Source of the DNA: Blasia pusilla | Lineage: Eukaryota | NCBI GenBank assembly: GCA_050084515.1 | Contig: CM114271.1 | Location: 25,358,001-25,422,000 of the forward strand | Length of the DNA stretch: 64,000 bases | Direction: 5' to 3' | Part shown: one piece after another, positions 1 through 64,000 of the stretch | How positions within the stretch are numbered: position 1 is the first letter of the stretch | How the letters are laid out: each line of letters begins with the position of its first letter | The notes under the pieces: generated by a model | Seen by the model: the letters and a program-made list of their open reading frames with translations, nothing else | What the model was told of the DNA's origin: nothing | Databases searched by the model: none | Translations under genes and position numbers: made by a program

Positions 1-156
1 CAAACTTAGCGAAAACATTAGCGGAATGTTAAGAAAATGAGATGGTTAATTAATTAAGTTGCTCGAAGTATTATTTTGTTGTAATTCATTGATTCGTGCG
101 TGTGAAAACCTTCGCTGATGGGTGCGGGCTCCTTTCGAGCCTCGATTGTACTGCAG

Positions 157-3100
157 GATCCGCTTTCATGATCGGGAGGTTCCTCACATCTATGCATTGG
201 GGAATTGTCGCCGATAAATATGGAAGAAAACCAGTAATGATAGCAGGCGTTCTTTCTGTGTAAGTAATTAGCCTCTACATTTTGAGCCTCTCAACACCTC
301 TACTCAGACAGATGTTGAGCTGTACCGCGCAAGTGTTGGCGTAACATTCTTTCTACAGACGCTCGGACGGATCTCCCTTGTGCGAATGGAACTCGCCGAA
401 GTGACTTTTCGGTGCTCTCATGGGTATTGGATCCAATTGAGTTAGCGGCGAGCTTCTAAAACCTTGCTCATTTGGAACCTGCAGAATTGTGTTCAATGTC
501 ATCTTCGGATTCAGTCAAAACTTCTGGGCGGCGTTTCTTTCTCGGCTGCTTCTGGGAGGATTCAACGGTATTCTAGGGCCCGTGAAGGTAATTATGATTT
601 CGACGAAGATGTCTTACTCATGCTAACGCACTGTCTTAAAGCATTTTCAAATGATTAGGTTGGGAACGCGATTCCTCCTGCACACAGATGTTCTCAACGT
701 TGGTGCTTCGTTCGTATCACATGACGCGATCAACCTAGAGAGTGTGGTAGCACACGCGTCCGATTTCACCTAAAGACGAATAGCATACTGCCGAAAGTAG
801 AATTCTTCAATTAAAAGCCTGGTGCTGTATGGATAGAATGTCGAGATCTTCCCTCCTTTCTTGCGTACAGGTATGCCATGGACGTGAGGTCTACGCATTG
901 AGTCTGCGGTTTGAGCTGCGTCTTTCAGATATCTCATTTGCTCGTAACGTCTATTGAAAACTTGGCACGAACAGGCATACGCATCCGAAATCTGCAGCGA
1001 TGAACATCAACCTATTGGCGTGTCAGTTGTGAGTGCCGGACCAAACCGCTTACCAACTAATCGCTGTATGGATGAATTTCTTCACAGCTCGTATGTTCAT
1101 TCCCATGGATACAGTCGTCGTTGGTGCATGTTTTCTCCTAGTCGGTCCCTTCTAGCTGATTGAAGGACACGTATGACTACCTCTCAATATTCAGAATGGC
1201 TCTCTGATTATTAGAGCTGGTGGAAATGGCTTGCAGGTGGGCACAACTCTCGGTCTGGGAATGGTTATCGGTCCTTCTCTAGGTGGTTACCTTGCGCAGG
1301 TACCATATATACACACACTTCCTGCAGTCGAAGCTGAGCGGAGAGCTTGTTTAAGAAATTTAAATCGAAAACGTTGACATTCTATAACAAGTTGGACATT
1401 TTTTCTGAGCGCTGAGCGTGAGATCATCTTAGGAGATCTTCTTCAGATCCATGTGATTCCGCGAGACCCTAAGTTTGATCCGTTCTCGTGATTAGTTAAC
1501 TAATATAATATCTTATTTTGGAATTGCAGCCAGCACTGAAGTACCCGGAATGGTTTCCTCCGGGATCACTCTTCGACAAGTGAGTAGTAGGATCGTGTCA
1601 AAAGGATTTGATGCACAATTTCATAGAAAGAACGTCGTAGAGCGAGATGGTCAATTGTCACATGGCCATAACTTTACTTTCCACGATTAGAAGCTAAAAG
1701 TCGAGTCTCCCTTGTTAAACGAAGTGGATTCATATCCTTGGCCATCGATACCGTATGATTTTCTCTCGTTTGCCACTGCAGGTTTCCATACTTGATGCCG
1801 TGTCTTTTCGTCTCCGGACTGGCTGTGGTGGGGCTCTTCATTACGGTCCTCTATCTTCCGGTACGCATCCGATTATTCTTTAGATGATTGGCACATTGAA
1901 CTCTCAAGAATCCACTACGAAGGTGATGCGGCAAATATTTGAGATCTCTTGTACGACATACGATCTTGATCAACATGTCCTGATGCGTACAGAACATCAA
2001 AATCCAGGCTCTTATCGCATTCAAACCCCACGTCAGGGTTTTCAGGCATTGTTCGTCTCAAAACGGAACACTCAAAGTTTGTGTCCCTTTTCTGATGTCG
2101 CTCATGGCGGAAACTCGGTCTTTCCATTTTGTAGGAGACCCTTCATATTCACAACGACGAAGATGCAGTAGTACTCATCGATGGAGAACCCCAAAGTATC
2201 AAGGAAAAGCTGATAGACGAAGACTCAGATGAAGAAAAGAAAGATGAAGATACGGAATCATTTTTCGCAGTTTTCAGAAACCGGCCGCTGGTTTCTGCGG
2301 TTCTTGTTTACTGCACCTGGTCCATGCACAATATGGCTTACACAGAGGTATGTCTCGTCATCTGCCTCCGTCGATCATTTCTCCGAGCCAGTATCCGAGC
2401 CGAATTTAAAGTGCAATAGCGTGGCACTTCGAGTACAGCGATTGGCATGTAGTCGTCAAGATCGATATTCGATATTGGATATTGATATATATAGATATAT
2501 TCCTAATGCTATGCCATAAATTCACTGATTTTGTCATGTTTCGCAGATCTTCTCGCTGTGGGCTGTGAGTCCACTAAAGAATGGAGGGCTGTCCTTCACC
2601 ACAACCCAAGTGGGCAACGTGCTCGCTATCTCCGGTATTTGTGATACTCTCATTTCACTGACTCGAACTCACGCGATTTGCAATGGGTCTCAAATGTTTT
2701 TCACTATCCAAATCACGAGTGCAGAGTTGTGAATGATCGGATTTCCGGGCAGTATTTGCCACCGAAGTAAGAAAGTCTGGCGTCCATGTATAAACTAATT
2801 TGATAAAGTGTGGGTTTCTTTGAAGGTGCGGGATGTTTACTGTTCCAACTTCTAGCATTTCCACCCATCGCCAAACGCCTGGGACCTATCAGCACCACTC
2901 GGATATCAGCCGTAAGACCCCGACCCAGTGGTTGCAGCTAGTCCGGTGTGCGATTGACAGCTTGCTGAGTCTATGCTATCAATTCCAGTGTGTTGTAGTT
3001 TGACTGCATGCGGAGGAGAATTGTATCACTAGCTAGCAATACGTGAACTGTGCTTAGACTGCGAGATGTCCAACGTGCCCAAATGTTGATTCCTACGTGT

Positions 3101-5725
3101 GATTTCTTTCTCGTGTGCAGTTTCTGGCGTTGCCGTTGCTCGTGATATATCCCTTCCTCTCGGAGCTCCATGGCACCGTCTTGTGGACGATCCTCGTGTT
3201 CGTATCCGTGTCCAAGAGCGCCCTGGGGGTTAGTATTACGCATCTCGCAACCGTAGCTTGTCTCCGCATGGAAACGTTACATGCAGGCTGGACCCCAAAA
3301 GTCTCTAGTAGAATGGGGTGCCAACATGCATTTCTAGCTGTAGACTTACGGAGCAGCAAGCTTACTTTGAATTGCGACGTTTGAAATTGGATCCCTGTTG
3401 GAATTTTTTCTTGTTAATCCGCTCGCAAGAGTACGAACTGACCCTCATGTTTGCATGGACTTCAGGTCGCCACGCTGAGTGGATCATTCTTGCTAATTAA
3501 TAATTCAGTGGTGAGTACCTTGTCGCTCTGGAAAAGTGCGAAGTAGGTTTACGGTACAATCCTCTTTTATTATTCTTTGTGGCATTAGGTGAAGTAGAGT
3601 TTGAAACCTGAGGAAGGTAGGAAGAAGGAGCGTTTGTGGACTATTTTCGTATACGAGTTAAACATTACCAAACCTGAAACCCGAATATACGGGGAATAAA
3701 ATCTCGCGCTCGACGAAAGCACGACCGTTTGCGGTGGAGTTAAGAGCCACTGGCGGTTGCAAGATCAACCCACGACACCGTGTCGGGCGTTTTCCGGACA
3801 AGAAATCCTGGCAGTGCTCCCATGTACACGGATCCGAGTAGATACAGAAATACATATATACGGCTAACGCTGGCTGTATTGCGAGGTGTGCGGCCCCTCA
3901 CGATTCTCCCAATTGTTCGCAGCTGCCGAAACAACGAGGACGAGCCAACGGATTATCAGTCAGTGCAGTTTCGTTCTTCAAGGCAGTCGGACCCGGCGCA
4001 GGAGGAGCCATGTGAGTCGCCGATGTTTCTAGATATTCCATCATGTACTTTACGAGTTTCTCTCGGCTGTTGGGTCCTGGCACTCGCACTGACGGGCCGT
4101 TTGCCATACTAGATGGCCGATGTGTTTTCACACGTCATCATTCGGATATGATACGTGGACTCACCGAACTGGTCACTAAATCTGCGTCGCTCCTGCTCCC
4201 TCTCTACTGTGTGCAGATTTGCATGGGCGCAAAGTCGGCACTCACTCTTTTTGCCAGGTACGAAATCACGAACGATGGTCACTTTACCGCCGGTTGATGG
4301 TGCTTCGTGTCTTTCTCCCTCGAATTGTCGAGGCTAACCTGGGTGGGGTGAAGTTAACGTTAGGCTAGTTATTGAGTAAAAAAACTAAATGAAAATTAGT
4401 CGCGGTTAGTTTCACTGTTTCATCAATTCTGTAATTTCAATGTTTGCATTTATCACGCAAGGATTTTCGGATGTTACCAAAGACAAGGGCTGGGAGGGTT
4501 TCCCGTTTTTTCAAAGGCAATACCCCCATTTCCAGGAATTCTAGTCTGCCACTTGGAAATTAAAAGGATATTGGGAAGTCCACTTTCCCTTCACCTCGGT
4601 CGCCCCCCCCCTCCCAAACCCAATCTTAGCGAAAACTCCCTTAAGAGAACAGTAAGTCCCAAGTTCGAACACGTCGCGTCGAAAGGTTTTTGATCTTAGG
4701 TTTTGGCTATTTTGCCTCCTTGGCTGGTAAGTGGAGTTTACTCATCGTCGGCCGACCCGTCATGTATGCCCCGCATTAAATGCATGGGTTCTTGGCAGTA
4801 TCCTCAGCAATATTCTATCTCACCCGGTCCCCACACTCGAGTTGGACCACAAGACTTTAGCCCATTTGTGTCCATTCACGCCATAGGCGCATTCTTTGTA
4901 ATGCCAGCCCGTAAAACGAGTGTCGAAAGAAACCGATGAGCTCGGATGTGAGGCACTTTCGTTTTATAACATGTGCATTATACCTTGTCATCCCTTATGT
5001 GATTTGATTCAGTGAAGACGAGTAGGTTTTGTCATTGGAAGTTAAGAATTAGAACCCTTTCCTTCACTTGCAAGCTGTGTCCTTTCCGGTGGAAAGAAGC
5101 CGACTTGTTTCAAATGAAGTCGAAGTGTAGGTCTTCTCTACTTCACCAGTTCTTATTTAATTAATTTTTCAGTTAAGGAGAAGGTTTGCTTTGAGTTAAT
5201 GTTTGGAACATGGGTGGTAGTCGACTTTTTCGTAGGCTTAACAGCCATGACTCCTCATTAATTTCGTCCTAGCCATGTTCCGTGCATATTAGCACCACAA
5301 CAGTCCGGACTCCCCATTAAGAATAAAACCTCTAATGGAGGGTCCTATTTGTAGGTGGATTTTCAGTACTATTCCCAAACATCATTTCTTTTAACTTGTG
5401 CTCGGTAGCAAATTAGCTCGGAGGTCTTTAAGACGGATTAATACATGTTAGGATGTTTTGGTAAGTTGCCATTCTGGGCTTGGAATTTCCCAATGCAGAA
5501 AATATGTAGGTGTGACCTAGAAATGTTCGCCAAAACGTTCGCTCGTTGGAACTAACCTGATGGTTTTAATACGGTGCAGGAAATCAAATGGTGTTTTTCT
5601 TATTGGCGACAGTAGTTGTAGTAGATGTTATTTTGACCTTTGAGCCATTTTTGCCCAAATCTGTCGATAAACCGAAACACGATGAGAGTGTAGTAATTGT
5701 CCAAAAAATTAATGCTAGCTCATAA
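157..5725 (+). CDS. ZIFL1: Zinc-induced facilitator-like MFS transporter, 5'-partial spliced gene. Exons: 157-259, 485-587, 975-1028, 1237-1299, 1530-1579, 1782-1860, 2135-2347, 2547-2634, 2826-2911, 3121-3228, 3466-3510, 3923-4011, 4217-4257, 5580-5725 (TAA)
   Basis: Manual splicing at GT-AG sites gives one continuous frame: SAFMIGRFLTSMHWGIVADKYGRKPV...FNGILGPVKAYASEICSDEHQ...GLGMVIGPSLGGYLAQPALKYPEWF...FPYLMPCL...ETLH...SMHNMAYTEIFSLWAVSP...QRGRANGLSVSAVSFFKAVGPGAGG...GNQMVFFLL...LTFEPFLP. This has the MFS motif A-like ADKYGRK and matches plant ZIF1/ZIFL proteins as I recall them. Exact orthology is not established. Confidence 0.93.
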
Positions 5726-8700
5726 ATCATGAGATTGTATATTTTGAGAGAGGTATTGGGCTGACGTAAGTTATCACCACTATCACCACTAAGAGGTCTT
5801 GCTGTTTAGGCAAAACAAAAGTCATTCATGAGCGAAGATAGGAAGTTTTGGAAATACAAGATGGTGGAATGGTTCAATTGAGGTATATACTAAAATAGCG
5901 ACAAAGTTTGCTTAAGCAAAATCAGGCCTATGCCTCCACCAGGATGTATGTAAGGCAATCTGATTTCATATTGAAAGGAAAACATATCTTTGACATGATG
6001 GTTGATATTATGTTTTCTTGTTGGTATTGGGTCCACATGTGCACATGTTTAACTCAATTTTGTGGCTATGAATCTGTGCAAGCTATAAATTATTGTGAGT
6101 TCTTCTACATGGCATTTGCCCACTTAAGATGACATTGTGTTAATGGCAGTTTTGAATTTCCACACCCATTCCCTCAATTGAAATGTGCAAGGGAACTCTT
6201 GCTCTAGGTCAGTGGTAAAAATAAATTGTTAATTTACTCAAGAAAATGAATTTGTGGTTTGAATCACTAATTTTAAATGTGAATTTTAGAAACAATTGTG
6301 GTAAGAAACTATACAAAATACAATGACGCAAATGGACATGAATTTCTAGTTTCTCTAAATGGAAAAAGATCAAGATGTAAGCGACAAGAAGCACCATCCA
6401 TCATGGGATGGGAGAGACTTTGTCCATGTAAAAGTTGGGCTATGTGCCTAATGAAATATAAATATCACTTTTCTATTTTGTAAGTCATGTCTTAAATCCT
6501 CCTCAAATATTTTTTTTTAATCGTTGTTGATTCCAATGAAGGATAGTGACCAAGTCTATGCGAGAGGTTTCTTGCACCATGCACCGATTCCCTCTACTCA
6601 ACATAGAATCGATGTCATGTGCCATGGAAAAATACCAATATATGTAGGTGTGTTGTATGACTCCATGCATAATAAAAAGTTTATCAAAGTCATCCACAGA
6701 AAGCACTTTCGCTCAAATAAGAGTGGCTATGTAATGCAGCAACCTCAGTCACTTGTATTGAACGAAAATTGATCTAATCATCCTTTAAGAAGGGTGAAGA
6801 GCTAAGAGTGCCACCATGACTCCACTTTGGAATTTTCAAAGGAAGAAGTCAAAACATATGGGCCGCATGAGAAAACTTACCGACTTATCCAAAAGTAGGC
6901 TATGTTGAAGGCATTGTTATATGAGGCCTTCAGTGATTGGCGCGAAGTATAGGATAAGCCACAACTAGGGTATTTTCTAGAAGCAAATGCTCATTGTGGA
7001 CATTCTCCCAATTCCTTGTCATAAAGGGTTGAATCTGCAAGGAGATTTGGGGATAACTTCCCCCCTCTTAAAAGAAGAACCAAACCGTGAGCGGGGAAGA
7101 AGTAATTGATATCAAGTAATATTATCAAACAATGATACTTGTTGGATAAACTAACCTTTCTAATGATAAAAGAAATGCTTACCAAGTGATGGGACTCACA
7201 ACAATAAGAATACTTGTACATGAGTAACAAAGGAGACCTAATGGAAAGAACAAAATAGATAAAGTGTGCTCAATCAATAACCACCTCTATAGTATCAAAA
7301 GAAGTGACTAGAAAATATGTATCTAGATTGTCTTTCAAGAGACTAAGTATTACGGCGAAGATGAACCTATTAGTTACGGCCTCTACAAGCAACTCTTGTT
7401 TTGGACTCTGTCCAAGTGGATTCTACTCACCTCTCTTGGTCCCTCCTCTTAAGTGTGATGGTTCTTAATAGACATGATGAACCTCCACAAGTATGCATGA
7501 CGGAAAACCAATCGATAAATAAAAGAGGGGACCCAAAGAATCAAGAATCCAAAGGCCACAACCCGTCCAATGGTTCTTCTAGAATCTCAAACCATCTCAA
7601 TGGGGCCGCACACTTAGAGGGGCTAAAGATAGGATTCATGATAGATAGCAAAAAGGAATGGCAATTCTCCTAAAACCGAACAATACGCCTTGTAAAAAAC
7701 GCCGCCTCCCCAAGCAATCCCTTAGCAAAACAAACATCATCTCCTTTGGGTGACGGAGATTCTGGGGCAGGTTAGGTTGGGATGTACTTCCTGACGGAGG
7801 TCCGCGTTACACAAACGTACACGGAGCTGGTCCGAGTATGAGGAAAGTGAGGACCGCCAGCTGGCCGTAAGAAGTTGGAGGAATACAAAATTCTTGCTCG
7901 TGGAGATCCCTACAATGCGGGCCTACATGATGATGGGGTTGACAGAACCGTACCGCTCCTGTTAGATTCATGCATCTGGACTACTGCTTATTGATGCCAC
8001 GCGTCGGCATTCTCTACGCCCATTCGGATTCGAAATACGTGATCTCGCACGCTGGAGCAGGGTGCCGCGCTTTCGACCCCCTCGGAACCCTTCTCGGATA
8101 GATGTGTACTAGCTCGTATATTTAGTTTTTAAATTTTTTCCTCTTTCAAAATGACGTGTGTCAATACAATAAGAGTCTTTAGGACAGGTGTCAGCTTCGA
8201 AGAGGATTTCTTCGAATCTCGTCCTCTTTCAATTATGTAAACTTTTTTATTGAATTTTTAAAACTTTATAGAATTTCATGCTGTCCGATTCTCTATGAGA
8301 AAAAGCTGCGGAAAATAAGTCTCTCCGTTTCATTCTCTGTCGTATTTTTCCAAATCGACCTCCTTTCTCTTCGTTTTATTGATATAATTATTTTTCTCCT
8401 CAGTTATAACCCCTACTAACCCGTATACTCTCCCCTTTACTCGCAAAATTAACTTTCCTCTCAGTTATCACCCCATTTATTCTCCTAAATTTTCTGAACT
8501 GTTACAGTTCTACTGCCAAACAAAATTAATGGTACAACTGTTTATTTCCGACTGCCCTTCTGTCCATATGGAATCCAATTGGGTTTGTGATCTGGCCGCT
8601 TTTACGAAGCCTGCCCGAGTACTGGCAGAATCACGCGCACACAAAGAGTTGGTGAATGGAGAATGGTGTAGAGGCCGCCATAAAATCTCCGTACGTAAAC

Positions 8701-11700
8701 ATGTGGCCCACAAGATTTCACTGACGTTATTGGTTGGATAAATGTGCGTTGCAATATCGGATTCAACTTCTGGTTGCAGAATTAGTTGCCCTCTGGATTC
8801 TGGAGCCCAATTCTTGCGCCTTTCTCACGTTACATGCGGGTATATCGCCCGGTCTTCACAGAGTTTGGAATAGATTAGAATAGTAGAGAAGTAAGACCTA
8901 AACGTGGGGTACCACGTGGGACCTACTATTAGATTTCGCGACAAACATACATACAAAAATATGTGTCTTGTGTCACGATTGTAGAGCTTAAGCAGATGTG
9001 GGAGTTTGATCCAAGTACTCTCGACAGACCTCAGAGAATCGCCTTCCTGGTGTTCCTTGGGAGTGACTCTCGCCGCGACTCACTACCACGGTCTGGCAGT
9101 GCACCACCACTCGCTGCTGCTCCGCCGACGTGCCTTCCGCGTTTGCTCAGCGAGGAGAATTTCTTCTCCATTGTGGTGATGGTTTCGAAGGACTCTTTAT
9201 CGGCCCTTCGGGACCAACCAAGAATCGGTTTGCGCGGTTGCATCAAGACTGCTTCCAGAGGGGGGATTCATGTTCTCGTTTCTAACTGCGATGAGGGTGA
9301 GCTGCCATCAATTCGCTTATGACTCCCTTCATGCATGCGCGGAAATAAATTTTCCAAATTTGAGACCGCGGTAAGGTGTCCTCCGGATCAATACCTTGAA
9401 AATGTCCATGAAAATGTCAAATATGTATAGACGAGAAGCGGCCCTGGTTTCTCCGGTGAGGTCTTAAACTTTCAAACTGGAATTGTAGTTGTTGCGTCAA
9501 GAACATCGATCAGAAGCAGAGAACCGTGCACAAATGGAATTGGAAACTTGACGTTGGTCACTAGTTCGCCGGATACGACGATGGTGACGTAATCCAGACG
9601 CCATGAGCAGATTGAAATTCGGCACCCGCTGAACGAACGGTAAGCTAAAAGTCATGTGTAAACGAATCGCTTGCTTTTAAACGGCCGACGCCGACGACGC
9701 CATAGAGCATTTCGCAACTTTCCTGACCTTTCCCGAACGGATGAGAAAATTGGCTTCATTCAAACTGGATAAATTTGAGTCTCACCTCAGTGTTTGTAGA
9801 TCCTCCTTCACGTCAAAACTGGCTTGGTCAAACTATCCAGCCTCAACGAGCAGTCGTATTTCAAATCGAGTCGTATTTCAGATAGCGAGGGTTGAACTCC
9901 TGACGACGCTCTCCTCTTCATGATGGGAGATTCTGTTCCCTTACAGTAAAGGATCCACACAGGTCAAGAATTCCTGCAGAAGTATTCTGAGAACCATGCA
10001 TCGCCATCCGCGAACTGGGAGGAGTGTAGAGCGGGGAGATTCGGAAGGGAGAGGGAGAAGTAGACGAGCAACCTACAGAATCGGTTCTTAATCGTCCATT
10101 GGAGCGTGGCTGCGGAAAGGCAAATTTTACGGTCATGCATGCACTAACCTCTTGATTTTCCAACATTTCTCCTTAGCTAGCGACATTTCAAGATTGGAGT
10201 TAGGGTAAACTATGAATGACTTATTTGCATACTTAAGAGTAGTGGGAGAGTACCACACACAATATTGAGTTGTCACCCCAACCTCCTAACTCTTTCTAAA
10301 CCAAATGCAATTGTTTCACCATGATTAAATGTTGGTCTCTATGCAAGAGACTCCATAATGACCAATCCAAATGGCAAACCCTTTTTCCTACAATAGTTCT
10401 CCTTGTGTTTGTGAGATATCACATGCTTTGTCTTGAAATTTGTAAAGAAATTCGAAATAAGTTTGGGATTCTAACAAGCATTGGGTTTACCATATCTAGC
10501 CCTACACTCTAGACAATCCAAATGTCCAAATATCTTAGTCCCATCATCCCATGTTGTGAATTTCCAATTATGGTTTTTGTATCCCTCCTTGTCTGTGTGC
10601 TTATGAAATTTCGTCCATTCATCTTTCCATTGTTTATCAATAGCTTCACACTTTAGAATTTACTCAAAAGAAGCCATCTTAGGGCAAGGGGTTGGCTTTC
10701 CCTTAACATGAGCATATTGAGTATTATCTATAGTATCACACTTTGCTAGTGAGTCAGCTATGGTTGACTTAGCAACAACAAAAGAGTGGAAAGATACTTG
10801 TGTCATCCTCCTAATAGGCATAGATGATTGGTCTTCAATCACATAGACCCTCCCTTCCATTTCATAAAGCTCAATCAATTTCTCCACATCAGGTTTCACT
10901 CTTCCTTGCAACCTATTATCCCAAAAATCAATGACCTCCCCATATTTCAGCTTAAAATGTGCAAGAATTTGCCCTTCTTTCAAGGGTAGAACACATATGG
11001 GCACGTCACCCTTACCTTCCTCACTCTTATGGATTAGTCTAACAGAGTTGGTCATTGGAGTAGCTATTGCTTGTTTAGACTAGATGCTATAAATGCCTCA
11101 AGCATGGCTCACTTTTGTGTCATGAGGGATGGACATATGTCTGTCAAGGACCACAACAACATACAATACATGGGGCTAGTTAGGTTTTTCCAAACAAGCC
11201 TTATGCACATAATGTTCAAAAAGTACATATGACAAAATTCAATTTACAAAATAGGCATATTTTTATATCTTTTAGTACTAGCCTATAATCAGTGGCCCAA
11301 AATTTCACATGGTTTTTCAAGTGTCCACGAAATGTGGTCTTTGATTGTAGTGCCTAGTGCAGGGTCAAGATCACGGTTGGGGCAATAGATCATCCAACAC
11401 CTCTTATCATATGTTGTGTGATGTCAAGCTACTTTGTCACTAGCATACCAACATTTTTGGATCTCCTCTACACAACCAATATGCCACGTAGTTGGATATC
11501 TCAAATGTTGATTAGCATCATGTGCAAGATGCTCATCAACATGCTCTTGCTTACATGTCACACACCTATGGAGTGGGCAAAATGTGGCATAATAGGGTAA
11601 GCATCCATAGTAGTAAAATCTCACATAATATGGATGAGGGCATTTTCTGATGGCACTAGAGTATATGGGAAAGACACAACGGAACTTAAAACATATTGCT

Positions 11701-13490
11701 CTTTGTGTTTCACAATCACGACAATACCAACGATCATGCATTTGATCTAGTGGAATAACTACAACACGACAAGAACCAATTGTTTTGCCAACATTATGAA
11801 CAAAATGAAATTGGAAACAATAGGGCCCATTACAGATCACCAAATTCCATGAAAATCACATTTGGCACAAATATGTGGGCTGCATTATTTTAACTCTATG
11901 TTTAAAAACCTAGAAATGAGAGGAACTTCTTCAAATATAGAGGATCGCTTCCGTTTATGAAAATTCATTAAGTGAGGGTTGTTCTTCCTAGACATTGGTA
12001 TGCTGAACATAAAAAAAAAACATGAAATAGTTATTGAGATGCATAGTTTGTCCATGAGATTCATAAGCATGTAATATTTACCATAAAAACTCATGAATGT
12101 CCTACATATGTTACACCAACCTACTATTTACTAAAAAAATTATGTATATACTACAAACATGTGATTCTCTTCAAGCACAACCTCTTCTAGGTAGATTGAG
12201 TGTTAGTAAGGGCTTCAAAAGACATCGGCAGAGATTGCACCGTTACGCACATATCCCACAGAAGATGATAGATCTTTCGACAACTATTTGGATGGAATCA
12301 ATAACCATTGAAGTCATGGTGTAAGACATAGGGAAACATCTAAGAATACCTTTTGGTTGAGACTATTGCGCGCTCCATTAATTGAATGTAACATTCGATT
12401 AAGGAAGCAATATTTATAATGGTAGTCCCAAATTCTTCCCATTTGGAAGAAGAAAGGGTCATCGTACCTAAGATTTGATGAGAGATTTTGATGTAGAGAG
12501 TATGGAAGGTGAAAATAGATGGGTGTTTTGCTTTGGGAAGTGATGGAGAAAGAATTGCCATCGCTGCGTGGAGCAGTCGCCGAACGGCGACTGCTCCACG
12601 CAATCTGAGTTTTTTATGCGGGCTTAGTACTAAAGAGCACAAGAGGAGGCACCATACATGAGAAATACTGCATCCTTCTTGTTTTTTAGCCATCTTCCGC
12701 AATCCTCTATTTTTTCCTATAAATGGGAGCCTTGTTAAAACCATTTTCTCCATAATCTCGGATTTGTTTGCCCTCCCACCCAACTTCATAATATGGGGCA
12801 TAATAGTCATACCCCTATAAAAATAGGTCTCACATAGCTGAAAATATCAAAAGAGGGGAATCCTTACAAATGAAGATCTCAATGCAATTGGCCTGTCGCC
12901 TACTTCATCCAACATCTCATGACAAAGTTACACCCAAACATCCCGATGACTCTCTATGCCGTCGACACGGCACAACTCTACCTATCAGCTAACTAAGATG
13001 TGATAGTAGTCCTTCTCTCTCCATTGTTAAGATCACTTAATACTTATTTTTTTCAATGCATCTTTATGGCATTACAACATTCATAAGAATTTATATTGAT
13101 ACATCAGCTAATGTGGTTTGTGGCCACTTATCTTGTTATCTATTCACCTCACACCAACCATAGAGATATAAAGTGAATGGGCTAAGTATGAATCCCATTT
13201 TATTTGTTAGAGGGCTACGAGATGGATCTTCATCCTCTTGAAGCTCAAATTCAAGGTCCTCACTATATGACATGGTGTTTTCTCTGTAGTCAAAGTTTGC
13301 CTCTTGAACATGGAAACACCAAGGTCTTGTAATCGAAGACTCCGCCTTGGTGGTTGCTTGGAAGCCTCCACAAAAAGAGATGATTTCTCTCTCCTAGTGT
13401 GAGACTTCACTGGCTTGGTGTGACTTCAAAAATCAAAGATTACCAATTAGAAGTAAAGAAGACATAAAGGTGCATACATAATTCTACTCC

Positions 13491-13880
13491 AAATCCCAAG
13501 TATGAAGCATATAAATTGTCCCTTCAAATCTGTTTAGCCAGACTTACAATAATGGGACACTACCAAAGATGATAGCTTCACGAGCCTTTCTCAACCTAAC
13601 ATTTTCCTCCCGCATAAGTTCATAAGGAGTTCGAGAAGATTCCTCCTAAAGATTTGAATGTGTAGGGACCATGAGGGAATCTGAAAAATCCCAAGTATGA
13701 AGCATATAAATTGTCCCTTCAAATCTGTTTAGCGAGACTTACAATAATGGGACGCTACCAAAGATGATAACTTCACGAGCCTTTCTCAACCTCACATTTT
13801 CCTCACGCATCAGTTCATAAGGAGTCCGAGAAGAATCCTCCTAAAGATTTGAATGTGTAGGGACCATGAGGGAATCTGAA
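13491..13880. repeat. Tandem duplication, 2 x ~195 bp
   Basis: AAATCCCAAGTATGAAGCAT...CATGAGGGAATCTGAA starts at 13491 and again at 13686, with only a few substitutions. Confidence 0.9.
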
Positions 13881-14572
13881 AAATTTGGTGATCATTTCAA
13901 ATTTTTTTCAAGCAATTAATTGCATAGCTCGATGGAAAGTACATTTAATTGATGCGGAAGGAATGTTCTTATCTCAAAATATAACCTTTTCTAATATTTC
14001 CAAAAATGGAAATTTGATGGAAAAATAATTTCAATGGATATTTATGGCAAGCCCAAAAAATTAAGAACTACCACCTCAAGCCTTTAGAAACATGTTGCCA
14101 ATCCCATACACAAGTGAGGCACTGTTTGAATGAGAGGGAGTGTGAAGGGATATGAGTAGGACACAAGTATTAAAGTAGTGGAACTCCATTACCTGTCCAC
14201 TTTCACTTATAGTTAGTAATTTATTTACCCTTGAGTTGCAATGAATGGTCAAAATATATACTATTAAAAAGGCATAAGGGGATTACTTTATGTAAATAAA
14301 TTAGTTTCTATAAGAAGTAAAGCTTGCTTTCTTTTAGAAGTTCCATCTGCAATAGAAGAATCAAACTCTTGGCTTCAATGAGACATGTTTTGGATCATTG
14401 AGAGATATTTGACGCTCTAGAACTAGGAGTTCCTTACATTCCACAAGACCATCACTTTTCTTTACAATCATTCAAGGTGATATCCGACACTCAAGTAAGA
14501 TAAGAAATCACCTAGTTTAACCAGCAATAAATTGGTAAATATGAGAGTTCATTCGAGGAGCCGGAGAAGTAA

Positions 14573-15300
14573 CACTAGAAGAAATCCTTGGTTATATGAC
14601 TAGGTTTTATGACTCATGTGAGTCATATATTACATTCCATGACTTACAATGACTAACGACTACTTTAGATACAAAAGCGAAGTCATATTTGTTCCATGAG
14701 TAGGCTAACTAGGATGGTATGCTTAGGTGGACATTGGTACATGACTAGAGGGAGTAGTCATACGGCCATGACTAACACGTCATGTGGATCACGTGGAAGT
14801 AGGACACGTCAGTGTATGACGTGGATAAATTTATGTGACATGTCATAGATGATGTGGACTGGATAAAAAAACAACTGGTGTAGTCATATGTGTGTATCAA
14901 TCCAATCATTGGAGACGACTACTCGAATCATAATATGTGGGAGAATGAAGTGAAGTGGCACACAAGGTCCAATGAAATCATAAAAATTATATTTGGAATT
15001 TGAGTAATTCAAATAATATGAATATTCACGACTCAGAGAGTCATTACATTTTTGGATTCAGTCAGAGGTGGCAACTCATGAAGTCATAGAAAATTATCGA
15101 ATGACTAGGCCCGCTCCATATAGTCATGACACATGACTTGACTAGTCGTGGTTTACGACTACACCAATCATGGACTTGACTAATATAGTTAAGCGAATGT
15201 GACTAAAGGAGTTGTTGAAATGGTTGTAGTCATTACAGTAGAACTTATCGAGTCGTATTGATGTGACTCATCAAGTAATGAAAGATAACTCTACTAGTAG
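14573..15300. mobile_element. Probable non-autonomous CACTA-type element
   Basis: Starts CACTAGAAGAAA and ends ...CTCTACTAGTA (degenerate TIR). The interior is dense in ATGACT/AGTCAT motifs in both orientations, like CACTA subterminal repeats. No clean 3-bp TSD. Confidence 0.45.
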
Positions 15301-15919
15301 TATCGATATGACAAGATGGGAAGGTAAGTGCTCCCAATTTTGGGCGCTTTCATGATTTTTTTAATCCAAAATTTGTTTGTTGGATATTGAACTTAGCAAT
15401 AAGAAGCCTCTTCTTGAATTTCAGTTTGAACTGCGACTATAAAATGCTCGTTTTCCAAGTTTTTAATGTTGGAAAGGGCACACAATGCAACAACACCTCA
15501 AATACAGTAATACAACCAATAGCATTGTATGAGAAATTACAATGCTACTATGCTTACTAGTGGCATATAAGCAGCAAACATCAAAGCCCTATTTTTTGGA
15601 CAAAACTCTCATCAAAACTCTTATAAAAAAGATAGGAATCAAAGAGTATTACAGGAGAAATAAAAAATTCAACACCTTGAAAGAAAAATATTCATCCTAG
15701 ACTAATGCATTGCCCCTCACCAAGGAGGAATTATCATACAATATAAAATACTATTCAACCTATGGAATTGAACCGCAACCAGAGAATTAAGCAATTGGAC
15801 GATATATAATCAATTAAGAAAATAAAACATCTTATCTGAAATGTGTTTTGATAGTGTTGTCTCAACCAGACATAGGGAAGTATTATGCCTTTTGAAATCT
15901 TCCACACGAACTAGCATTG

Positions 15920-16561
15920 TATTGTGCGCATACACATTGCTATACAACATACATCGCTGTCACCGAACATACACACAAACATACATGATCCCATGCTAAC
16001 TCATGGCATCCACATAACAAGACGAGAAATACCAAAATATCTCCAATCTCACATTGGAAATCAATCAAATCTCTCTACATCTCACACCAAGGTCTCCACG
16101 ATGTGCACTCTCTCTCATGTCAAACCAAACCCATTCTCCTAATGAGAGGCTTGGATTACACACACAAGGCAAAGAGGACCATAGCTTCGCTACCTCATGC
16201 CAAGAGGTTCAACAAAGAGAGAACGAGCTCTCAAGCTTTCTCTCTTGGAGGTATACCCCTTCCCTCTCCCAAGCCCTCTCCTCGGTACCTATGCTCGCAG
16301 GTCACCTCCTTGGATCTTGACTTGCTGTAGCGGGTCAAAGGTTACTTCCAAAAGTGGAAAGTTGACTCTATCATAAACAACCACTTACCCGAAATATTAA
16401 GTTCTTCAATATGGCTGTAAGTGAGCCAAAACAAAGGGGAAACCTGCTCTCGTAAGTTATCCATGGCCTCATCAGGTGATCCTCAACTCCCTAAGGCTGT
16501 CCACCAGTACCTCCTAAGGTGAGCTACTAGATCTCCCCGATCTATCCTAAAAGACGTGACA
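15920..16561 (-). mobile_element. Solo terminal repeat (A+B) of gypsy family 1
   Basis: Reverse complement starts TGTCACGTCTTTTAGGATAG and ends GTGTATGCGCACAATA. Colinear with 24527-25150 and 35467-36102. Flanks ATTG/AGTG (possible 4-bp TSD, 1 mismatch). Confidence 0.85.
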
Positions 16562-17901
16562 AGTGTGTGGCAGAAAGGGAAATACTCTAATGAATCTTTC
16601 TCATGTGTATTTTTGGCCAAAGCATGCTTGAGCCAAGTGCATCACGAAAAGTCTCTTGCGTAGGTTCATTAACCAAATTTGGCATCCATAGAGCATGTTC
16701 AGGATCAAACACTTTGTCACGATTGTTAGGATAGATCAGCAAGATCTAGTAGAGCGCCTTCGGAGATACTAGAGGACAGCCTTAGAAGGTCGAGGATGAC
16801 TTGCTAAGGCCCCGGATAACATGAGAGAAAAAGTTTCCCCTTCGTTTCCGCTCATTTGGAGCCATATAGAGAAACTTACTATTTTGGGTAAGTTTCTATT
16901 TGGAGTGTAGTTGGCTTTCCACTTTGGGAAATGGCCCTTGACCCGCTATACCATGTCAAGATCCAAGGAGATGACTAGTGAGCTCAGGTTATCGTGGAGA
17001 AGACTTGGGAGAGGGAAGGGGATATACCTTCAAGAAAGAGAGCTTAAGAGCTCATTCTCTCTTTGTTGAACCTCTTGGCACGAGGCGGCGGAGCTATGGT
17101 CCCTTGCCTTGTGAGTGTAATCCAAGCCTCTTATTAGGAGGGTGGGTTTGGTTTGACATTGAGAGAGACATGTGAGAGCGCATACATGTGAGAGCTATGG
17201 TGTTGTGAGAGAGATTTGACCTTATTCTACAAAGAGAGAATGAGAGGGTAAGAGCTTCAATGGAGGAGCTTGCTGGTTACTCGCTGTTGGTGCAGGTTTC
17301 GTACCGTATTTCCTATTCAACGGCTCATGGGAGTGCTCACCGGATTAAGCGCTACTTGTTTTACTTTTTTTTGTTGTTAATTTTTTTGTGTGGAAGAGTG
17401 GCGCGCGGATCGGAAGCACTACCCAAATTTCCTTAGAGATGAAGTTTGGGGGCGGATTTCCCCATTCCAGTGCTCTCAAGAGCACCAAGTAGCTTGTTGG
17501 TTTTGATTTTACAGGTCTGAAGTTTTGTGTGGAAGAAATTAGCGCGGAAGCGCTGCCGATTTTGTCCTAGGAGTGCAGATTTGAAGGGCTGCAAGACTGT
17601 TCCTGTCAGTTGTTTTGGGAAAGTTAAATGAAAGAAAAAATTGAACCTTGTCATAGATCTCAAAGCTCTACACGTTGTGTAAGAAACGGTACGCAATTTT
17701 GAGTTGAGAGAAAAACATTATGATCAATCTTACAAAACTGCCATTGCTAGGTGATTTTTAGGGTAAAATTGTTCAAACCCTAAACTAACCGCCGTTTCCG
17801 TCATAGTCACCGTCAACGCTCCTCAGTTAACAATCAACCTTCAGAGTCGACGGTCTGCCATTAACGGTTCACTGTCATCATCCATTGTCCACCGTCAACG
17901 A

Positions 17902-19146
17902 TGTCGCATAGTAAATCAGCCAGTGTGTAAACTCCTTCCTCATTAAGTGTTAGATAGAGTTTTATTAGTATTATGTAAATTAACCTAGGAAAAGGAAATT
18001 CCCATGTTTAAATCTTTTTATGGTGCCTATTTTATGCGAGCCCAATTTTAGGAAAAGAGGTAATAAATAAAAGATGAATTTATAAAAGCAAAAGTAGTCT
18101 TGGTTGGTGGCTAGGTTAGTTGGGGTAATTTGGAAAATATCAAGTGGGTAAAAGAGGATATTTTAGAAGAGATAAGAAGAAATTTACTTGTGTAAAAATA
18201 TGATTGGCTAAGCCTTCAGAGGTAGCCATGTGGCTCAACATAAGATTAGCTCTATTTCGTACTCTTATGAATCCCTTGTGAATAAATAAAAAGGAGGGAC
18301 CTTCAAGGGTTCATCACCTTCTATTTCACATATTGAGTTTCTTTTGTCACTCTTGAGTGTATGGCTTTGGGATTGCTTGCTTTTCCAATTTGAGTGGATC
18401 ATCCCTCTTGGGAGAGTAACTTAACCATGATCTATTCTTCGAGAGGTTTCTAGAGTGTGGTGTGTGTGTGGAGATGAGAGGCTTGTCACATTAGAGGAGT
18501 TTAGTCATATTAAAATAGTGAATGTTTTGGCCTGTTATTTTCCCAATGAGAGCGGATGACCCTTCTTGGGAGAAGAATTCCGCCAAAGCCCATTCTTGAG
18601 GAGAGTAGAGAATGTCTATCAAGCATGGATAGGGATGGAGTACGAGTTGTGCCCGAATTTCCTTTCCTCAATCCTTACCATATCAAGGTACTATTTGTAG
18701 ATAGGCACTAATTCACTCGTTATTTAGTTTAACACTTTGGCGAGGCGTTCATGAACTAGGTCATGCAATCTCCAACTCCGGTGATTCTTCCTATCGTCAC
18801 ATGTGGAAGGACATGGGATTGTACTTTGTATGTCCTTGTATAGCGATCCATGGACGTCAACAGGCCTACACAAGTAGGGTTTAACATTAGTTGTGCTATC
18901 TTCCTCGTGTACAAGCGTAAAGTAGTTTATAGGGATTTAATAGTTAAGAATTTTGGGGTCCGATGTTGCGAAGAAGTGATCGCCTTGACACTTCCATTTG
19001 TGATACTTATCATGAGAGAATGGAGAGTATACATAATAATTTTGTATTGAAAAAGGAGAACTTCTTAGAGAGTTCACCTTGCATCGATCACGTCTGCCGC
19101 AGCTAGAAGGTCCGCCCTTACTTGAAGAAAGGCTCTCAACATGACA
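17902..19146. mobile_element. 1245-bp solo LTR-like insertion of a third family inside the 5' UTR of element 1
   Basis: Termini TGTCG...TGACA, flanked by ACGA (17898-17901) and ATGA (19147-19150), a 4-bp TSD with CpG decay. Removing it restores colinearity with the element 2 UTR near 53430-53520. Confidence 0.8.
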
Positions 19147-20181
19147 ATGATCCACGGTGGACCGTCCGACATTGCTGCCGCCTAGCGCCATTGAGAGCCG
19201 CCTTCGGCCGTTGGTTGCCATTTCCTCCATTACGAAGCCACGACAACCGTTGATTCTCTGACTTGATCCACCACCATGTATTTTATTGTGGCCATTGCCG
19301 TCATCACAATTTTTTCATCAACCATTGATGGTAGGTGACCTCGGTTTGATGGTGTTTGAGTTTTCATTTCATTTTGCTATGTTGTGATTGGTAGCCGCTT
19401 GACGATGATCGAGCAATGTGCGGTGTTGCTTGTGGCCGCACCGTACCGTCTCGATCGCAGAGCCGCTCCTTCACTAAGGTATAGAGCATATGTATTGTTG
19501 ATGGAGGAAGGTATGCCGTGGAGTGCCGGATCTCATTATCGAGTGCCGTGCCATTTTATAGTTATTCCGTGCCGCACCGTATCGTTGGATCCGCACCGTA
19601 TAATGAGGAGCTTTAAGCATCGTCACCACTAGAGGGGTACGACTTTCTGATTGGAGGATTTTATCGTCACGACCGAGTTGGGATTAAGGTTTGCAGTTGC
19701 TAAGAAGCGATTGATATTTGTTCACATTACCCATTTTGGTCTTTTGCGAGTACGTGTTAGGGAATTCCACGTATTGGTAGTTATTTGGGATATTGGATTT
19801 CGTGCAGATGCTGAGAGCATCATTGATGTATGGGTTTAGAGGACATAGACCTATGTGGGGTGTCTAGAGTTGAGGGTGTGTGTTATTCATGAGATGATAG
19901 GATAGTAGTTGATTTGCCGCACCACGCCGCTTGTTGTCGCACAACACACTTCTCAGTGAGAGAGAGAGTGTAGATTGAGTGCCGCATGTTAGTTTGAGTG
20001 ATTGAATGATTACTTGTAAGGTTGAGAGTGATTGCGTCAGAGGGGTATGAGGATCATCATGGCATCATTTTGGGACTTTGAGAGGTGAGGTGGTGGACCC
20101 GAGAGTAGCTCTAGAGATTTTATGCGGAGTGGCGCAAGGTTTTGAGGGTCTTCACGTGAGGGAGTGACTTGACCTCCTTTT

Positions 20182-21706
20182 ATGTCATCTTCAGATGTGG
20201 GGGAGAGTGTAGAACAGTGTGTTAGTGCATCACTGCACACAGTTAGTGGTCCTACCCCTTGGGAGTACGAGATGGACGACCGGGGTAGAGGAGAACGTAG
20301 GTTTTTGGGTGCTATAGGCACTATAGAGTTACAAGACTTCATTTGCGGAGTTTATGAGTTGGTGTGACTCACAATGGGCTAGGAACTCTAGAGAGTTTAA
20401 CCCATTTACATCATGGAAAGATATGTTCTTGCACCTAGAGAGGGCATCCATGGACGATTACCATGAGTTCTACCACATATATGCCAAGGAGATTGAGGCA
20501 TGGCGACTCTACTATGACCCACACTATGTGTCATGGACGAAGCCGTTCCTAGATGAGGAGGAGTCAAAAGAGGCTACTTCCTCTTCCGCCAGTAATATGT
20601 TAGGAGGTATAACTCGCACTGGAGCAGTTGCATCGTCCAGTCAGGTCTATCCCATGTTCAACCCTGTGGTTGAGTTCTTTGCATAGATGAGGACGAGCTA
20701 CTAGGAGGTACGGACGGAGAAGTTTCGGAGCATCCACGACTTCCAGAGGCGCCCGGGTGAGAGTTTGCGGGAGGCCTAAATTCGCTTACGTAGGTTGATT
20801 AACGTCACTTAGGGGTGACAAAGGCCCAGGCTATCCAGTCATGGTACGCGATGCTGGACCAAACCTACGGACACGGGTGCGGGAGGGGGTGCTTCTTATG
20901 AACACCTCACCCATGTTGAGAGATGTTTTTAGGACCATCGAGAACATTGAAGGCAACATGGCGGAGGAGAGTGTAGCCACCATGAGTTCTAGGCAAGAGA
21001 AACCACGAGTATCTGCACCACCAATACAACAACGTGGATTTCGAGAGAGGACTGTGGCACCACGAGCATATGGAGGTTATCGAGAGCCTGTGCCACAGAG
21101 ACCTGCTCCATCATATGCGGCGCAGCAGCCGCCACATATTATTTGTTGGGCATGCGGTGGAGCTCATCAGCGGCACGATTGCACGCGTCAAGGTTATAAA
21201 CACGTGCCTCAGTATGGAGGAGGAGATGGTGCTGCACCAAGAGGTTATCAATGTGACTATTTTCAGAGGTATGGTCACACACACGCTAGATATTTCAGCT
21301 TACACCTTGAGTTACGTCTGGACCAAGGGCCAGAGAAGGCACGAGAGCAAGTAGCTAGTCCGGGTGGACCTAGAGGTCATGCATTAGGTGGTCCCGTTGG
21401 GGGACAAGGAGCTGGAGTTGCCCGAGGGGGTGGTGGAGTTGCCCGTGGAGGAGATAGAGTTCCACCACCTAGACCCGTCTAGGGGAGACACCGGGCATGA
21501 GGTTGGGGATGGCTGTTCAGATACAGCAGCTACAACAACAGATTGCCACTATGGCATTGAGGTTACTCGATGCCGGATCGATGGCATTGACGTCATATGG
21601 AGCAGCCAGAGATATGGAGGATCTTGGTTGGATGTTTGTGGTTGCCCTGATAGAGCCTGCCGCAATTATTACACGTGGAGCAGCCGTAGAGTTGGATCCA
21701 CAATGA
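20182..21706 (+). pseudogene. Degenerate gag of element 1
   Basis: ORF fragments FLGAIGTIELQDF / SWCDSQ...MDDYHEF and zinc knuckle CWACGGAHQRHDC plus a second decayed knuckle. Homologous to 50929-52539 and 45283-46519. Confidence 0.75.
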
Positions 21707-22138
21707 GGGGAAGCGAGACAAAAAACCATGCTTCCTCAGTCTTTCATGTTGTCTAAGGCGATGAGGACCCCATCGATGGGTCATGATCTGAGTTCCCGAA
21801 GAGTTGGTGATATTGTTGGTGTGCAAGCACAGAGGGCGATGGGAGAGGCGAGTGCGACGACTTCTATTGCTGATGCTTAGGAGGAGCATGTGTTGAGCAC
21901 GTTGTTTGGGGCAGCCAATGTTGTGTACCGCGCTCCTTTATTTTTTTGCTTCCGATGTTATGATGTTGGGAGGTACGCCCACCAAGAATTTCCAGCTGGC
22001 CGCTACGCTATATGAGCGTGGAGTTGGTGTTCCTGCGTCAGACTCACGGGTGATTGTAAAGGAGGTGATGGACTTGCCCTTGGAGCCTATGCTCGGGCCG
22101 TCCACGTCAGATTCATGGTAGGCTGGGGCTACTAGGAT

Positions 22139-22700
22139 GGCAGAGATGCCCGCTAGACCCGTGATAGAGTGTGCCATGGCTTCTCCTGGTGTTGTATTGC
22201 TGGATAACCGGGGAGAGGTATTCCAGTTGTTGATTCCAAGAGATAGAGTTCTTAGACCACAACGCGTCTTGTTGGATTCAGGAGCGCAACCCTAATGCTG
22301 GGGAAAGAGGCATTCATAGGATAGGGCTTGACGAGAGCCGATGTGGAGCATTGTCCACTCCGGGTACAGACATCCTTGGGTGGAGCAAATACCACAAAGT
22401 GTATCACCCGATAGGAAGTTGTGGTGAGGATTCGTCCGGGACATCCTACAGATGAGTCCGTGGTGCAAGCCAAGGCGATAGTGACCGATGTAGAGTCCTA
22501 CGACGTCTTGGTTGGTGGAGCACTATTGTACCCGATGAGGTTTTCTCTAGATTAATAGGAGGAGTCAACATCCTACAAACCAAGATGGCAGTCAAGTGAT
22601 GGGCGCCTTAGCTCATTCCTCGTTTGATTCATCGGTGGAGTGATCAAGCGACGGCCAGGAGAGATTGCGACCTAAGCAGCATTTAGCAACGCCATCATTC
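22139..22700 (+). pseudogene. Degenerate retropepsin (aspartic protease) of element 1
   Basis: RVLLDSGAQP motif at ~22262-22292, matching VLLDSGAQPLML in elements 2 and 3. Confidence 0.75.
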
Positions 22701-22818
22701 GGCCTAGTGATTTGATTGAGGGACATGTCCATGGAGAGGACACTCCCATTCTTGACATTTCTAAGAAGAGGAGTGTCATGGTAGCCGCATCAGTCCGTGG
22801 AGGAGAGGTGGCACCGTT

Positions 22819-24211
22819 GCGAGCACCGTGGGTGCTAGAGAGCGGGATCGGATCGCTACAGCGGGCCAGACGGTTCCGTTGGGAGGGGACACATGTTTTG
22901 AGGGTTTGGGAGGATGGCAGAGTACGCGTAGTGCCACATCCTTTGCAGAGAGCACGACTAGTGCAGCATGCCCACGAGGAGTTGGGTCACTTTGGGGTGA
23001 AGCGGAGATACAGCTTGCTCCAAATTCAGTATTGGTGGCGAGGCATGCAGACTGACATTCAGGAGTTTGTTGCTAGGTGCATGGTGTATGATCGGGTCTG
23101 AGCATCGTTCAATGCTCCGACTCCACAGTTGCATCCATTATCGATCATGGGCTTAGTGTATAGATGGAGTTTGGATTTTGCACGACCTTTGCCTTTGACG
23201 GAGCGTCATAGTCGTTATGTGTTGGTGATGGTCGACCACTTCTCAAAGTGGATCGAGTTGGTTTCATTGCCTGACAAACCGAGTGAGGGAGTAGCTTATG
23301 CCTTCCTTGACAGAGTGCTGAGTCATTACGGTGCACCGGCTGAGGTGTTGACATACCGGGGTACCGAGTTTTGCGGTGAGTTCCAGGCCTTGTGTGATCA
23401 GACACTGATCGATCATCGCACGACTTTGCGAGATCATCCCGAGGCGGATGGATTAGCGGAGAGAGTTGTGCAGACCGTGAAGAGGGGTTTACGCAAGTAT
23501 GGCTTGCAGAGAGTTCACCTAGGAGATTGGGACCTCCAATTGCCCTGGTCGGCGATGGGATACAGATTCAACAGGCAGACATCCTTAGCATCTTTTTCAT
23601 CGTACTTGCTATTTTATGGCCGAGAGCGAGATTTACCTGCGGCCATTCGTCGAGATGCTAGTGAGGTGTTGGACCTTGATGATCCAGATGTATGGATGTG
23701 AGCATGTTCTCAGAGGGCTGAGTTGTTTCGGAGAGTGATGCCCATGGCGTTCGAGAACTTGGCGATTGCACAACATCGGGATACTTTGAGGTATGCGACT
23801 ATTTGGGGTGGTGGTTATCGATCAACTATCGGGAGATTTCATCAAGGAGATTATGTCTACTTGCAGCAGATTGCACCGACGACGTTGGATGGGACTGCAG
23901 GGCGCACTATCCTGAGAGTGCGTGACATTTTTCCGTCCTGTGTTCTCTTGCTGGAGAGACGCGATGGTATGGTATGGAAGGACAATGTGCGTAGTTGTGC
24001 GCCATATCACCTTCCTAACATTGATGGTACAATAGATTCGAGCTCAGCAGTAGTTCCTGCAGGCTTGCGTTGTATGTTGTGTGGTTCTGCCCGTGGTGCG
24101 GCCACGATGCTAGTCTGTGATGTATGTTCGAGAGGTTGGCATATGGCATGTCTGACGCCACCTCTCACTAGGGTTTCTCAGGGACGATGGATGTGTCCCA
24201 GATGTACATAG
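22819..24211 (+). pseudogene. Integrase with C-terminal PHD finger (element 1), interrupted by stops
   Basis: HHCC region (HEELGHFG...CMVYDR), DDE core (WSLDF...VMVDHFSKW...ADGLAERVVQTVK) and C-terminal CMLC...LVCDVCSRGWHMACLTPPL...WMCPRC (C4HC3). Confidence 0.92.
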
Positions 24212-25150
24212 AGGAGATACTAGGTAGGTTTGGATTCCGACTTTTTCTGTGACATGGATGACAGGAAGGCAACTAACGATGGCCCCACATGAGCACCCGA
24301 CCTTGTTTCTCTTAGCGTCCTAGAGATGTATGTCGTGGTAGGTAGAGATAGATGGCTATTTGGAGTTAGAGGGACTTAACCACTAGCTAGGGGGGCGATT
24401 GGAGATATTTGGCACTTCTCGCCTCTGTGTTTGGATGCCATGAGTTAGCATGGGATCGTGCATGTTTGTGTGTGTGTTCGGTGACAACGATGTCTGTTGT
24501 GTAGCGATGTGTATACGCACGACAACTGTCACATCTTTTAGGATAGTTCGGTGAGATCTAGTAGAGCGCCTTCGTGAGTAGTGGAGGATAGGCTCTGTAG
24601 GTTGAGGATGACCTGCTGAGGCCTCGGGAAACCTGAGAGAGCAGGTTTCCTCTTCGTTTCGGCTCATTTGGAGCCATATTGAGGAACTTACTATTTTAGG
24701 TAAGTACCATTTTGAGTATATGATTGACTTTCTATTTTTGGTAATTGGCCCTTGACCTCCTACATCAGGTCAAGAGCCAAGGAGGTGACTTGGGAGAATA
24801 GGTCACCATGGAGAGAGCTTGGGTGAGGGGAGGGGTATACCTCAAGGAGAGAGAGCTTGAGAGTTCATTCTCTCTTTGTTGAACCTCTTGGCATGAGGCG
24901 GCGGAGCTATGGTCCCTTGCCTTGTGAGTGTAACCCATGCCTCTCATTAGGAGAGTGGGTTTGGTTTGACATGAGAGAGAGTGCATACCTTTGAGAGCTA
25001 TGGTGGGAGATGGTGTAGAGAGAGATTGGATCTTACTTTATTGGAGATATTTTGGTACTTCTCGCCTTTGAGTTTGGATGCAATGAGTAAGCATGGGATT
25101 GTGCGTGTTTGTGTGTGTGTTCGATGATAGCGATGTGTATGCGCACGACA

Positions 25151-26880
25151 GATCAAACCTTCTATCAAAATAAGGATTTTTCCTTTTCCATCTTGTCCAA
25201 ATTTCTCATCTTGAGCTCAAATTAGGCTAACATGATCCCCAAGGTTCATGTTCTATGCTCGCCAAGTTTCAAGCAAAATGGAGTTGTGAGCAAAACCTCA
25301 CAAATTAATAAGTCCTTTTTTGACTCGGACCATTAGACCTTTTATCAAAATAAGGTTTTTTCATTCTTCATCTTGTCTTACTTTCCTATCTTGAGCTGAA
25401 ACTTGGCCCATATAGTCCTCAAGGTGCATGTTCCACTCTTGCCAAGTTTCAAGCAAAATGGAGTTGTGAGCAGACTCTTACAAATTAATAATTCCTTTTT
25501 GGACCCGAACCATCAAACCTTGAATAAAAAGAAGGTCTTTTCATTTTTCCTCTTGTCCAACTTTCCCATCTTAAGCTGAAATTTGGCCCAAATTGTCCCC
25601 AAGATGCATGTTCTACTCTTGCCAAGTTTGAAGCAAAATGGAGTTTTGAGAAAAACCTCACAAATTATTAACTTCTTTTTTTACCCTAACCATCAAACCT
25701 TGAATGAAAAGAAAGTCTTTTCATTTTCATCTTGTCCAAATTTCCCATCTTGAACTGAAATTCTGCACACATGGTTGCCAAGATGCATGTTTAACTCGTG
25801 CCAAGTTTCAAGTAAAATGGAGTTATGAGCAAAACCTCAAAAAGTAATATCTCCTTTTGTGACCCGAACCATTTCATTTTTCATGAAATGCAAAAGGATT
25901 TTTCATTTTTCATCTTGTCCCATTTTCCCATCTTGAGCTGAACTTATGCTCAGAGGGTCTCCAAGGTGCATCTAACCCTCTTGCCAAGTTTCAAGCAAAA
26001 TGGAGTTGGGACCACAAGCTTAAAAATTGGTAAGTCCTTTTTTGACCTCAACCATCACACCTTCTATCAAATTAAGGTTTTTTCATTTTTCATCTTGTCC
26101 CATTTTCCCATCTTGAGCTCAAAGTTGGCCTACATTTTCCCCAAGATGTATGTTCCACTCTTGCCAAGTTTCAAGAAAAATGGAGTTGTGAGAAAAACCT
26201 CACAAATTAATAACTCCTTTTTGGACCCAAACGATGAGACCTTCTATAGAAACAAGGATTTTTCATTTTTCATCTTTTCCAAATTTCAGATCTTGAGCTA
26301 AAATTTTACCACGTGGTCTCCGAGCTGCATCTAACATTATTTCTAAGTTTAAAGAAAAATAGAGTTGGGAGCAAAACCTTTAAAAAAAATGTCCGTTTTA
26401 GACCCAAACCATCAAACCTTGAATGAAAATAGGATTTTTTCATTTTTCATCTTGTCAAAATTTCCCATCTTGAGCAGAAATTTGGCCCACATGATTCCCA
26501 AGGTGCATGTCACACTCTTTCTAGCTTTCAAGAAAAATGGAGTTCATAAATTAATAACTCCCTTTTGGACCCGAACCATTAAACCTTGAATGAAAAGAAG
26601 GTGTTTTCATTTTTCATGTTGTCCAAATTTACCATCTTGAGCTGAAATTTGGCCCACATGGTCTTCAAGATGTATCTAGTTGTGTCGCCAAGTTTCACCC
26701 AAAATGGAGTTGTGACAAAAAACTCAAAAATAGGTAAGTACATTTTGGCCTCAAACCATTAAACCTTCAATGAAAAGAAGGTTTTTTTATTTTCATCATG
26801 TCCAAATTTCCCAAGTTGTTTATTTAGCACTCTTGCAAAGTTTTGAGCAAAATGGAGTTATGACCACGAGCTCAAAAAGA
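25151..26880. repeat. Tandem array of ~180-bp monomers (~9.5 copies)
   Basis: Motifs TTTCCCATCTTGAGCTGAAA...GCCAAGTTTCAAGCAAAATGGAGTTG...GACCCGAACCATCAAACCTT recur at ~25201, 25381, 25561, 25740, 25921, 26101, 26281, 26460, 26628 and 26805. Confidence 0.95.
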
Positions 26881-27633
26881 ACACTTACCAATTTGACCTT
26901 CAATGTAAAAATCAATGCTTTATTAGCGAGAAGATTATAAAACGGAATGCCATAAAAATGACATTCTTACAATAGTCAACACAAAAAAAGTTTGCTACAA
27001 CTATCTACTAATCCCTGTCATGAAATTCAGTAATTACTCTTCTAGTCTAGGTCTATGGTTGGGTCCGGTGGATTAAGATGCAAGCGATAATTTGGCGGCT
27101 CAACAGTTCGAAGTCGGGTGGATCGGCGATGAGTTCCTGTTGTAATTGTTTCATTATCGGAGGAAATGTAAGAATTATCCATGCACATATCATGAAGATA
27201 TGAGAACATCATTATCATTAGGCTCATCAACTAAGTCCACCGTTTGAATGCTCAAAGATTGTGGAGGAGTATCGCGCATAGGTTCACTAGACTCAATGGA
27301 ATAATTCTGAACTCCTAGTGGTGCAACAATCTGAGGGTCATAGGTTGTGTTAGGAGAAGTGCTTGGCAGATTGGATTTTCTTTAATTCCTTTGTTTTTGC
27401 TCCTCCTCGTGCTCTCAAATCCAATGTTCCATTTCAACGTCATCTTCGTCTCTTCCAAGCCCCTCGGAGTCAAAATTTTCAGTGTTGCCGATATGAGTAT
27501 CCTCTCTCCCTTCGATGCCATGAATTCCACATATCACATCCACCTCCTCTAGGTCCTCATCTTGCAAGTCAAGGTTATTTTCATGATTACCATCACAGTT
27601 TCTTACATGCAAGCTAGATTCACTGCCATCTTC

Positions 27634-29107
27634 TCATACCCTTCTAGCTTGTTCTTGTCCATCCCTTTCAAAAAAGTATTGCTCATACAAGAGCGCTTGT
27701 CTTGATTTCTGAGAAACACCCTTGTCTCCAAACCGTGGGTTTGTGTAGATGTACACCAAATCCCTAGCTTGCTTGGTCGTCAATTTATTTGTGTGCTTGT
27801 GGATGAAACCATAACTACTCCAATATCTCTTCGTTGAAGAAGATGAAACCACTTGTGCTAATATGGACTTAGCTTGAGAGCGCTGTGTTGGTGCACTTTG
27901 CTCGTGCATGCTCCACCAATCAAAGGGGCCAAGTGAATCAACAACTTCCCTACCGAACTCATCCCCAAATAGTTCATGATGGTTCACAATGTTTCCCAAC
28001 TCTCGCAAGCGAGTAGCCACCTAAGAATTAGCCTCGATGACATTGAGGCCATGGACCCCCTTTGCATAAAGTTTCATATATTGTTTGACATCTCTTATGC
28101 ACTCAGCATTTGAAGTGACGTCTTGAACATTATCAAGAAGATTATACTAATGACGGAGCAAGAATGTAGCCTATTGCATGTAACTTGTTGTGGATAAGTG
28201 CCCACCGCCTAGAAATAACATCGACCATCTCCGTAGCTCTAGACATTGTGACAAAATAACTGTGATGCCTTTCACCCACACTGAGCCATGGAGTTACAGG
28301 AAAAGAACGAGTCTCTTCGATTATCTAAAAAATACGGCGATAAATATGCCACGTCATTACTTTATGATCGTCACACTCTCTCAAGAGAATAATAGTTGGT
28401 TGAGCCGCAACAAACAACTCCTCACCCTTGATCCAAAAATCGTGATTGGCCACAGTAGTCTCAATCTCTCGTGCCTTCTCCCTTTGGCTCACATCCCTTC
28501 AATTGAAGTACTCCCTAAAATCATTGGTGGAAACCATGGCATGGAACACCTCCCTCAATTCTAAGACGTGTCTCAATATGATAAAATTTGTGCCAAAGCG
28601 TGTGTTTTCCGGAAGCAATAATCGTCTCTTCACCGGATTGGTTTCCATGAATTTGGCCATCATCGAAGTTCTAGTCTTCACAAATACTATCATCTTACGA
28701 GCTTGTGCAAAAATCTTGTCTTCGCAGACTAGATCAAGAGAATGTCATACGCATCCACCCTAAAGAATATGAGGGAACTTTGCTTCGATAAGTTTTTCTG
28801 CTGCTCGCTCATTACTAACATTTTCTGTCACAAGTTGCAACACATTCTCTGGACCGATGCGCATGATAGTCCTCTTTATGTGACTTGCCAACCATTCGGC
28901 CGTTTGGGATTCCCCCTTCGTGTCTACCGACTCAATCATGACCTCACCTTGTGGACAGGAGACCAGTATGTTGATTAAAGACTCACTCCTCATATTGGTC
29001 CAAGAATCCGTTACGATCCTAGCCCCCAAACACAAATTGTCCAATATGCTATCCACCTTTTCCTTCACCTTCTCCATATGTTTCTCAAGTAGGATGGTGC
29101 GCAACAA
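27634..29107 (-). pseudogene. hAT transposase relic (DUF659 + hAT dimerisation domain)
   Basis: IVTDSWTNMRSESLINILV...VLQLVTENVSN (DUF659-like), LLLPENTRFGTNF, and WWSMH...SILAQVVSSSSTKRYWSSYGFIH...KLTTKQARDLVYI (dimerisation domain). Several frameshifts. Confidence 0.88.
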
Positions 29108-32100
29108 ATTGTAACTAGGTATGGGTCAATGGAGGTATGGGTCGTTAGAAACTTGGAATCGATCCCGTGTGGATAACTAGAACTTCAATGCCCCCATCTA
29201 ATCTATCACTTGAAGATCCTCGAACAAGCAAGAGAAATATCATCAACAACATCTTGGAACACTTTAGTTAATATCAATGTAAGTGGCGTTTGTTACTTCC
29301 TCCTACTTGAGATCGAGACATATAGCTCAATATGGTAGTGGCTTATTCAGTCGCACATTAGCGATTTCATGAGCAAAGAGAGTTTATGAATAGAAGTCCT
29401 TCAATTGGTGTGCTTGCAAAGGAGTCATACTTGTGCACTGATAGGTTTACAAAGGCGTTGATAATTGCAAGCAATTCATCGGTTCTCGAGCTATGAGTCT
29501 TAGAGAAATGGCTTCTGGAACATAGGTGGATGTTCTCGCATTCACAAAGCCAAGAGAAGTAGTTCAAACTTTATTGTTGAAGGAACAACCAAAGTTATTG
29601 CACATTAACAATAACTTGCACATTATTGTTAATGTGCAAGTTCAATTTTGACAAGCATTCTTATTAATATTTCTTATTGGTGAATTGCCAATAAGAAATT
29701 TTGTGGTTTGGTTGGATACTCTTGTTTAATAACATAAGTGATGTGTGAACCCAATTGATATCGTCATGAAAAGTGTTCTCCCTCAATCCTAAGAAAAGTT
29801 AGTCACGTACATGACAAACATTAGATTGCACGACATTACTCCAATTAAGAAAAAAGTTTTTCTAAATTTAGCCTCTCTTCTAATATCTGTGTCGTAAAGT
29901 ATTCCGATTGTGAAGGGGTTGCCTAAATTCAGTTGCAGTCCTCAAACGATGGCGAAGGCACCATCAACACACCTACTGGGCAAAATGGTAATGGGATAGT
30001 GGTGATATGGTAATACATAGTTTGCAATATGGTAATGGAGCATGTGGAATGTAACTGACTATTTGTCCTGCGAATTAAGGCGAATCCAAGAGAAACTCGC
30101 GCATACAACCGTAGAATTAACTCGTGCCCATCCATCTACAGCGAGCTCGCCGGTGAAATTGTGCATTGCTCACAATTTACGTCGTATATATGTAGTACCT
30201 GCACAGTCTATTCATCGTGCCATGACACATGAGCTGCCGGACATCAGCGAACTCAGCGGAAACACTGCATTCGACTTATAATAGGTACGCTTCCACACAG
30301 ATCGTCATGGAGCTGCGTGTCATTCAATCCTCCTGGACTCCAAACGCTGTCTGGAATCTATACTTCCTGGCTTCCATCGCAACTTCAACTCCCGACATTT
30401 GACTAAGAACCTCTTTCCAGATCCTCCGTGGTATTCGCTACCTCCGAGCACTTGGACTGGGGGGACATGAAGCACAAGACTCGGTGGAAGGGTGAGGTCC
30501 ACAGTTATGCCATCGTGATCCTAACACCTTAAAGTTAAAATATGCGATAAATCGTCAAGAAACTCCACATCTGGCACGCAAAGTAATCGTTGTCTGCTCG
30601 GCGTTGGGTTCTGGTTAATCATTCTTGCAAATTTATGTGAGGATCAGCTTCGATTGCATATGACCGATGTCCATAGAACCCAGAGGTGAGCAGCTTCCGC
30701 TGAGCTTACTCACTCGGCATCCGCCATACCAGTAATGTACGACTGTCTTCATTAGCTACAACCTCATGCTAAACCACCCACACTTTCCCAGAGCGCCCAT
30801 TGCCAACTAAATCATGTCCGAATATATTTTCGATACATTCATCTCGGCAGTCGATGGGCATTTTTTCTTGCGTCCTCTTACTATTCTTTTATGCACTCAC
30901 TCGTTCGTAATAAGTTTCATAGTCATTCAGAGAATCGTCAAGTTTTACTCCATGTTTCAGTCGAAAATTCGCTACCCTTTGGCGCATGCAGTGTACATAT
31001 CTCTGATGAACCCTGAGCGCTTTGGAACTGGATTCAGGGAATGCACATTCCCTGAATCCAAGTACTGTGAGCCACTCTTTCTTTAATACGGATGCCAGGT
31101 TGGGTGTATTTTTTTCTGGGTGATGTTTATCATTTCCAGTGAAACTCTTGTATGTTGAAAGAGGGATTCGATGATAGACTTTTCCATCTGGTTGCCACTC
31201 AAATCATATTAGAGAAAAATCGCTTACGACATACCTAACAAAACATGGTGGCGAAGGAGAATACAATTATGTCATTTGAAAATGAGTGGAGGGGATAGCA
31301 GCTCGTCTCGTTGTTCGAGTTTTAGATATATAAATTTGCGTCCGGTCTCCCTCTACCAAAATCTATTCGTCTGATGCGTGTGAGAACATTATTGGGATCC
31401 ACCCCGAACACTGTCCTAGCCGCTCGACTCTCAACAAGTTTAGATTCGCTCAATACTGGGCTGGCCATGCCAGTCATAGGATTTCTTTTCAGAGATGGAA
31501 ATGAAAATGTCTTAGAAACATCAAGATCCACTGCGAGCATTATGACTGCACATCGATCTGCAAAGCGTGAAGCGATGGTTCTTTAAATAAACGTCGGGCT
31601 GGCAACGCATACGAAACTTAAATCAGATCCTTCCCGTGGGTCCCATCTCCTTTTATTCAGGCTTTCTTTTCACAATCAGAGCCTTCGGAAAACCTTGCAA
31701 TCCATCACATTTGGAAAGGTAACGAATGCAGTTGTTGTTGTCTCACAGTTGTGGAGTGAGTGAGTTCAGGAGTCACTTCTGACAGAGTCAATCCTCGTTT
31801 CCTGCGTCATCTACCTTTCGATTTGGTGGATAGATCACGAACAGATGTGTCTTGAATTTCATGAATACATAGAGACTTGATTTTTTGAACTTCGATTATT
31901 AGACGAGCAGTCCGATACAGAATGACGCGTGGTCAAGTCGACGGTCACCTTGGTACACGCAAGATCCCATAACGCATCATATGAGGTTTAATTCGCCATG
32001 GCAGTGAGTGCATAGCAGTGTGTATATCCAAAAGACAGCCTATGGGATGGCAGCAGGAGATTCCTATAGTGAGTCCCGCAAGGGGATACGAATAGTGAGC

Positions 32101-33380
32101 TTCGCGCAATCAGGACATGAATGAATGCATCCAGACCTAAAGGTGATTACATCGACTCTGATCGGATTCCAGAGATCTGAATTGTCGCAAGGCTGGCTAG
32201 TACGATCCATGCAATCCTCGCGAGGGTTCTGGAGGGCAGATGATGTGAATTCTCAGGTAAGTCTGCTGTTGTGTCGGGGAGATCTCCTAGTCCTTACTGC
32301 CGCTGCTTTCCCTGACCTTGCTTGATCAAGATAGAATTCCAACTTGCTTTTGCGAGTTTGGACACAAACGAAGGGACGCAAAGATCATCGAACTGATTCC
32401 TCAAGACTCTTCATTACTAGCACGATAGTGCAGATGAAACAAAACATCTCTGTACCTAAACAGCCGGGAATCCGCCAATACCTTCCATTCTCGACTATTC
32501 TAAGTCTGCTGGATTCGGGTTGCACGATCGCTCTTCCAGCAACTCATGATCGGCATCCGTCAGAGGAGGCAAACCGCATATCGTTGCCCTAGAACGTTGC
32601 AGATCACTTCAATCAGTCAATCGTTCCTAGCTTCCTCCACCCAAGCGTAGCCAGCCTAAAGCGTGGAGGTTGCGCGCCGTACCATTTACAAGATATCCAG
32701 AACCTCTCAGCAGGAGCGTATCAAACAATTAATGCCGGAGCCAGCTAATTTTACTGTTACCATGACTTAGCAAACCACAGCTCGGATCGTTGGACCCGAC
32801 GACTTCTACTGCAAGTGCCTAATTCAGCACTTGCCGCCCCATATTCCCGTGGACATCATGGCATAGCTCGCACAAGCTATGCAGAAAGGATCAAGAGCTC
32901 CTATTCACAGTGAGAAAATGCAGAGGTCCGTCAGGTCGGGGTTTGGTATCCGTGCTCCAATGCCATTAAATTTGGAAGTGTGTGCATGAAATTTCGTCTT
33001 GCAGTACCGTGCCTCTCGCGCTCGCCTTAGCACAGGCTGGCTTAGGGCAGCTGACATCGTTCTCCTCTCCTTGAACAAACAAACAAACGAACGAACGAAC
33101 AAGAATCAATCAAAGCAGCATTCTTTCCTCACTTTCCTTGAGCTTGTCCTTTTCCTTCTCCTGTCTGTGCGCAGATTTTTGGATGGTGCAATCTTTTTGT
33201 TAACCACTTTTTGTGCGTTTCTCACATCCGTCGTACCACCCTGTTTGCTTTTCACGGCTCGTCTCTAACATCCGTGTTGCCATCTTTTCGTTTCGTGGCG
33301 ATTCTACACAGCCGTATTGATATTCATGGCTACGTGGTTTCCATGCACGATCCTTATGTCCCTCCAATAGTTATTTTTTA

Positions 33381-35466
33381 CTAGTAGGATGCGAGTGCGA
33401 TAAACGGAAAAGATGAAGTGGGGGGGTTTTACATGGTGGAATGTGAAAAATATATCTTTCATGTAAGAATTTTTTTATAGTTTTTTTTTTTTTAATGTTT
33501 ATCATGGAATTTTTTTTCCTATTCTAGATAATACTACCCGTAATTTAATTGATCATGAAAAAATTACGGGAGTAGGCAAATAAATGCCGACCCTTTGTAA
33601 AATTTGATCTTGAGTTATTAATTGTCATAGCAAAAGTTTGAAACCTACGTAAATCAAATGGCAAATCAGAGTCGAATGCAATCAATGGGATACGTGAAAT
33701 AGAAACTTGATCTCCAATATTCTTCCCTATGATGATTTCAACATCTATGCAATGTTGCATAAATCCACGAATCCCCAGTCTAGTTTTGTTTGCTTGTCCA
33801 TGTGAGTCATTCATGTTTCGTAAGAGCATCATTAGTGCATCAATCTTCAAGCACAAACGATGCGGAGGTAATCCAGAAGGCAAGCATGTATTCAAAAATT
33901 GAGTTGGATATGTATGAGTCATCCCCTCATTCAGAATAGAATCAATACTGAGATAAATATACTCTTGTACACTATATGTAGTGACTTGGTGAGAAGAACT
34001 AACATTACAATCCAAACTTCCAAAATTAAAAGTTGCAATAAGAGAATAGTAAAAATGATTACATGTCTAGGAAACTGAAACATGACATCTCCTAATAGGG
34101 ATGTCAACATGCCTATCTCTGGGGGTCAAACTAGGACATGACATCTCCATCTCCAAGAAATAGGGATGTTGATATCTCCGTTTATTTATTTCGTTAACAT
34201 CCCTATTTCTCGGGGTCAAAATAGCTGTATCTCTCACAAAATCAATGTCAGGGAATCGGCTAGAAGAATTGTCATAGATCAAGTTAATAAGATAGCATAT
34301 ATTGTTACTATTAGTGACAATTGCAGATGATAATCGTATAAAGTATTTTTCCAAATGAGGATGCAAAGGAATACAACCCTCTCCTACTTCGAATAATCAA
34401 TCGGCATCACGGATTAAGCGTGCTTCGTCACTATTGACTGATAAACTGTAAACGACATTAGAAAGTAAATAAAAACTTCATATTTGGAGTTATGAAATTA
34501 AATGTATGGATAGAATTGGACATAATGCAGGTAATAAGACTTACTTGCAAATAGAGCTCTCATGAATATTGATAGGGATCTTGAAGCGTGAATGGGCACT
34601 ACACCCTCCATCTAACGATAGCACTGCTATTCACTTGCACTCCTACGCTTATAAGAAGAAGGTTTTATAAATAAGTCTTTCCCGTTCCACCTAGACCATC
34701 GATAATAATTTTTTGGGAGATGATGGAGCATTTTAGCATGTTTTATCAAACTCATCATATATAGCATCCCAAACCAAATGTTGTCCTTGATTTAGATACG
34801 ATTCTCCAAGTTGTACTTGCTCAAATCATTCCTCAATATCATATGATAATTCTTGTTCCTCCAAATATGAATGTGAATTTCGACTTTGGAAATTAGCTTG
34901 GGGCAGGTCAAGAAAGTCAGAAAATCTTTTTCTTTGATCTATTAAGTAATAGTGGATTTCTAACAATGTAGTATTCATCAAATCATCATCAATAGGAAGA
35001 TTAGGAATTCTTGTTTTTTGCAATGCGATAGTTTCAAAAAATATTTGTGGTTCGTTTCTTTAATGCTCGAGAAAAGATACTATTAAGAAGGAAAGGAATG
35101 ATTTAAGAATAGTCATTTCTCACCTCACGTCGTTAATATAAGAGATCTTCTACCAATAGAGTCAAGAACTAACTCCATAATGTAGCTAGTTAAGCCGGCG
35201 TGTTGTAAGCTAGAATAATTGCAAATAGTCAGCCAAGTGAAGAGCCCATACGGATCATAAAAGCTTTTTCAAATCAAGAGAACACTTCTCTATCATCCTC
35301 CATAAGTTCCAATTGGAAAGTAGTTTCCTTGAATGTTGGATATAATACTCTATGAACAGTTCTCAAGCATTCGCATGTAGTTGCTCCTCGAACATTGTGG
35401 AGGAGTAATCTCAACCAATGGTGTTCTCCTTCACCTAAGGATGAGTGCAATAAAATCCTATCCAAG
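33381..35466 (-). mobile_element. Helitron 3' part (degenerate RepHel/PIF1 helicase), cut at its 5' side by gypsy element 2
   Basis: GEHHWLRLLLHNVRGATT..LRTV...YPTFKE...EDDRE, AILTPRNRDVNEIN, FLNTCLPSGLPPHRLCLKI...MLLRNMN...RIPL...LPF..RRFQ..FAMTIN. The minus-strand 3' end is CTAG (33381-33384) followed by T, with a decayed GC hairpin upstream. Confidence 0.88.
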
Positions 35467-36412
35467 GCATACACATCGCTGCACAACATACATCGTTGTC
35501 ACCGAACACACACACAAACACGCACGATCCCATCCTAACTCATGGCATCCAAACAACGAGACAAGAAGTACTAAAATATCTCCAATAAAATAAGATCCAA
35601 TCTCTCTCACAACACCATAGTTCTCACATGTGTGCACTCTCACATATCTCTCTCAATGTCAAACTAAAGCCACTCTCCTAATGAGAGGCTTGGGTTACAC
35701 ACATAAGGCAAGCAAGACCATAGGTCCACTGCCTCATGGCAAGAGATTCAACAAAGAGAGAATGAGCTCTCAAGCTCTCTCTCCTTGAGGTATATCCCTC
35801 CTCTCTCCCAAGCTCTCTCCATGGTAACCTATGCTCCCAAGTCACCTCCTTGGCTCTTGACTTGATGTAGGAGGTCAAGGACTACTTACCAAAAATAGAA
35901 AGTAGATCATATACTCAAAATGGTACTTATCTAAAATAGTAAGTTCCTCAATATGGCTCCAAATGAGCCAAAACAAAGGGGAAACCTACTCTCTCAAGTT
36001 TCCCGGGGCCTCAACAGGTCATCCTTGACCTACTGAGTCTGTCGTACACTACTTACGAAGCGCTCTACTAGATCTCACCGATCTGTCCTAAAAGACGTGA
36101 CAATTATCGTGCGCATACACATCACTACACAACATACATCGTTGTCACGGAACACACACACAAACACGCATGATTCCATGCTAACTCATGACATCCAAAA
36201 AATGAGACAAGAAGTACTAAAATATCTCCAATCGCCCCCCTAGCAGGTGGTTAGGTCCCTCTAACTACAGATAGGCATCTATCCCTACCTACCATGACAT
36301 ATATCTCTCGAACGCTAAGAGCAAGAAGGTCCGGTGCTCATGTGGCCCCATCGTTAGTCACCTTCTTGTTATCCATATCACAGACACAAGTCGGAATGTA
36401 GAACTACCTATT

Positions 36413-37790
36413 CTATGTACATCTGGGACACATCCATCGTCTCTAAAGAACCCTAGTGAGAGGTGGCGTCAAACATGCCATATGCCATCCTCTCGAACAC
36501 CCATCACAGACTAGCATAGTGGCTATATCATGGGCGGAACCACACAACATACACCGCAAGCTTGCAGGAACTATTGCTAAGCTTGGATCAACTGTATCGT
36601 CAATGTTCAGAAGATGACATGGCGCACTGTTACGCACACTGTCCTTCCAAACCATATCATCGCTTCCCTCCAATAAGAGAACACCGAATGGCAAAACCTC
36701 ACGCACTCTCAAGATGGTGCGCCATGCAGTCACATCCAACATCGTGGATGCCGTCTGCTGCAAGTAGACATAGTCTCCCTGATGAAACCTCAAGATAGTA
36801 GGTCGATAACCACCTCCCCAAATAGTCGCATACCTCAACGTATCCCGATGTTGTGCAATCGCCAAGTTCTCAAACGCCATGGGCATCACTCTCCAAAACA
36901 AGTCAGCCTCTGATAACATGCTCGCATCCATACATCAGGGTCATCAAGGTTCAACACCTCACCAGTATCTCGACAAATGGCCGTGTGTAAATCTGGCTCT
37001 CGGACATAAAGCGACAAGTATGGTGAGAAAGACGCTAAGGATGCCTACCTGCTGAATCTGTATTCCATCGCCAACCACGGCAACTAAAGGTCCTAATCTC
37101 TTAGATGACCTCTCTACAAGCAATACTTGCATAGTCCTCTCTTCACCGTCTTCACACCCCCCCCTCTGCTAGTCCATCCGTCTCAGGATGATCTCGCGAA
37201 GTAATGCGGTGGTCGATTAGTGCCTGATCACACAAGGCCTGAAACTCCCCACACAACTTTGTACCCTGGTCTGTCAACACCTCCGCTGGTGTGCCGTAAT
37301 GACTTAGCACTCGATTTAGGAAGGCATACGCTACTCCCTCACTCGCTTTGTCAGGCAATGCAACCAACTCTATCCACTTCGAGAAGTGCTCGACCATCAC
37401 CAACACATAACGACTATGGCGCTCTGTCAAAGGCAAAGGTCGTGCAAAATCCAAACTCCATCTGTAACCTAAACCCATGATCGGAAGTGGATGCAACTGT
37501 GGAGTTGGAACATTGAACGATGCTCAGACTTGATCACACACCATGCATCTGGCAACAAACTGCTAAACATCAATCTGCATGCCTCGCCACCAATACTGAA
37601 TCTAGAGCAAGTTGTACGTCCGCTTCACTCCAAAACGACCCAACTCCTCGTGGGCATGACGCACCAAACGTGCTCACTACACGCACGCTACCATCCTCCC
37701 ACAACTCATAACGCATATCTGCCCTCCCACTGGAACCATCTGGCTTGTTATAGGATCTGATCCCGCTCTCTAGCACCCATTGTGCTCGCG
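36413..37790 (-). pseudogene. Integrase + PHD finger of element 2
   Basis: WSLDFARPL...VMVEHFSKW...VLTDQG...DHPETDGLAE, then CMLCGS...LVCDGCSRGWHMACLTPPL..*RRWMCPRCT*. Confidence 0.9.
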
Positions 37791-38020
37791 ATGTTGCCAA
37801 TACACAAGTACTCCAAGACCACTCCATCATCGTGAATGTCTCAGCCACCTGTCATCTCCTCACCGACCTTTGGATCTAAGGACTCTCCATTAGACCTCGC
37901 CATCAAAGTCTCAACAATCTGGCTCTCCATAGCTAACAAGCCCAAATAGGCTGACGCATGCCATCTTGGCACCAACTCCTCATCACTCTCACCATGCCAA
38001 CGAGCTCCAGTCGCATCTCG

Positions 38021-39406
38021 CTAACTCGGGCATGGGTTACGACTCAAACCATCTGCATCCTGGTTGAGCATCCCTGGTCTATGCACCACTTGGAAGTCAT
38101 ACTCCTGCAACAAAAGAGCCCACCTTGCAAGCTTCCCTGTAAGCTTGTCGGACTCCATCAACCACTTAAGTGGCTGATATTCAGTAATGATGGTAAAGGG
38201 ATTCCCGAATAGATAACATCTAAAATGTGCGACAACCCACACTGTAGCCAAGCACTCACCCTCATACGAGCTATACTTCGCCTCTGCAGCGTTGTTCGAG
38301 CAACTAGCGTAAGCCACCACGAACTCTCTACCATCATCGTCATGCTAGGTGAGCATGGCTCCAAGCCCCAACATGCTCTAATCGGTATGCAAGTGGAAAG
38401 TACGCCCCTTGATCGGTCTCTTCAATATGGGCGCGGACGTCAATTTTTCCTTGAGCATCTGAAATGCTCTTTCTTGCTCATCCTCCCACTGCCACTCCTG
38501 ATCCATCTTGGTCATCAAGGTTAGCGGCTTCACAATTGAACTAAAACCCTTGACGTACCGTCGATAGAAGTTCACAATCCCATGAATGCATGAATTCGAA
38601 TCACATCAATAGGGCGCGGAATGCGTGAAATAGCCTCTACCTTTGTTTATTGCACACCAAGGCCCCCAGGGTATATTGTATGATCAAAGTACTCAATCTG
38701 GTCATAGAAGAACTTGCACTTGCCTAGATGTAGCTTCAGTCCATGTAATTGCAATCGTCAAAAAACCTCCTCTAAATGTCCCTCATGCTCCTCAACTGTG
38801 GCACTAAAGACTACGATATCATCAATATAATACCTAGAAAAATCCAGACCTACCAAGATCCTATCCATGACCCTCTGAAACTCAGCCAAGGCGCTCTTTA
38901 ATCCAAATGGTAAGAACCGGCACTAGTACAAACAATCCTTCCCGTGAGGATCGATGTCCCAAAATGCCGTCTTCTGCCTGTCCTCCAATCTGATAGGCAG
39001 TTGATGGTATTCGGCTTGCAAATCCAATGAACTGAAGACCTTTGCATGCCCGATCGCATCAAATATCTCCTTAGGAGTGGGCATGGCATACCTATCAAAC
39101 TTTGTCTGTCGATTGATAGGTCGATAATCTCCACACATCCGCCTATCCGTCCAATTGCCATGCACATCCTTCTTGACGCGCATGACAATGGCAGATGCAT
39201 ACTCTCCATGCAAAATCTCCACTAGTCCTGCTCCAACCAAGTCCTGGCTTCTACTTTGAATCAGAGCCCTCTCCATATCACTATACCTATAGGGTCATCG
39301 AAGATCAGCGTGTCACTCTACAACTCAATGCGGATCCCTGGACCCTTCAACATACCCAAATCATGCATACTAAATGCAAAACAACTCCTATAACTCCTAA
39401 GGAGCT
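38021..39406 (-). pseudogene. Reverse transcriptase + RNase H of element 2
   Basis: RRMCGDYRPINRQT, FSSLDL..YHQL, YIDDIVVFS (~38810-38830), NFYRRYVKGFS, LHTD, YSSYEGECLA, LARWALLLQEYDF, DADGLSR. Confidence 0.92.
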
Positions 39407-40137
39407 TGTCGTGCGAATCGTTGACATACCATACTCACATACATACATAACATAGACGAGAGCATCCACAAACATAACTGTACCACAACTGAAATCCGTG
39501 AAAGACCTACTGTCATAAAACACATATAGAATCACGCACAATCGAGCCAAACCCACTCCACGATGGGAGAATCTAGGTCGAAGCTTGCGGGGAAGACCAT
39601 AGCCAAGAGCTCTACTCACTACCAAGGCTAACTCCCAATGCAACAGGCTCAACTCAAAGAACTGACTGTTCTTTGGATGCACTCCACACTATATCCTCCA
39701 ACCGAAGAGCGGGCCCTACTGGGAAAGTTACCCCAACTAAGTAACCCCCAACCCTATGTATGAAACCACATCTCTACCTAGCCACTACGGTCCTACATAA
39801 GGTATGGCCTCTACTAGCACACTATATTCTACGACATAATCCGTATGGTTACGACAACTATCATGCGAATCCACCTTGTCATATAATATACATCGCTGAC
39901 ATACCATACTCACATACATACATAACATAGACGAGAGCATCCACAAACATAACTATACCACAACTCGCCCCCCTAACTGGCGGTTAGATCCCTCTAACTC
40001 CCAGGTAGCCCTATACATCTACTACGTGCTATACACCTTCGTGGGTGCACGAATCAAAAGGCCGGGTGCTACGTTGCCCCATTGTTAGTCGCACATCTGT
40101 AATCCATATCATGCAAAGATCAAGTCATCTACCTCTC

Positions 40138-41561
40138 CTAAATACATTGAGGACAAACCCACCTTCTAGTAGGAACAACATCCATACGTGGAGTCAAACA
40201 TATCATGTGCCAACCCCTAGAACACTGATCACACACCAACATACGGGCTGCGTTACCAGCAGACCCACACAACATGCACCTCAAGCTAGCACGTATCATG
40301 GCTAAGCTTGGGTCAACAGTACCATCCACATTTGGAAGATGACATGGCGCACAATTACGCACATGGTCCTTCCAAACAACTCCATCACGATCCTTCAACA
40401 TGAGAACTCCAGAAGCTAACACCTCGCGCACTCGTAAAATAGTGCGGCTTGCCGTCACATCCAACGTTGTCGGTGCAATCTGCTGCAAATAGACATAGTC
40501 CCCCACATGGAACCTACGAATCGATGGTCGATAACGTTCATCCCGAAAGGTTGCATACCGCAACGTATCTCTATGTTGAGCAATGGCAAGATTCTCAAAG
40601 GCTGTTGGCATAACTCTCCGAAAGAGCTCTGCCCGCTGAGAACATATCCTCATCCACATCTCTGGGTCATCAAGGTTCACCACCTCACTAGACTCCCGAC
40701 GAATTGCTGCTGGCAAGTGTGGATCTTGGCCGTATAATAGAAAATAAGGTGAGAAGGAAGCCAAAGATGCTTGGCGACTGAACCTATATCCCATGGCTAA
40801 CCATGGCAACTGAATATCCCTGTCTCCAAGGTGCCCCTTCTGTAAGCCATACTTGCACAATGCCCTCTTCACCGTCTGAACCACACGCTCAGCCAAACCA
40901 TCCGCCTCTGGATGATCTTGAGACGTGGTCCGATGATCAATCAACGCCTTGTCACACAAGACCTGAAACTCACCCTGAAACTCTGTACCCTGGTCGGTTT
41001 GCACTTCAGATGATGCACCAAAATGACTAAGCACTCTATGAAGAAACGCGTACGCCGTACCCTCACTTGCCTTGTCAGGTAATGCCACCAACTCAATCCA
41101 CTTGGAGAAGTGCTCCATCATCACCAACACATATCGATATGTCGTACAGTCAACGGTAACGGTCCCGCAAAGTCCACACTCCAACGGTAACCCAACCCCA
41201 TAATACGCAAGGGGTGTAACTGTGGTGTAGGGGCATTGAATGATGCCCTCACCCGGTCACAAACCATACAACGTGACACCAACTGCTGCACTGAGTATGC
41301 ATGCCACGCCACCAATATCGACCAAGGAGTAAGCTATACGTACGCTTTACCCCCAAATTGCCCCAACTCCTCATGGGCATGTCGCACAATGCGCTCTCTC
41401 TGAGCCAAATGCGGCACTACTCGTACTCTACCATCCTCCCACACACGGAGAATATGTGTTCCCTCCAATCGATACCTCTTAGCACGTTGAAGAACACGAT
41501 CTCGCTCCTTGGCACTCACTATGCCTGGCACCCTACTGGTCCGTATGAACTCCAACACCAA
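40138..41561 (-). pseudogene. Integrase + PHD finger of element 3
   Basis: 348-aa ORF with DDE core (MMEHFSKW...TDQGTEF...ADGLAERVVQTVK) ending CMLCGS...LVCDQCSRGWHMICLTP...WVCPQC. Upstream HHCC fragments. Confidence 0.92.
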
Positions 41562-41627
41562 CGCATCATCATGAATATCACGCTGATCCGCACGCCATCT
41601 CCAACCTTAGGATCTCAAGGTGGCCAT

Positions 41628-42880
41628 CTACCCTCGACTAGAGTAAGATGTCATGTGGTCCTCCATACTAGAGTCCACCCCTAACCAACATAAAAAGGCG
41701 GATGCATGCCAACCTGGCACCATCTCCTCATCAACCTCGCCATGCCATCTAACCCCAGTTGCATCCTCTTGGCTAGTATATGGGTTCCTACTCAACCCAT
41801 CAGCATTAAGGTTGGCAACTCCAAATCTATGTACCACATGGAAGTCATACTCCTGTAAGATAAGAGCCCACCGTGCAAGCTTCCCTATAAGCTTGTCGGA
41901 CTCCATCAACCACTTGAGCGGCTGGTGATGAGTAACAAGGGTAAACTGTGTGCCAAACAAGTAACACCTAAAGTGTGCCACAACCCACACTATTGCCAAG
42001 CACTCTCCCTCATATGAACTATAGGGCGACTCCGCTGCATTATTCGAACGACTTGCATAGGCCACCACAAACTCCATGTGCTCATCATCATGTTGTGTCA
42101 TACCGCTCCAAGTCCCAACCTACTCCAATCAGTGTGTAACTGAAATTGGCGCCCTCTAATAGGTCTCCTCTAGATAGGCGCCGCCACCAACTGGGCCTTA
42201 AGCTCCACAAAAGCTCTCTCTTGATCATCTCCCCTGTGCCACTCTTGATCTGATTTCAGCAATTGGTTCAAAGGCTTTGCCATAGCACTAAATCCCTTCA
42301 CATACCTCCGATAGTAGTTCGCCAATCCCATGAATGCCCGAACTCTACTCACATCTACCGGACGCGGAAAAAGTGCAATAGCCTCCACCTTTGCTTGCTG
42401 AACTCCCAAACCACCTGGATAGATCACATGACCCAAGTACTCAATATCCTCATGGAAGAACTTACACTTTCCTGGAATGCAAACGTAGACCATGAGCTTT
42501 CAACCGCTCAAACACCATCTGCAAATGTATGTGATGCTCCTCCACCGTGTTACTGAACACCAAGATATCATCAATGTAACACCGAACAAAATCCAACCTT
42601 GCTAGGATCCTGTCCATCACTCTCTGAAATTTGGCAGGTGCATTCTTCAACCCAAAGGGTAAGAATTTCCACTCGTACAAACAATCCTTGCCATGAGAGT
42701 GGACACCCCAAAATGTTGTCTTGGCCTTGTTACTCTCCCAAATTGGCAATTGATAGTATCCAGCCCGAAGATCCAAAGTACTGAAAATCTTTGTCTGTCC
42801 CACCACATCAAAGATCTCCTCAGGTGTAGGCATGGCATAGCTATCGGCCTTGGTTTTCCGATTGATAGGACGGTAATCTT
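41628..42880 (-). pseudogene. RT (N-terminally deleted) + RNase H of element 3
   Basis: DYRPINRKT...LDLRAGYYQL...LPFGLKNAP...CYIDDILVFS; ANYYRRYVKGFS; YSSYEGECLA...ARWALILQEYDF...NADGLSR. Confidence 0.92.
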
Positions 42881-42899
42881 CCACGATAATAGTCCGAAG

Positions 42900-43880
42900 T
42901 CGACGCTGATCGGCCATACCAAGACTCAAAATCCAAGTCAAACAATTCAAGTCCATGGCCTGATCCAACACAACGTCATGAAGCCTCAGAAATGGAAGCA
43001 ACCGTTGTCACACCAGTAGCAAATCCCATCGCACGCTCTATCTCATCAGCATTAGGCTCCACCAACTGTCGCACATGAGAATCCCATACAAGCCCAGGAC
43101 CACCTTCCCTGTATGCATGTGACGAGGGAAAACTCACAAATATGGGTAGTGCCATCCTAGGTTGGCCCACACGATTCACCACTGCCATGGGTGACCGATC
43201 AATAACCCTCACTACCTGAGAAAGTCGCCTAGTATCCAAGATACTATCCACTGTAAGGCAAGGATCCCGCTGCACTGCATCATATGCTCGACGTAGAACC
43301 TCCCTAGGCAACAAGTTTGTCCACCACAAGCGTGGACGATGTGCACGAGAGCCAACTCGCGCTGCATCCAACAACACCGCTGGTCCAATCCAAGACCGCA
43401 CCTCATGAACACTCGCCATCATCCGGGTCTGAGTGTCACCCAACAATGGAAAATTCTCCAGAATGTAAGCTAGAGTATGTGCCTGATGAACCTGAAGATG
43501 TCGTAACACCCGTAACATCTCCCAAAACAATCGAGACCTAGGGTCGTGTAATCCCTCACCACGACCACCACGTGTATGACCCTGACATGGCCATCCAGCA
43601 ATCACCAAATCCACAGGACCAACCCTCTCAAGGTCCTGCGCCCCCAACAATACAATGTGTGACGGCAAAGCACGTTGGTACCCACGAATAGCTGATGGCG
43701 GCAACAACTCAAGATATCTCCGCATCAACTGACCAATATGTCAGGATGAGACTCTCTGGGCCGTCTCATCTCGCTCCACATACACGTACCTCCGCACAGG
43801 AATACCGGCCTGCAACACTGCAGCCAAACCAGTGCTAATCCCACCAAAGAGATCTAACACACAAATGCCCTCCGACGGAT
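42900..43880 (-). pseudogene. DNMT3-like C5 cytosine methyltransferase domain within pol of element 3
   Basis: Motif I VLDLFGGISTG, II YVERD, IV DLVIAGWPCQG, V DPRSRLFWE, VI YILENFP, VIII DAARVGSRAHRPRLWWTNL, IX EIERAMGF, X VLDQAMDLNCL. At least one stop (43741) and one frame break near motif X. Confidence 0.93.
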
Positions 43881-44034
43881 ACTGCCATATAATGGGTATA
43901 GTATCCAAAGGGGATAACCCAACTGGACCAAAAGTAGGAGTCCGCCGTGGGGCCTCCTCTTCCTCGTGAGGTATAACAGCCTCACACCAAGCCTCTTGCA
44001 CTAGGCGATCAGCCTCTTGCGGTAGTGCACCGCC

Positions 44035-44820
44035 TCAACTCCAAAGTGGCACATCCAATGATGAGGATGCCACTGCTGCAAAAATAGGGACCTCCTCTAC
44101 CTCTTCATGCACAGGAGAATCCATAGCAGCAACATTACCCTCCAAAAAGTCTCTTGGCCAAGTGACTACTCCACTAAAACCAGCCAGAGATGCTAACACT
44201 GTTGGGGAAGACCCTCTTGGTCGAGCCCCATAAATAAATCTCACAGTAACTTGGCTCATATGTCCATCCCCGGACTGCCAACCAGGTCTATAAGACGCTG
44301 TCTCAGTCCAATAATCCATGTGAAAACCCATCCGGTACAATATTGCTCCTCTAACTAGTATATCATATTACTCGCATGATGTGACCACTGCACGTACTCC
44401 CAACCGAGATCTATCAGTCGCATGATCTGGTCTCAACAGTACAGAAAACTTCTGCCGTGTCATGAATTGAGACCTATCATTGGCTCCTCCAAGTGATGTT
44501 TGAATCTGGAATGGGCAAGGCTCAAGCTCTGACCTCCGAATACCCAAACCAATACATGTCGCCTTTCCCAACATCAAAGGTTGGGCACCAGAGTCTAACA
44601 AGACTCTATATGGTCTATACACCTGTCTTGTAGGACTTACCAATCGGAATATCCCATTCCGGTTGTCCAACATACATACACCAGGTGTAAGCCTCTCGCG
44701 ATCAATGGCTGGTCGGGTTGGTAATGCATCCATCTTCACCGCTGCTGCCTGCCAAGTAGCACTGATACTTAATGCTACACTTGACATAGAGGGTCGCTCC
44801 ACCGCAACACCCTCATCCAT
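44035..44820 (-). pseudogene. Aspartic protease of element 3
   Basis: RVLLDSGAQPLMLG...CPFQIQTSLGG. Confidence 0.85.
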
Positions 44821-45282
44821 CTCAGCACGTGCAGCAGTAACACCCCCACGTTCTTACAACGTGGCTGCTAACTGAAATACAGGAGCTAAGTTAACTCCTA
44901 AAGCCATTAGTTCCGTGGCCAAAAACAATGGGGATCCCAACACTGAAGTTGCCATCCGCAATACTGCATTGGATGCTGCAGCCGTGTCTACTACACGCGA
45001 TGTAGATGCCTCAGTCCCCAATGTCGGCTCAATAGGCTGCGTAGGAACCATGGATGGAGTCCTAAGCACCTCAGACAACAAGAATGACTGGGAAAGCCTA
45101 GCCTGCCTCCTAGCCTCATCCCTCTGTGGGTCCAACTCCACCGTAGCACCACGTGGCTCTGACGCTCGAGTGGCTCCTCTCGTAACTGCAGCCGATGCCT
45201 CAACTTGTGTTGCACTCGCCATATAAGAGAGATCATCCCCTCCATAAGAGATGGAAGCCCCTGCTCCCGAATCTGATCTATG

Positions 45283-46519
45283 CTAGATACCAGCCATAGT
45301 AGCCAACTTCTCCTCCAACTGCTCAATCTTGGCAGCCATAGCTGACTCTGTCATAGTGGTAGGGGTGGCCACCGTAGGCTCTCCAACCACCGGTCCACCT
45401 CTACCACCTCTACCACCTCTACCACCTCGGCCAATGCTCTCGAGGATGACTTGGTCTCCCGCAATGATCACACTAAAATGGGGCCGACTGAGGCCCATCC
45501 TCCAAAGTCCGTCTCCCATCCTCTTGGGGATAAAACTTCATAACATGATCACCTCCACATGTCCAACATGACTGTCCTTGCTACGGGGCAGCAAATGAAG
45601 GCAATGGTCTCTGCGCAAGTGTCCCTCTAGGACCTGACTGAGGTCGTGTGTACCCCCCACGACTCCCACTACTACTACCACCACCACTACTACAAGATTG
45701 TGAGGTGGGCTGCTGAACATGAGAAGTAGTAGTTGTATCCCTAGTGAATGCGGATGTCACCACTCTCTCCTTCACCATGTTAAGCTCAATCTTCTCAGAT
45801 AGAGCAAACACATGGGTCAATGTGGGTGAATCATCACTCATAAGAGTAGCATCACGTACCCTGCGGCGCAACTCTCTGTCCAAGATCCCATACCAAAACT
45901 GGATTGCCTAAGCCTGAGTCACACCCTAGGTAATTGATCAAGCGTCGCATACGAGTGTATGCCTCACGAAGACTCTCACCAGTCTTTCGCTCAAATTCCT
46001 GAAGACTCCTCAACTTCTCTATCTTCACTCCCTGATAGTTCTTCTTCAACCTCTTGAAGAACTCTGCAATCGGGCTGAACGATGGTCGGGCACTAGTACC
46101 TCCACTAGTACCCCCATTGGTACCTCCATGGGTACCTCCACTCGTACTCCCACTCCGGCTCGCACTCGTACCACTCAACGTCGGGCTGGTTAGCATAGTA
46201 GGAGCACTACTACCAATACCACCATGGGTGATAGACACATAGCCTGGAGACCAATATTGTCTCCACGCCTCAATCTCAGCAACATGATCCTTCCTAAACT
46301 CATGGTAATCATCCATGGGTGGTCCCTCCAAGTGCTAAAACAACCCCTTCCAAGCCAAGAAGGGTTCCGCAACATCTGCATATCACACCATGTATCAAAC
46401 TCCTGCATGAAATCCTCCAACTCAATGGTGCCCACTGCACTCGAGTATCGTCGTGGGCCCTTCATGGTCCCATATATTCTGTCCATGTCCCAAATCAATG
46501 GAGCTGCAACGTTTAACAA
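45283..46519 (-). pseudogene. gag of element 3
   Basis: AVGTIELEDFMQEFDTWCD, MDDYHEF, GVKIEKLRSLQEFERKTGESLREAYTRMRRLI (retrotransposon gag-like) and an RGG-rich nucleocapsid region. Confidence 0.8.
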
Positions 46520-48899
46520 CGTAGAAGACTCGGTGTTTGGAACACCCTCGTCCTTCTATTCATCAACTGTCGGAAGTGGAAAAGGTAGCCGATACCTCAA
46601 TCCACTCTGTGTAAAACCACCACTGTCCGCACCACGGTCCCCAACCTGACCACCAGACAGCTCCGTGATGACCAACGCCGATGCCGCACCACCACCAAAT
46701 TACCTCCACTAAGTAACCCAGTGACGTGGATGTCGTTGTACTATTCTAGCTCTACTAGCTATAGGTGTAGGCAACCTAACCTGTCATCACCACAAGAAGC
46801 CTCCCACGGTCTACTGGTCATCACTCCAGCCTCATTACTGCTAGCACACAGGAATAACACTACTTTGGAAATCAGCATCAACCCTAACAATGGGCGTGCA
46901 AGCAAGAAGCAACGATGGAGGGGATCCAAACACAAGAAGTCCAACGACAATCCTCCAATCGCAAATGGAAATCAAGGTAACACAATCCACCAAACGTGGC
47001 ATCCCCTGAATCCACAAAACCCACCACACAATTCTAACGCAATAGCTACTCCGCCGCGGGTCGATGACGCGCTAGTCGAACTTGGAGCACCATAAAATAT
47101 CACCTGTATGGAGAGGCTACACCGTACTATGTGCTAGAGGTCCATCAACCAAAAACCTGAGATGCATAAAGTGCCTAACACCTCTCCGAAGAGCACCAAA
47201 TGATCTACACCAATGTGTACACTGGCATAGTTAAGAACTCAGCAGTTAAGCGTCTTCCAAGCAGAATAGCCCAAAGATGGGTGACCAGTTATGCAACACT
47301 CAAATCACAAATCCTGCAGAAATTGCCTCACACCCAAGCAAGCAAGCAAGCTGCTTGCTTGCTTGCTTGCTTGCTTGCTCCTTGCTTCTTACTCCGCCTC
47401 TTTCTCCCACTCGCCCCGAGCTACCACGAGTTGCCTCGAAGCCTCAAAACGCCGAGAAATGCTTGAGACATGCCCCTATCGCCCGCTTCGCCATGCTTCG
47501 CTATGGAGAGAGGCCCAACCAGGGTAGGCATCTCCAACAATGAACGAGTCACCAACCAACCAGCCCCTCCAATCCGTTGTTGACCTTGAGCTAGTCCGCG
47601 AAATTTCGATCAGCAATTACTCCACAAATCCTCTACCAAAATTGAATTTTTTTCAACCAGAATTCAATTGACCACCATTGCTATCTCTCCACAAAAAATC
47701 AGCTACAACCAAGCTCTGCACTCCGAGCTAAAAATCAGACAAACTTGTTGTCCATACACCTCAAGAATCGCAAATCCGACAGCAATTCCGCCCAGTTTCA
47801 TGCACGTAGAAATCTGCAACGCTCCACACACTCAAGCAGATAGCTTCACATGAGATCACAATACAAGTAGCAATAGGAACCTCTCACCCAATCTGGATGA
47901 ACTTCAACACAGCTTCCGCACTCCAAGCTCTCCACATCAGAAAACCGTCGAACACGAACCAGAATCTTCAATCCTTGATAACTTCCAACTCCCTTGACGA
48001 AATCTGGCAATCTAAAGCGCGTTGGAAAGCTCTCACCAAGGCGCTTCTTTCCCAACCAACCACGCAGCAGATTCCTACCTCCAACATAGGCCACATGCCA
48101 TGAACATCCACGGATGAGTACACAATCAGCCCTAACCAGATCCTACTGATCCACAATCGAAGCTACCATGGATCTACTCTAGTTCTTTGAGTGAAATCCG
48201 TGAAAGACCTACTGTCATAAAACACATATAGAATCACATACAATCGAGCCAAAACCCACTCCACGATGGGAGAATCTAGGTCAAAGCTTGCGGGAAACAC
48301 CATAGCTAAGAGCTCTACTCACTACCAAGGCTAACTCCCAACGCAACACGCTCAACTCAAAGAACTGACTATTCTTTGGATGCACTCCATACTATATCCT
48401 CCAACCTAAGAGCGTGCCCTAATGGGAAAGTCACCCCAACTGAGTAACCTCCAACCTTATGTATGAAACCGCATCTCTACCTATCCACTACGGTCCTACA
48501 TAAGGTATGACCTCTACTAGCACACTATACTCTACGACATTATTCGTATGGTCATGACAAACTAGTGTATCCGGCTCCGCTCTCCTCCTGTCAACTTAGG
48601 GCCCATATCTAGCTCCCAAGTCTCCATCGTGACTACGGTAGGACTCTCCGGCGCGGGTATTGGTGGTTGCTATGGTGCAACCCCGTCTCGGACAATAGAA
48701 CTCTCATCTCCACGTGCAATATCCAGAACCACACTCGATGTTGTGGCTATCATTTCCTGGTGTACCTGCAAAACATCCCAAGAAGTCCAAGGGTGTCTCT
48801 CCCAATCATCCTTGGTGTGTTGATCTCCTCGGGTGTCGCCCCAAGCCACTGCCTCAACCATCTCGATAGGCGTGGGGCTCACCAACGCAATAGTTGCAA

Positions 48900-49885
48900 T
48901 CTGTCGTATCTTCACATGACGTTGCTCAGCTACTCCTAAGCTGAAAATCCATGTCAACCAGTTCAGGTCCATCGCCTGACCCAAGACATGACATCGTGAT
49001 GCCTCCGATAGTGATGGTACTTTCGTCACTCCTGTGGGGAATCCCATCGCTCGCTCTCCCTCATTGGTGTTGGGCTCCACCAACCTCTGTACCTGGTCAT
49101 CCCAAACCAAGCTAAGTATGGCGTCTTTGAATCCATAGGAAGCGGGAAAACTCACCAATGTGGGAAAGGCGGCTTGTGGCATGCCAATCCTGTTGACCAC
49201 AGTCAACGGCGGTCAATCATTGTGCCTCACTGCTTGTGATTGACGGCGCGGATCTAATATAGAATCCACCAACAAATCAAAGGGACGCTCCACTCTTGCA
49301 TAAGCCCTCCGCAATACCTCATGTGGTAACAAGTTGGTCCACCAAAGACGCGGGCGATGTGCTTGTGAACCCACACTCGCCGCATCTACCAACACTGCAG
49401 GCCAATCCATCCGCGCACCTCATGTACACTCGTCACCACGCGAGACCTCAAATCTCCCAAAATTGGCACATTCTCCAAAATGTATGTTGGAGAACGAGAC
49501 TAATGATCTTGTAAATGTCAAAAGATCCGCATCATCTCCCAAAACAATCGGGACGGAGTGTCAGCTAACCTGCTACCTCATCCAGCACTTGATTGGCCCT
49601 GACACGGCCAACTAGCAATGACCAAGTCTATGGTCCCTACCCGCTCCAAGTCTTGCATCCCAAACAATGAAATGTCCCTCGATAGGGAACTCTGGTAACC
49701 CTGAATGGCGGACGCAAACAACAAGTCGAGAAAATGGAGGTGTAACAACGCCATATGGTGAAGTGAAGCGCGCCTTGCAACATCATCAATCTCCACATAC
49801 AGGTACTGCTGCACGTGCACTCCAGCGTGCAAAACAGCAGCTAACCCAGTGTTGATCCCTCCAAAGAGATCCAACACCCAAATAC
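48900..49885 (-). pseudogene. DNMT3-like C5 cytosine methyltransferase domain within pol of element 2
   Basis: IWVLDLFGGINTG, YVEIDD, DLVIASWPCQG, YILENVP (~49468-49488), DAASVGSQAHRPRLWWTNL, ERAMGFPTGVT, CHVLGQAMDLNWL. Confidence 0.93.
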
Positions 49886-50229
49886 CCTTCTCAGGGATGC
49901 ACCACGCAATCGGGGTGGTATCCAAAGGGATCATAGCAGCACTCCTGCCTACCTGGGGTTCCTCTAACCCGTCACACTCTAGTGCAAATTTCTCGCTCCA
50001 CACGGTCTGCATGTGCTTAGTGGCTAAGCATCGGAGCTCCTCAGTCGAGCCCCAAAGCGACACCTCGCCTCCACAAACTACCATGACACTCCTCTCCATA
50101 GAAATGTCAAGAACGGAAGTATCCTCTGCGTGGACGTATCCCTCAATTAAATCACTAGGCCAAGTGATGGCACTGCTAAATGCTGCTAAGGTTGTGTCAT
50201 GGTAGCTATGGAAAATCCCATCGGGTATA

Positions 50230-50691
50230 ACACTGCTCCACCAACCAAGACGTCGTAGGACTCTACATCAGTCACTATCGCCTTGGCTCGCACCACAGAC
50301 TCATCTGTAGGATGTCTGAGCAAATCCTCACCACGACCTCCTGTCCGGTGATATACTGTGTGGTACTCGCTCTACCCAAGGATGTCTGTATCTGGAATGG
50401 ACAACGCTCCACATCGGCTCTCGTCAGGCCCAATCCTCTTAATGACGCTTTCTCCAACATCAGGGGTTGCGCTCCTGAATCCAACAAGACGCGCTGCGGA
50501 CTAAAAGCTCTACCTCCGAGACTCACCAATTGGAAGACCTCTCCCTTGTTATCCAACAACACAATACCAAGAGAAGCCATTGCACGCTCTATCCCGGGTC
50601 TAGCGGGCATCTTTACCATCCTTGCAGGCGCAACCTGCCATGGATCTGACGTGGACGGGCCGAGCATCCGCTCCAAGGGCAGGTCCATCAC
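50230..50691 (-). pseudogene. Aspartic protease of element 2
   Basis: QRVLLDSGAQPLML...CPFQIQTSLG. Confidence 0.85.
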
Positions 50692-50928
50692 CTCCTATGC
50701 AATCCCCTTTGAACGTGATGCAAAAACTCCAACTCCACGCTCACATAGCGTAGCGGCCAGCCGAAAAGCCTCGGCGGGCGTACTCCCAACGTCATAACAT
50801 CGGAAGCAAAAAAATAAAGGAGTGCGGTACACAACGGTGGCCGCCCCCAACAACGTGCTCGATACATGCCGATCCTGAGCATCAGCAATAGGAGTCATCG
50901 CACTCGCTTCTCCCATTGCCCTTCGTGC

Positions 50929-52539
50929 CTACACATCAACAACATCACTAACTCTCCAGGAACTCTGATTAGGACCTATTGATGGGGTCCTCATCGCCTC
51001 GGACAACGTGAAAGAGTGAGAAAGCCTAGTTTGTTTCCTGGCTTCCCCTCGTTGTGGATCCAACTCTGCGGTTGCTCCACGCATCACAACTATGGCTGCC
51101 TCCATCTTGGCAACCCCGCACATCCAACCAGGATCTTCCATATCTCTGGCTGCACCATATGATGTTGATGCCACGGATCCGGCATCGGGTAATCTCAATG
51201 CCATAGCGGCAATCTGCTCCTATAGATGATGTATGTGAGCAGCCATCCTAGCCTCACTCCCGGAATCTCCCTCGATGCGTCTAGGTGGTGGGACTCTACC
51301 TCCTCCATGGGCAGGTCCACCACTCTATCGGGAAACTCCAGCTCCTCGTCCTCCAACGAGACCACATGGTGCACAATCTCTAGGCCCACCCGAACCGGCT
51401 AGTTGCTTTGGTGCCCTCTCTAGCCCTCGGTCCGAACGTAACTCAGGATGTCAACTGAAATACCTAGCGCGTGTATGACCATACCTCTGACAATAGTCAC
51501 ACTGATAACCTCTTGGTGCAGCACCATCTCCTCCTCCATGCTGAGGCATAAGTCCATGACCCTGACGATTGTAATCGCGCTGATGATGGGCTTCACCCCA
51601 TCACCAACAAGTAATAGTAGGCGGCTGCTACAAAGCCGCATATGAAGGCGCATGTCTCTGTGGCACGGCCTCCCGGTATCCTCCCTAAGCTCAGAGTCCA
51701 CGTTGTTGCACAAGTGGTGCAGACAATCGTGACTGCTCTGACCTAGAACCCATGGTGGCTACACTCTCCTCCGCCATGTTGCGCTCAATGTTCTCGGCGG
51801 TCCTAAAAACATCTCTCAACGTAGGAGAGGTGTTCATAAGAAGCACCCCCTCCCGCACCCGTGTCCGTAGGATCCGGTCCAGCATCGCGTACCATGACTT
51901 GATAGCCTGAGCCTCTATCACCTCCTGAGTGAAGCAAGTGTAAGCCTCACACAAACTCTCACCCGGGCGCCTCAAGAAGTCATGGATGCTCCACAACTTC
52001 TCCATCCGTACCCCCTGGTAGCTCGCCCTCAACTCAGCAAAGAACTCAACTACGGGGTTGAACCTGGCACGAACCCGACTAGATGGTGCAACTGCTCCAA
52101 TACGATTGAACCCTCCTAAAATATCACAAGTGGAAGAGGAAGTAGCCTCTCATGACTCCTCCTCCTCATGTGGGAATAGCTCCGTCCATGATACATAGTG
52201 TGGGTCGTAGTATAGTCGCCATGCCTCAATCTCCAAGGCATATCTGTGGGAGAACTCATGGTAATTGTCCATGAGTGCCCTCTCTAAATGCTAGAACATA
52301 CCGTTCCATGCTGTAAATGGGTTGAACTCTCTAGAGTTCCTAGCCCGCTATGAGTCACACCAACTCCTAAACTCCGCAATGAAGTCGTGTAGCTCTATGG
52401 TGCCTACAGCACCCGAGAACCTACGCGGTCCTCTACCCCGGTTGTCCATCTCGTGCGCCCAACTGGTAGGTGCACTCAATGTGTACGGTGGATCACTAAC
52501 ACACTCCTCTATACGCTCCCCCTCATCTGATGATGACAT
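50929..52539 (-). pseudogene. gag of element 2
   Basis: MSSSDEGE...FSGAVGTIELHDFIAEFRSWCD; YQGVRMEKLWSIHDFLRRPGESL. Colinear with element 1 gag. Confidence 0.8.
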
Positions 52540-55500
52540 GGAATGAGATCAAGGTGGTCTCTCACGTGAAGACCCTCAATCTACACTCTCTCACTAAGAT
52601 GTGTGTTGTGCGGCAACGAGCAACGTGGTGCAGAAAATCAACCCATCTATCGTCTCATCGACAAACCATCCTCAACTCTGAACATCCTAGACAGGTCTAT
52701 GTACGTCCCCTAAACCCATAAACCATAGATGCTCCTAGCATCAGCACAAAACCCAATATCCCAAATGACTTCCCAATATCTGAAAATTCCTCACACGTGC
52801 AGGGTAAGAGACCATAATGGGTAACTTGACAATAATATTGACGTTGCTCCTCGACAATTGCAAATCTCAACCCCAATTTGGTCGTGAAGATAACTCCTCC
52901 AATCAGCTAGTCGTACTCCTCGTGTACTGACGCTGCTTAAACCTCCTCGACATGCGGTGCAAGTCCAATGATCCGGTGCGGCATTGGCGGCACGGAACGA
53001 CTACAAACGGCACGACACTCGAGAATGGGGTGCGGGACTTAGCGGCATACCCTCCTCAATCAAAAATTCATACGCTCTACTCCTTAGTGAAGGAGCAGCT
53101 CCGCGATCGAGATGGTGCGATGCCGCCATGAGCGGCACGATGTGGCAATCCGCGGCGTGTTACGGCTACGGGCGTCACGGCACGGTACTCGATTGTCGTC
53201 GAGCAGCTACCAATTGCAACATAGAAACATGAAATGAAAACACCATAACCCAAGGCCACCATCACTGGTTGATGACGAAACTATGATGACGGTGACAGCC
53301 AAACCAAAGTACGTAGTGGCGGGGCAAGTCAGCAAATCAACGGTGGTCGTGGAAGACCCTCCACTCCGTAATGGCGGCAATGGCAACCAAAGGGTGGACA
53401 ACGGCCAAACGCAGCTCTGAGCAGCGCTAGGCGACGACAGCGGCCGACGATGGATGGTGGATGGTGGACGGTGGACCATTGACGGTGACGGTTGATGATA
53501 ATGGTGACGAAGGACCGTTGATGATGATTATGACGGCGACGGCCGCCGTCGCCGCTGTTGCTGGTTTAGGGTTTGAATAATTTAACCCTACTTCTGCCTA
53601 GCAATGGAAGTTTTGCAAGATGGACCATAACTTTTTGCTCGCAACTCCAAAATGCACATTTTTTGTTGCACACTATGCAAACCTTTAAGAGCTACAACAA
53701 CATCAAAAATATTTGGAATGGGATGTTCATGTAAAAACTCAATCCCTATCAAAAATTGGGCAGCGCTTCCGCGCGCCACTCTTCTACACAAAACATTGCC
53801 AAAGAAAACATCACAAGTAAGCGACTCTTGCTTTGGTGAGCACTCCCATGAACCGCTGAACGGGGAATACGATCCCCAACCTGCAAAACCAACGAGTGAC
53901 CAGCGAGCTCCCCCATGAAGCTCTCTCACTCACTCATTCTCTCTTAGTAAAATAAGATCCAATCTCTCTCACAACACCGTAGTTCTCACATGTGGGCACT
54001 CTCACATGTCTCTCTCAATGTCAAACCAAACCCACTCTCCTAGTAAGAGGCTTGGGTTACACACACAAGGCAAGCAAGACCATAGCTTCGCCGCCTCATG
54101 CCAAGAGGTTCAACAAAGAGAGACTGAGCTCTCTCAAGCTCTCTCTCCTTGAGGTATACCCCTCCTCTCTCCCAAGCTCTCTCCATGGTAACTTATGCTC
54201 CCAAGTGACCTCCTTGGCTCTTGACTTGATGTAGGAGGTCAAGGGTCACTTACCAAAAATAGAAAGTCGATCATATACTCAAAATGGTACTTACCTAAAA
54301 TAGTAAGTTCCTCAATATTTCTCCAAATGAGCCAAAACGAAGAGGAAACCCGTTTCCCGGGGCCTCAGTAGGTCATCCTTGACCTACTAAGTCTGTCCTA
54401 CTCACAAAGTGCTCTACTAGATCTCACCGATCTGTCCTAAAAGACGTGACAACCCTTTCCATAATAATTCACTCACTTTAATTAGATGGTGAAATAGCAA
54501 AATCTAATATACAAACAAACATATAATTAACTTTTGATTATTCACCTCGATTAGTAAGATATAAGCGGCCAATGGGATGCCCGCAACCATTTCTTTTTTG
54601 TATCCTATGAATCTATCTCTTTTTTGTTCAATGATAATATGAAGGAAAATCTATAAAAAGATATTCAAGGTTGCATGCGGACAAAGTCTGCATTTGCGGA
54701 CTTTTCCGTCCCGAGGAGGAACATGTCCGTGCGGGCCCGGATGCGCGCTCCATGAGCCCACGTTGCTCACGGACTGCACCTGGGACTACCCACACCAAGC
54801 ATTCCACCCTTGCTTGGCTAGTGCGCATCACGCTCGGCGCTTGTTTTTCAATCAAGCCCGTTTTTTTCACTTGCTAGGATCTGATTGTTGTGAGATTTTC
54901 TTCAGCAAGGTAGGTGCTCATGAAAGAAACTATGACTTTGGATCTCTACTAGATAGTGCACTAGGAATGAATCAATTGGCTATCTTAGAGTATGGACCAT
55001 AAGGATTAAAGATACGTCGTTCATATCATAAACAAGATCATGTTTAGGAAAAATTGTATCCTTTTGGTGAGGGAGACCAAGCTCCAAATCTATTTGATTA
55101 TTCAGTGGGTGAAGAAATAGATGTCAACATTGACCCGAAATCCATGGAGATGGAGATATTAGGACATAAAGTAAGGCATGTGTTTGCATTTGTTCAAGCA
55201 GAAGTGACTAATGGGGCGATTCCCCATGCAATAGTGCCGATTGTAACTTATGAGAGCAAGATTATCTATAAATCTACCCTTGTAAGTCAATTGTCTTGCA
55301 ATCCTTTCATGTCAAAGGACAAGCTTACTCGAATAGCCCAAAAGACATAGTACACTACTGGTAAGGGAAAGGAACGTGATCCTAATTTTCTAACTTGTAT
55401 GGTTGATGTTGGTAGTGATATCGCAATTTTGTTTGAATCTACAGTAGACGTTGGCCCTTCCACAAGAAAGGGACAATGTCTGCAAGTAAGTGATTGCTTT

Positions 55501-57081
55501 ACTTAAAGAATTTTAGGGGTACCAAAAATGAAAATTGGTTCTTTTAAAGTACATAAGGTTGAGAAAAAAAAAATTCACTTATAAGTTATGGGGTCTAGAC
55601 CCTAAAATGTCGCAGGTGATGTAGAGCCTTTCATATAGTGACCCCCCGAGTGAAATTAAAACCAAAAAAACGTACATCTGATCTTAAAATGCAAAGCAAG
55701 CAACCTTGGAAATCTGATATTAGACAACCAAGTAGAGATTTTTCCAAAACTGCAAAACTGTAGACTAAACATTCGAGATGCTACTTAAACATGTATGTGA
55801 GGTTATGGGCAAAAATTTTTGGCTATAAAATCAAGAATAGAACAACTATCATCTACATAAGGGGAAGTATTATCTCAAAACCAGAAACTTGGACCATTTT
55901 ACGAGCCATTTGATTAAGTATGTGGTGTACTCACACCAAGAACTAGAACCTATAAAAATTGGTCAAAATTTGATCATAGATCTAGTGTACTCAGACATGG
56001 AAGTACAACCTATAAAATCTTGTCTGAAATATATTCTCTATGGAGCAACATAACATCCTTCTAAATCAAGACCTTTGACTGTTACTTATGTAGGGGCCAC
56101 TTTATCATATATCTGGTTAACCATTAATGGAGTAACATAAATCAAAAACATGAACTAAACAACGCAAGAGCGATTTGAACATTCAAATGACATCGGACAA
56201 CGAGCATATAATCTCCCTAAAGCCAAGAATGTAGAATGTAGACATAGAAATGATGTGTATGTGTTAAAATTACGGCCTATAAAACCTAGAAAACTAACTA
56301 CCTAGGTATCATCACTCAATAGTCGATAGTATAGACTTTATAATCATTTGAACATAAATGAATGTTGAAAAGGGAGCAAAGGGAGCAACCAAACGGGCCT
56401 TTTCCAAGGCCGAACAATGGTGGATACTCTGTCATGGATGCCTTCAACTCTGACAAGGCTAGTACCCATCAAATCTGCCCGCTTACTACCAAAGTCTTAT
56501 CAAACAGAGCTCGACAGAATTGTGCAATCAATTAAGATAGCATGTTTAGGTTCTCTTCATTGTACACAGTTACCTGTAGAAGCACTTGCTTGTAGTGTCA
56601 CATTCTCTGATAGGCTAGGTGTGGGATCTACTGCGATAAAATTGGTCGTTTGGATTCCCGTTGGTCAAAGGAGGTGCCGAAGGTGTTGGAGGCGATGGTT
56701 GGGATGGCCCTTGTCCCTTGTATCTACAAAAAAATGCAAGTGATCATGATCAATCTAAGTTTCAATTATTTGAAAAAATATTAGAAGATGGGAAGGGTGG
56801 AACAGCAAGCTTACTTACCCACGGGGATGGCATGGTCGTGGAAGATTGAGCTCCATTCGACCATGATGGCTGAAATTGAGTACCATATCCCATTGGTGAA
56901 TGCATCATCATGGGTACCCACCACGGCATCTGACTTTGAACCTATGGGGGGCGGAGTATGCTTGCGCAGGCATTACGCCCAATGATGGAGCTACGTCTAA
57001 TGGTTGCATGAGCAAGTAAACATGTAACAATTACAAAAAAAATCTTATTACTAGTTGACGAATTCAAGAGTTTGAGAAGTC

Positions 57082-57228
<147 letters not shown>

Positions 57229-58342
57229 CATGTATTTTATGACTTTACCACCTCATTTATAAGGGTGGAAACCCGTACAGGTACACTTTCTAGTTTGGAT
57301 AACTTAATTGGTCGCTCCTTTGCTTGAGGTTGTTGGAAGCAGATATGTCATTGAGTTACATGTTACATAACTATGAAAACCAAAAACAACCAAAAAACAA
57401 GAAGATATGAAAAGAACATATCCTCCCATCCTCTAACTACAAATCTTCGTCCTCATCTCCCCCCAAGAAGTCCATATCCATAAGTGGACTATAGTGTGGG
57501 TCTTTATGATTTCTATCTGAAAAATCTCCTTGAAAGTTCTCTGGTGATATAATTTTTTGAGTGGATTTCTCCTCCAACCATACACCACGCCTTTGCGGAA
57601 GAGTAGGACTCTAGAATGGCAATGGCTTTCGCTCCTTCACCACTCTTGGTTTAGCAACCCTTAAAAAAAATGTCAAATTCAGTGAGACTTTAGCATGTAT
57701 GACACCATCATCAACATGCTACACTTGACAAAATAAAGTGAAAGATAAAGGTTATCCAACATCACACTTACAAATCCTTCAACCCACCAAACAACTCTGC
57801 CTCTTTTGCTTTTCTCTCTCTCATCGTGCGATTCCTCTCTTCCTCCTATAGATTAGGACTTTGGTGAGCACTATCTACACTATCCCACAATGAACTCCGA
57901 TTGGAATCGGCATTCTCATCTATCATATCAGGTGCACCGTTCCAACGTATCCCTTCCTTTGGAGGCAAAAAGTTAGCAAGAGTGGCACCTAAAATGCCCT
58001 TTGTTTCAAAAGTTTACTTACTACCAAAATATTGAGTCCTCCACACCACAAATGTAGGAGTTAAATTTCTTTCCACTACATGCACAAACCTGCATAGAAT
58101 ATCAACACCACATTGGTCTTGTGTACCTACACGAAGGCAGCTCATAGAGGTTGTAACCCTACTTATAGTCGTTACATACTTGCAAACATAAAGGACCATC
58201 CTCTGATGCACAACATATGACACTTAATGTCAAGAGGGTAGTAACAAAGATATTCTCAAACCTCCCCATAACATAAGTCAAATATTTCAATTACAAAATA
58301 AGAAACTTAAGGGTGGTACCGTAGATACAACTAAAAATTGTG

Positions 58343-60740
58343 CTACTCTGATTCTGAGTTAGCACAGTTCGAATCACCACCATCTACCATATCACATACA
58401 TGGATTACTGGCACATGCTGAACATCCACCCTAGCTGCTTCCATTTCTGCTTCACTCAGGATTCTAGCTCCTAAGGTTCTTACTTCTATTAGGTTTCTTG
58501 GTTCCATGCATGTGGTATGGAGGGTGGGAAAAGCACTACAAGATCCATCTAATAATTCTATATCCTCAAAAAACACTCTACGAGCTCTAGCTTCCTTTCC
58601 CATTACCACTTTCCATCCTCCACCCTCTTGAGCATCTCCGTAAAACACTTTTTGCACTTGTGAAGGGAATACAAATGGTTGGTGATCTAATGGCTCACAC
58701 GATCTTAGGTTGGCCAACAAGAATCCCTCCTCCTCCATTTTCATGGATCTTGTTCTAGCATCCCAATCTGCTATGGGTTGGTCTACAAGCCCATAATCAA
58801 GGAGGATAATATTGACCAAGATCCCAACATATGAGTATAAGAAATTCTCAATGGGACTTTTCTCATCCAGAAATATAGCACCTATTCCACTATCATAGGT
58901 GGAGAATGGTATACTACCACTTGGTCCTTTGACCCTGTAGTGGTTACCGTATGCTTTCATACTCTTGTATGAAATTTCTTTGCTATTAGGAGGGATAGAT
59001 AACAATAATAAGTGAGCATCCGAGTCCTTTGAGTTGTCAACTGCATCTTGGGTTATGGCAAGGAAAATCCACTTTTCAAAAGGAATGTCTCTTGAACTTG
59101 ATTGATATATTTCGTTCAAAATCAAGGCTTGTGGTATTAGTACATGGATATTGTCATTGTTGTCAAATAACAACAAATAAGTAGAAATAGACAAGCTCAC
59201 TAAACATAAGCCCTACGTATCTGAACCACAACCATTGTAAGCATGTACCATAGACAAATACCTTTGCCATTCCAACATAGCCTACGTATTATGTAACACA
59301 ATGATGTGCTAAATTGATCATTTCTCGCAAAAATCGAATAGGAATACCTACATCTTCTAGCTCCTCACCAACGACGCCTTCTTCCTCTCCATCATCCCAC
59401 ACTCAAGTCCACACATCCTCGAACCTTTTCATCTACTCCGTCACAAATCCTAATGCCTCATCCTTCATATATCCTTCAACCATACATCCCTCTTGCCTAG
59501 CTTTAGACCGTACATGTTTTTTCATATATCCTATGTACCTCTCCATTGGATACATCCACTAACATGCTACCGACCCACAAATGTCCAACTCTTCTACAAC
59601 ATGAATAAAAAAATGAGTCGTCACGTCAAAGAAAGACGAGGGGAAATGCATTTCAAGGAGACAAAAGGTAATGCCAGTCTCCTCTTGGAGCTTGAAAAAT
59701 AAAGTAAGATCGTACACCTTTGCACACACCATTCTAAAAATGCCTGATAGTCTAATAATGGTCATCCTTACAACGTCTTTCAAAAGACCGTGAATGCAAT
59801 AAGGAAGGACTTGTTGAATGAACACATGGAAGTGATGTGATTTCAGATTGCCCAACTTCCGATTAACCACATGCTTGCACAATTCTTTGTAATAATCGGA
59901 TGGCACTTTCAAATTCTGAACCCTCAAAAGGAATTTATTCAAGTCTTGGGGAGATAGACAATAATCAAAAACAAGTTTAACAAATACTTGGGCTCTAGTG
60001 GGATGGGGCTGCAACCATAAATGACTTCGAGTTCCACGAACCTCCATATCTCTTCTGACTTTCACCGAATCTTTCACCCCAAACAAGGTCTTAACCACAT
60101 TCTCAGCAATATTTTTCTCCATATGCATTATATCTAATGTATGACGTATAAGCAAATTCTGAAAGGATCATCAAGGAATATGTTGCAATCCTCAATTTTA
60201 ACATAATATATTGTTGCCACACTCAAATTGAACAAAGGCTATTCTCATCTATACCAACTATTTTGTGAAAAAAAGGAAGAATATAGAAGGTAGAAAGCAG
60301 GATACTGGCCAGTAAGGCATCGAATATAGTATACTCAACCTTTTCACTCCAATCCTCTTGTAAGGATCACTAGGATTGTCTTCTCGACTTCCACTCTCAT
60401 CATATATCTTTTTTTCATTTGCCCATCCAAAAATTTCTTTGGAAAGGATTCTTGGCACATGTGGTCTAAGTTCTACACTCTCATTGAAATGAGATCCATA
60501 CCTACGAGTCCTCCATTGATGGTTCATGGCAAGCTACCGACAGTGATAACCATATATGGGTTTGCCACAAGACTTTGAGAAATCATAATCAACCCGAGGC
60601 CCACATATAGTGCATCCTAGTTTTCCACCATGGCTCTGCCCAAAGATGGTTCCATATGTTGGGTAATCATTTATGATCTATAGTAAGCTACCCTGAACGT
60701 GAAGCTCCAACTTCCGCCTAATTTCCGAACATCATGAAAT
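58343..60740 (-). pseudogene. CACTA/En-Spm Tnp2-type transposase relic (Transposase_21, DUF4218, DUF4216-like)
   Basis: IINDYPTYG...GCTICGP (~60600-60680), GVKRLSILYSMPYW, RHTLDIMHMEKNIAE...LKSHHFHVF...LEMHFPSSFFD..TH, WMYPMER (~59545-59555), QPFVFPSQVQKVFY. Confidence 0.9.
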
Positions 60741-60743
60741 TGA

Positions 60744-61702
60744 AGAAGTCCAAGGGTGTCTCTCTTGATCATCCTTGGTGTGTTGATCTCCTCAGATCTC
60801 CTTCCTAGCCATTGCCTCAATGGTCCTGATAGGCATAGGGTTTACCACAAGAATCGATGTGATCGTCGAATCCTCAAACGATGCTGCTCAGCTATTCCTA
60901 AGGTGAAAATCCATGTCAAGCAGTTCAAGTCCATCACCTGATCCAAGACATGGCGTCGTGATGCCTCTGATAGTGACGGTATTGCCGTTACTCCTGTGGG
61001 GAATCCCATCGCTCGCTCTCGCTCATCGGTGTTGGGCTCTACCAACCTTTGTACCTAGTCATCCCAAACCAAGCCAAGAGCATCCTCCTTGAATGCATAG
61101 GAAGCAATAAAACTCACAAATGTGGGAAAGACCACCCGTGGCATGCCAATCCTGTTAACCACAATTAACGGCAGTCGATCATAGTGCCTCACTGCTTGTG
61201 ATTGACAACTTGAATCCAATATAGAATCCACCAACAAATGAGAGGGAATCTCCACTCTTGCATAAACCCTCCACAACACCTCATATGGCACCAAGTTGAT
61301 CCACCAAAGACGCGGGCGATGTGCTCGTGAACCCATACTCGCCGCATCCAACAAAACTGCCGCGCCGATCCATGAGCGCACCTGATGTGCACTCGTTACC
61401 ACACGGAACCTAAAATTTCCCAAAACCGGCACATTCTCTAGAATGTATGCTAGAGGATGAGACTGATGCTTTTGCAAGTGTCACAAGATCCGTATCATCT
61501 CCCAGAACAACCTGGACCGAGAGTGAGCTATTCCGCTACCCCGTCCAACACTCGATTGGCCCTGACATGGCCAACCAGCAATGACCAAGTCTATGGTCCC
61601 TACTCGCTCTAAGTCCGGTGCCCCCAACAATGAAATGTCCCTCGATAGGAAACTCTGGTAACCCTGAATGGCGGACGTAGACAACAAGTCAGGAAAACGG
61701 AG
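60744..61702 (-). pseudogene. Orphan fragment of the gypsy DNMT domain (motifs IV-X)
   Basis: DLVIAGWPCQG...RSRLFWEMIRIL, YILENVP, DAASMGSRAHRPRLWWINL, ERERAMGFPTGVT...RRHVLDQVMDLNCL. Colinear with 48781-49740; no motif I and no terminal repeats. Confidence 0.9.
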
Positions 61703-61875
61703 ACATTTCTCCCATGGCCATAACACATGCCATATGGTGACTCACTAAACTTCATACCTTTGACCATTTCACATTTCCAATGCAAGGCAGAACATGATAG
61801 GCATATTTTTGGATGTGCCATAGAACCCAACGTACGGCGACTACTGGTATAACTCAAACCCCTTTGTAATCGCAA
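61703..61875 (-). pseudogene. Probable Helitron RepHel N-terminal Cys-rich fragment
   Basis: LGSMAHPKICLSCSALHWKCE...F...MCYGHGRNV resembles the Helitron LGxM..CxxCxAxxWxxE...CC..GxV motif. Confidence 0.5.
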
Positions 61876-64000
61876 CTTCCTAATATCACTCTCTTGGAAA
61901 TTTGGACTCCTTGCAAGATTTCATAATATATTACGTCTTACTACCCTATCAACAGTAGACGCCTGATGAATTTTAGAAGCATTTGGTATAGTGGCACTTT
62001 CTATAGGTAACATAACTCCATTACAGGTGGAAGAAACATAACCTAGTCTTGATATTTCTTTATTCCCAAGATAGGGAAGAGTCAAATAATTTTCAACGAC
62101 TTCATGTACACCTTCAACTATTTATCTGGAATAGGGAGATAAATAGGTAATTCAACTCTTGGTGGTACATAAGTAGTTGGGCTGATCGTACAAGAATTCT
62201 CAATAACTTCATGGAGTGCATGGTGAGGTAACTCAAGTATTGGTCTTGGCGACATGTAAATATTCTCTGTGGATCCAAGATGAATCTTTAGATTTTCTCC
62301 TACCAAGACTACATTTGCATTGGAAGGCTAAAAAAAATTAGCATATTATAAACAATAGACAATAAATGAGCAATGAAAATTTTTTGAGAGGATATAAAAA
62401 CTAAGATAGATACCATATGATTTGACTTCGGATAGTCAAAACTAGAGTCAAAATCTCCATATTTGGAGTAGTTGAAAAAGTGTCAAGTACCAAAGGAGGC
62501 TCAACTTGATCATGAAGTGCTTTCCTTCTTTTCCTATACTCATAATAGTAGGTCCTCTTTTTTTCTTTGAGAACTTCCATTCTATCCACTTGGTTGTCCA
62601 TCCAGAATTTTCTTGGCAACTTAGCTCCTTTCTCTGCCTCGCCCTCCTATGGCATGGCTCTTGTTCAACGTCTCCGCCCTCACTTTCTGCCTCAGCAATT
62701 TTCCCTTGCATTCTTGATTTTCCTTTGGTTTTTTGCTCCTCTTTGGTATGTTGTTTCTGATCAGGTTGTGCATGATGTCTCCTAGGTGGGTAGGGCTTTA
62801 GAACGCACGCTATCATTGCGGCTTGCATTGAGGTTTCTGATTAGGTTATGAACAATGGATCCAGATGGGTAGGGCTCTCGTGCACACGTGAGCTTCTTGG
62901 TGCCTTCTGCAGAAGCCGGGTCTTTATTCATATGGGGTTCATCTTTTTTTCCTTGTTGGAATCCAATGGCTCAGCAGTAGGGATGTGAGTACTATTTTTT
63001 TAGGCCCGTGGTTGTTGTGCTTGTTAGGCCTGTGGCTGCACATTTTGTAAGGGCCGAGTATGCATATTCTAAAAGAGCCACGGCTGCACATTCAGTAAGG
63101 GCAGCAACTGCTCTTTTTTAAGCCTACGGCTGCACATTTTGTAAGGGCCGTTGCTGCACATTGTGTAACGGCAAGGACTGCCCTTTGTAGGATGTGGTCT
63201 CTTCCCTTCCCCCTTACTTCCACGGTAGAGGTGGATGCAACGTCCTTGAATGGCATAATGGTTGAGTCTTTTCTTATCTCAGAGTACTCGAGTTGAGTAC
63301 TTCTCGATTGGGAGAGGAAATCTGGTAGTTAGATGTAGACACAGATATACATAGTTCCAAAGCAAAGCTTTATGCCCCTAATAAGCATTGTCTAAGTCGC
63401 TTTACATATTGCTTAAGTTGCCTACTCTTCTCCTAATCCAAACATTAGAGCATAAAATTAATGTTGACTATCACATCCTTATGCTTTTGCCCCCCTTGAG
63501 TGGACCTTACAATCACATGTGGATGTGGGGTAGAATTGATTGGCATCCTCATGAACCCCTTTCAGACAATGAGCAATAATCCTGGACATTGGGTTGAGGT
63601 GTCTTCAAACGTTTCTTCATAGATCCAGCTTGCAATGTGTGCGCTCTTTTGTTGTTGGGAGTTTGAAGGTGATACTCAAGGTTTCCTCTTTCCAAGCCCT
63701 CAATTGGCTTTGGAAAGTTTTCTTTATCTGAAAATGTGGGCTCTCTCAAAGCTGGGAGAGAATCCTTTATGGCATTCTCGAAGCATGGGGCATGTTCAGA
63801 GTTGAGCTTTGTCCCCCAAGGAGGGCTTACACCAAAATGTGACTTCCTCCATTTACTCAGCCACATGCAATCCTCTTGAGATATGGGAGACCACTTGGAA
63901 CTCTTGAGTTCTTAGGGATCGAGACTCTTTACACCATAATACTTCTTTGAAGTATCTTTGTCGACACTCTTTCCTTCCCCTACATCAATTTTTTGTTGTT

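Follow-up and report, generated by a model that had tools for sequence, protein, structure and literature searches.

Self-priming of minus-strand synthesis is established for Tf1 of fission yeast and for the sushi-group elements. A separate set of elements (DIRS, Ngaro, and PAT) uses a tyrosine recombinase and makes no target duplication. To our knowledge, the origin of split direct repeats has stayed unexplained since DIRS, PAT, and Ngaro were described.

Among plant LTR elements, self-priming is predicted for 12%, in the Tcn1 and TAR lineages, according to the sections of the lineage survey considered here (PMC6317226). Those sections place Tcn1 in seed-free plants and give it a mean size of 6.4 kb, 5-bp target duplications (100%), and a chromodomain (100%); no lineage in the survey's table shows both self-priming and 4-bp duplications. 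An earlier study looked at plant Tcn1 without finding a priming site. The sections of PMC5890265 considered here describe KnitGypsy-Dnmt3 of Klebsormidium nitens (2018) as a gypsy-type pol joined to a DNMT, with DIRS-like repeats; a term search of the main text gave no occurrence of "primer binding" or "PHD". Literature listings and term searches yielded no description of priming in gypsy elements that carry a DNMT or a PHD finger. Judged by listings, we found no description of DDE-integrase elements with split direct repeats either.

Three elements in the window (the whole 64-kb stretch of DNA that was analysed) can be set beside these systems. Their Pfam domains follow the order RVT_1, RT_RNaseH, Integrase_H2C2, rve, which is the Ty3/gypsy order, and the related locus L013 shows the same pattern. 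The features expected of a Ty3/gypsy element were found: reverse transcriptase, RNase H, and DDE integrase in that order; termini TGTC...GACA; and 4-bp duplications. The closest solved reverse transcriptase is that of Ty3 (4ol8, E 2.4e-27). At the integrase C-terminus of elements 1, 2, and 3 and of L013, Pfam identifies a PHD finger and finds no chromodomain. The best solved matches to the PHD finger in the PDB are fingers that read histone tails, those of KMT2C/D, DPF, and ATXR5. Upstream of the reverse transcriptase, the pol of element 3 contains a DNA_methylase-like domain (42976–43737, − strand; 30.7 bits, cut-off 22), and L013:6353–7753 gives a match of the same kind at 18.1 bits. A tyrosine recombinase was also sought, and no recombinase family appeared among the 42 ORFs scanned. 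All copies are degenerate. No open frame of at least 600 aa lies within any element studied; the only two such frames in the 80 related loci introduced below (815 and 803 aa) are on the opposite strand, outside the elements.

Like Tf1 and the sushi group, these elements have a site right after the 5' repeat that is complementary to the predicted RNA start, show no TGG after A1, and keep a pol order of the Ty3/gypsy type. Unlike them, they carry a PHD finger instead of a chromodomain, make 4-bp duplications, and have both an extra arm (arm1) upstream of the start and, following the right A repeat, one B repeat more. With Tcn1 and TAR they share membership in the plant LTR elements and a self-priming predicted from sequence. 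They differ from Tcn1, as it is given in the same sections of PMC6317226, in five respects: 4-bp duplications, the PHD finger, the DNMT-like domain, a size of about 9.1 kb, and split repeats. The lineage thus characterised lacks two Tcn1 features, the 5-bp duplication and the chromodomain, and appears to be Tf1-like at the priming step. KnitGypsy-Dnmt3, likened here by its description in those sections of PMC5890265, resembles the present elements in the DNMT domain within pol and in the A1...B1-A2-B2 layout. DIRS, Ngaro, and PAT also resemble them in layout (A1-internal-B1-A2-B2), whereas the elements here encode a DDE integrase (rve, H2C2) and make 4-bp duplications.

The full order of parts is A1, site, internal region, G-rich tract, B1, 2 nt, A2, and B2, which differs from that of a plain LTR element. 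Element 3 is nested inside element 2, on the − strand. The features are these:

15920–16562, − strand: solo A-B copy of the element 1 family.
16715–17229, + strand: left repeat A1 of element 1, beginning TGTCAC (five-copy A alignment and self-BLAST).
17021–17028, + strand: TATA-like GATATACC of element 1, read from the sequence.
17035–17042, + strand: arm1 of element 1, AAAGAGAG, in the sense of the priming site; it can pair with 17057–17064.
17051–17066, + strand: arm2, or R-site, of element 1, CTCATTCTCTCTTTGT; predicted first 16 nt of the RNA and proposed self-primer.
17229–17244, + strand: predicted primer-binding site of element 1, which shares its first base with the end of A1.
23702–24208 (+ strand), 40138–41253 (− strand), and 36443–36931 (− strand): PHD regions at the integrase end.
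24388–24398, + strand: polypurine tract of element 1, TAGGGGGGCGA, adjoining the start of B1.
24399–24524, + strand: B1 of element 1, ending GACA and followed by AC (2 nt) and then A2.
24527–25040, + strand: right repeat A2 of element 1.
25041–25150, + strand: B2 of element 1, ending GACA and followed by a 180-bp satellite.
53933–54451, − strand: left end of element 2 (A1 53948–54451, R-site 54113–54128, priming site 53933–53948).
35467–36233, − strand: right end of element 2, B1-A2-B2, with B2 truncated.
48192–48559, − strand: left repeat A1 of element 3 (TGTCATG...TTTCA).
48355–48366, − strand: arm2, or R-site, of element 3, AGTTCTTTGAGT; the T of TATA (48396) lies 30 nt upstream.
48181–48192, − strand: predicted primer-binding site of element 3, ACTCAAAGAACT.
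39407–39976, − strand: right end of element 3, with polypurine tract (39965–39976), B1 (39859–39964), 2 nt, A2 (39490–39856), and B2 (39407–39489).
48560–48563 and 39403–39406, − strand: target duplication of element 3, AGTT on the left and AGCT on the right (empty-site reads).

The satellite array directly after B2 of element 1 spans 25151–26818, with a unit of about 180 bp and at least nine units. Elsewhere in the window, a 195-nt unit occurs twice in tandem at 13491–13884, the two being 96% alike. An ORF with DUF4218, a plant transposase-associated protein domain, occupies 59559–60164 (− strand), beside a fragment of another element 2-like copy at 60743–61702.

The initial annotation had proposed that these elements carry a self-priming site in place of a tRNA primer-binding site, and the pairings on which it relied are present. 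In element 1, CTCATTCTCTCTTTGT at 17051–17066 is the exact reverse complement of 17229–17244 (16/16); an inverted-repeat search extends the pair to 20 nt at 95%, and the minimum-energy fold contains it. Base 17229 is the last base common to all five A copies in the alignment, where left/right homology stops, and the priming site therefore starts exactly at the end of A1. The TATA-like GATATACC lies upstream, its TATA beginning (T at 17023) 28 nt before 17051. Element 3 keeps the geometry with a different sequence: AGTTCTTTGAGT, read from 48366 to 48355, is exactly complementary to 48192 through 48181 (12/12); TCAGTT and GATATAGT are both present as annotated, and the TATA box is 30 nt upstream of the R-site. 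Element 2, described as having two mismatches, does pair at 14 of 16 positions (54128 through 54113 with 53948 through 53933). Across elements 1 and 3 and the related loci, the TATA box stands 28–32 nt upstream of arm2. The absence of TGG also holds: none occurs within 20 nt of the A1 end in elements 1, 2, or 3, and none was found after A1 in the left ends of the related loci.

The integrase-PHD frame of element 3 was used to scan metagenome contigs for relatives; it gave 339, and 80 loci at 50–86% identity were kept. The 25 loci that show a B pair after the integrase frame were examined, and 24 share the same right end: a tract such as CTAGGGGGGCGA adjoins B1; B1 ends GACA, followed by two variable bases and an A2 that begins TGTC (TATC in a few); and B2 adjoins the final base of A2 and terminates in GACA (or differs from it at one base), with unrelated flank beyond. 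The remaining locus, L079, is without the tract and the B1-A2-B2 features. Left ends could be compared in three families: elements 1 and 2; element 3 with nine further independent copies in related loci; and L074. (Left repeats of families L018, L026, L065–67, and L069 are absent from the loci, so only three families were compared.) Counting identical flanks once (L007 = L029, L011 = L012, L060 = L061), there are 14 independent left ends.

At these left ends, the longest exact complement anchored at the end of A1 measures 16, 8, and 12 nt in elements 1, 2, and 3; 12, 17, 9, 6, and 10 nt in L006, L007, L011, L013, and L063; and 10, 8, 7, 6, 6, and 5 nt in L075, L074, L060, L036, L010, and L050. 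One hundred downstream windows per copy served as controls, with maxima of 9, 8, and 9 nt for elements 1, 3, and 2. Runs of at least 9 nt occur in 7/14 A1 copies versus 5/1400 control windows (control maximum, 10 nt); the anchored pairing is beyond chance. The seven copies with shorter runs have point mutations or deletions of the arm2 site in A. Relatives of element 3 keep the pairing sequence of element 3, and support within a family is mostly conservation plus decay. At the corresponding position, L074 (integrase about 50% identical) carries another sequence, and its folded leader has 17 of its 20 5'-most nt paired with the 3' end.

Covariation across families, suggested as a check in the initial annotation, bears out a site conserved as structure. 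Eleven leaders from the three families were aligned over a nine-pair helix (99 cells). Standard pairs fill 93.9% of the cells, and both sides have changed in five of the nine pairs. None of 500 shuffles reaches the observed value, and slid registers give 27–56%. The minimum-energy structure closes the 5' end onto the site in all six leaders folded.

A second, shorter pairing partner accompanies this helix. Arm1, which has the sense of the priming site, precedes arm2 in all three families. It falls downstream of the TATA box but upstream of the predicted RNA start, and can pair with arm2: 17035–17042 with 17057–64 in element 1, and 48378–72 with 48364–58 in element 3. Its length is 10 bp in L006 and relatives and 6 bp in L074. 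In element 1, a direct repeat covers both arm1 and the site (17029–17048 and 17225–17244, 75%). The priming site, having the same sequence as arm1, could conceivably have originated as a direct repeat. Given its position, arm1 would be missing where the RNA begins but present in the 3' repeat. There it could mask the internal arm2, leaving only the 5'-terminal arm2 to prime.

Two independent loci, L022 and L032, contain insertions of another kind (L033 is the same place as L032). At L022:1283–1798 and L032:3361–3878, B1-NN-A2 is followed by the reverse complement of A2 nucleotides 1–180, and B2 is missing. The inverted copies are 95.0% and 94.3% identical to the element's own A2. Each begins with the priming-site sequence directly after the last base of A, and stops exactly at the A terminus, ...CATGACA, where flank begins. 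In our reading, L022 and L032/L033 are fossils of events in which the element's own strand mis-primed. Two routes could produce them: the right end of the cDNA, carrying a copy of the site, might snap back on arm2; or the primer might be an uncut piece of element RNA ending in arm2. Under either route, the strand acting as primer at the site in L022 and L032 would be the element's own, not a tRNA.

These observations argue for a Tf1-like model, much as first annotated: the geometry recurs in three sequence-distinct families, with the site adjoining the last base of A1 and the TATA box 28–32 nt upstream of the R-site. It is likely, then, that these Ty3/gypsy-type elements use their own RNA to prime minus-strand synthesis, in the manner of Tf1. 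The predicted transcription start lies about 28–32 nt after the TATA box inside A. The first 12–17 nt of the RNA (arm2) would fold back onto the site directly after A1, and an RNase H cut after arm2 would leave a 3' OH to be extended by reverse transcriptase. The plus strand would begin at the G-rich tract adjoining B1.

The best-placed alternative is that the stem joining the RNA start to the site is a leader structure with some other role (packaging, dimerisation, translation, or poly(A) control), minus-strand synthesis having another primer. The stem does close the whole R-U5 leader in 6/6 folds, the second hairpin formed by arm1 and arm2 is conserved too, and self-priming is predicted here from sequence. 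Several facts speak against such a role, however: in all three families the last base of A is also the first of the site; the right cDNA end deduced from the A2-B2 junctions is that same base; the two inverted-copy insertions continue without a break from the site into upstream sequence of the element itself, which an own-strand primer would give; and no other candidate priming site lies next to A1. Overall, this alternative is improbable.

Priming by a host tRNA, a tRNA half, or another small RNA, with the repeat match secondary, is more doubtful still. Some plant copia lineages do use tRNA halves without a TGG start, according to the sections of PMC6317226 considered here, and the window and the 80 loci (823 kb together), in which ARAGORN found no tRNA genes, supplied no host tRNA to set against the sites. 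Yet the site sequence differs among the three families; in each it matches the family's own repeat, and in none does it begin with TGG. The inverted-copy insertions, moreover, read on into the element rather than into a tRNA.

Chance inverted repeats in low-complexity GA-rich sequence can be dismissed almost outright: the site of element 1 is indeed rich in purines, and A contains comparable GA-rich runs, but CTCATTCTCTCTTTGT at up to two mismatches has 7 matches in the window versus 0.09 expected from shuffles (the others being homologous places in other copies of the same A repeat), control windows reach 9 nt in only the 5/1400 cases given above and never exceed 10 nt, and the geometry recurs with non-GA sequence in other families.

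Under self-priming, the priming site should mark one end of the cDNA, and the initial annotation placed that end at the end of A. This much has independent support: the A2-B2 and A1-site junctions share the last A base, and the inverted copies start there. The same base is not, however, the end of the provirus; the integrated element ends at B2, with 4-bp target duplications. In the element 3 family, 18 of 20 A2-B2 junctions fall at the same last A base as the A1-site junction, the other two lacking 1 or 2 bases. The left boundary of B2 varies (TTG, GTTG, or CGAGTTG), which is what a G-rich tract cut at varying places near its end should leave. The junction itself takes four forms: +G; +A; +CGAA; and, at one junction, a 17-nt filler duplicating some of the A end. 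The four forms do not track the tree of copies. The junction sometimes contains CGA belonging to the end of the polypurine tract. Counting against the self-priming model, normal A2-B2 junctions are without priming-site bases; in Tf1, a copy of the primer reportedly stays on the cDNA end.

The provirus end of element 3 is fixed by its empty site. Reads of other copies of the element 2 family supply a direct joint from 39402 to 48560 (112 + 144 DNA reads, with 4 letters that fit both sides) and a second form with 5 other letters between (175 + 165 DNA reads, also in RNA). Because of these reads, the element 3 insert runs from TGTC (48559) to GACA (39407), with AGTT and AGCT outside, a 4-bp duplication with one mismatch. 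Perfect 4-bp duplications lie outside the A1 start and the B2 end in L007 (AAGG), L010 (TCTC), L013 (CATA), and L074 (CATA). Element 1 has no 4-bp duplication, and its flanks differ (ACTT versus GATC); the 8-nt GATCAAAC is found on both of its sides, offset by 4 nt on the left and not in the register of a 4-bp duplication. The integrated form is A...B-NN-A-B, with termini TGTC...GACA.

Reverse transcription by the proposed route would yield a different linear product, B-NN-A...B-NN-A, since the priming site and the polypurine tract set its ends. No standard scheme accounts for a B repeat beyond the right edge of A2; the process must include another step, one absent from the initial annotation. 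Two junctions hint at what it may be: B1-NN-A2 looks like a circle junction of integrase-defined ends, GACA-NN-TGTC, and A2-B2 looks like the joined ends of the reverse-transcription product. Possibly, though we put it forward tentatively, the reverse-transcribed DNA is circularly permuted relative to the integrated DNA, each cycle joining the cDNA ends and the DDE integrase cutting an internal att palindrome. The cDNA ends would be joined either by a third template switch (of the plus strand, from right end to left end) or by end-joining. The integrase would then cut at the terminus-proximal GACA-NN-TGTC sites, inside the repeat that reverse transcription defines.

A scheme in which a two-repeat circle is cut at random at one or other internal junction was rejected in its simple form: its mirror product, A-B-NN-A-site..., occurs in none of about 10 independent left ends. 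One element of the L074-like family, at L080:9186–9300, ends right after B1 (...CATGACA, then flank) without A2-B2. Two origins would fit: insertion as A-internal-B, or recombination between B1 and B2.

Self-priming is itself a known mechanism. What is new is its occurrence in a PHD- and DNMT-carrying gypsy lineage outside the standard LTR surveys; the natural mis-primed insertions, which would preserve priming as sequence fossils; and cDNA ends, fixed by the priming site and the polypurine tract, that differ from the ends of the integrated element. This mismatch of ends makes the origin of split direct repeats directly testable, and the permuted relation of cDNA to provirus is the part worth following. 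If true, the permutation would be a new replication scheme for LTR elements, and would supply a model, built on a DDE integrase, for how DIRS-like elements come by their split direct repeats. LTR finders that need target duplications right outside the A repeats probably miss such elements.

Both families are transcribed. Three RNA runs with the same species label cover them at 88% likeness or more, and the first mate falls almost only on the + strand, indicating sense RNA under the usual convention. One DNA run covers the families at a depth of about 200–2500 from about 1% of its reads; both are therefore highly repeated. Among the RNA ends listed (12/15), with depth in 507-nt bins, none pile up at 48366 or 54128, the starts predicted for elements 3 and 2. 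The only RNA "begins" listed near the site are one at 48399, with 8 molecules from one run, and one at the homologous position 39696, with 19 molecules from another; both fall at the TATA box and are indistinguishable from clipped alignments. In the RNase H/integrase region of element 3 (40610–41636, − strand), a joint skips 1025 nt, with 30 other letters between. It appears in 15, 21, and 32 reads of the three RNA runs and in 0 DNA reads at a depth above 1000; splicing or rearrangement of a transcript from one of the copies could explain it.

Follow-up and report, generated by a model that had tools for sequence, protein, structure and literature searches.

Why should the integrase of a retrotransposon end in a PHD finger, and what would such a finger do in an element that also carries a DNMT3-like enzyme? 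The question is raised by a 64-kb stretch of liverwort DNA (hereafter the window), in which three elements, A, B and C, had been predicted to end pol with a PHD finger. The terminal domain of pol is indeed a bona fide PHD finger. It lies at 24071-24205 (+) in copy A, at 36419-36553 (-) in copy B, where an in-frame stop interrupts it at 36443-36445, and at 40144-40278 (-) in copy C, where it terminates an open integrase ORF of 372 aa (40141-41256). In each case pol terminates one residue past the finger, with stop codons at 24209-24211 (+), 36413-36415 (-) and 40138-40140 (-), respectively. The Cys4-His-Cys3 ligands are spaced C-x2-C-x11-C-x2-C-x4-H-x2-C-x14-C-x2-C in all three copies alike, the motif LVCDxCSRGWHMxCLTP...WxCPxC of the original prediction was found in each, and in alignments of 64 and 60 sequences each zinc ligand is either invariant or at least 90% conserved. 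A search for Pfam PF00628 returned E 7.3e-11 for copy A (42.4 bits, profile positions 1-47 of 47), 8.7e-10 for copy C (38.9 bits) and, despite the internal stop, 1.4e-7 for copy B (31.9 bits), all above the curated gathering cut-off of 24 bits. Furthermore, a predicted model of the copy A finger (mean pLDDT 80.4) gave 36 PDB fold matches at E<=0.001, with query TM scores of 0.64-0.74, and the matches listed are PHD fingers or chains that align via one. Chromo families had no match at E<=0.001 among the 139 stop-to-stop ORFs of the three elements (96 + 43), and the PHD finger occupies the position that the chromodomain has in chromoviruses, as had been claimed. That we are looking at a chance match, or at an exon of a neighbouring host PHD gene, is next to inconceivable and was rejected: the Pfam scores exceed the curated cut-off, in all three copies the integrase continues in frame and without a gap into the finger, and the same integrase-PHD junction recurs in hundreds of proteins from many taxa.

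The elements have the layout GAG(CCHC)-PR-DNMT3-like-RT-RH-IN-PHD, with the Ty3/gypsy domain order RT-RH-IN in copies B and C, and all three are framed by split direct repeats in the order A-coding-B-A-B. Identities across the three are 80%, 90% and 93% for the A repeats, and 89%, 92.5% and 97% for the B repeats. Element A (16715-25136, +) is a deletion derivative in which gag-PR (20287-22819) is joined to IN-PHD (22856-24205), an internal deletion having removed DNMT, RT and RH; its repeats are A1 16715-17224, B1 24398-24493, A2 24527-25035 and B2 25040-25136, and its polypurine tract ends at 24397. Element C (39417-48560) is nested in element B, both on the minus strand, and splits it between B's DNMT and RT. 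The 3' part of B (35467-39416) holds RT-RH-IN-PHD at 39401-36416 and repeats B1 36232-36113, A2 36103-35586 and B2 35586-35467, and its 5' part (48561-54452) holds repeat A1 54452-53948 and gag-PR-DNMT at 52434-48772. Element C reads gag-PR from 46486 to about 44000, the DNMT3-like domain from about 43866 to 42919, RT-RH at 42878-41142 and IN-PHD at 41256-40141, with repeats A1 48560-48192, B1 39965-39892, A2 39857-39490 and B2 39490-39417. A fourth, truncated copy, D, is represented by a DNMT fragment at 60872-61702 (-; PF00145 E 4.5e-9), and yet another copy has left a fragment of its terminal A-B repeat (15924-16569, -), which lies inverted with respect to element A and abuts its 5' side. 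Target-site duplications are not clear for B or C, and A has only a possible match of 10-11 bp. Element A adjoins another copy and a 180-bp tandem array. An insertion of A inside this array was considered and rejected, since the 5' flank at 16560-16714 is unlike the array (score 31; shuffles mean 27, maximum 39) and gave no blastn match to it.

All copies in the window are decayed, dead relics. Their family, however, is alive: in three RNA-seq runs, one-stranded coverage of 20-110x was found over 40027-43991, with reads 95-99% identical that keep all eight zinc ligands (seven Cys, one His). Close relatives of the window copies are therefore transcribed.

In copy A the integrase (22676-24208, +) is spread over three ORFs in one frame, separated by single in-frame stops: an H2C2 zinc domain (22676-23098; PF17921, E 2e-14), the rve core (23102-23698; PF00665, E 2e-12) and the C-terminal domain together with the PF00628 finger (23702-24208). 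It is also matched by tblastn with the relative P0133. The open ORF of copy C carries the rve core (E 3.7e-11) and the PHD finger, and in its predicted model a long helix leads from the catalytic core to a beta domain (residues 242-304), after which comes the finger at residues 320-372 (pLDDT 82-92), with fold matches to the integrases of PFV (285-295 aligned columns), Ty3 (360 columns) and HIV. A linker of about 20 residues joins the SH3-like C-terminal domain of the integrase to the finger. When the 170-aa tail plus finger was used as the query, 4036 representatives were found at E<=1e-3, 783 at E<=1e-10 and 198 at E<=1e-30, and among the 150 matches listed nearly all cover query residues ~4-170 in one stretch. 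Judged by these alignments, the integrase tail and the finger form a single module that is conserved from chlorophytes to bryophytes. It is also under purifying selection, with dN/dS values of 0.13-0.15 over 47 PHD codons in the A-C and B-C pairs, which are rough because dS between these subfamilies exceeds 1. An Atlas search with the tail and finger returned unnamed PHD clusters only, and the extension of ~320 aa that follows the finger in chlorophyte-type relatives had no Pfam match at E<=5.

The DNMT3-like domain is located at 42919-43866 (-) in copy C and at 48772-49961 (-) in copy B. Its longest open piece, in copy C, runs from 42979 to 43740 (-) and covers motifs IV to IX (PF00145, E 2.8e-7); motif I lies upstream of it, past an in-frame stop. 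Reading through, motifs I, IV, VI and VIII come in the usual order, i.e. the domain is non-rearranged. Against the PDB, DNMT3B, DNMT3A and DNMT3C make up 30 of the 41 matches and are the best ones (DNMT3B, E 7e-8), and the copy C domain is 39% identical to that of P0133 (E 1e-35). The predicted DNMT3-like enzyme is present in copies B and C and in fragment D, while copy A has lost it.

How regularly does this enzyme accompany the finger? All 45 long-linker proteins have a DNMT in the linker between RH and IN, and of the six short-linker proteins in which at least 330 aa precede RT, five have it upstream of RT. The chlorophyte-type arrangement is represented by 45 RT-RH-DNMT-IN-PHD and 32 DNMT-IN-PHD proteins. 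By domain content, a DNMT accompanies the finger in nearly every informative relative, at one of two positions in pol; P0232 has a PHD finger and no DNMT. A PHD clade wider than the DNMT carriers was suggested by the finding of PF00145 in 13 of 120 listed long proteins, but this idea was dropped because clade-specific HMMs show that Pfam under-detects the DNMT. The combination of finger and DNMT is not, as the original prediction had it, a peculiarity of these elements, but a trait of a large and old clade, and a DNMT-bearing Gypsy family has already been published (de Mendoza 2018). For a Klebsormidium relative, the isolated DNMT reportedly gave no detectable methylation in yeast, a result that its authors call inconclusive.

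What kind of PHD finger is it? A sequence search of the PDB with the finger gave 77 matches, with E 2e-16 to 5e-6 for the readers of the unmodified H3 tail that match best. The best 60 of the 77 include KMT2C/D, DPF2/3, CHD4, ATXR5, PHD1 of KDM5A/B, BAZ2A/B, PHF21A/BHC80, UHRF1, KAT6A, AIRE and the like, and none of ING, BPTF or TAF3. To our knowledge, the fingers of KMT2C/D, although top sequence matches, are not established readers of H3K4me0. Fold matches are led by UHRF1, DPF3-H3, ATXR5-H3, DPF2 and BAZ2B, the best of them with an rmsd of 0.6-1.5 A over 44-49 columns at 33-47% identity, and cage-type fingers are absent from the sequence and fold matches listed. Cage fingers carry a Trp at position -2 of the His. 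Here that position is a Gly in 35 of 36 bryophyte-type and 138 of 151 other clade fingers, and the finger is predicted to lack an aromatic cage for methyl-lysine. An Asp follows Cys3 in 35 of 36 bryophyte-type fingers and 140 of 151 others (D32, invariant in the alignment), a hydrophobic residue (V, L or M) precedes Cys3, the P-x-G-x-W loop is conserved clade-wide, and the residue immediately ahead of Cys1 is an R or K in the window copies and in their relatives of bryophyte type. In readers of H3K4me0, a hydrophobic residue at the position before Cys3 is wedged between Arg2 and Lys4, and an acidic residue accommodates Arg2. By sequence and predicted fold, the finger groups with the cage-less readers of the unmodified H3 N-terminus; the anticipated likeness to BHC80 and CHD4 was upheld, both being among the nearest solved structures of that class.

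We regard these fingers as the C-terminal integrase module of an old Gypsy-DNMT3 lineage of Ty3/gypsy order, and consider it about evenly probable that they act as an H3-tail tether for the intasome, with a K4 selectivity that varies by subgroup. Ala1 and Arg2 of H3 would be held by the conserved Asp that follows Cys3, with help from the hydrophobic residue on the other side of this Cys; the intasome would be tethered to nucleosomes in this way, and the finger would thereby fill the part played by the chromodomain in chromoviruses; that it steers integration is argued by analogy only. Selectivity for K4 is expected to depend on acidic residues. An N-terminal acidic cluster is described as the K4me0-recognising element in readers of H3K4me0 (review PMC3241642). 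The window copies have no acid in the eight residues before Cys1; an acid within four residues of Cys1 is found in 1 of 36 bryophyte-type fingers versus 102 of 151 other clade fingers, and at least two acids in the Cys2-Cys3 loop in 1 of 36 versus 108 of 151. Algal and Klebsormidium members with acids before Cys1 would probably prefer H3K4me0, whereas a weak, UHRF1-like, or altered discrimination of K4 is likely in the bryophyte subgroup because the acidic cluster is gone. Of the H3K4me0 reading originally proposed, the class (unmodified H3 tail, by sequence and fold) stands, and the specificity is questionable, given the absence of the cluster from the window copies.

Could the finger nevertheless be a strict reader like BHC80 or PHD1 of AIRE, refusing any K4 methylation and confining integration to H3K4-unmethylated chromatin? 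BHC80, AIRE, CHD4, PHD1 of KDM5, BAZ2A and ATXR5 are among its sequence and fold neighbours, the cage residue is absent, most non-bryophyte members have acids before Cys1, and most have two or more in the Cys2-Cys3 loop. The cluster that the review singles out for K4me0 recognition is, however, missing from the window copies and from 35 of 36 bryophyte-type fingers, two or more loop acids are just as rare there, and UHRF1, an Arg2-reliant fold neighbour, is reported to lose only ~3-fold in affinity on K4me3; we regard such strictness as somewhat unlikely. The same loss of acids in the bryophyte subgroup would suit a finger that reads no histone at all, but binds a non-histone host protein or nucleic acid, or merely aids nuclear import or the assembly of the intasome. 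Non-histone partners are known for some PHD fingers (PMC3241642), as in the PDB entries of UHRF1 with PAF15 and with Stella. The residues that hold Ala1 and Arg2 of H3, i.e. the Asp after Cys3, the hydrophobic residue before it and the P-x-G-x-W loop, are nonetheless kept clade-wide, and the close structural neighbours all bind the H3 N-terminus or a peptide mimicking it, which makes this reading improbable.

Equally improbable, in our estimation, is that the finger guides the DNMT and not the integrase, in a role like that of the ADD domain in animal DNMT3, which would bring the methylase to nucleosomes with unmethylated K4, e.g. for marking a new copy or its surroundings. Finger and DNMT co-occur almost without exception across the clade, DNMT3A and DNMT3L are counted among the readers of unmodified H3K4 (PMC3241642), and with the chlorophyte-type DNMT directly upstream of IN-PHD, a DNMT-IN-PHD product is conceivable. 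In the arrangement of the window, however, over 1000 residues separate the finger from the DNMT, which is placed between protease and RT, and several relatives have the DNMT at the end of an ORF of its own: proteins of the P0385 type stop ~140 aa past it, and those of the P0126 type begin just before RT. Moreover, finger and integrase tail make up one module, copy A retains IN-PHD though its DNMT is lost, and P0232 carries the finger without a DNMT. Under the preferred reading of an integrase-borne tether, processing probably releases the DNMT as a product of its own, and reader and writer would therefore work next to each other, not joined in one protein. A more far-reaching scenario can be drawn, which we think unlikely as a whole: a lineage as old as green plants, with a reader welded to the integrase and a DNMT3-type writer that moved once within pol (between the RH-IN and the PR-RT junction, in either direction), and with DIRS-like split repeats despite a DDE integrase, would pick H3K4-unmethylated silent chromatin by means of the finger and then methylate its own new copy, thus targeting and marking itself; that bryophytes have lost the acidic K4 sensor would then reflect a shift of target that tracks host chromatin.

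The rest of the 64-kb window contains hAT, Pif1/Helitron-like and DUF4218 remnants and no recognisable host gene, and tRNA genes, as Ty3-like targets, are absent from the window. In CpG depletion and polarised substitution spectra, the elements are no different from their flanks. The nesting and the transposon-rich surroundings fit silent chromatin, but clustering in transposon-rich DNA can also arise without targeting, when insertions into genes are selected against; three to four copies in one window do not constitute a sample for site preference.

How mobile DNA comes to terms with silencing by its host can be seen in transposons that bear chromatin tools. The Gypsy family with a DNMT had previously been reported from one charophyte, in whose lineage it was believed to have arisen. 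New here is that liverworts and mosses contain this family in abundance, that chlorophytes have a sister arrangement, and that a PHD finger on the integrase tail accompanies the DNMT nearly everywhere. Besides chromoviruses, it may offer a second natural example of a putatively reader-guided integrase. In addition, the clade provides a built-in comparison between fingers that have the acidic K4 sensor and fingers that lack it, which could show how a handful of residues retunes integration targets. The window itself is less weighty, every copy in it being dead, and H3 binding and targeting by the finger are predictions.

Domain layout and split direct repeats identify the window elements as liverwort members of the Gypsy-DNMT3 kind, of which KnitGypsy-Dnmt3 of Klebsormidium nitens was described by de Mendoza et al. 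2018 (Nat Commun 9:1341; PMC5890265). Both are LTR elements of Gypsy order with a non-rearranged DNMT3-like domain inside pol, and both have A-coding-B-A-B repeats, given for KnitGypsy-Dnmt3 in the legend of Fig. 4c as the DIRS layout and found in all three window copies. Their hosts differ, a charophyte alga there and a liverwort here, and that paper places the DNMT acquisition within the K. nitens lineage. Klebsormidium rve+PHD proteins, whether or not they are DNMT carriers, share 47-49% identity with the window integrase and lie with it in the type-I half of the IN-PHD tree; Klebsormidium proteins are absent from the 60 matches of the DNMT query. While the Gypsy-DNMT3 family is already known, a PHD finger on it seems to be undescribed: the word PHD has 0 occurrences in the text, figures aside, of the PMC5890265 main article and three supplement files, and the literature searched yielded no description of a PHD finger on Gypsy-DNMT3 or on Marchantia Gypsy elements.

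Chromoviruses are Ty3/gypsy elements whose integrase bears a chromodomain at its C-terminus (Gao et al. 2008, cited in PMC6673714 and in bioRxiv 10.64898/2026.05.21.726589). Like the window elements, they have a small histone-reader domain on the integrase tail that presumably steers integration, but the reader is a chromodomain in the former and a PHD finger in the latter; among the 240 relatives listed, precomputed Pfam matches include no Chromo. PHD fingers as accessory domains are also shared with other retroelements of algae and animals, namely Gypsy-7a_cRei of Chlamydomonas (PMC9940879), Chlamys Penelope-like elements (PMC8557442), REM1 (Perez-Alegre 2005) and CR1 LINEs (Kapitonov & Jurka 2003), and PHD has been called a common accessory domain of Chlamydomonas reinhardtii transposons. 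The descriptions consulted report neither a DNMT link nor a PHD finger after the integrase tail; for Gypsy-7a_cRei, the legend in PMC9940879 lists PHD before INT, whereas in the window it follows the integrase tail. With the cellular readers of unmodified H3 that are its best sequence and fold matches (PHD2 of DPF2/DPF3, ATXR5, BAZ2A/B, PHD1 of KDM5A/B, PHD2 of CHD4/5, UHRF1, BHC80 and AIRE), the window finger shares the ligand spacing, the absence of a cage, the Asp after Cys3 and the P-x-G-x-W-x-C-P-x-C ending; unlike them, it is without the N-terminal acidic cluster and is fused to an integrase. Finally, EpiLTRs are described as carrying a chromodomain, an adenine methylase and a DNMT in one LTR element (bioRxiv 10.64898/2026.05.21.726589), in a preprint that cites streptophyte Gypsy-DNMT3 as prior work only. 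They resemble the window elements in uniting a chromatin reader and a DNA methyltransferase in one retrotransposon, and differ from them in that the reader is a chromodomain, the DNMT is DNMT4-related and an adenine methylase is added.

At the end of pol in all three places where the original prediction had put one, the decayed retrotransposon copies A (forward strand), B (reverse strand) and C (reverse strand, nested in B) carry a PHD finger. Translation of copy A gives a stop-free frame of 169 residues (23702-24208, +) with the arrangement C-x2-C-x11-C-x2-C-x4-H-x2-C-x14-C-x2-C at 24071-24205 (+), one residue ahead of the stop at 24209-24211; the Pfam search proposed as a check returned a full-length match to PF00628 (E 7.3e-11), its 42.4 bits lying above the curated cut-off of 24 bits. 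The finger of copy C (40144-40278, -; PF00628 at E 8.7e-10) ends an open 372-residue frame (40141-41256, -) that also includes the rve integrase core, and that of copy B (36419-36553, -) still matches at E 1.4e-7 with a single in-frame stop at 36443-36445. The finger was also said to replace a chromodomain, and indeed no chromodomain family reached E<=0.001 when the 139 (96 + 43) frames running from stop to stop in the three elements were searched with Pfam. The model of the copy C frame (mean pLDDT 74.4) consists of an RNase H-like core, a long helix (residues 198-230), a small beta domain (242-304, pLDDT 80-91) and the finger (320-372, pLDDT 82-92). Its integrase has PFV, Ty3 and HIV integrases as fold matches, and so, in the model, an integrase of retroviral type has the finger placed directly behind its SH3-like tail.

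Domain order was established from Pfam matches, frame read-through and tblastn with intact relatives. Copy C encodes gag and an aspartic protease with a D-S-G motif (46486 to ~44000, -), a C5-methyltransferase domain whose motifs I, IV, VI and VIII follow the canonical order (~43866-42919, -), reverse transcriptase (RT) and RNase H (42878-41142, -), followed by the integrase H2C2 finger, rve core, C-terminal domain and PHD. In copy B the order is identical; the inserted copy C separates its DNMT (48772-49961) from its RT (39401 downward). Alignment of copy A with B covers gag-protease (20142-22545) and integrase-PHD (22809-25136) and nothing of the intervening part; copy A is a deletion derivative retaining gag, protease and the finger-bearing integrase. 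DNMT, RT and RNase H were lost from element A (16715-25136) through one internal deletion, with a junction near 22819-22856, and the element may be a non-autonomous derivative. A fourth fragment, copy D, is a DNMT piece only (60872-61702, -; tblastn and Pfam). Every copy in the window is interrupted by stops and frameshifts. Identity between the terminal repeats is 80% in A, 90% in B and 93% in C, the latter two values fitting a copy C younger than its host copy B.

These repeats are not two plain LTRs, as all three elements have the layout A1-coding-B1-A2-B2, with a polypurine tract immediately ahead of B1. Since repeat A starts with TTGTCA and the extended repeat B of elements A and C terminates in ...CGACAA, the internal B1|A2 joint looks like a palindromic junction of right end to left end. 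This joint, ..CGACAA|TTGTCG.., resembles a circle junction (elements 16715-25136, 35467-54452 and 39417-48560). Split repeats are typical of tyrosine-recombinase elements; for those in the window, the encoded integrase is nonetheless of the DDE type. The elements have a coding strand markedly rich in G and poor in C (GC skew +0.16 to +0.29 at 18000-24000 and 36000-52000), a bias not accounted for by lineage-specific substitutions, these being symmetric (C>T ~ G>A).

For the methyltransferase, predicted to be DNMT3-like, this label seems fair on sequence grounds, because DNMT3-type enzymes dominate the solved matches. In copy C, the longest uninterrupted DNMT stretch (42979-43740, -) has DNMT3B, DNMT3A and DNMT3C as its best PDB matches (30/41, top E 7e-8), the remainder being bacterial M.HaeIII and M.HhaI, and the intact relative P0133 behaves similarly (29/34, top E 1e-6). 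The copy C query recovers many Marchantia polymorpha gene models at 62-75% identity, and also proteins of Calypogeia, Sphagnum and Closterium; in several DNMT-matching proteins the domain is preceded by a CCHC knuckle and an aspartic protease. The Pleodorina relative P0159 has apparently lost the catalytic Pro-Cys of motif IV.

The fusion of integrase and PHD is widespread. A search with the copy C integrase (372 residues) retrieved 312 proteins of near lengths and 225 longer ones at E<=0.001, and PF00628 is present in almost all of the 240 listed, among them proteins of Marchantia (79-84% identity), Calypogeia (75%), Sphagnum (65%) and Klebsormidium (47-49%), as well as Chromochloris, Pleodorina, Tetrabaena and Haematococcus (~44-48%). 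When the query was cut to its final 170 residues, which comprise tail and finger, 1.84 billion cluster representatives yielded 4036 matches at E<=1e-3, of which 783 reached E<=1e-10 and 198 reached E<=1e-30. Of the 150 matches listed, nearly all align continuously over query residues ~4-170, so tail and finger form a single conserved module. A comparison of the two window subfamilies over 47 PHD codons gave a dN/dS of 0.13-0.15, a rough value as dS is >1.

Whether the PHD clade extends beyond DNMT carriers had at first seemed to be answered by PF00145, which detects the DNMT in just 13 of 120 listed long proteins. That idea was overturned when HMMs derived from parts of P0133 were applied to all 360 collected proteins, 85 of which contain both RT and integrase. 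In 45 of these 85 (type II) the linker between RNase H and integrase is long (559-812 aa) and includes a DNMT in every case, and in the other 40 (type I) it is short (115-349 aa). Among the six type I proteins with at least 330 residues ahead of RT, five have the DNMT upstream of RT, like the window elements; the exception, P0232, has a short linker, a protease-like stretch and no DNMT, and groups with type II in the tree. This tree (FastTree, integrase-to-PHD region, 205 sequences, midpoint root) splits into a block of 68, with every type I protein plus Klebsormidium and Calypogeia, and one of 137, with type II plus chlorophytes. In the streptophyte type (P0133, P0385, P0411) the DNMT is located between protease and RT, in the chlorophyte type (P0184, P0193, P0159) between RNase H and integrase. 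Across the two arrangements, the DNMTs share 43% identity over 348 residues (E 1e-68) and are far nearer to one another than to cellular DNMT3 of the PDB, which may point to one capture of the enzyme and a later move within pol. The bryophyte-type pol stops 1-14 residues past the finger; chlorophyte-type proteins (e.g. P0184, P0159) continue for 10-507 residues, in which no Pfam family matched at E<=5. By eye, the type II stretch right after the finger (P0184, P0159 and others) looks like a small beta barrel.

What would such a finger read? In the PDB, 77 distinct sequences match the copy C finger at E<=0.01. Among the 60 listed, KMT2C/KMT2D fingers are best (2e-16, 9e-16), accompanied by DPF2/DPF3 PHD2, CHD4, ATXR5 (2e-12), KDM5B/KDM5A PHD1, WSTF, BAZ2A/B, PHF10, PHF21A/BHC80, UHRF1/2, KAT6A/B, PHF12, MTF2, AIRE and CHD5; BHC80 and CHD4 belong to the class originally guessed. 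The modelled finger of copy A (mean pLDDT 80.4) has 36 PDB fold matches at E<=0.001, led by UHRF1 (lattice structure), DPF3 with H3K14ac and ATXR5 with H3, then DPF2, BAZ2B, Lid/KDM5 PHD1 and CHD5, with BHC80 and ORC1b bound to unmodified H3 ranking lower. The H3K4me3 cage readers ING, BPTF and TAF3 are absent among the listed sequence and fold matches.

Residues were counted in 187 clade fingers, 36 of bryophyte type (including copies A and C) and 151 others. Gly stands at -2 of the His, which we take to be the site of Trp in cage fingers, in 35/36 and 138/151, and Asp follows Cys3 in 35/36 and 140/151; a hydrophobic residue precedes Cys3 throughout. An acid within four residues before Cys1 occurs in 1/36 bryophyte-type fingers and 102/151 others, at least two acids in the Cys2-Cys3 loop in 1/36 and 108/151, and the bryophyte type has R or K immediately ahead of Cys1. 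Musselman & Kutateladze (PMC3241642) give three defining features for the H3K4me0 subset: absence of the aromatic cage, an N-terminal acidic cluster and a hydrophobic residue before the third Cys, wedged between Arg2 and Lys4. Arg2 is commonly held by an acidic residue. The class of finger agrees with the original guess; the narrower prediction of an H3K4me0 reader fails on one point for the window copies, in which the acids before Cys1, a defining feature of strict K4me0 readers, are missing. The UHRF1 finger, a fold neighbour of the copy A finger, relies mainly on Arg2 via a conserved Asp and loses only ~3-fold affinity to K4me3 (Lallous et al. 2011), and by analogy would be a plausible model for the bryophyte type. 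Binding of the H3 N-terminus is likely, as is K4 selectivity in algal members; in bryophyte members such selectivity is doubtful.

In chromoviruses the C-terminus of the integrase bears the chromodomain; here that position is occupied by the PHD. Chromodomains direct integration (PMC6673714; bioRxiv 10.64898/2026.05.21.726589), and finger-guided targeting would be an analogy to this. No recognisable host gene occurs in the 64-kb window. We found a terminal fragment of a fifth copy (15924-16569, -; repeat comparison), hAT remnants with dimerisation domain and DUF659 (27637-29125), a Pif1 2B-domain piece suggesting a Helitron (33548-34066), a DUF4218 piece (59562-60167) and, starting right after element A, a 180-bp tandem array of ~9 units with 76% matches (25152 to 26813 or 26878). 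The first bases of this array (ATCAAACCTT) are similar to those just ahead of the 5' end of element A, a likeness that may be a 10-11-bp target duplication or chance; compared with the array, the 5' flank of element A is not array-like. These surroundings fit insertion into silent, repeat-rich DNA, and fit no less well a scenario in which only harmless insertions survive.

Three RNA-seq runs bearing the species label of the best DNA match each gave 1624-1841 reads on copy C, of which only 21-36 were at least 99% identical, the others reaching 95-99%. From finger to DNMT (40027-43991), coverage is 20-110x on one strand versus <8x on the other; provided the libraries were made with a usual stranded protocol, the transcripts are sense and come from close relatives, not from copy C. 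The reads differ from the copy C finger in five codons, four of which encode a residue found in relatives such as P0033, and retain all eight zinc ligands (seven Cys and one His). In each run, 10-26 reads join 40610 to 41636 with 30 other letters between, so that an expressed relative has a ~1 kb replacement in the integrase region.

DNMT-bearing Gypsy elements were published for Klebsormidium in 2018 (PMC5890265), a 2026 preprint mentions 'streptophytes (Gypsy-DNMT3)' (bioRxiv 10.64898/2026.05.21.726589), and PHD fingers have been published as retrotransposon accessory domains, including in a Chlamydomonas Gypsy element (PMC9940879, PMC8557442). The literature searched yielded no mention of a terminal PHD on the Gypsy-DNMT3 integrase (the finger may be drawn in Fig. 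4c of the 2018 paper), and none of the abundance of Gypsy-DNMT3 in liverworts and mosses or of its two DNMT positions. The integrase PHD seems to be a family-wide, under-described feature, which could readily be tested at the bench. The window elements themselves are decayed members of the already known Gypsy-DNMT3 kind: KnitGypsy-Dnmt3 of Klebsormidium nitens, for which the legend of Fig. 4c gives an A-coding-B-A-B layout (de Mendoza et al. 2018, PMC5890265), has both split repeats and a DNMT in common with them, and these two features tie them to that family, an assignment we consider sound.

What the first reader, a model, noticed from the sequence alone, without database searches (positions are those of the whole stretch)
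24517..24535. Internal att-like junction GACA-NN-TGTC: abutted element ends with a 2-nt spacer
Seen: the internal B|A join copies the two integrated ends head to tail with exactly two extra bases: GCACGACA-AC-TGTCAC (24517-24532), GCACGATA-AT-TGTCAC (element 2, ~36097-36112) and GCATGATA-GT-TGTCGT (element 3, ~39851-39866). The TA versions can be explained by C->T decay. Known: integrases expose a CA-3'OH with a 2-nt 5' overhang, and IS3-family transposases (integrase relatives) integrate from circle junctions with a short spacer. Inference: staggered nicks after each CA would create both processed ends at once, so this is a genome-encoded integrase cleavage site.
Basis: partly seen in the sequence, partly recalled or inferred. 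Interest (0 to 1): 0.8.

Follow-up and report, generated by a model that had tools for sequence, protein, structure and literature searches.

The report
Retrotransposon with internal integrase cut site
A family of Gypsy-type jumping genes in this likely plant genome has a short palindrome in the middle of its terminal repeat, and every intact insertion begins and ends at that palindrome, so its integrase likely cuts there rather than at the ends of the DNA copy as ordinary retrotransposons and retroviruses do.

Summary
The junction is real and family-wide. It lies in Ty3/Gypsy elements (DDE integrase plus PHD, C5 methyltransferase, no tyrosine recombinase found) laid out A1-PBS-genes-PPT-B1-spacer-A2-B2. 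The spacer is 2 nt in 461 of 464 genome matches, in 30 of 30 copies of a second family, and in relatives with 46-78% identical integrase. Insertions run from A1's TG to B2's CA with 4-bp target duplications.

B starts at the polypurine tract and A ends at a self-priming site. The reverse-transcribed LTR is therefore B-spacer-A, and the cDNA ends carry no TG/CA. The A2|B2 join looks newly made in each copy: primer remnants, filler, not inherited on a tree. Five loci in two families end exactly after CA-GC and are rejoined to B, the footprint expected of a cut there.

Likely mechanism: the cDNA ends are joined, as in a 2-LTR circle, and integrase opens the upstream palindrome. Unexplained: the mirror product is absent (0 against 500). 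The spacer letters are mostly GC and its decay products, not free N2. The layout was noted once in an algal figure legend; I found no mechanism in print. No biochemistry was done.

The parts
24517..24532 (+). B1|A2 junction of element E1: B end (…GACA), 2-nt spacer AC at 24525-24526, A start (TGTC…); likely integrase att site
   Evidence: genome counts
16715..17228 (+). A1 repeat of E1 (left end, starts TG); 84% identical to A2
17051..17066 (+). 16 nt inside A1 that are the exact reverse complement of the PBS; predicted self-primer (RNA 5' end)
   Evidence: same in 4 of 8 other full copies at 16 nt
17229..17244 (+). primer-binding site directly after A1; self-priming type, no TGG tRNA start
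20142..22545 (+). decayed gag and protease region of E1 (82% to E2); methyltransferase, RT and RNase H are deleted in E1 at about 22790-22810
22676..24211 (+). integrase of E1 in three stop-separated pieces: H2C2 zinc finger, rve core, C-terminal PHD finger
24389..24397 (+). polypurine tract, directly before B1
   Evidence: present before B1 in 59 of 60 loci
24398..24524 (+). B1 repeat; 92% identical to B2 over 110 aligned nt
24527..25039 (+). A2 repeat
25040..25150 (+). B2 repeat (right end, ends CA); the join 25039|25040 is the likely meeting of the two cDNA ends
35467..54451 (-). element E2, same family as E1, with gag-PR-methyltransferase-RT-RH-IN-PHD; junction at 36097-36112; E3 is nested in it
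39407..48559 (-). element E3, second family (coding region about 70% alike; repeats not alignable with E1/E2); junction at 39851-39866; 12-nt self-priming PBS; flanks AGTT/AGCT
42979..43740 (-). C5 cytosine methyltransferase domain of E3, between protease and RT
   Evidence: PF00145, E 2.8e-07
15920..16561 (-). solo A|B unit E4 (no internal region); flanks CACT/CAAT

Best explanation
The junction is the likely integrase attachment site of a Ty3/Gypsy retrotransposon, placed inside the repeat that reverse transcription would put at both ends of the cDNA instead of at the cDNA ends. Reverse transcription, self-primed after A and plus-primed before B, would give B-GC-A-genes-B-GC-A, whose ends have no TG/CA (inferred from the PBS and PPT positions). 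The two cDNA ends are joined, as in a 2-LTR circle, which makes the A2|B2 join anew in each copy (inferred). The DDE integrase likely nicks after CA on each strand of the upstream palindrome, drops the 2 nt, and inserts the two CA ends 4 bp apart. This gives A1-genes-B1-GC-A2-B2 with a 4-bp duplication (product shown; cut inferred). The downstream palindrome stays in the genome as the template for the next round. Whether the join is sealed before or after the cut is open.
For: Layout, PPT and PBS positions.
DDE integrase: rve, H2C2 and PHD; D47 and E82 invariant, 35 apart, in 24 aligned relatives. No tyrosine recombinase among 47 ORF pieces of two full copies.
4-bp TSD at TG/CA: 8 of 8, plus L166 and L178.
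Spacer length: 461 of 464; 30 of 30 in family E3; 22 metagenome loci, about 18 distinct copies, integrase 46-78% identical, no other length seen.
A|B join made anew: of the first 100 of 1456 listed, 72 are precise, 24 carry the first 1-24 letters of the PBS, 1 has AG and 3 are substitutions (hand count). One copy has filler plus a PPT remnant. The '+A' type needs 15 changes for 15 copies on the tree (shuffle mean 12.9), while a control site needs 1 (shuffle mean 6.7). B2 is closer to its own B1 than to others (family E1/E2: 2 of 5000 permutations).
Cut footprint: B-CA-GC joined straight to a B start in 3 of 7 hits in family E1/E2, not each other's nearest relatives, one full-length with a 1-mismatch TSD. 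The same was predicted and found in 2 of 2 hits in family E3, one with a PPT remnant; TSDs exact and 1-mismatch.
RNA reads of the family are deep over B1-A2 (about 100-350, apart from one bin of poor fit) and thin over B2 (13-33) in 3 of 3 raw-read runs.
Precedent: foamy-virus integrase cuts its palindromic LTR-LTR junction after CA on both strands, leaving 5'-AT (PMC1180852, section 8).
Against: A plain closed circle has two equal sites, yet the mirror product (A|B-spacer-A-genes-B) is absent. There are 3 pattern hits against 500 for the normal order, and all 3 proved to be a solo or tandem duplications; 0 of 60 in position order. The preference for the upstream site has no tested cause.
Copies with 3- and 4-nt spacers exist, one with an exact TSD (L178); they may have changed after insertion, which I could not test.
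B2-tracks-own-B1 is weak in family E3 (118 of 5000; transversions only, 4253 of 5000).
One of the three B-GC|B loci has no TSD and one has no left end in range.
No sharp RNA start was seen at the predicted self-primer.
Copies share descent, so constant spacer length within one family is not by itself proof of selection; the cross-family conservation carries that point.
E1 itself lacks a TSD.
Confidence: 0.65

Rival explanations
1. Same site, but no host end-joining and no double cut. After finishing the plus strand, reverse transcriptase jumps from the right cDNA end onto the left end and copies B again. Integrase nicks only the minus strand of the upstream palindrome, the polymerase runs off after CA-GC, and integrase trims those 2 nt by ordinary 3' processing.
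For: It gives a natural one-sidedness: only the plus strand finishes when a free 3' end is available, which fits 0 mirror copies against 500. Joins are mostly precise (72 of 100; no added or lost letters seen in family E3). It explains B-GC|B and A|B-GC|B (L286) as run-off followed by another jump.
Against: Filler DNA plus a PPT remnant (L166) and 14-nt deletions between short repeats (L262, L280) are typical of end-joining repair (own knowledge). It does not by itself say why the intact downstream site is spared.
Confidence: 0.22
2. DIRS/PAT/Ngaro-like scheme: the RNA runs through B2, A2|B2 is inherited, and the B1|A2 junction is only a template to rebuild the ends, not a cut site.
For: The repeat layout is that of PAT/Ngaro elements (PMC4157794 passages), and the DIRS-1 ICR has such a template role (PMC7192593 passages).
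Against: Join types are not inherited and carry PBS/PPT remnants. RNA depth falls before B2. A canonical PPT and a self-priming PBS define a normal RT path. The B-CA-GC|B forms need a DNA end at the junction.
Confidence: 0.07
3. A tyrosine recombinase (own or in trans) integrates a circle at this junction; the DDE integrase is a passenger.
For: Split direct repeats are otherwise a mark of tyrosine-recombinase elements.
Against: Ends are TG…CA with 4-bp duplications of varied sequence, and the spacer is lost at insertion. No recombinase domain was found in 47 ORF pieces or in the domain lists of 120 homologous polyproteins. Integrase catalytic positions are invariant.
Confidence: 0.03
4. Not a designed site: the junction is a fossil of one element inserting next to or into another (tandem insertion, with the spacer a target remnant).
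For: Nested and tandem copies are common here.
Against: A self-insertion would leave 4 nt of variable sequence. Instead there are 2 nt in 461 of 464, at the same place in three unalignable repeat families and in other organisms.
Confidence: 0.01

Closest known systems
KnitGypsy-Dnmt3 of Klebsormidium nitens (de Mendoza et al. 2018, PMC5890265; passages and section 9 read, figure and supplements not seen)
   Same: Gypsy domains with a C5 methyltransferase in Pol. The Fig. 4c legend says its repeats are arranged as in a DIRS element, which the paper writes as A-coding-B-A-B for another element.
   Different: In the text I read there is no junction, spacer, TSD, priming or integration mechanism. 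I did not have its sequence, so the kinship is inferred from layout and domains, not tested.
Prototype foamy virus 2-LTR junction cleavage (Delelis et al. 2005, PMC1180852; abstract and section 8 read); HIV-1 2-LTR circles (PMC4372172, abstract only)
   Same: A DDE integrase cuts a palindromic end-to-end junction after CA on both strands and leaves a 2-nt 5' overhang.
   Different: There the junction is made by ligating the cDNA ends and is a side route. Here it is encoded inside the LTR, passed on through RNA, the cDNA ends are not att sites, and every intact insertion examined uses it.
PAT / Ngaro / VIPER tyrosine-recombinase retrotransposons with split direct repeats (PMC4157794, PMC7192593; passages read)
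   Same: A1-genes-B1-A2-B2 layout, with the internal B1|A2 junction mirroring the joined element ends.
   Different: DDE integrase, protease, PPT, self-priming PBS and 4-bp TSD; no recombinase found.
Tf1/Sushi and plant Tcn1 chromoviruses (Neumann et al. 2019, PMC6317226; passages read)
   Same: Gypsy domain order and self-priming PBS.
   Different: Those have whole LTRs with TG…CA at the cDNA ends and a chromodomain; here the integrase ends in a PHD finger. Lineage placement was not tested.
IS3/IS911 circle junction (recalled, no call)
   Same: A DDE enzyme opens two abutted ends with a short spacer.
   Different: The IS spacer comes from donor flanking DNA each time; here it is element-encoded and conserved.

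Membership tests
Ty3/Gypsy (Metaviridae) | Gag, protease, RT, RNase H, integrase in that order | tested here: met
   (gag and protease hits are below Pfam's cut-off; RT, RH and IN above)
Ty3/Gypsy (Metaviridae) | DDE integrase with H2C2 finger and D-35-E spacing | tested here: met
   weak hit to Ty3 Gag-Pol (E 3.4e-05)
Ty3/Gypsy (Metaviridae) | TG…CA termini and 4-6 bp TSD | tested here: met
Ty3/Gypsy (Metaviridae) | two whole LTRs flanking the genes, bounded by PBS and PPT, whose outer ends are the integrated ends | tested here: not met
   the PPT-to-PBS unit is B-spacer-A; the integrated copy is its permutation A…B-A-B
Ty3/Gypsy (Metaviridae) | RT phylogeny inside Ty3/Gypsy; lineage (Chlamyvir, Tcn1, Phygy, Selgy…) | not tested
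PAT/Ngaro/VIPER (YR retrotransposons) | split direct repeats A1-B1-A2-B2 | tested here: met
PAT/Ngaro/VIPER (YR retrotransposons) | tyrosine recombinase, no DDE integrase or protease | tested here: not met
   copies are decayed, so a small lost ORF cannot be fully excluded
KnitGypsy-Dnmt3 group | methyltransferase in Gypsy Pol and DIRS-like repeats | tested here: met
KnitGypsy-Dnmt3 group | sequence kinship with the Klebsormidium element; Dnmt3 type | tested here: inconclusive
Troyka | CG…CG termini, 3-bp TSD, animals only | tested here: not met
   PMC12440569 parts 1-4 of 5
Chromoviruses | chromodomain at the integrase C-terminus | tested here: not met
   PHD finger instead

The most novel reading that the evidence does not exclude
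A widespread green-lineage clade of LTR retrotransposons has moved its att site from the cDNA ends into the LTR. Integration from an end-joined, circle-like cDNA opened at an encoded palindrome is then the obligatory route: a natural system for the 'circle junction' model that in retroviruses is at most a side path. The same logic (RT-defined LTR = B-A, A|B joined anew) may also explain the split direct repeats of PAT/Ngaro elements.
Probability: 0.6. Interest if true: 0.86.

Novelty: new variant of a known kind. Interest (0 to 1): 0.76.

Why it matters
If right, a retroviral-type integrase here works as a sequence-specific endonuclease on an internal 10-bp palindrome, uncoupled from the ends that reverse transcription makes. 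That changes a rule thought general for LTR elements and retroviruses. It also gives a short, directly testable oligonucleotide substrate for the disputed question of whether circle junctions can be true integration precursors.

It matters for annotation too. The family has well over a thousand A|B joins in this genome (1456 strict matches), and finders that require two TG…CA LTRs would likely miss or mis-bound it. Integrase homologues are named from Marchantia and several green algae; their repeat structure was not checked.

Tried and rejected
1. A-genes-B copies as proof of 1-LTR-circle integration. They are common: 111 pattern hits, and 22 of 30 inspected end at CA into flank. 16 were extended; 10 had a left end, with TSDs 7 exact, 2 one-mismatch and 1 none. 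23 metagenome loci also end this way. But they are more diverged than full copies (median 9.0% vs 6.7% to nearest relatives, n = 21 and 43, p = 0.009; 5 of the youngest 21). B1×B2 recombination after insertion therefore explains at least part, and short-read collapse may add to it in metagenomes. Not used as support.

2. A 12-bp TSD at E1, from the similar flanks. Other copies show 4 bp, and the left flank does not match the satellite. Rejected.

3. Inherited spacer variants. No signal on the tree (28 changes vs 30.6 ± 1.6; 59 of 60 loci, L236 left out; the tree is poorly resolved).

4. Special methylation of AGCT by the element's enzyme. AGCT sites are not hot (mean 0.04-0.06). Rejected as unsupported.

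5. An A end joined to a cut A start: 0 hits.

6. Of the 7 hits, L220 (one A between the B copies) was unclear and L215, L217 and L219 were other rearrangements. None was counted.

7. Folding of the E3 leader pairs the PBS with its complement, but the overall z-score is only -1.29.

8. No RNA holder was listed. Raw RNA reads came from same-species runs and are mostly 90-95% alike to the laid copy, so they report on the family, not on one locus; no sharp starts or ends.

9. Troyka: read and excluded.

10. The methyltransferase search found only 3 proteins, none named for an organism.

11. Literature searches for this structure or mechanism gave only the Klebsormidium legend. The library lacks most subscription journals and Repbase Reports. 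The supplements of PMC5890265 were not read and those of the bioRxiv preprint (10.64898/2026.05.21.726589, passages only) are closed; either may bear on novelty.

Full report
Observation. They belong to elements with two repeats, A (370-520 bp) and B (107-128 bp), in the order A1, coding region, B1, 2 nt, A2, B2. E1 (16715-25150, +) has lost methyltransferase, RT and RNase H. E2 (54451-35467, -) is of the same family. E3 (48559-39407, -) is a second family nested in E2, and E4 (16561-15920, -) is a solo A|B. Pfam finds RT, RNase H, an rve integrase with H2C2 finger and C-terminal PHD, a C5 methyltransferase, and weak gag and protease hits. No tyrosine recombinase appears in 47 ORF pieces of two full copies. 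The genome G000 is 390 Mb; the nearest named integrase homologue is from Marchantia (82%), then green algae. The host is likely a plant; I did not identify it.

Spacer. In G000 the strict pattern has 464 matches with 0-8 nt, 3 with 3-12 nt and none with 0-1 nt: 461 of 464 are 2 nt. The E3 family shows 2 nt in 30 of 30 loci (25 by script, 5 read by eye). Among 80 metagenome loci, 22 (about 18 distinct copies, integrase 46-78% identical) have A starting 2 nt after B with the same core, and no other length was seen. Two more show the palindrome without a visible second B. The letters in the first 100 listed are AC 41, GT 23, GC 14, AT 11, other 2-nt spacers 10, and one 3-nt (hand count). They do not follow the tree of 59 copies, while a control site does, and GCTG is the most decay-prone context tested in these copies (mean 0.26, up to 0.6). 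The simplest reading is a palindrome GACA-GC-TGTC that decays after insertion. Rare 1-, 3- and 4-nt copies exist.

The halves are the integrated ends. In 8 of 8 full copies with both ends in hand, a 4-bp duplication lies outside A1's TG and B2's CA (7 exact), and the spacer is absent at the ends. Metagenome copies agree (L153 exact, L128 one mismatch). This is the signature of a DDE integrase (established knowledge).

Where reverse transcription puts the ends. B begins directly after a polypurine tract (59 of 60 loci taken in position order). A ends directly before 12-16 nt that are complementary to a stretch inside A: 16 of 16 in E1, 12 in E3, 14 of 16 in E2, 16 nt in 4 of 8 other full copies, and 13-15 nt in distant relatives. 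This is self-priming as described for Tf1/Sushi and Tcn1 (PMC6317226, passages). By the standard pathway the LTR is then B-spacer-A and the cDNA is B-GC-A-genes-B-GC-A, with ends that lack TG/CA. The integrated form is that molecule with its ends joined and opened at the upstream palindrome.

The A2|B2 join behaves like a join of cDNA ends. Of the first 100 of 1456 listed, 72 are precise, 24 carry the first 1, 2, 4, 11 or 24 letters of the PBS, one has AG and three are substitutions (hand count; deletions that remove the anchors are invisible to this pattern). Of 50 unselected loci with B2 found, 31 are precise, 15 have +A and 4 are other: filler plus a PPT remnant, and short deletions. The +A type is scattered on the tree (15 changes for 15 copies). 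PBS remnants also occur in the distant family. In family E3 no added or lost letters were seen at this join. Family RNA reads, sense if the libraries are of the usual stranded kind, cover B1-A2 deeply and B2 thinly. That fits a template ending in A2, but the reads come from many copies and show no sharp ends.

Footprint of a cut. Three loci of family E1/E2 have PPT-B-CA-GC joined directly to a B start, with A2 missing to the base (3 of 7 hits). They are not each other's nearest relatives, and one is full-length with a one-mismatch TSD; one has no TSD and one no left end in range. I then looked for the same in family E3 and found it in 2 of 2 hits. One has a PPT remnant between GC and B; one has the form A|B-GC|B with an exact TSD. 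A DNA end exactly after the spacer is what a nick after the bottom-strand CA gives, by fill-in of a 2-nt overhang or by polymerase run-off. It is indirect evidence.

What does not fit a plain circle. A closed 2-LTR circle has two identical sites, yet the mirror product is absent: 3 pattern hits against 500, none a true mirror, and 0 of 60. So the upstream site is nearly always the one opened. I commit to end-joining plus opening of the upstream site (0.65). The main rival is a third jump of reverse transcriptase with one nick and ordinary trimming (0.22), which explains the one-sidedness better and the filler DNA worse. Both need integrase to act inside the LTR (together about 0.87). A-genes-B copies with TSDs are common but are older than full copies, so I do not count them as 1-LTR-circle insertions.

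Comparison. It works like foamy-virus integrase on its LTR-LTR palindrome (cut after CA on both strands, 5'-AT overhang; PMC1180852 section 8), and it looks like a PAT/Ngaro element (PMC4157794 and PMC7192593, passages). It is Ty3/Gypsy by proteins, termini and TSD but fails the whole-LTR feature, and it is not a YR element, Troyka (PMC12440569, parts 1-4 of 5) or chromovirus. The layout was noted in one sentence of a figure legend for KnitGypsy-Dnmt3 (PMC5890265); that name occurs in no other paper of the library. Ten searches found no account of the junction or mechanism; the library is incomplete and supplements were not seen. An earlier unchecked note of this scan on another genome reaches a similar reading (e1-7364823); I saw it after forming mine and do not count it as support.

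Verdict. A real, conserved feature, and the likely internal integrase site of a Ty3/Gypsy variant. The product and the footprints are shown; the cut and the order of steps are inferred. New variant of a known kind; interest 0.76.

Noticed in passing
window 25122-26878: An array of about 180-bp repeats begins directly at the right end of E1; E1 has no target duplication and its A1 is only 84% like A2, so it may be a recombinant of two copies.
   Followed up: partly
window 60743-61702: A further methyltransferase-region fragment of the same element group (84% to E2).
   Followed up: no
P0004 (Marchantia Mp7g09570): An annotated gene whose product looks like an internally deleted member: protease tail, part of the methyltransferase, part of the integrase, PHD (read by eye).
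   Followed up: no
P0066, P0107: In some relatives the methyltransferase-like stretch lies after RNase H rather than before RT, so its position in Pol varies (read by eye).
   Followed up: no
L193 (extended), L012, L170: Copies inserted into other copies of the same family, with 4-bp duplications at both levels in L193.
   Followed up: partly
L052, L053: Tandem B-spacer-A|B-spacer-A units at the 3' end, with the same spacer in both units; unequal recombination or multimeric cDNA.
   Followed up: partly
L133:1622-1639, L152:2354-2371: Longer palindromic variants of the junction with changes on both arms, in or near distant relatives; in L152 it is separate from the B end.
   Followed up: no
window 27637-29125, 33548-34066, 59562-60167: Remnants of other transposons: hAT (Dimer_Tnp_hAT, DUF659), a Pif1 helicase piece and DUF4218.
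   Followed up: no
window 13491-13884 and 62997-63186: A 195-bp tandem duplication (96%) and a short array with a period of about 24 bp.
   Followed up: no

Follow-up and report, generated by a model that had tools for sequence, protein, structure and literature searches.

The locus raises the question of how elements with the proteins of gypsy retrotransposons come to end in split rather than paired repeats, and how such ends would be made. An earlier note on this DNA had described three elements, all within the 64,000-nucleotide stretch of Blasia pusilla contig CM114271.1 analyzed here (the window), that carry a lone repeat segment A at the 5' end and a PPT followed by segments B, A, and B at the 3' end. 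Self-BLAST of the window, followed by reading of the borders, bore out the arrangement A...PPT-B-A-B in 3/3 elements, at coordinates that agree with those claimed. The features are as follows.

16715-25150, forward strand: element 1, whole, family 1, internally deleted (self-BLAST and border reading).
A1 16715-17229, B1 24399-24524, A2 24527-25040, B2 25041-25150, forward strand: repeats of element 1.
17230-17244, forward strand: PBS (self-primer) of element 1; complement inside A1 at 17050-17065; PPT at 24389-24398.
24521-24530, forward strand: B1/A2 junction of element 1, GACA-AC-TGTC.
54451-35467, reverse strand: element 2, whole, family 1, split by element 3.
A1 54451-53948, B1 36231-36105, A2 36102-35586, B2 35585-35467, reverse strand: repeats of element 2.
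53947-53933, reverse strand: PBS of element 2; complement at 54128-54116; PPT at 36241-36232.
53932-48560 and 39406-36242, reverse strand: 5' half of element 2 with DNMT, and its RT-RNaseH-IN-PHD half.
36108-36099, reverse strand: B1/A2 junction of element 2, GATA-AT-TGTC.
48559-39407, reverse strand: element 3, whole, family 2, lying inside element 2 between its DNMT and RT regions.
A1 48559-48192, B1 39964-39859, A2 39856-39490, B2 39489-39407, reverse strand: repeats of element 3.
48191-48180, reverse strand: PBS of element 3; complement at 48367-48356; PPT at 39974-39965.
39862-39853, reverse strand: B1/A2 junction of element 3, GATA-GT-TGTC.
15920-16568, reverse strand: solo A-B unit, family 1, with A at about 16568-16109 and then B down to 15920 (self-BLAST).
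60743-61702, reverse strand: further family-1-like fragment, 84% identical to 48780-49739 (DNMT side of element 2).

The repeat copies within elements differ by 3-16% and are therefore separate copies, not an assembly duplication. A1 and A2 were 84% identical over 461 nt in element 1, 90% over 520 nt in element 2, and 93% over 373 nt in element 3; the corresponding values for B1 and B2 were 89% over 97 nt, 92.5% over 120 nt, and 97% over 74 nt, with B2 of element 2 shorter than its B1 by the final 8 nt (GCACGATA). No B was found upstream of A1 in elements 1, 2, or 3. The PPT, which the earlier note had placed before B, is a G-run, AGGGGGGCGA, that lies immediately 5' of B1 in 3/3 elements. The claim that the two families share no repeat sequence holds for the long repeats but not for the terminal motifs (TGTC... 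and ...GCACGACA), which are common to both. Frames are broken in every copy examined. The solo A-B unit is separated by about 140 nt from element 1, to which it is oriented head-to-head; the A/B join of the unit is about 16 nt longer than the joins of elements 1 and 2, and no target duplication was seen in its flanks. Such a unit is the product expected of A1 × A2 recombination, or of a free A-B piece integrating. The fragment at 60743-61702 has no end repeats within the window.

The coding order was C5-DNA methylase, RT, RNase H, H2C2 plus D,D35E integrase, and a C-terminal PHD finger. Pfam matches to RVT_1, RT_RNaseH(_2), Integrase_H2C2, and rve occurred in this order in element 3, element 2, and two related metagenome loci (L015 and L057). 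Element 3 contains DNMT, RVT_1, RT_RNaseH, Integrase_H2C2, rve, and PHD, its D,D35E motif being readable through one frameshift, and element 1 has lost the RT and matched Integrase_H2C2, rve, and PHD only. Element 3 (E = 7.9e-6), element 2 (8.4e-8), and L057 (1.9e-6) each had a PF00145 match upstream of RVT_1; L015 gave no PF00145 match at E ≤ 0.01, yet a DLFGG...PWQ stretch is legible. In the integrase alignment consensus, the motif residues are D (LDFAGP), D (TDQG), and E 35 residues on; across 18 aligned relatives the first D was present in the majority and the second in at least 90%, while the E lay outside the listed conserved columns. The best solved relative was the Ty3 intasome 7q5b (E = 4.8e-22), aligned through D, D, and E, followed by the PFV integrase. 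No match to tyrosine recombinase (PF00589, Phage_integrase) was found at E ≤ 0.01 when elements 1-3, L015, and L057 were scanned in their sense frames and element 3 in its antisense frames as well; all of these copies are decayed and may have lost such a gene. The Pfam scans and the 7q5b match thus agree with the earlier claim of a DDE integrase without a tyrosine recombinase.

By their pol order (RT-RNase H-integrase), D,D35E motif, and TG...CA-type termini with a 4-bp target duplication, the elements are Ty3/gypsy-type LTR retrotransposons, and they are of the Gypsy-DNMT3 kind by the C5 methylase in pol upstream of RT and the DIRS-type repeat arrangement, their methylase domains being partial and decayed. 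The two complete identical LTRs of Ty3/gypsy elements are missing from 3/3 window elements and from 5/5 complete B-A-B loci in metagenomes. With the DIRS order they share the split A...B-A-B repeats; they have neither its tyrosine recombinase nor its insertion without target duplication. The best named matches were from Marchantia polymorpha (77-91% identity) and Calypogeia fissa (53-81%), and Klebsormidium nitens proteins were 47-49% identical to the window's integrase-PHD region.

Copies beyond the window were surveyed in 80 related metagenome loci. B-A-B followed the integrase in 26/80 loci, or 20 distinct loci after duplicate removal, which fall into two deep clades with integrases about 47-50% and 60-86% identical to the query. 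A lone A was present at the 5' end in all five B-A-B loci that reach far enough upstream and at every visible 5' end among the loci (16/16, 13 distinct). Conventional LTR pairs (B-A...B-A or A-B...A-B) were found in 0/80 loci. These observations bear on the least likely of the alternatives, that the layout is secondary, conventional LTR elements having inserted first and then been rearranged through unequal recombination, in tandem arrays, or by nesting. The window does hold a solo A-B unit and nested copies, but the same exact borders recur in its three elements and in the 20 distinct loci of two clades, the conventional parent form was not found among the 80 loci, and 11 complete loci lie in flanks of their own, nine of them with a duplication matching at 3/4 or 4/4 positions.

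The integrated ends read TGTC (start of A)...GACA (end of B). Locus ends were set by fuzzy matching of the end motifs, and the flush 4-bp register was scored. Each of the 11 complete loci sits in its own distinct flanking sequence, and the flush duplication matched at 4/4 positions in seven, at 3/4 in two, and at 0-1/4 in two; 35/44 letters agreed, against a mean of 11.6 over 80 shifted registers. L050 and L066 have no duplication. In the window, elements 1 and 2 lack a 4-bp duplication. Element 1 is flanked instead by an imperfect 11/12-nt direct repeat, GATCAAAC(A)CTT (16703-16714 and 25151-25161). A 7/8 match flanking element 2 (TGGAAAGG/TGGATAGG) was rejected as a duplication, being not flush with the ends and having an estimated chance of about 1 in 20. 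Element 3 has the target duplication AGTT (48563-48560)/AGCT (39406-39403). Its empty sites are represented by reads from paralogous uninterrupted copies in which 5 letters link 39403 to 48566, exactly 4 letters fewer than the window flanks (44, 34, and 43 RNA reads in three runs, and one DNA contig).

DIRS-order elements are not known to make target duplications on insertion. The 4-bp duplications therefore bring close to refutation the very improbable alternative of DIRS/PAT/Ngaro-like movement, in which circles are recombined by a tyrosine recombinase acting in trans and the DDE integrase is idle. A...B-A-B is indeed the layout of PAT/Ngaro/TOC-type elements as given in a figure legend (PMC5890265, Fig. 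1e), but the recombinase domain is absent from all scanned frames, and the TG...CA-type inverted termini and the D,D35E motif, which is conserved over deep clades, count against this alternative as the duplications do.

Priming was examined at the 3' border of A1. In 8/8 elements tested, the 10-16 nt directly 3' of A1 are complementary to a site within A: 16 nt perfectly in L005, 15 nt perfectly in L050 and L078, 11/12 in L057, 9/10 in L015, and 15/16, 12/13, and 11/12 in elements 1, 2, and 3, respectively. The pairs covary, with three different sequence pairs over the lineages. As a control, the sequence 3' of A2 in element 3 had no match of at least 9 nt with one mismatch allowed. CA|TGG... 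motifs 23-32 nt after A1 had been considered as the primer site and were dropped, as it is the sequence adjoining A1 that is complementary to A; no tRNA gene lies within the window. With the G-run PPT before B and a candidate Tf1-like self-primer site after A, the LTR made by reverse transcription should be B+A. The earlier note had said as much, and its statement is supported: the PPT abuts B1 and the primer site follows A1, though as a Tf1-like self-primer site and not a tRNA site.

Transcription of the family runs in the sense direction in all three RNA runs under the same species label, at depths of 9-202 sense versus 0-18 antisense (310-nt bins; A1 and A2 cross-map). Three RNA joints were also recorded. 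One, going back 288 (39825 to 39538), is explained most simply by an A duplication inside a copy, and those at 40528-46400 and 40610-41636 by copies with internal deletions; none has a bearing on circles.

The B1/A2 border is GACA-NN-TGTC, of constant length, in all 20 aligned borders of the loci and the three window elements; it equals both integrated ends back to back, and its commonest form is the perfect palindrome GACAGCTGTC. In the distant clade the A2/B2 join takes several forms (CAAT|, CA|, CAT|, CAA|, and CAATTC|, where TC is the first two PBS letters), and L078 has a deletion there. Because its length differs between copies, the A|B join looks like a fresh end-join. Inside B there are no fixed differences between B1 and B2, which argues that both are remade from one template each round. 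B1 was closest to its own B2 in 2/10 and 4/11 cases, an uninformative test, since copies radiate star-like from a master.

The reading that we favor, at a probability of roughly 0.5, is that cDNA is joined, as a circle or by host end-joining, and that integrase then cuts the palindrome of the PBS-side LTR to give A-int-B-A-B. By analogy with known LTR-retroelement replication, the RNA would start inside A, at the complement of the site after A1, and would prime its own reverse transcription as in Tf1. The linear cDNA expected from this, B-A-int-B-A, would have ends other than those used by integrase. Joining of the A-end to the B-start, by circularization or by host end-joining, would create the length-variable A2|B2, and integrase, cutting the palindrome within the LTR on the PBS side, would then yield A-int-B-A-B. 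This would be the sole arrangement whose transcript (R-U5...U3-R) keeps a 3' R together with the whole B|A site.

This route would slightly generalize the earlier idea that a 2-LTR circle is opened at B|A. That idea gains from the conservation of the B|A junction as a near-palindrome of the integrated ends, from the 4-bp duplications, and from the variable A|B join. In a 2-LTR circle, however, the B|A site is present in two identical copies, so that the mirror form A-B-A...B is expected as often as A...B-A-B; it was seen at 0/13 distinct locus 5' ends and in 0/3 window elements. Simple random opening is therefore disfavored, and a preference for the PBS side is needed. Neither a circle nor a free cDNA end was seen. 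Nor is an A-B join diagnostic of circles, as every genomic copy already contains A2|B2.

The missing mirror form would also follow if reverse transcription alone made a linear A-int-B-A-B, by an end-to-end switch of the plus or minus strand from the A-end of its template to a B-start with B copied, the integrase doing no more than trim at TGTC/GACA and neither circle nor host ligation being involved. Such a directional process, driven by the polymerase, would account for the occurrence of A...B-A-B alone and the absence of A-B-A...B, and end-to-end switching also yields small gains and losses at the join; the homogenization of B1 and B2 is in its favor as well. We consider it unlikely: the A-end and the B-start share no homology that could guide the switch, and a stop exactly at GACA goes unexplained unless integrase cuts there, which is internal-site cutting again.

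A second group of loci weighs against the favored reading. A...B or ...B without A2-B2 was found in 25 loci (23 distinct), with a perfect 4-bp duplication in 4/6 complete A...B loci. These single-B loci may be B1 × B2 deletions, products of cutting at both sites, or assembly collapses; a mis-join at B is proven for L031. It is conceivable, though again improbable, that A-int-B is the default product, with integrase cutting the internal site in both LTRs of the linear cDNA, and that A...B-A-B is a minority by-product that became the master form as the sole replicator. Distinct single-B loci do number 23 against 20 with B-A-B, the duplications are as just given, and transcripts of such copies would lack a 3' R, making them dead on arrival; all are in fact decayed. 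But 0/3 window elements are A...B copies, short-read metagenome contigs can mis-join at B, a B1 × B2 deletion after insertion leaves an identical structure and duplication, and a separate route to A...B-A-B would still be required.

Extended to a whole DDE-integrase gypsy lineage, from charophyte algae to liverworts, the joined-cDNA reading becomes more tentative, falling somewhat short of even odds: a palindromic integrase site would lie inside the LTR, and an obligatory joined or circular cDNA would be reopened by integrase. In that reading the lineage must pass through joined or circular cDNA, because the integrase site is kept as a palindrome inside the LTR.

The textbook rule is that a DDE integrase uses the very ends that reverse transcription produces. 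Here the two sets of ends appear circularly permuted, in two deep clades and over many independent insertions. If integrase does cut the internal palindrome, the family would offer a second, independent answer to the end-copying problem solved by the DIRS recombinase and a natural system for end-to-end junction cleavage, and would explain why LTR finders misannotate or miss it in bryophyte and algal genomes. Were circle opening truly obligatory, this would be convergence with DIRS, and the retroviral 2-LTR-circle side reaction would become a normal life-cycle step. Correct boundaries matter for the epigenomics of these plants, as the family carries a DNA methylase and a PHD reader and is transcribed in the host species.

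Among known systems, the closest is KnitGypsy-Dnmt3 of Klebsormidium, for which DIRS-type repeats with gypsy domains are given in a figure legend (de Mendoza et al. 2018, PMC5890265, Fig. 4c). The pairing of split repeats with gypsy proteins is thus already published for that alga, and the statement in the earlier note that the layout is not one of gypsy elements is out of date by that legend. Both carry a C5 methylase within gypsy pol (Dnmt3-type there); the host is Klebsormidium there and probably a liverwort here. The main-text passages of PMC5890265 do not cover termini, target duplications, primer site, or mechanism, on which its supplements may hold more. The name Gypsy-DNMT3 recurs in bioRxiv 10.64898/2026.05.21.726589, and our search found no literature on the termini or mechanism of such elements beyond PMC5890265. 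Added here are the recurrence in 20 loci of two clades, the 4-bp duplications, the GACA-NN-TGTC border, the self-primer site, and the variable A|B join.

DIRS-order elements (PAT, Ngaro, and TOC-type; SymbioDIRS-Dnmt3) have the same A-coding-B-A-B layout, in which the internal B|A border saves both termini that would otherwise be lost from a transcript starting in A1; they use a tyrosine recombinase, whereas the present elements have a DDE integrase, TGTC...GACA ends, and 4-bp duplications. In Tf1, the primer is the first 11 nt of the RNA, cut by RNase H. Tf1/sushi and plant Tcn1 elements resemble the present ones in their primer site, which adjoins the 5' repeat and is complementary to sequence in their own 5' part, not to a tRNA, and self-priming is described for the Tcn1 and TAR lineages (PMC6317226); they differ in having ordinary LTR pairs and a chromodomain in place of split repeats and a PHD finger. 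Retroviral integrases (PFV and HIV-1) are described as cleaving the palindromic LTR-LTR junctions of 2-LTR circles (PMC1180852, PMC1905944), which offers an analogy for a DDE integrase acting on an internal palindrome of abutting ends and regenerating integration-competent ends. As described there, the retroviral palindrome arises only on circle closure, in a side path, whereas here the LTR carries it permanently, and its cutting would be an obligatory step.

Self-BLAST of the window, with direct reading of the borders, bore out the split arrangement A...PPT-B-A-B that the earlier note had described for three elements, where A and B are terminal repeat segments and their first and second copies are numbered 1 and 2. 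Elements 1 and 2 belong to family 1, and element 3 belongs to family 2.

Terminal repeat segments in the window
16715-17229, 24399-24524, 24527-25040 and 25041-25150, + strand: A1, B1, A2 and B2 of element 1
54451-53948, 36231-36105, 36102-35586 and 35585-35467, - strand: A1, B1, A2 and B2 of element 2
48559-48192, 39964-39859, 39856-39490 and 39489-39407, - strand: A1, B1, A2 and B2 of element 3, nested in element 2
16568-15920, - strand: solo A-B unit of family 1

No B lies upstream of A1 in elements 1-3, and a AGGGGGGCGA run lies immediately 5' of B1 in all three. Identity between repeat copies ranged from 84% to 97%; the repeats are therefore diverged copies and not assembly duplicates. 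A satellite array of about nine ~180-bp units (25122-26818; 60-85% identity to the reference unit) begins within B2 of element 1 and extends ~1.7 kb past the 3' end of this element. Unrelated repeats lie at three other places: a tandem duplication of 195 bp (96% identity) at 13491-13884, a 6-bp microsatellite, perfect over ~138 nt, at 57087-57224, and a cluster of ~24-nt repeats at 62997-63186.

All reading frames are broken in the window elements and were translated through with X for each stop. Element 3 displayed the domain order DNA_methylase (PF00145), RVT_1, RT_RNaseH, Integrase_H2C2, rve and PHD, and its antisense frames gave zero domain matches. In element 2, the 5' half encodes the methylase and the 3' half RT to PHD, which places element 3 between the two, and element 1 retains H2C2, rve and PHD only. 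The proposed identity as a DDE-integrase gypsy element was upheld: the integrase consensus, aligned with 17 relatives, reads D, D, then glutamate 35 residues on; among solved structures, the integrase is closest to the Ty3 intasome (7q5b) and next to PFV integrase; and no tyrosine recombinase domain was detected in the scanned frames. Among named relatives, the integrase-PHD frame shares 77-91% identity with Marchantia polymorpha, 53-81% with Calypogeia fissa, 65% with Sphagnum fallax and 47-49% with Klebsormidium nitens, which points to a liverwort as the probable host. The window elements are classified as Gypsy-DNMT3, gypsy elements with a C5 methylase in pol, a known kind in a new host group.

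Coverage in three RNA runs with the same species label was strongly one-sided on the element sense strand and increased toward the 3' end. Most reads were 90-99% alike to the window and hence derived from other copies. Two joints were observed in RNA reads: 40528 to 46400 (6-7 reads per run), absent from the DNA contigs of the one run compared, and 40610 to 41636 (15-32 reads per run, with an identical stretch of 30 other letters between). Neither joint has GT..AG at its skipped ends in the sense orientation, and hence both resemble transcribed copies that carry internal deletions rather than introns. The GC skew of the + strand is -0.11 to -0.29 over the elements at 36000-54000, making the element sense strand G-rich and C-poor. 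Differences between reads and window are mostly transitions (C>T 234, T>C 184, G>A 180 and A>G 128 in read set X22), and this pattern of skew and transitions is the expectation for methylated, decaying repeats.

Eighty related loci were retrieved from metagenome contigs using the integrase-PHD region alignment as query, and these formed two groups by identity to it, ~60-86% versus 47-50% (distant group). Integrase, PHD and RT were all present in the one member of each group that was scanned (L015 and L057). PF00145 matched only in L057, from the distant group; L015 gave no match at E <= 0.01, with only a DLFGG...PWQ stretch readable. Frames were broken in every locus copy.

A and B segments were mapped over all 80 loci, with counts exposed to mis-joins at B in these short-read contigs: B-A-B lay downstream of integrase in 26, B-A running into the contig end or another element in 5, and a lone B followed by unrelated sequence in 25, while 4 had a 5' A alone, 2 an odd A fragment plus B, 1 an inverted B alone, 1 was indeterminate and 16 had neither segment. 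Collapsing near-identical loci and those with a common 3' flank left 20 distinct B-A-B and 23 distinct single-B loci. A 5' end was visible in 16 loci (13 distinct); all read flank|A, and none B-A or A-B-A. Eleven loci had both ends, five of them A...B-A-B and six A...B, the latter class being provisional because the contigs are short-read and L031 is an assembly mis-join at B (99.4% identical to L027 up to the B1 end, then the L014 3' flank). A conventional LTR pair was found in none of the 80. Overall, we conclude that the A...B-A-B arrangement is real and general for the lineage.

Throughout both window families and the two groups of loci, A starts with TGTC(A/G) and B ends with (C/T)GACA, and the element termini are inverted and of the TG...CA type. 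Locus ends were positioned by alignment to these end motifs, and the four flush outer bases were compared. Seven of the 11 complete loci (L005, L006, L014, L015, L038, L057 and L060) had identical flanks, and L003 and L078 matched at three of four bases; L050 and L066 lacked the duplication. In total, 35 of 44 letters matched in the flush register versus a mean of 11.6 over 80 shifted registers, and duplications accompanied both A...B-A-B and A...B layouts. Element 3 is flanked by AGTT and AGCT. In element 2 paralogues that lack this insertion, RNA reads and a single DNA contig join 39403 to 48566 with 5 letters between, against 9 flank letters in the window; exactly 4 bases were therefore duplicated on insertion. 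The 3' tip of element 2 is missing. Element 1 has no 4-bp duplication; its flush flanks form an 11/12-nt imperfect direct repeat, GATCAAAC(A)CTT (16703-16714 and 25151-25161), for which possible origins are a staggered cut of greater length, a local repeat that predates the insertion, or another route of insertion. Together, the end and duplication data argue for staggered-cut integration by a DDE integrase and against recombinase-type insertion.

At the B1|A2 border, the ends abut as GACA-NN-TGTC, with constant length in 20 aligned loci and the window elements; NN is most often GC, which yields the perfect palindrome GACAGCTGTC. No column inside B displayed a consistent difference between B1 and B2; like LTRs, the two copies are therefore remade from a single template whenever the element transposes.

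A G-run adjoins B1, and immediately past A1 come 10-16 bases that form the complement of a site within A.

Self-primer matches between the bases after A1 and A
17230-17244 with 17050-17065: element 1, 15/16
Complement 54128-54116: element 2, 12/13
48191-48180 with 48367-48356: element 3, 11/12
Locus L005: 16 nt, perfect
Loci L050 and L078: 15 nt, perfect
Locus L057: 11/12
Locus L015: 9/10

As a control, the stretch following A2 in element 3 had no comparable complementarity to A. Primer site and complement covary among lineages, in three different sequence pairs. Judged by sequence, this complementarity is the signature of self-priming of the kind used by Tf1. If replication follows the usual scheme, the transcript would begin at the complementary site inside A and the first strand transfer would be into A2, giving a B-A-int-B-A cDNA (int, internal region) with an LTR of B+A. 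Given the G-run at B1 and the self-primer site after A1, reverse transcription should make such an LTR, as the earlier note had proposed. Expected cDNA ends in the distant group are ATACATG...TTCAAT, not TG...CA. By eye, a hairpin-like inverted repeat lies just past the primer site in L050, L057 and L078 of this group, with arms TCTGTTGCT...AGCAACAGA in L057 and arms in L050 and L078 that differ yet stay complementary; a conserved stem in the leader is a possible reading.

Conversion of B-A-int-B-A into A-int-B-A-B would need the A end joined to the B start and cleavage of the B|A site in the LTR on the primer-site side. The only length-variable border in the distant group is the A2|B2 join (CAAT|, CA|, CAT|, CAA|, CAATTC| and one deletion), and the extra TC in CAATTC| equals the first two primer-site letters. 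Such variability fits a join that would be newly made from cDNA ends in every round. The A-B join is carried by every genomic copy, and B immediately before an A that leads into the primer site occurs in none of the integrated copies seen. PFV and HIV-1 integrases are described as cutting palindromic end-to-end junctions (PMC1180852, PMC1905944). The anatomy is consistent with the previously suggested opening of a 2-LTR circle at the B|A junction of the upstream LTR. In its simple form, with opening at random, this model is disfavoured, as a 2-LTR circle has two equal B|A sites, yet the mirror product A-B-A...B was never found among loci with a 5' end or window elements, and no circle was observed. 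Abundant A...B copies may be B1 x B2 deletions, products of cuts at both sites or assembly collapses; one rival route would have A-int-B as the default product. A template-switch route is a further rival, which would yield A...B-A-B during reverse transcription. We give a probability of roughly one half to joining of the cDNA ends followed by an integrase cut at the B|A site on the primer-site side, and retain the rivals, because the mirror product was never found, no circle was observed and the A...B copies have three possible origins.

The suggestion that a split layout was unknown in gypsy elements is out of date, since de Mendoza et al. 2018 (PMC5890265) already describe, in Klebsormidium nitens, the gypsy element KnitGypsy-Dnmt3, which has a Dnmt3 methylase within pol and for which the Fig. 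4c legend gives DIRS-type repeats alongside gypsy domains; a 2026 preprint (10.64898/2026.05.21.726589) also mentions "streptophytes (Gypsy-DNMT3)". Termini, target duplications, primer site and mechanism are absent from main text portions of both, supplements aside, and literature searches found nothing further on termini or mechanism of Gypsy-DNMT3-type elements. In plants, Neumann et al. 2019 (PMC6317226) predict self-priming in the Tcn1 and TAR lineages. What is new here comprises element ends that read TGTC...GACA and are bordered by 4-bp duplications, a palindrome at the internal site, a self-primer site, and an A|B join of variable length.

Follow-up and report, generated by a model that had tools for sequence, protein, structure and literature searches.

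DNMT3-like methyltransferase domains in decayed Ty3/Gypsy retrotransposons of a liverwort

The window, by which we mean the whole 64-kb stretch of DNA analysed, holds four related Ty3/Gypsy elements (e1 to e4) on the minus or plus strand, and three of these copies, e2, e3 and the fragment e4, contain a C5-methyltransferase (C5-MTase) domain. The window copies are decayed, dead pseudogenes of autonomous Ty3/Gypsy LTR retrotransposons, and they almost certainly belong to the streptophyte lineage of Ty3/Gypsy elements with a captured DNMT3-type C5-MTase, published as KnitGypsy-Dnmt3 of Klebsormidium nitens (de Mendoza et al. 2018, Nat Commun 9:1341, PMC5890265). The best overall explanation, which we favor on balance, joins decayed elements of this kind to a proposed mechanism of stop codon read-through and DNA methylation.

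An earlier reading of this DNA, made from the letters alone and called here the sequence-only reading, had named retrotransposon-borne DNMTs from dinoflagellates and Klebsormidium, both of which that paper indeed reports, and knew of no land-plant case; the literature searched likewise gave no description of a Gypsy-DNMT3 element in a land plant. Novelty is lower than that reading had rated it: a streptophyte alga has already yielded a published example, and public protein sets include many copies from Marchantia, labelled hypothetical proteins. What is new comprises the liverwort and moss relatives, RNA over the whole element, the DNMT ending ORF1, the CAR-YYA stop context, the layout of a chlorophyte sister group and the dN/dS of the DNMT.

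Nested elements of the window

The element order is LTR, gag, protease (PR), linker, DNMT, reverse transcriptase (RT), RNase H (RH), integrase (IN), PHD finger, LTR. Pfam identifies PF00145, RVT_1, RT_RNaseH, rve and PHD in that order on a single strand. The succession PR, RT, RNase H, IN, in which integrase lies downstream of RT (Pfam and tblastn), is a Ty3/Gypsy feature, the direct LTR pairs that flank the coding region in e2 and e3 are an LTR-retrotransposon feature, and an intronless DNMT in frame within the coding region is a feature of KnitGypsy-Dnmt3. Element e2 (39490-48560) is inserted within e3 (35586-54452), and because of this nesting the span 42900-49885, to which the DNMT observation had been assigned, does hold DNMT domains but crosses two elements. 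The LTRs of e2 (39490-39857 and 48192-48560) are 93% identical over 369 nt in a blastn self-match (K2P 0.072), and those of e3 (35586-36103 and 53948-54452) 90% over 520 nt (blastn; K2P 0.071). Between e2 and e3 LTRs, blastn within the window gave zero matches at E<=1e-10, in agreement with the earlier claim of two families with unrelated terminal repeats; the interior of e3 at 36419..39407 is 71% identical in nucleotides to e2 39965-42884. At the flanks of e2 and e3 a clean 5-nt target-site duplication was not seen, and neither a PBS beside the LTR nor a PPT was recognised.

Element e2 lies on the minus strand. Downstream of its 5' LTR (48192..48560), gag occupies 45437..46486 in three frames (tblastn with residues 1-345 of the relative P0003), with a weak Retrotrans_gag match in Pfam (E 0.0018, under the cutoff). 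The aspartic protease (DSG motif, 44368..44853) is recognized from its translation and aligns with the PR part of Marchantia proteins, a Pfam match at E<=0.01 being absent. It is followed by the linker (44035..44367, from translation), which keeps the frame and has stops at both bounds, and by the DNMT3-like domain with motifs I to X (42882..44034), in which motif X is frame-shifted and one internal stop occurs. Reverse transcriptase (42170..42878; RVT_1 E 7.5e-26) is in two frames and lacks its N-terminal part: residues 697-806 of Marchantia P0008 are unmatched between 42919 and 42878, and RNA reads of relatives continue with different letters at 42879/42889. RNase H (41628..42119; RT_RNaseH E 4.7e-27) and integrase, whose zinc-binding part and rve core occupy two frames (40138..41606; rve E 3.7e-11, tblastn frames), come next, the integrase C terminus carrying the PHD finger (40144..40278; PF00628 E 8.7e-10, residues 327-371 of ORF 40138-41256). 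The 3' LTR (39490..39857) has TG..CA ends on the plus strand.

Element e3, also on the minus strand, retains its 5' LTR (53948..54452), a protease at 50275..50742 (tblastn; gag-asp_proteas E 0.0091, under the cutoff), and the end of the linker with the DNMT3-like domain at 48880..50192, in two frames with internal stops (tblastn with P0003 773-1243, and alignment). The end of ORF1 and start of ORF2 lie at 48561..48672, where TAG (48672-48670) is followed by CAA CCA and ORF2 goes on in the same frame until the e2 insertion interrupts it. Reverse transcriptase, RNase H and integrase resume at 36419..39407 in several frames (tblastn), before the 3' LTR (35586..36103). Fragment e4 (60743..61702, minus strand) is of the e3 family, 84% identical in nucleotides to e3 48780-49739; its DNMT starts upstream of motif IV and extends to motif X in one frame with two stops (60872-61699 by tblastn) and groups with e3 in the DNMT tree with support 100. 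The plus-strand copy e1 (16714..25040), 82-85% identical in nucleotides to both halves of e3, is an e3-family member without DNMT, RT and RNase H: by tblastn its integrase directly follows gag, PR and linker, with an internal deletion near 22785-22808. The internal stops and frame changes agree with the earlier description of the copies as pseudogenised.

Classification and conservation of the methyltransferase domain

The domain is assigned here, from sequence and a predicted fold, as an unpermuted, DNMT3-type C5-MTase, as had been proposed. One minus-strand frame, 44853-42976, reads through the protease (LLDSGAQ) and linker into VLDLFGGISTG, GPVDLVIAGWPC, ENF, DAARVGSRAHRPRLWWTNL and EIERAMGF; motif VI is thus ENF and not ENV, and motif X (LDQAMDLNCLTWI) is in another frame at 42971-42882. 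Protease, linker and DNMT of e2 share this 626-codon frame, which has three internal stops and one terminal, so the linker does run straight into motif I. The motif strings reported earlier are thus present, and e3, the second family, has the same domain, broken by frame changes and stops. A Pfam search matches PF00145 to ORF 42976-43740 (E 2.8e-7; score 30.7 bits, cutoff 22). Motifs I, IV (PC), VI, VIII (RxR), IX and X align among e2, e3, e4 and their liverwort and algal relatives, and C150, E193, R233 and R235 are invariant in all 20 alignment rows.

Among solved structures, to which the ranking is confined, animal DNMT3A/3B/3C come first, then DRM, then bacterial enzymes. By sequence (phmmer), e2 matches DNMT3A at 2e-11, DRM at 1e-5 in its C-terminal half only, and HaeIII at 6e-5; by profile, the values are 1.4e-25 for DNMT3A, 1.6e-24 for DNMT3C, 7e-24 for DNMT3B, 1e-15 for DRM, 9e-9 for HaeIII and 3e-6 for DNMT2, with no DNMT1 or CMT chain under 0.01 in that PDB profile search. 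An AF2 model of the domain (pLDDT 86.5) gave 34 listed Foldseek matches, every one DNMT3A/B/C (best 4.9e-16, TM 0.76). The animal catalytic domain thus shares the motif order I to X and is the top match by sequence, profile and fold, whereas the window DNMT is only 19-23% identical to it, lies inside a transposon polyprotein and has neither PWWP nor ADD by Pfam. These reader domains are described as not conserved outside animals (Sarre 2025, PMC12344493). The best 150 of 2878 database matches to the DNMT are all transposon-type; for the K. nitens copies, PMC5890265 gives a tree that includes cellular DNMT families.

Codon comparisons indicate purifying selection on the DNMT between families, with dN/dS about 0.15 at saturated dS (1.1-2.0), and so speak against neutral evolution, which the sequence-only reading had proposed to check. 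For e2 and e3 the ratio is 0.16 over 235 codons and 0.24 over 55 N-terminal codons, for e2 and e4 it is 0.15, and between the intact metagenome relatives L001 and L003 it is 0.145 over 321 codons; the comparison domains give 0.11-0.14 (RT), 0.20 (RH) and 0.18 (PR). The values between window copies come from codon alignments of protein-guided HSPs, and the IN row double-counts overlapping HSPs.

The PHD finger of e2 has its nearest solved counterparts in KMT2C/D, DPF2/3, CHD4, ATXR5, KDM5, UHRF1, BHC80 and AIRE. A chromatin-reader module at the integrase C terminus is shared with the chromoviruses of the Gypsy group, in which the module is a chromodomain rather than a PHD finger. Retrotransposons with PHD fingers have been described before (Kapitonov & Jurka 2003 and Perez-Alegre 2005, both cited in PMC6673714).

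Relatives and transcription

Among public proteins, the best match comes from Marchantia polymorpha and is annotated as hypothetical (72% identity, 99% query coverage, E 2.4e-161). Liverworts (Marchantia, Calypogeia, Riccia) and a moss (Sphagnum) supply the nearest relatives, hypothetical proteins that had drawn no comment. A PR-DNMT or DNMT-RT order occurs in 50 of the 210 proteins retrieved. As reported in PMC5890265, KnitGypsy-Dnmt3 is likewise a Gypsy LTR element whose coding region includes a Dnmt3-like domain that is unpermuted and free of introns, with Ka/Ks <0.2. It differs in that its DNMT is in the Pol ORF, whereas the window type has it at the end of ORF1 before a putative leaky stop; in that its repeats are DIRS-like according to the Fig. 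4c legend, whereas the window LTRs are plain direct repeats; and in host, which here is a land plant. In the RT tree, the K. nitens RT proteins P0337 and P0384 fall on the side of the window elements, a placement that implies no link between them and DNMT-bearing copies. SymbioDIRS-Dnmt3 and SymbioLINE-Dnmt of Symbiodinium are also retrotransposons bearing DNMTs, and SymbioLINE has its DNMT in an ORF upstream of the RT ORF, as in the window elements; these are DIRS (with tyrosine recombinase) and LINE classes in another host kingdom and are presented as an independent capture (PMC5890265).

The larger sister side is formed by a chlorophyte lineage (support 99 in the DNMT tree, 92 in the RT tree), represented by 'pol' of Scenedesmus sp. 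PABB004 and by Monoraphidium, Haematococcus and Volvox. Its DNMT is of the same family, with 35-40% identity over the whole domain, and PHD again lies downstream of integrase, but the order is RT-RH-DNMT-IN-PHD, with the DNMT between RNase H and integrase. A paper describing these chlorophyte elements was not found in the literature searched.

The organism of the window expresses related copies as sense RNA over their full length. Three stranded RNA runs of this organism cover 42999-44045 at 41-70x with a strand bias of ~16:1, and the reads span the whole element, DNMT included, in sense orientation. Only about 1% of them are at least 99% alike to e2, so they stem from relatives of e2 and not from e2 itself.

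The end of ORF1 and possible roles of the enzyme

In e3 and in all three metagenome relatives with DNA (L001, L002 and L003), the DNMT closes ORF1 (Gag-PR-DNMT), and one in-frame TAG in the context UAG-CAR-YYA precedes RT-RH-IN-PHD in the same frame. The DNMT had been placed inside pol between PR and RT; its position in frame behind PR stands, whereas the layout in these four DNAs puts it at the end of ORF1. Thirty PR-DNMT proteins end 72-183 residues past motif X. UAG-CAR-YYA is defined as a read-through motif by Firth & Brierley (2012, PMC3542737), and we consider it probable that RT-RH-IN-PHD is produced by read-through of the TAG. Plant-virus type I read-through, as in tobacco mosaic virus, has the same lone in-frame UAG with CAR-YYA and the same pairing of an abundant upstream product with a rarer extension. 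The gag-UAG-pol layout of gammaretroviruses also sets a single in-frame UAG between an abundant product and a rarer extension. These viral stops lie after gag or within the replicase, whereas the window-type stop follows protease and DNMT and its read-through is predicted from sequence.

Some relatives do without the putative leaky stop: P0069 and two members of its cluster have DNMT-RT-RH-IN in one ORF, as do four of six further single-ORF proteins, the other two having DNMT-RT-RH-IN-PHD (the six include P0326, P0331 and P0334). The four Marchantia models P0008, P0009, P0013 and P0017 also continue from DNMT into RT, P0013 without the ORF1 tail of P0003, and we take these models to reflect predicted introns that skip the stop.

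As the DNMT ends ORF1 ahead of the TAG, it would be expected to be made in step with Gag and not with RT/IN. Most ribosomes would terminate at TAG to give Gag-PR-DNMT and a minority would read through and append RT-RH-IN-PHD, so that the DNMT would be both made and packaged at the Gag level. Protease could then release the DNMT, which might methylate the element's new cDNA or fresh insertion de novo, while the PHD finger of the integrase could anchor integration at chromatin whose H3 tail is unmodified; new copies would therefore arrive pre-marked like resident silent DNA. That methylation of cDNA or of the element's own copies is the selected function is a tentative reading, possible but short of an even chance.

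It is conceivable, although unlikely, that the enzyme acts instead in trans on chromosomal DNA (own-family copies, rival elements or host loci) and serves copy-number control or interference. A DNMT placed before a leaky stop predicts Gag-level amounts, above the need of a particle-bound enzyme, and targets would be many, since the DNA run is very rich in this family (196144 pieces matched); host-benefit and chromatin-setting roles are also raised by the authors of PMC5890265. A free nuclear enzyme would require a localisation signal, and the data here are compatible with action in cis and in trans alike.

Less likely again, the TAG would be a true terminator, with RT-RH-IN-PHD made from a spliced or subgenomic RNA, by reinitiation or from an internal start. 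Gene callers begin ORF2 proteins at a Met few codons past the stop (e.g. P0319 and P0317), RNA depth on the integrase side is about five times that on the gag side, and some RNA joints skip internal parts (e.g. 40528 to 46400, 5-6 reads per run). These joints lack GT..AG ends, however, and none lands at the start of ORF2, whose frame is identical to that of ORF1 each time; moreover, the six bases past TAG fit CAR-YYA in 4/4 DNAs despite a diverging protein (QL/QS/QP), which argues for read-through.

We regard as improbable a domain that has lost DNA methylation and instead methylates RNA (genomic RNA or primer tRNA), only binds nucleic acids, or only partners host DNMT3 in the manner of DNMT3L. 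RNA methylation is suggested in PMC5890265 for the LINE ORF1 DNMT, and the yeast assay there found no methylation by the Klebsormidium domain, a result its authors call inconclusive; the location of the DNMT in a Gag-containing ORF would also fit. Yet the catalytic Cys, the Glu of motif VI and RxR are invariant, unlike in DNMT3L, and the match to DNMT2 is far weaker than that to DNMT3A. A chance juxtaposition of host DNMT3 gene pieces among dead transposons, for which the transposon nest might speak, is rejected as having a negligible likelihood because the architecture recurs: three window copies and 50 proteins from elsewhere share one order and frame; introns are absent, and the DNMT and RT trees split alike.

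What a transposon gains from carrying an enzyme that normally silences transposons has been an open question since 2018, and neither of the hosts published so far, a dinoflagellate symbiont and Klebsormidium, is easy to manipulate. If such elements are abundant and transcribed in liverworts, the question becomes testable in a land plant that is amenable to genetics; Marchantia polymorpha has close copies among its annotated proteins. At its widest, and with considerable doubt, it could be speculated that bryophytes including M. polymorpha carry a high-copy, transcribed lineage from streptophyte algae, that a leaky UAG gives Gag-level amounts of an active DNMT3 that measurably shapes how new insertions or the host genome are methylated, and that the chlorophyte sister relocated the module within pol. 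Counts of bryophyte and green-algal DNMTs, and lists of 'DNMT3' genes, will be inflated by such copies.

The methyltransferase domain and the copies that carry it

Self-comparison of the window, combined with tblastn searches with the elements' own pieces, delimits four related Ty3/Gypsy elements. The first of the two larger minus-strand copies, e2 (39490-48560; 9071 nt; LTRs of 369 nt, 93% alike), is inserted in the second, e3 (35586-54452; LTRs of about 510 nt, 90% alike), and K2P divergence between paired LTRs is 0.072 in e2 and 0.071 in e3. At E<=1e-10 in the self-comparison, the e2 LTR has no match to the e3 LTR, and nothing clear was seen of a target-site duplication, PBS, or PPT at the ends of either element. 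The fragment e4 (60743-61702) reproduces the last two thirds, on the C-terminal side, of the methyltransferase domain (DNMT) of e3 at 84% identity. On the plus strand, e1 (about 16714-25040) has 82-85% identity to both e3 halves. Its gag, protease, and post-protease linker are joined directly to integrase, so that DNMT, RT, and RNase H are absent; it is a non-autonomous member of the e3 family derived by deletion. As the two LTRs presumed to belong to it agree at only about 80% (K2P 0.22), e1 may be a recombinant.

Pfam orders the minus strand of e2 as DNA_methylase, RVT_1, RT_RNaseH, rve, and PHD, which places the DNMT within a Gypsy element, as the sequence-only reading had proposed. Its claim of a full motif set in two families is likewise borne out by a MAFFT alignment of e2, e3, e4, and 14 relatives, in which motifs I (FGG), IV (PCQ), VI (ENV, vs ENF in e2), VIII (HRxRxxWTN), IX (ERERAMGF), and X (LGQAMD) occupy common columns. 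Protease, linker, and DNMT of e2 form a single 626-codon frame (44853-42976) with three internal stops, so that the domain is in frame with protease as had been described, except for motif X, which follows in a different frame.

The copies are pseudogenised, again as first read. Several frame changes occur in gag, RT, RNase H, and integrase of e2, and about 110 residues found in the Marchantia protein P0008 between motif X and RT are missing; on account of these changes, this deletion, and the stops in the protease-DNMT frame, e2 is dead. Decay is further advanced in e3, where protease and DNMT are spread over three frames with stops. e2 has an observed/expected CpG ratio of 0.61 and e3 one of 0.69-0.76, the remaining window at 0.78 being not much higher, and TpG+CpA stands at 1.25-1.3 in e2 and e3, as expected of methylated copies.

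The class assignment draws on sequence, profile, and predicted fold. With phmmer against PDB sequences, DNMT3A ranks top (2e-11), together with DNMT3B and DNMT3C, followed by DRM (1e-5), HaeIII (6e-5), and then HhaI; the DRM alignment is confined to chain residues 229-346, as would be expected if the relative is permuted. The lead of DNMT3A (1.4e-25) over DRM (1e-15) and HaeIII (9e-9) grows when a profile of 20 DNMT domains is used, with DNMT2 at 3e-6 and no DNMT1 or CMT chain under 0.01. When the AlphaFold model built from the 20-domain alignment (mean pLDDT 86.5) was submitted to Foldseek, DNMT3A/B/C accounted for all 34 rows among the matches listed (best 4.9e-16; TM 0.76 on the target). 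Among solved structures, DNMT3A/B/C thus come first by all three approaches, in agreement with the original assignment to DNMT3 and not DRM. The Protein Atlas gave nothing beyond the generic DNA_methylase family. That a host DNMT3 gene had been split by insertions is ruled out, because the same arrangement recurs. In an exhaustive protein search, the best 150 of 2878 matches are all of transposon type.

A stop codon between DNMT and reverse transcriptase, and constraint on the domain

Thirty protease-DNMT proteins stop 72-183 residues past motif X, and many RT-RNase H-integrase-PHD proteins (about 1040 residues) begin just before RT; for this reason, metagenome DNA of relatives was examined. 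In the locus L001, ORF1 (976-5085, 1369 aa; a weak aspartic-protease match and DNA_methylase by Pfam) and ORF2 (5086-8229, 1047 aa; RT, RNase H, integrase, and PHD) lie in the same frame, separated by just one TAG, and the loci L002 and L003 are built in the same way. The hexamers after the stop are CAG TTA, CAA TCA, and CAG TTA. In e3, the TAG (48672-48670) precedes CAA CCA and an in-frame start of ORF2; this start is cut by the e2 LTR at 48560, and the ORF2 sequence continues at about 39400. The e2 deletion has removed the junction, and e2 is without it. LTR pairs were not found in L001 and L003.

All four DNAs (e3, L001, L002, and L003) therefore match UAG-CAR-YYA, described as the consensus for efficient read-through in plant viruses, tobacco mosaic virus among them (Firth & Brierley 2012, PMC3542737). 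It can be hypothesized that ribosomes read through the TAG between ORF1 and ORF2, and that the DNMT would consequently be made at the level of Gag, although ORF2 could instead be reached by another route. The earlier placement of the DNMT in pol, between protease and RT, stands as to position, yet in e3 and the three loci the domain ends ORF1, with a TAG before RT. This layout is not universal, as nine related proteins (three among 210 fetched, six in a further set) have DNMT and RT in a single ORF.

The proposed comparison of dN/dS between families was carried out by NG86. As dS is saturated in all comparisons, the ratios show no more than that constraint on the DNMT was similar to that on protease and weaker than that on RT and integrase. 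Between e2 and e3, the DNMT gives 0.16 over the 235 codons of its main part and 0.24 over 55 codons at the N-terminus, compared with RT (0.11-0.14), RNase H (0.20), protease (0.18), and integrase (0.23, with overlapping HSPs counted twice); e2 and e4 give 0.15. For L001 and L003, both intact, the ratio is 0.145 for DNMT (321 codons), 0.19 for protease, 0.04 for RT, 0.04 for RNase H, 0.03 for integrase, 0.06 for PHD, and 0.32 for the ORF1 tail.

Relatives, domain orders, and transcription

A word-index search for longer proteins returned 43 matches; of the best 20, most are from Marchantia polymorpha, annotated as "hypothetical proteins" (62-74% identity), and one is from Calypogeia fissa (70%). 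Also matched were a Sphagnum fallax protein (51%), metagenome proteins (46-51% and 35-39%), and a Haematococcus protein; Riccia sorocarpa reaches 73% in RT-RNase H, and by its closest matches the host is probably a liverwort. In the exhaustive search, 730 cluster representatives pass E<=1e-10, and 188 of these also pass E<=1e-30. When domain order was mapped by phmmer in the 210 fetched proteins, 50 showed the order of the window (protease-DNMT or DNMT-RT), 87 showed RT-RNase H-DNMT-integrase-PHD, whole or in pieces, 71 had the DNMT alone, and 2 had none; in an enlarged set the corresponding tally was 51, 185, and 73 (DNMT only). The named carriers of the second order are the chlorophytes Scenedesmus, Monoraphidium, Haematococcus, and Volvox. 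This chlorophyte-type lineage (P0213-P0311 and others) is much larger in public data, with 185 vs 51 proteins fetched; some of its JGI records are titled "site-specific DNA-cytosine methylase" or "transposase InsO", and one protein is filed under a bacterial MAG.

Quick maximum-likelihood trees (short searches, midpoint-rooted, no bootstrap) agree in separating the two domain orders, with SH-aLRT 99 for DNMT (76 rows) and support of 92 for RT-RNase H (80 rows). In the former, e2 adjoins nine M. polymorpha rows (97), e3 and e4 pair (100), and all three fall with the M. polymorpha rows and Calypogeia in one 16-row clade (100). The window's side of the RT-RNase H tree holds two Klebsormidium nitens proteins, several Closterium proteins, two of which have the DNMT upstream of RT, as well as Calypogeia and Marchantia.

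Three stranded RNA-seq runs, under the same species label as the best-matching DNA run, were mapped to 39858-50300 at 90% likeness. RNA covers the entire e2 interior at a depth of 13-190 (41-70 in DNMT bins; 0.5-10 in those of e3), and first mates lie on the plus strand at about 16:1, which in most stranded libraries denotes RNA of the minus strand, the element's sense. As only 41 of 4220 reads in one run, X22, are at least 99% alike, this RNA comes from related copies. Among the 40 differences listed, out of more than 1000, reads show single-base length changes against e2 at 41138, 41635, 42099, and 42476, each at or near a frame change or stop of e2, and at 42879/42889, the e2 deletion, they continue with different sequence. 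Two RNA joints, 40528/46400 (5871 nt skipped, 5-6 reads per run, no GT..AG ends) and 40610/41636 (1025 nt skipped, with 30 different letters in their place, 15-32 reads per run), probably stem from transcribed family members that carry deletions or rearrangements. With 196144 contig pieces of the DNA run mapped, the family is very abundant.

Precedents, possible roles, and further observations

Gypsy elements with a DNMT are a known kind. The Klebsormidium report named in the sequence-only reading is confirmed by de Mendoza et al. 2018 (PMC5890265), who describe in Klebsormidium nitens an unpermuted, intronless Dnmt3 domain within the Pol ORF of Gypsy elements, with Ka/Ks < 0.2 and a DIRS-like repeat arrangement; Sarre et al. 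2025 (PMC12344493) cite that paper as source, and the pertinent wording of a 2026 preprint (10.64898/2026.05.21.726589) is only "streptophytes (Gypsy-DNMT3)". In contrast to the K. nitens elements, the DNMT in e3 and L001-L003 closes ORF1 before the TAG. In keeping with the sequence-only reading as regards land plants, the freely accessible main texts searched name no such element from a liverwort or moss, and the Marchantia methylation papers searched list host enzymes only. Copies from bryophytes may be included in the supplementary data to PMC5890265 and PMC12344493, and part of what is added here may already be on record in supplements or figures. Our analysis establishes architecture, conservation, transcription, and stop context. 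It adds that these elements are present, abundant, and transcribed in a land plant, and further the ORF1-TAG-ORF2 layout, the PHD, and a chlorophyte sister lineage with a different domain order.

In yeast, the K. nitens Dnmt3 domain had no detectable activity, a result called inconclusive by its authors (PMC5890265). In the mechanism preferred here, protease would release the DNMT, which would then methylate the cDNA or the new insertion; alternatively, it could act in trans on chromosomal DNA, or have an RNA-directed or non-catalytic role.

Integrase ends in 45 residues that match PF00628, and this PHD finger is common to both domain orders. Its closest counterparts are in KMT2C/D, DPF2/3, CHD4, ATXR5, KDM5A/B, UHRF1, BHC80, and AIRE, most of which read the H3 tail unmodified at K4 or R2, and it could be speculated that the PHD guides integration. 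Retrotransposons with PHD fingers have been described before (PMC6673714).

The sense strand has G > C and T > A across the family (e1, e2, e3, L001, and L003), with a GC skew of +0.19 to +0.25 for the copies in the window, and third codon positions of the intact L001 have a GC skew of +0.24 to +0.28 and an AT skew of -0.23 to -0.26, a pattern that resembles a strand-specific mutational bias shared by the family. An e3-family LTR copy or piece (15928-16562) adjoins e1 in the e3-LTR orientation, opposite to e1's own LTRs, and another at 36105-36233 lies beside the e3 LTR, in the form of a 120-nt repeat (35467-35586 vs 36113-36232), which suggests further nested or solo LTRs. The stretch of about 80 nt (39408-39489) that separates the e2 LTR match from the continuation of e3 ORF2 matches neither element's protein. 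Directly after the 3' end of e1 begins an AT-rich tandem array (25152-26813; 9.3 copies of a 180-nt unit, 76% matches; CpG observed/expected 0.21), and the window also holds a (GA)69 microsatellite (57087-57224) and a 195-nt tandem duplication (13491-13884; 95% alike).
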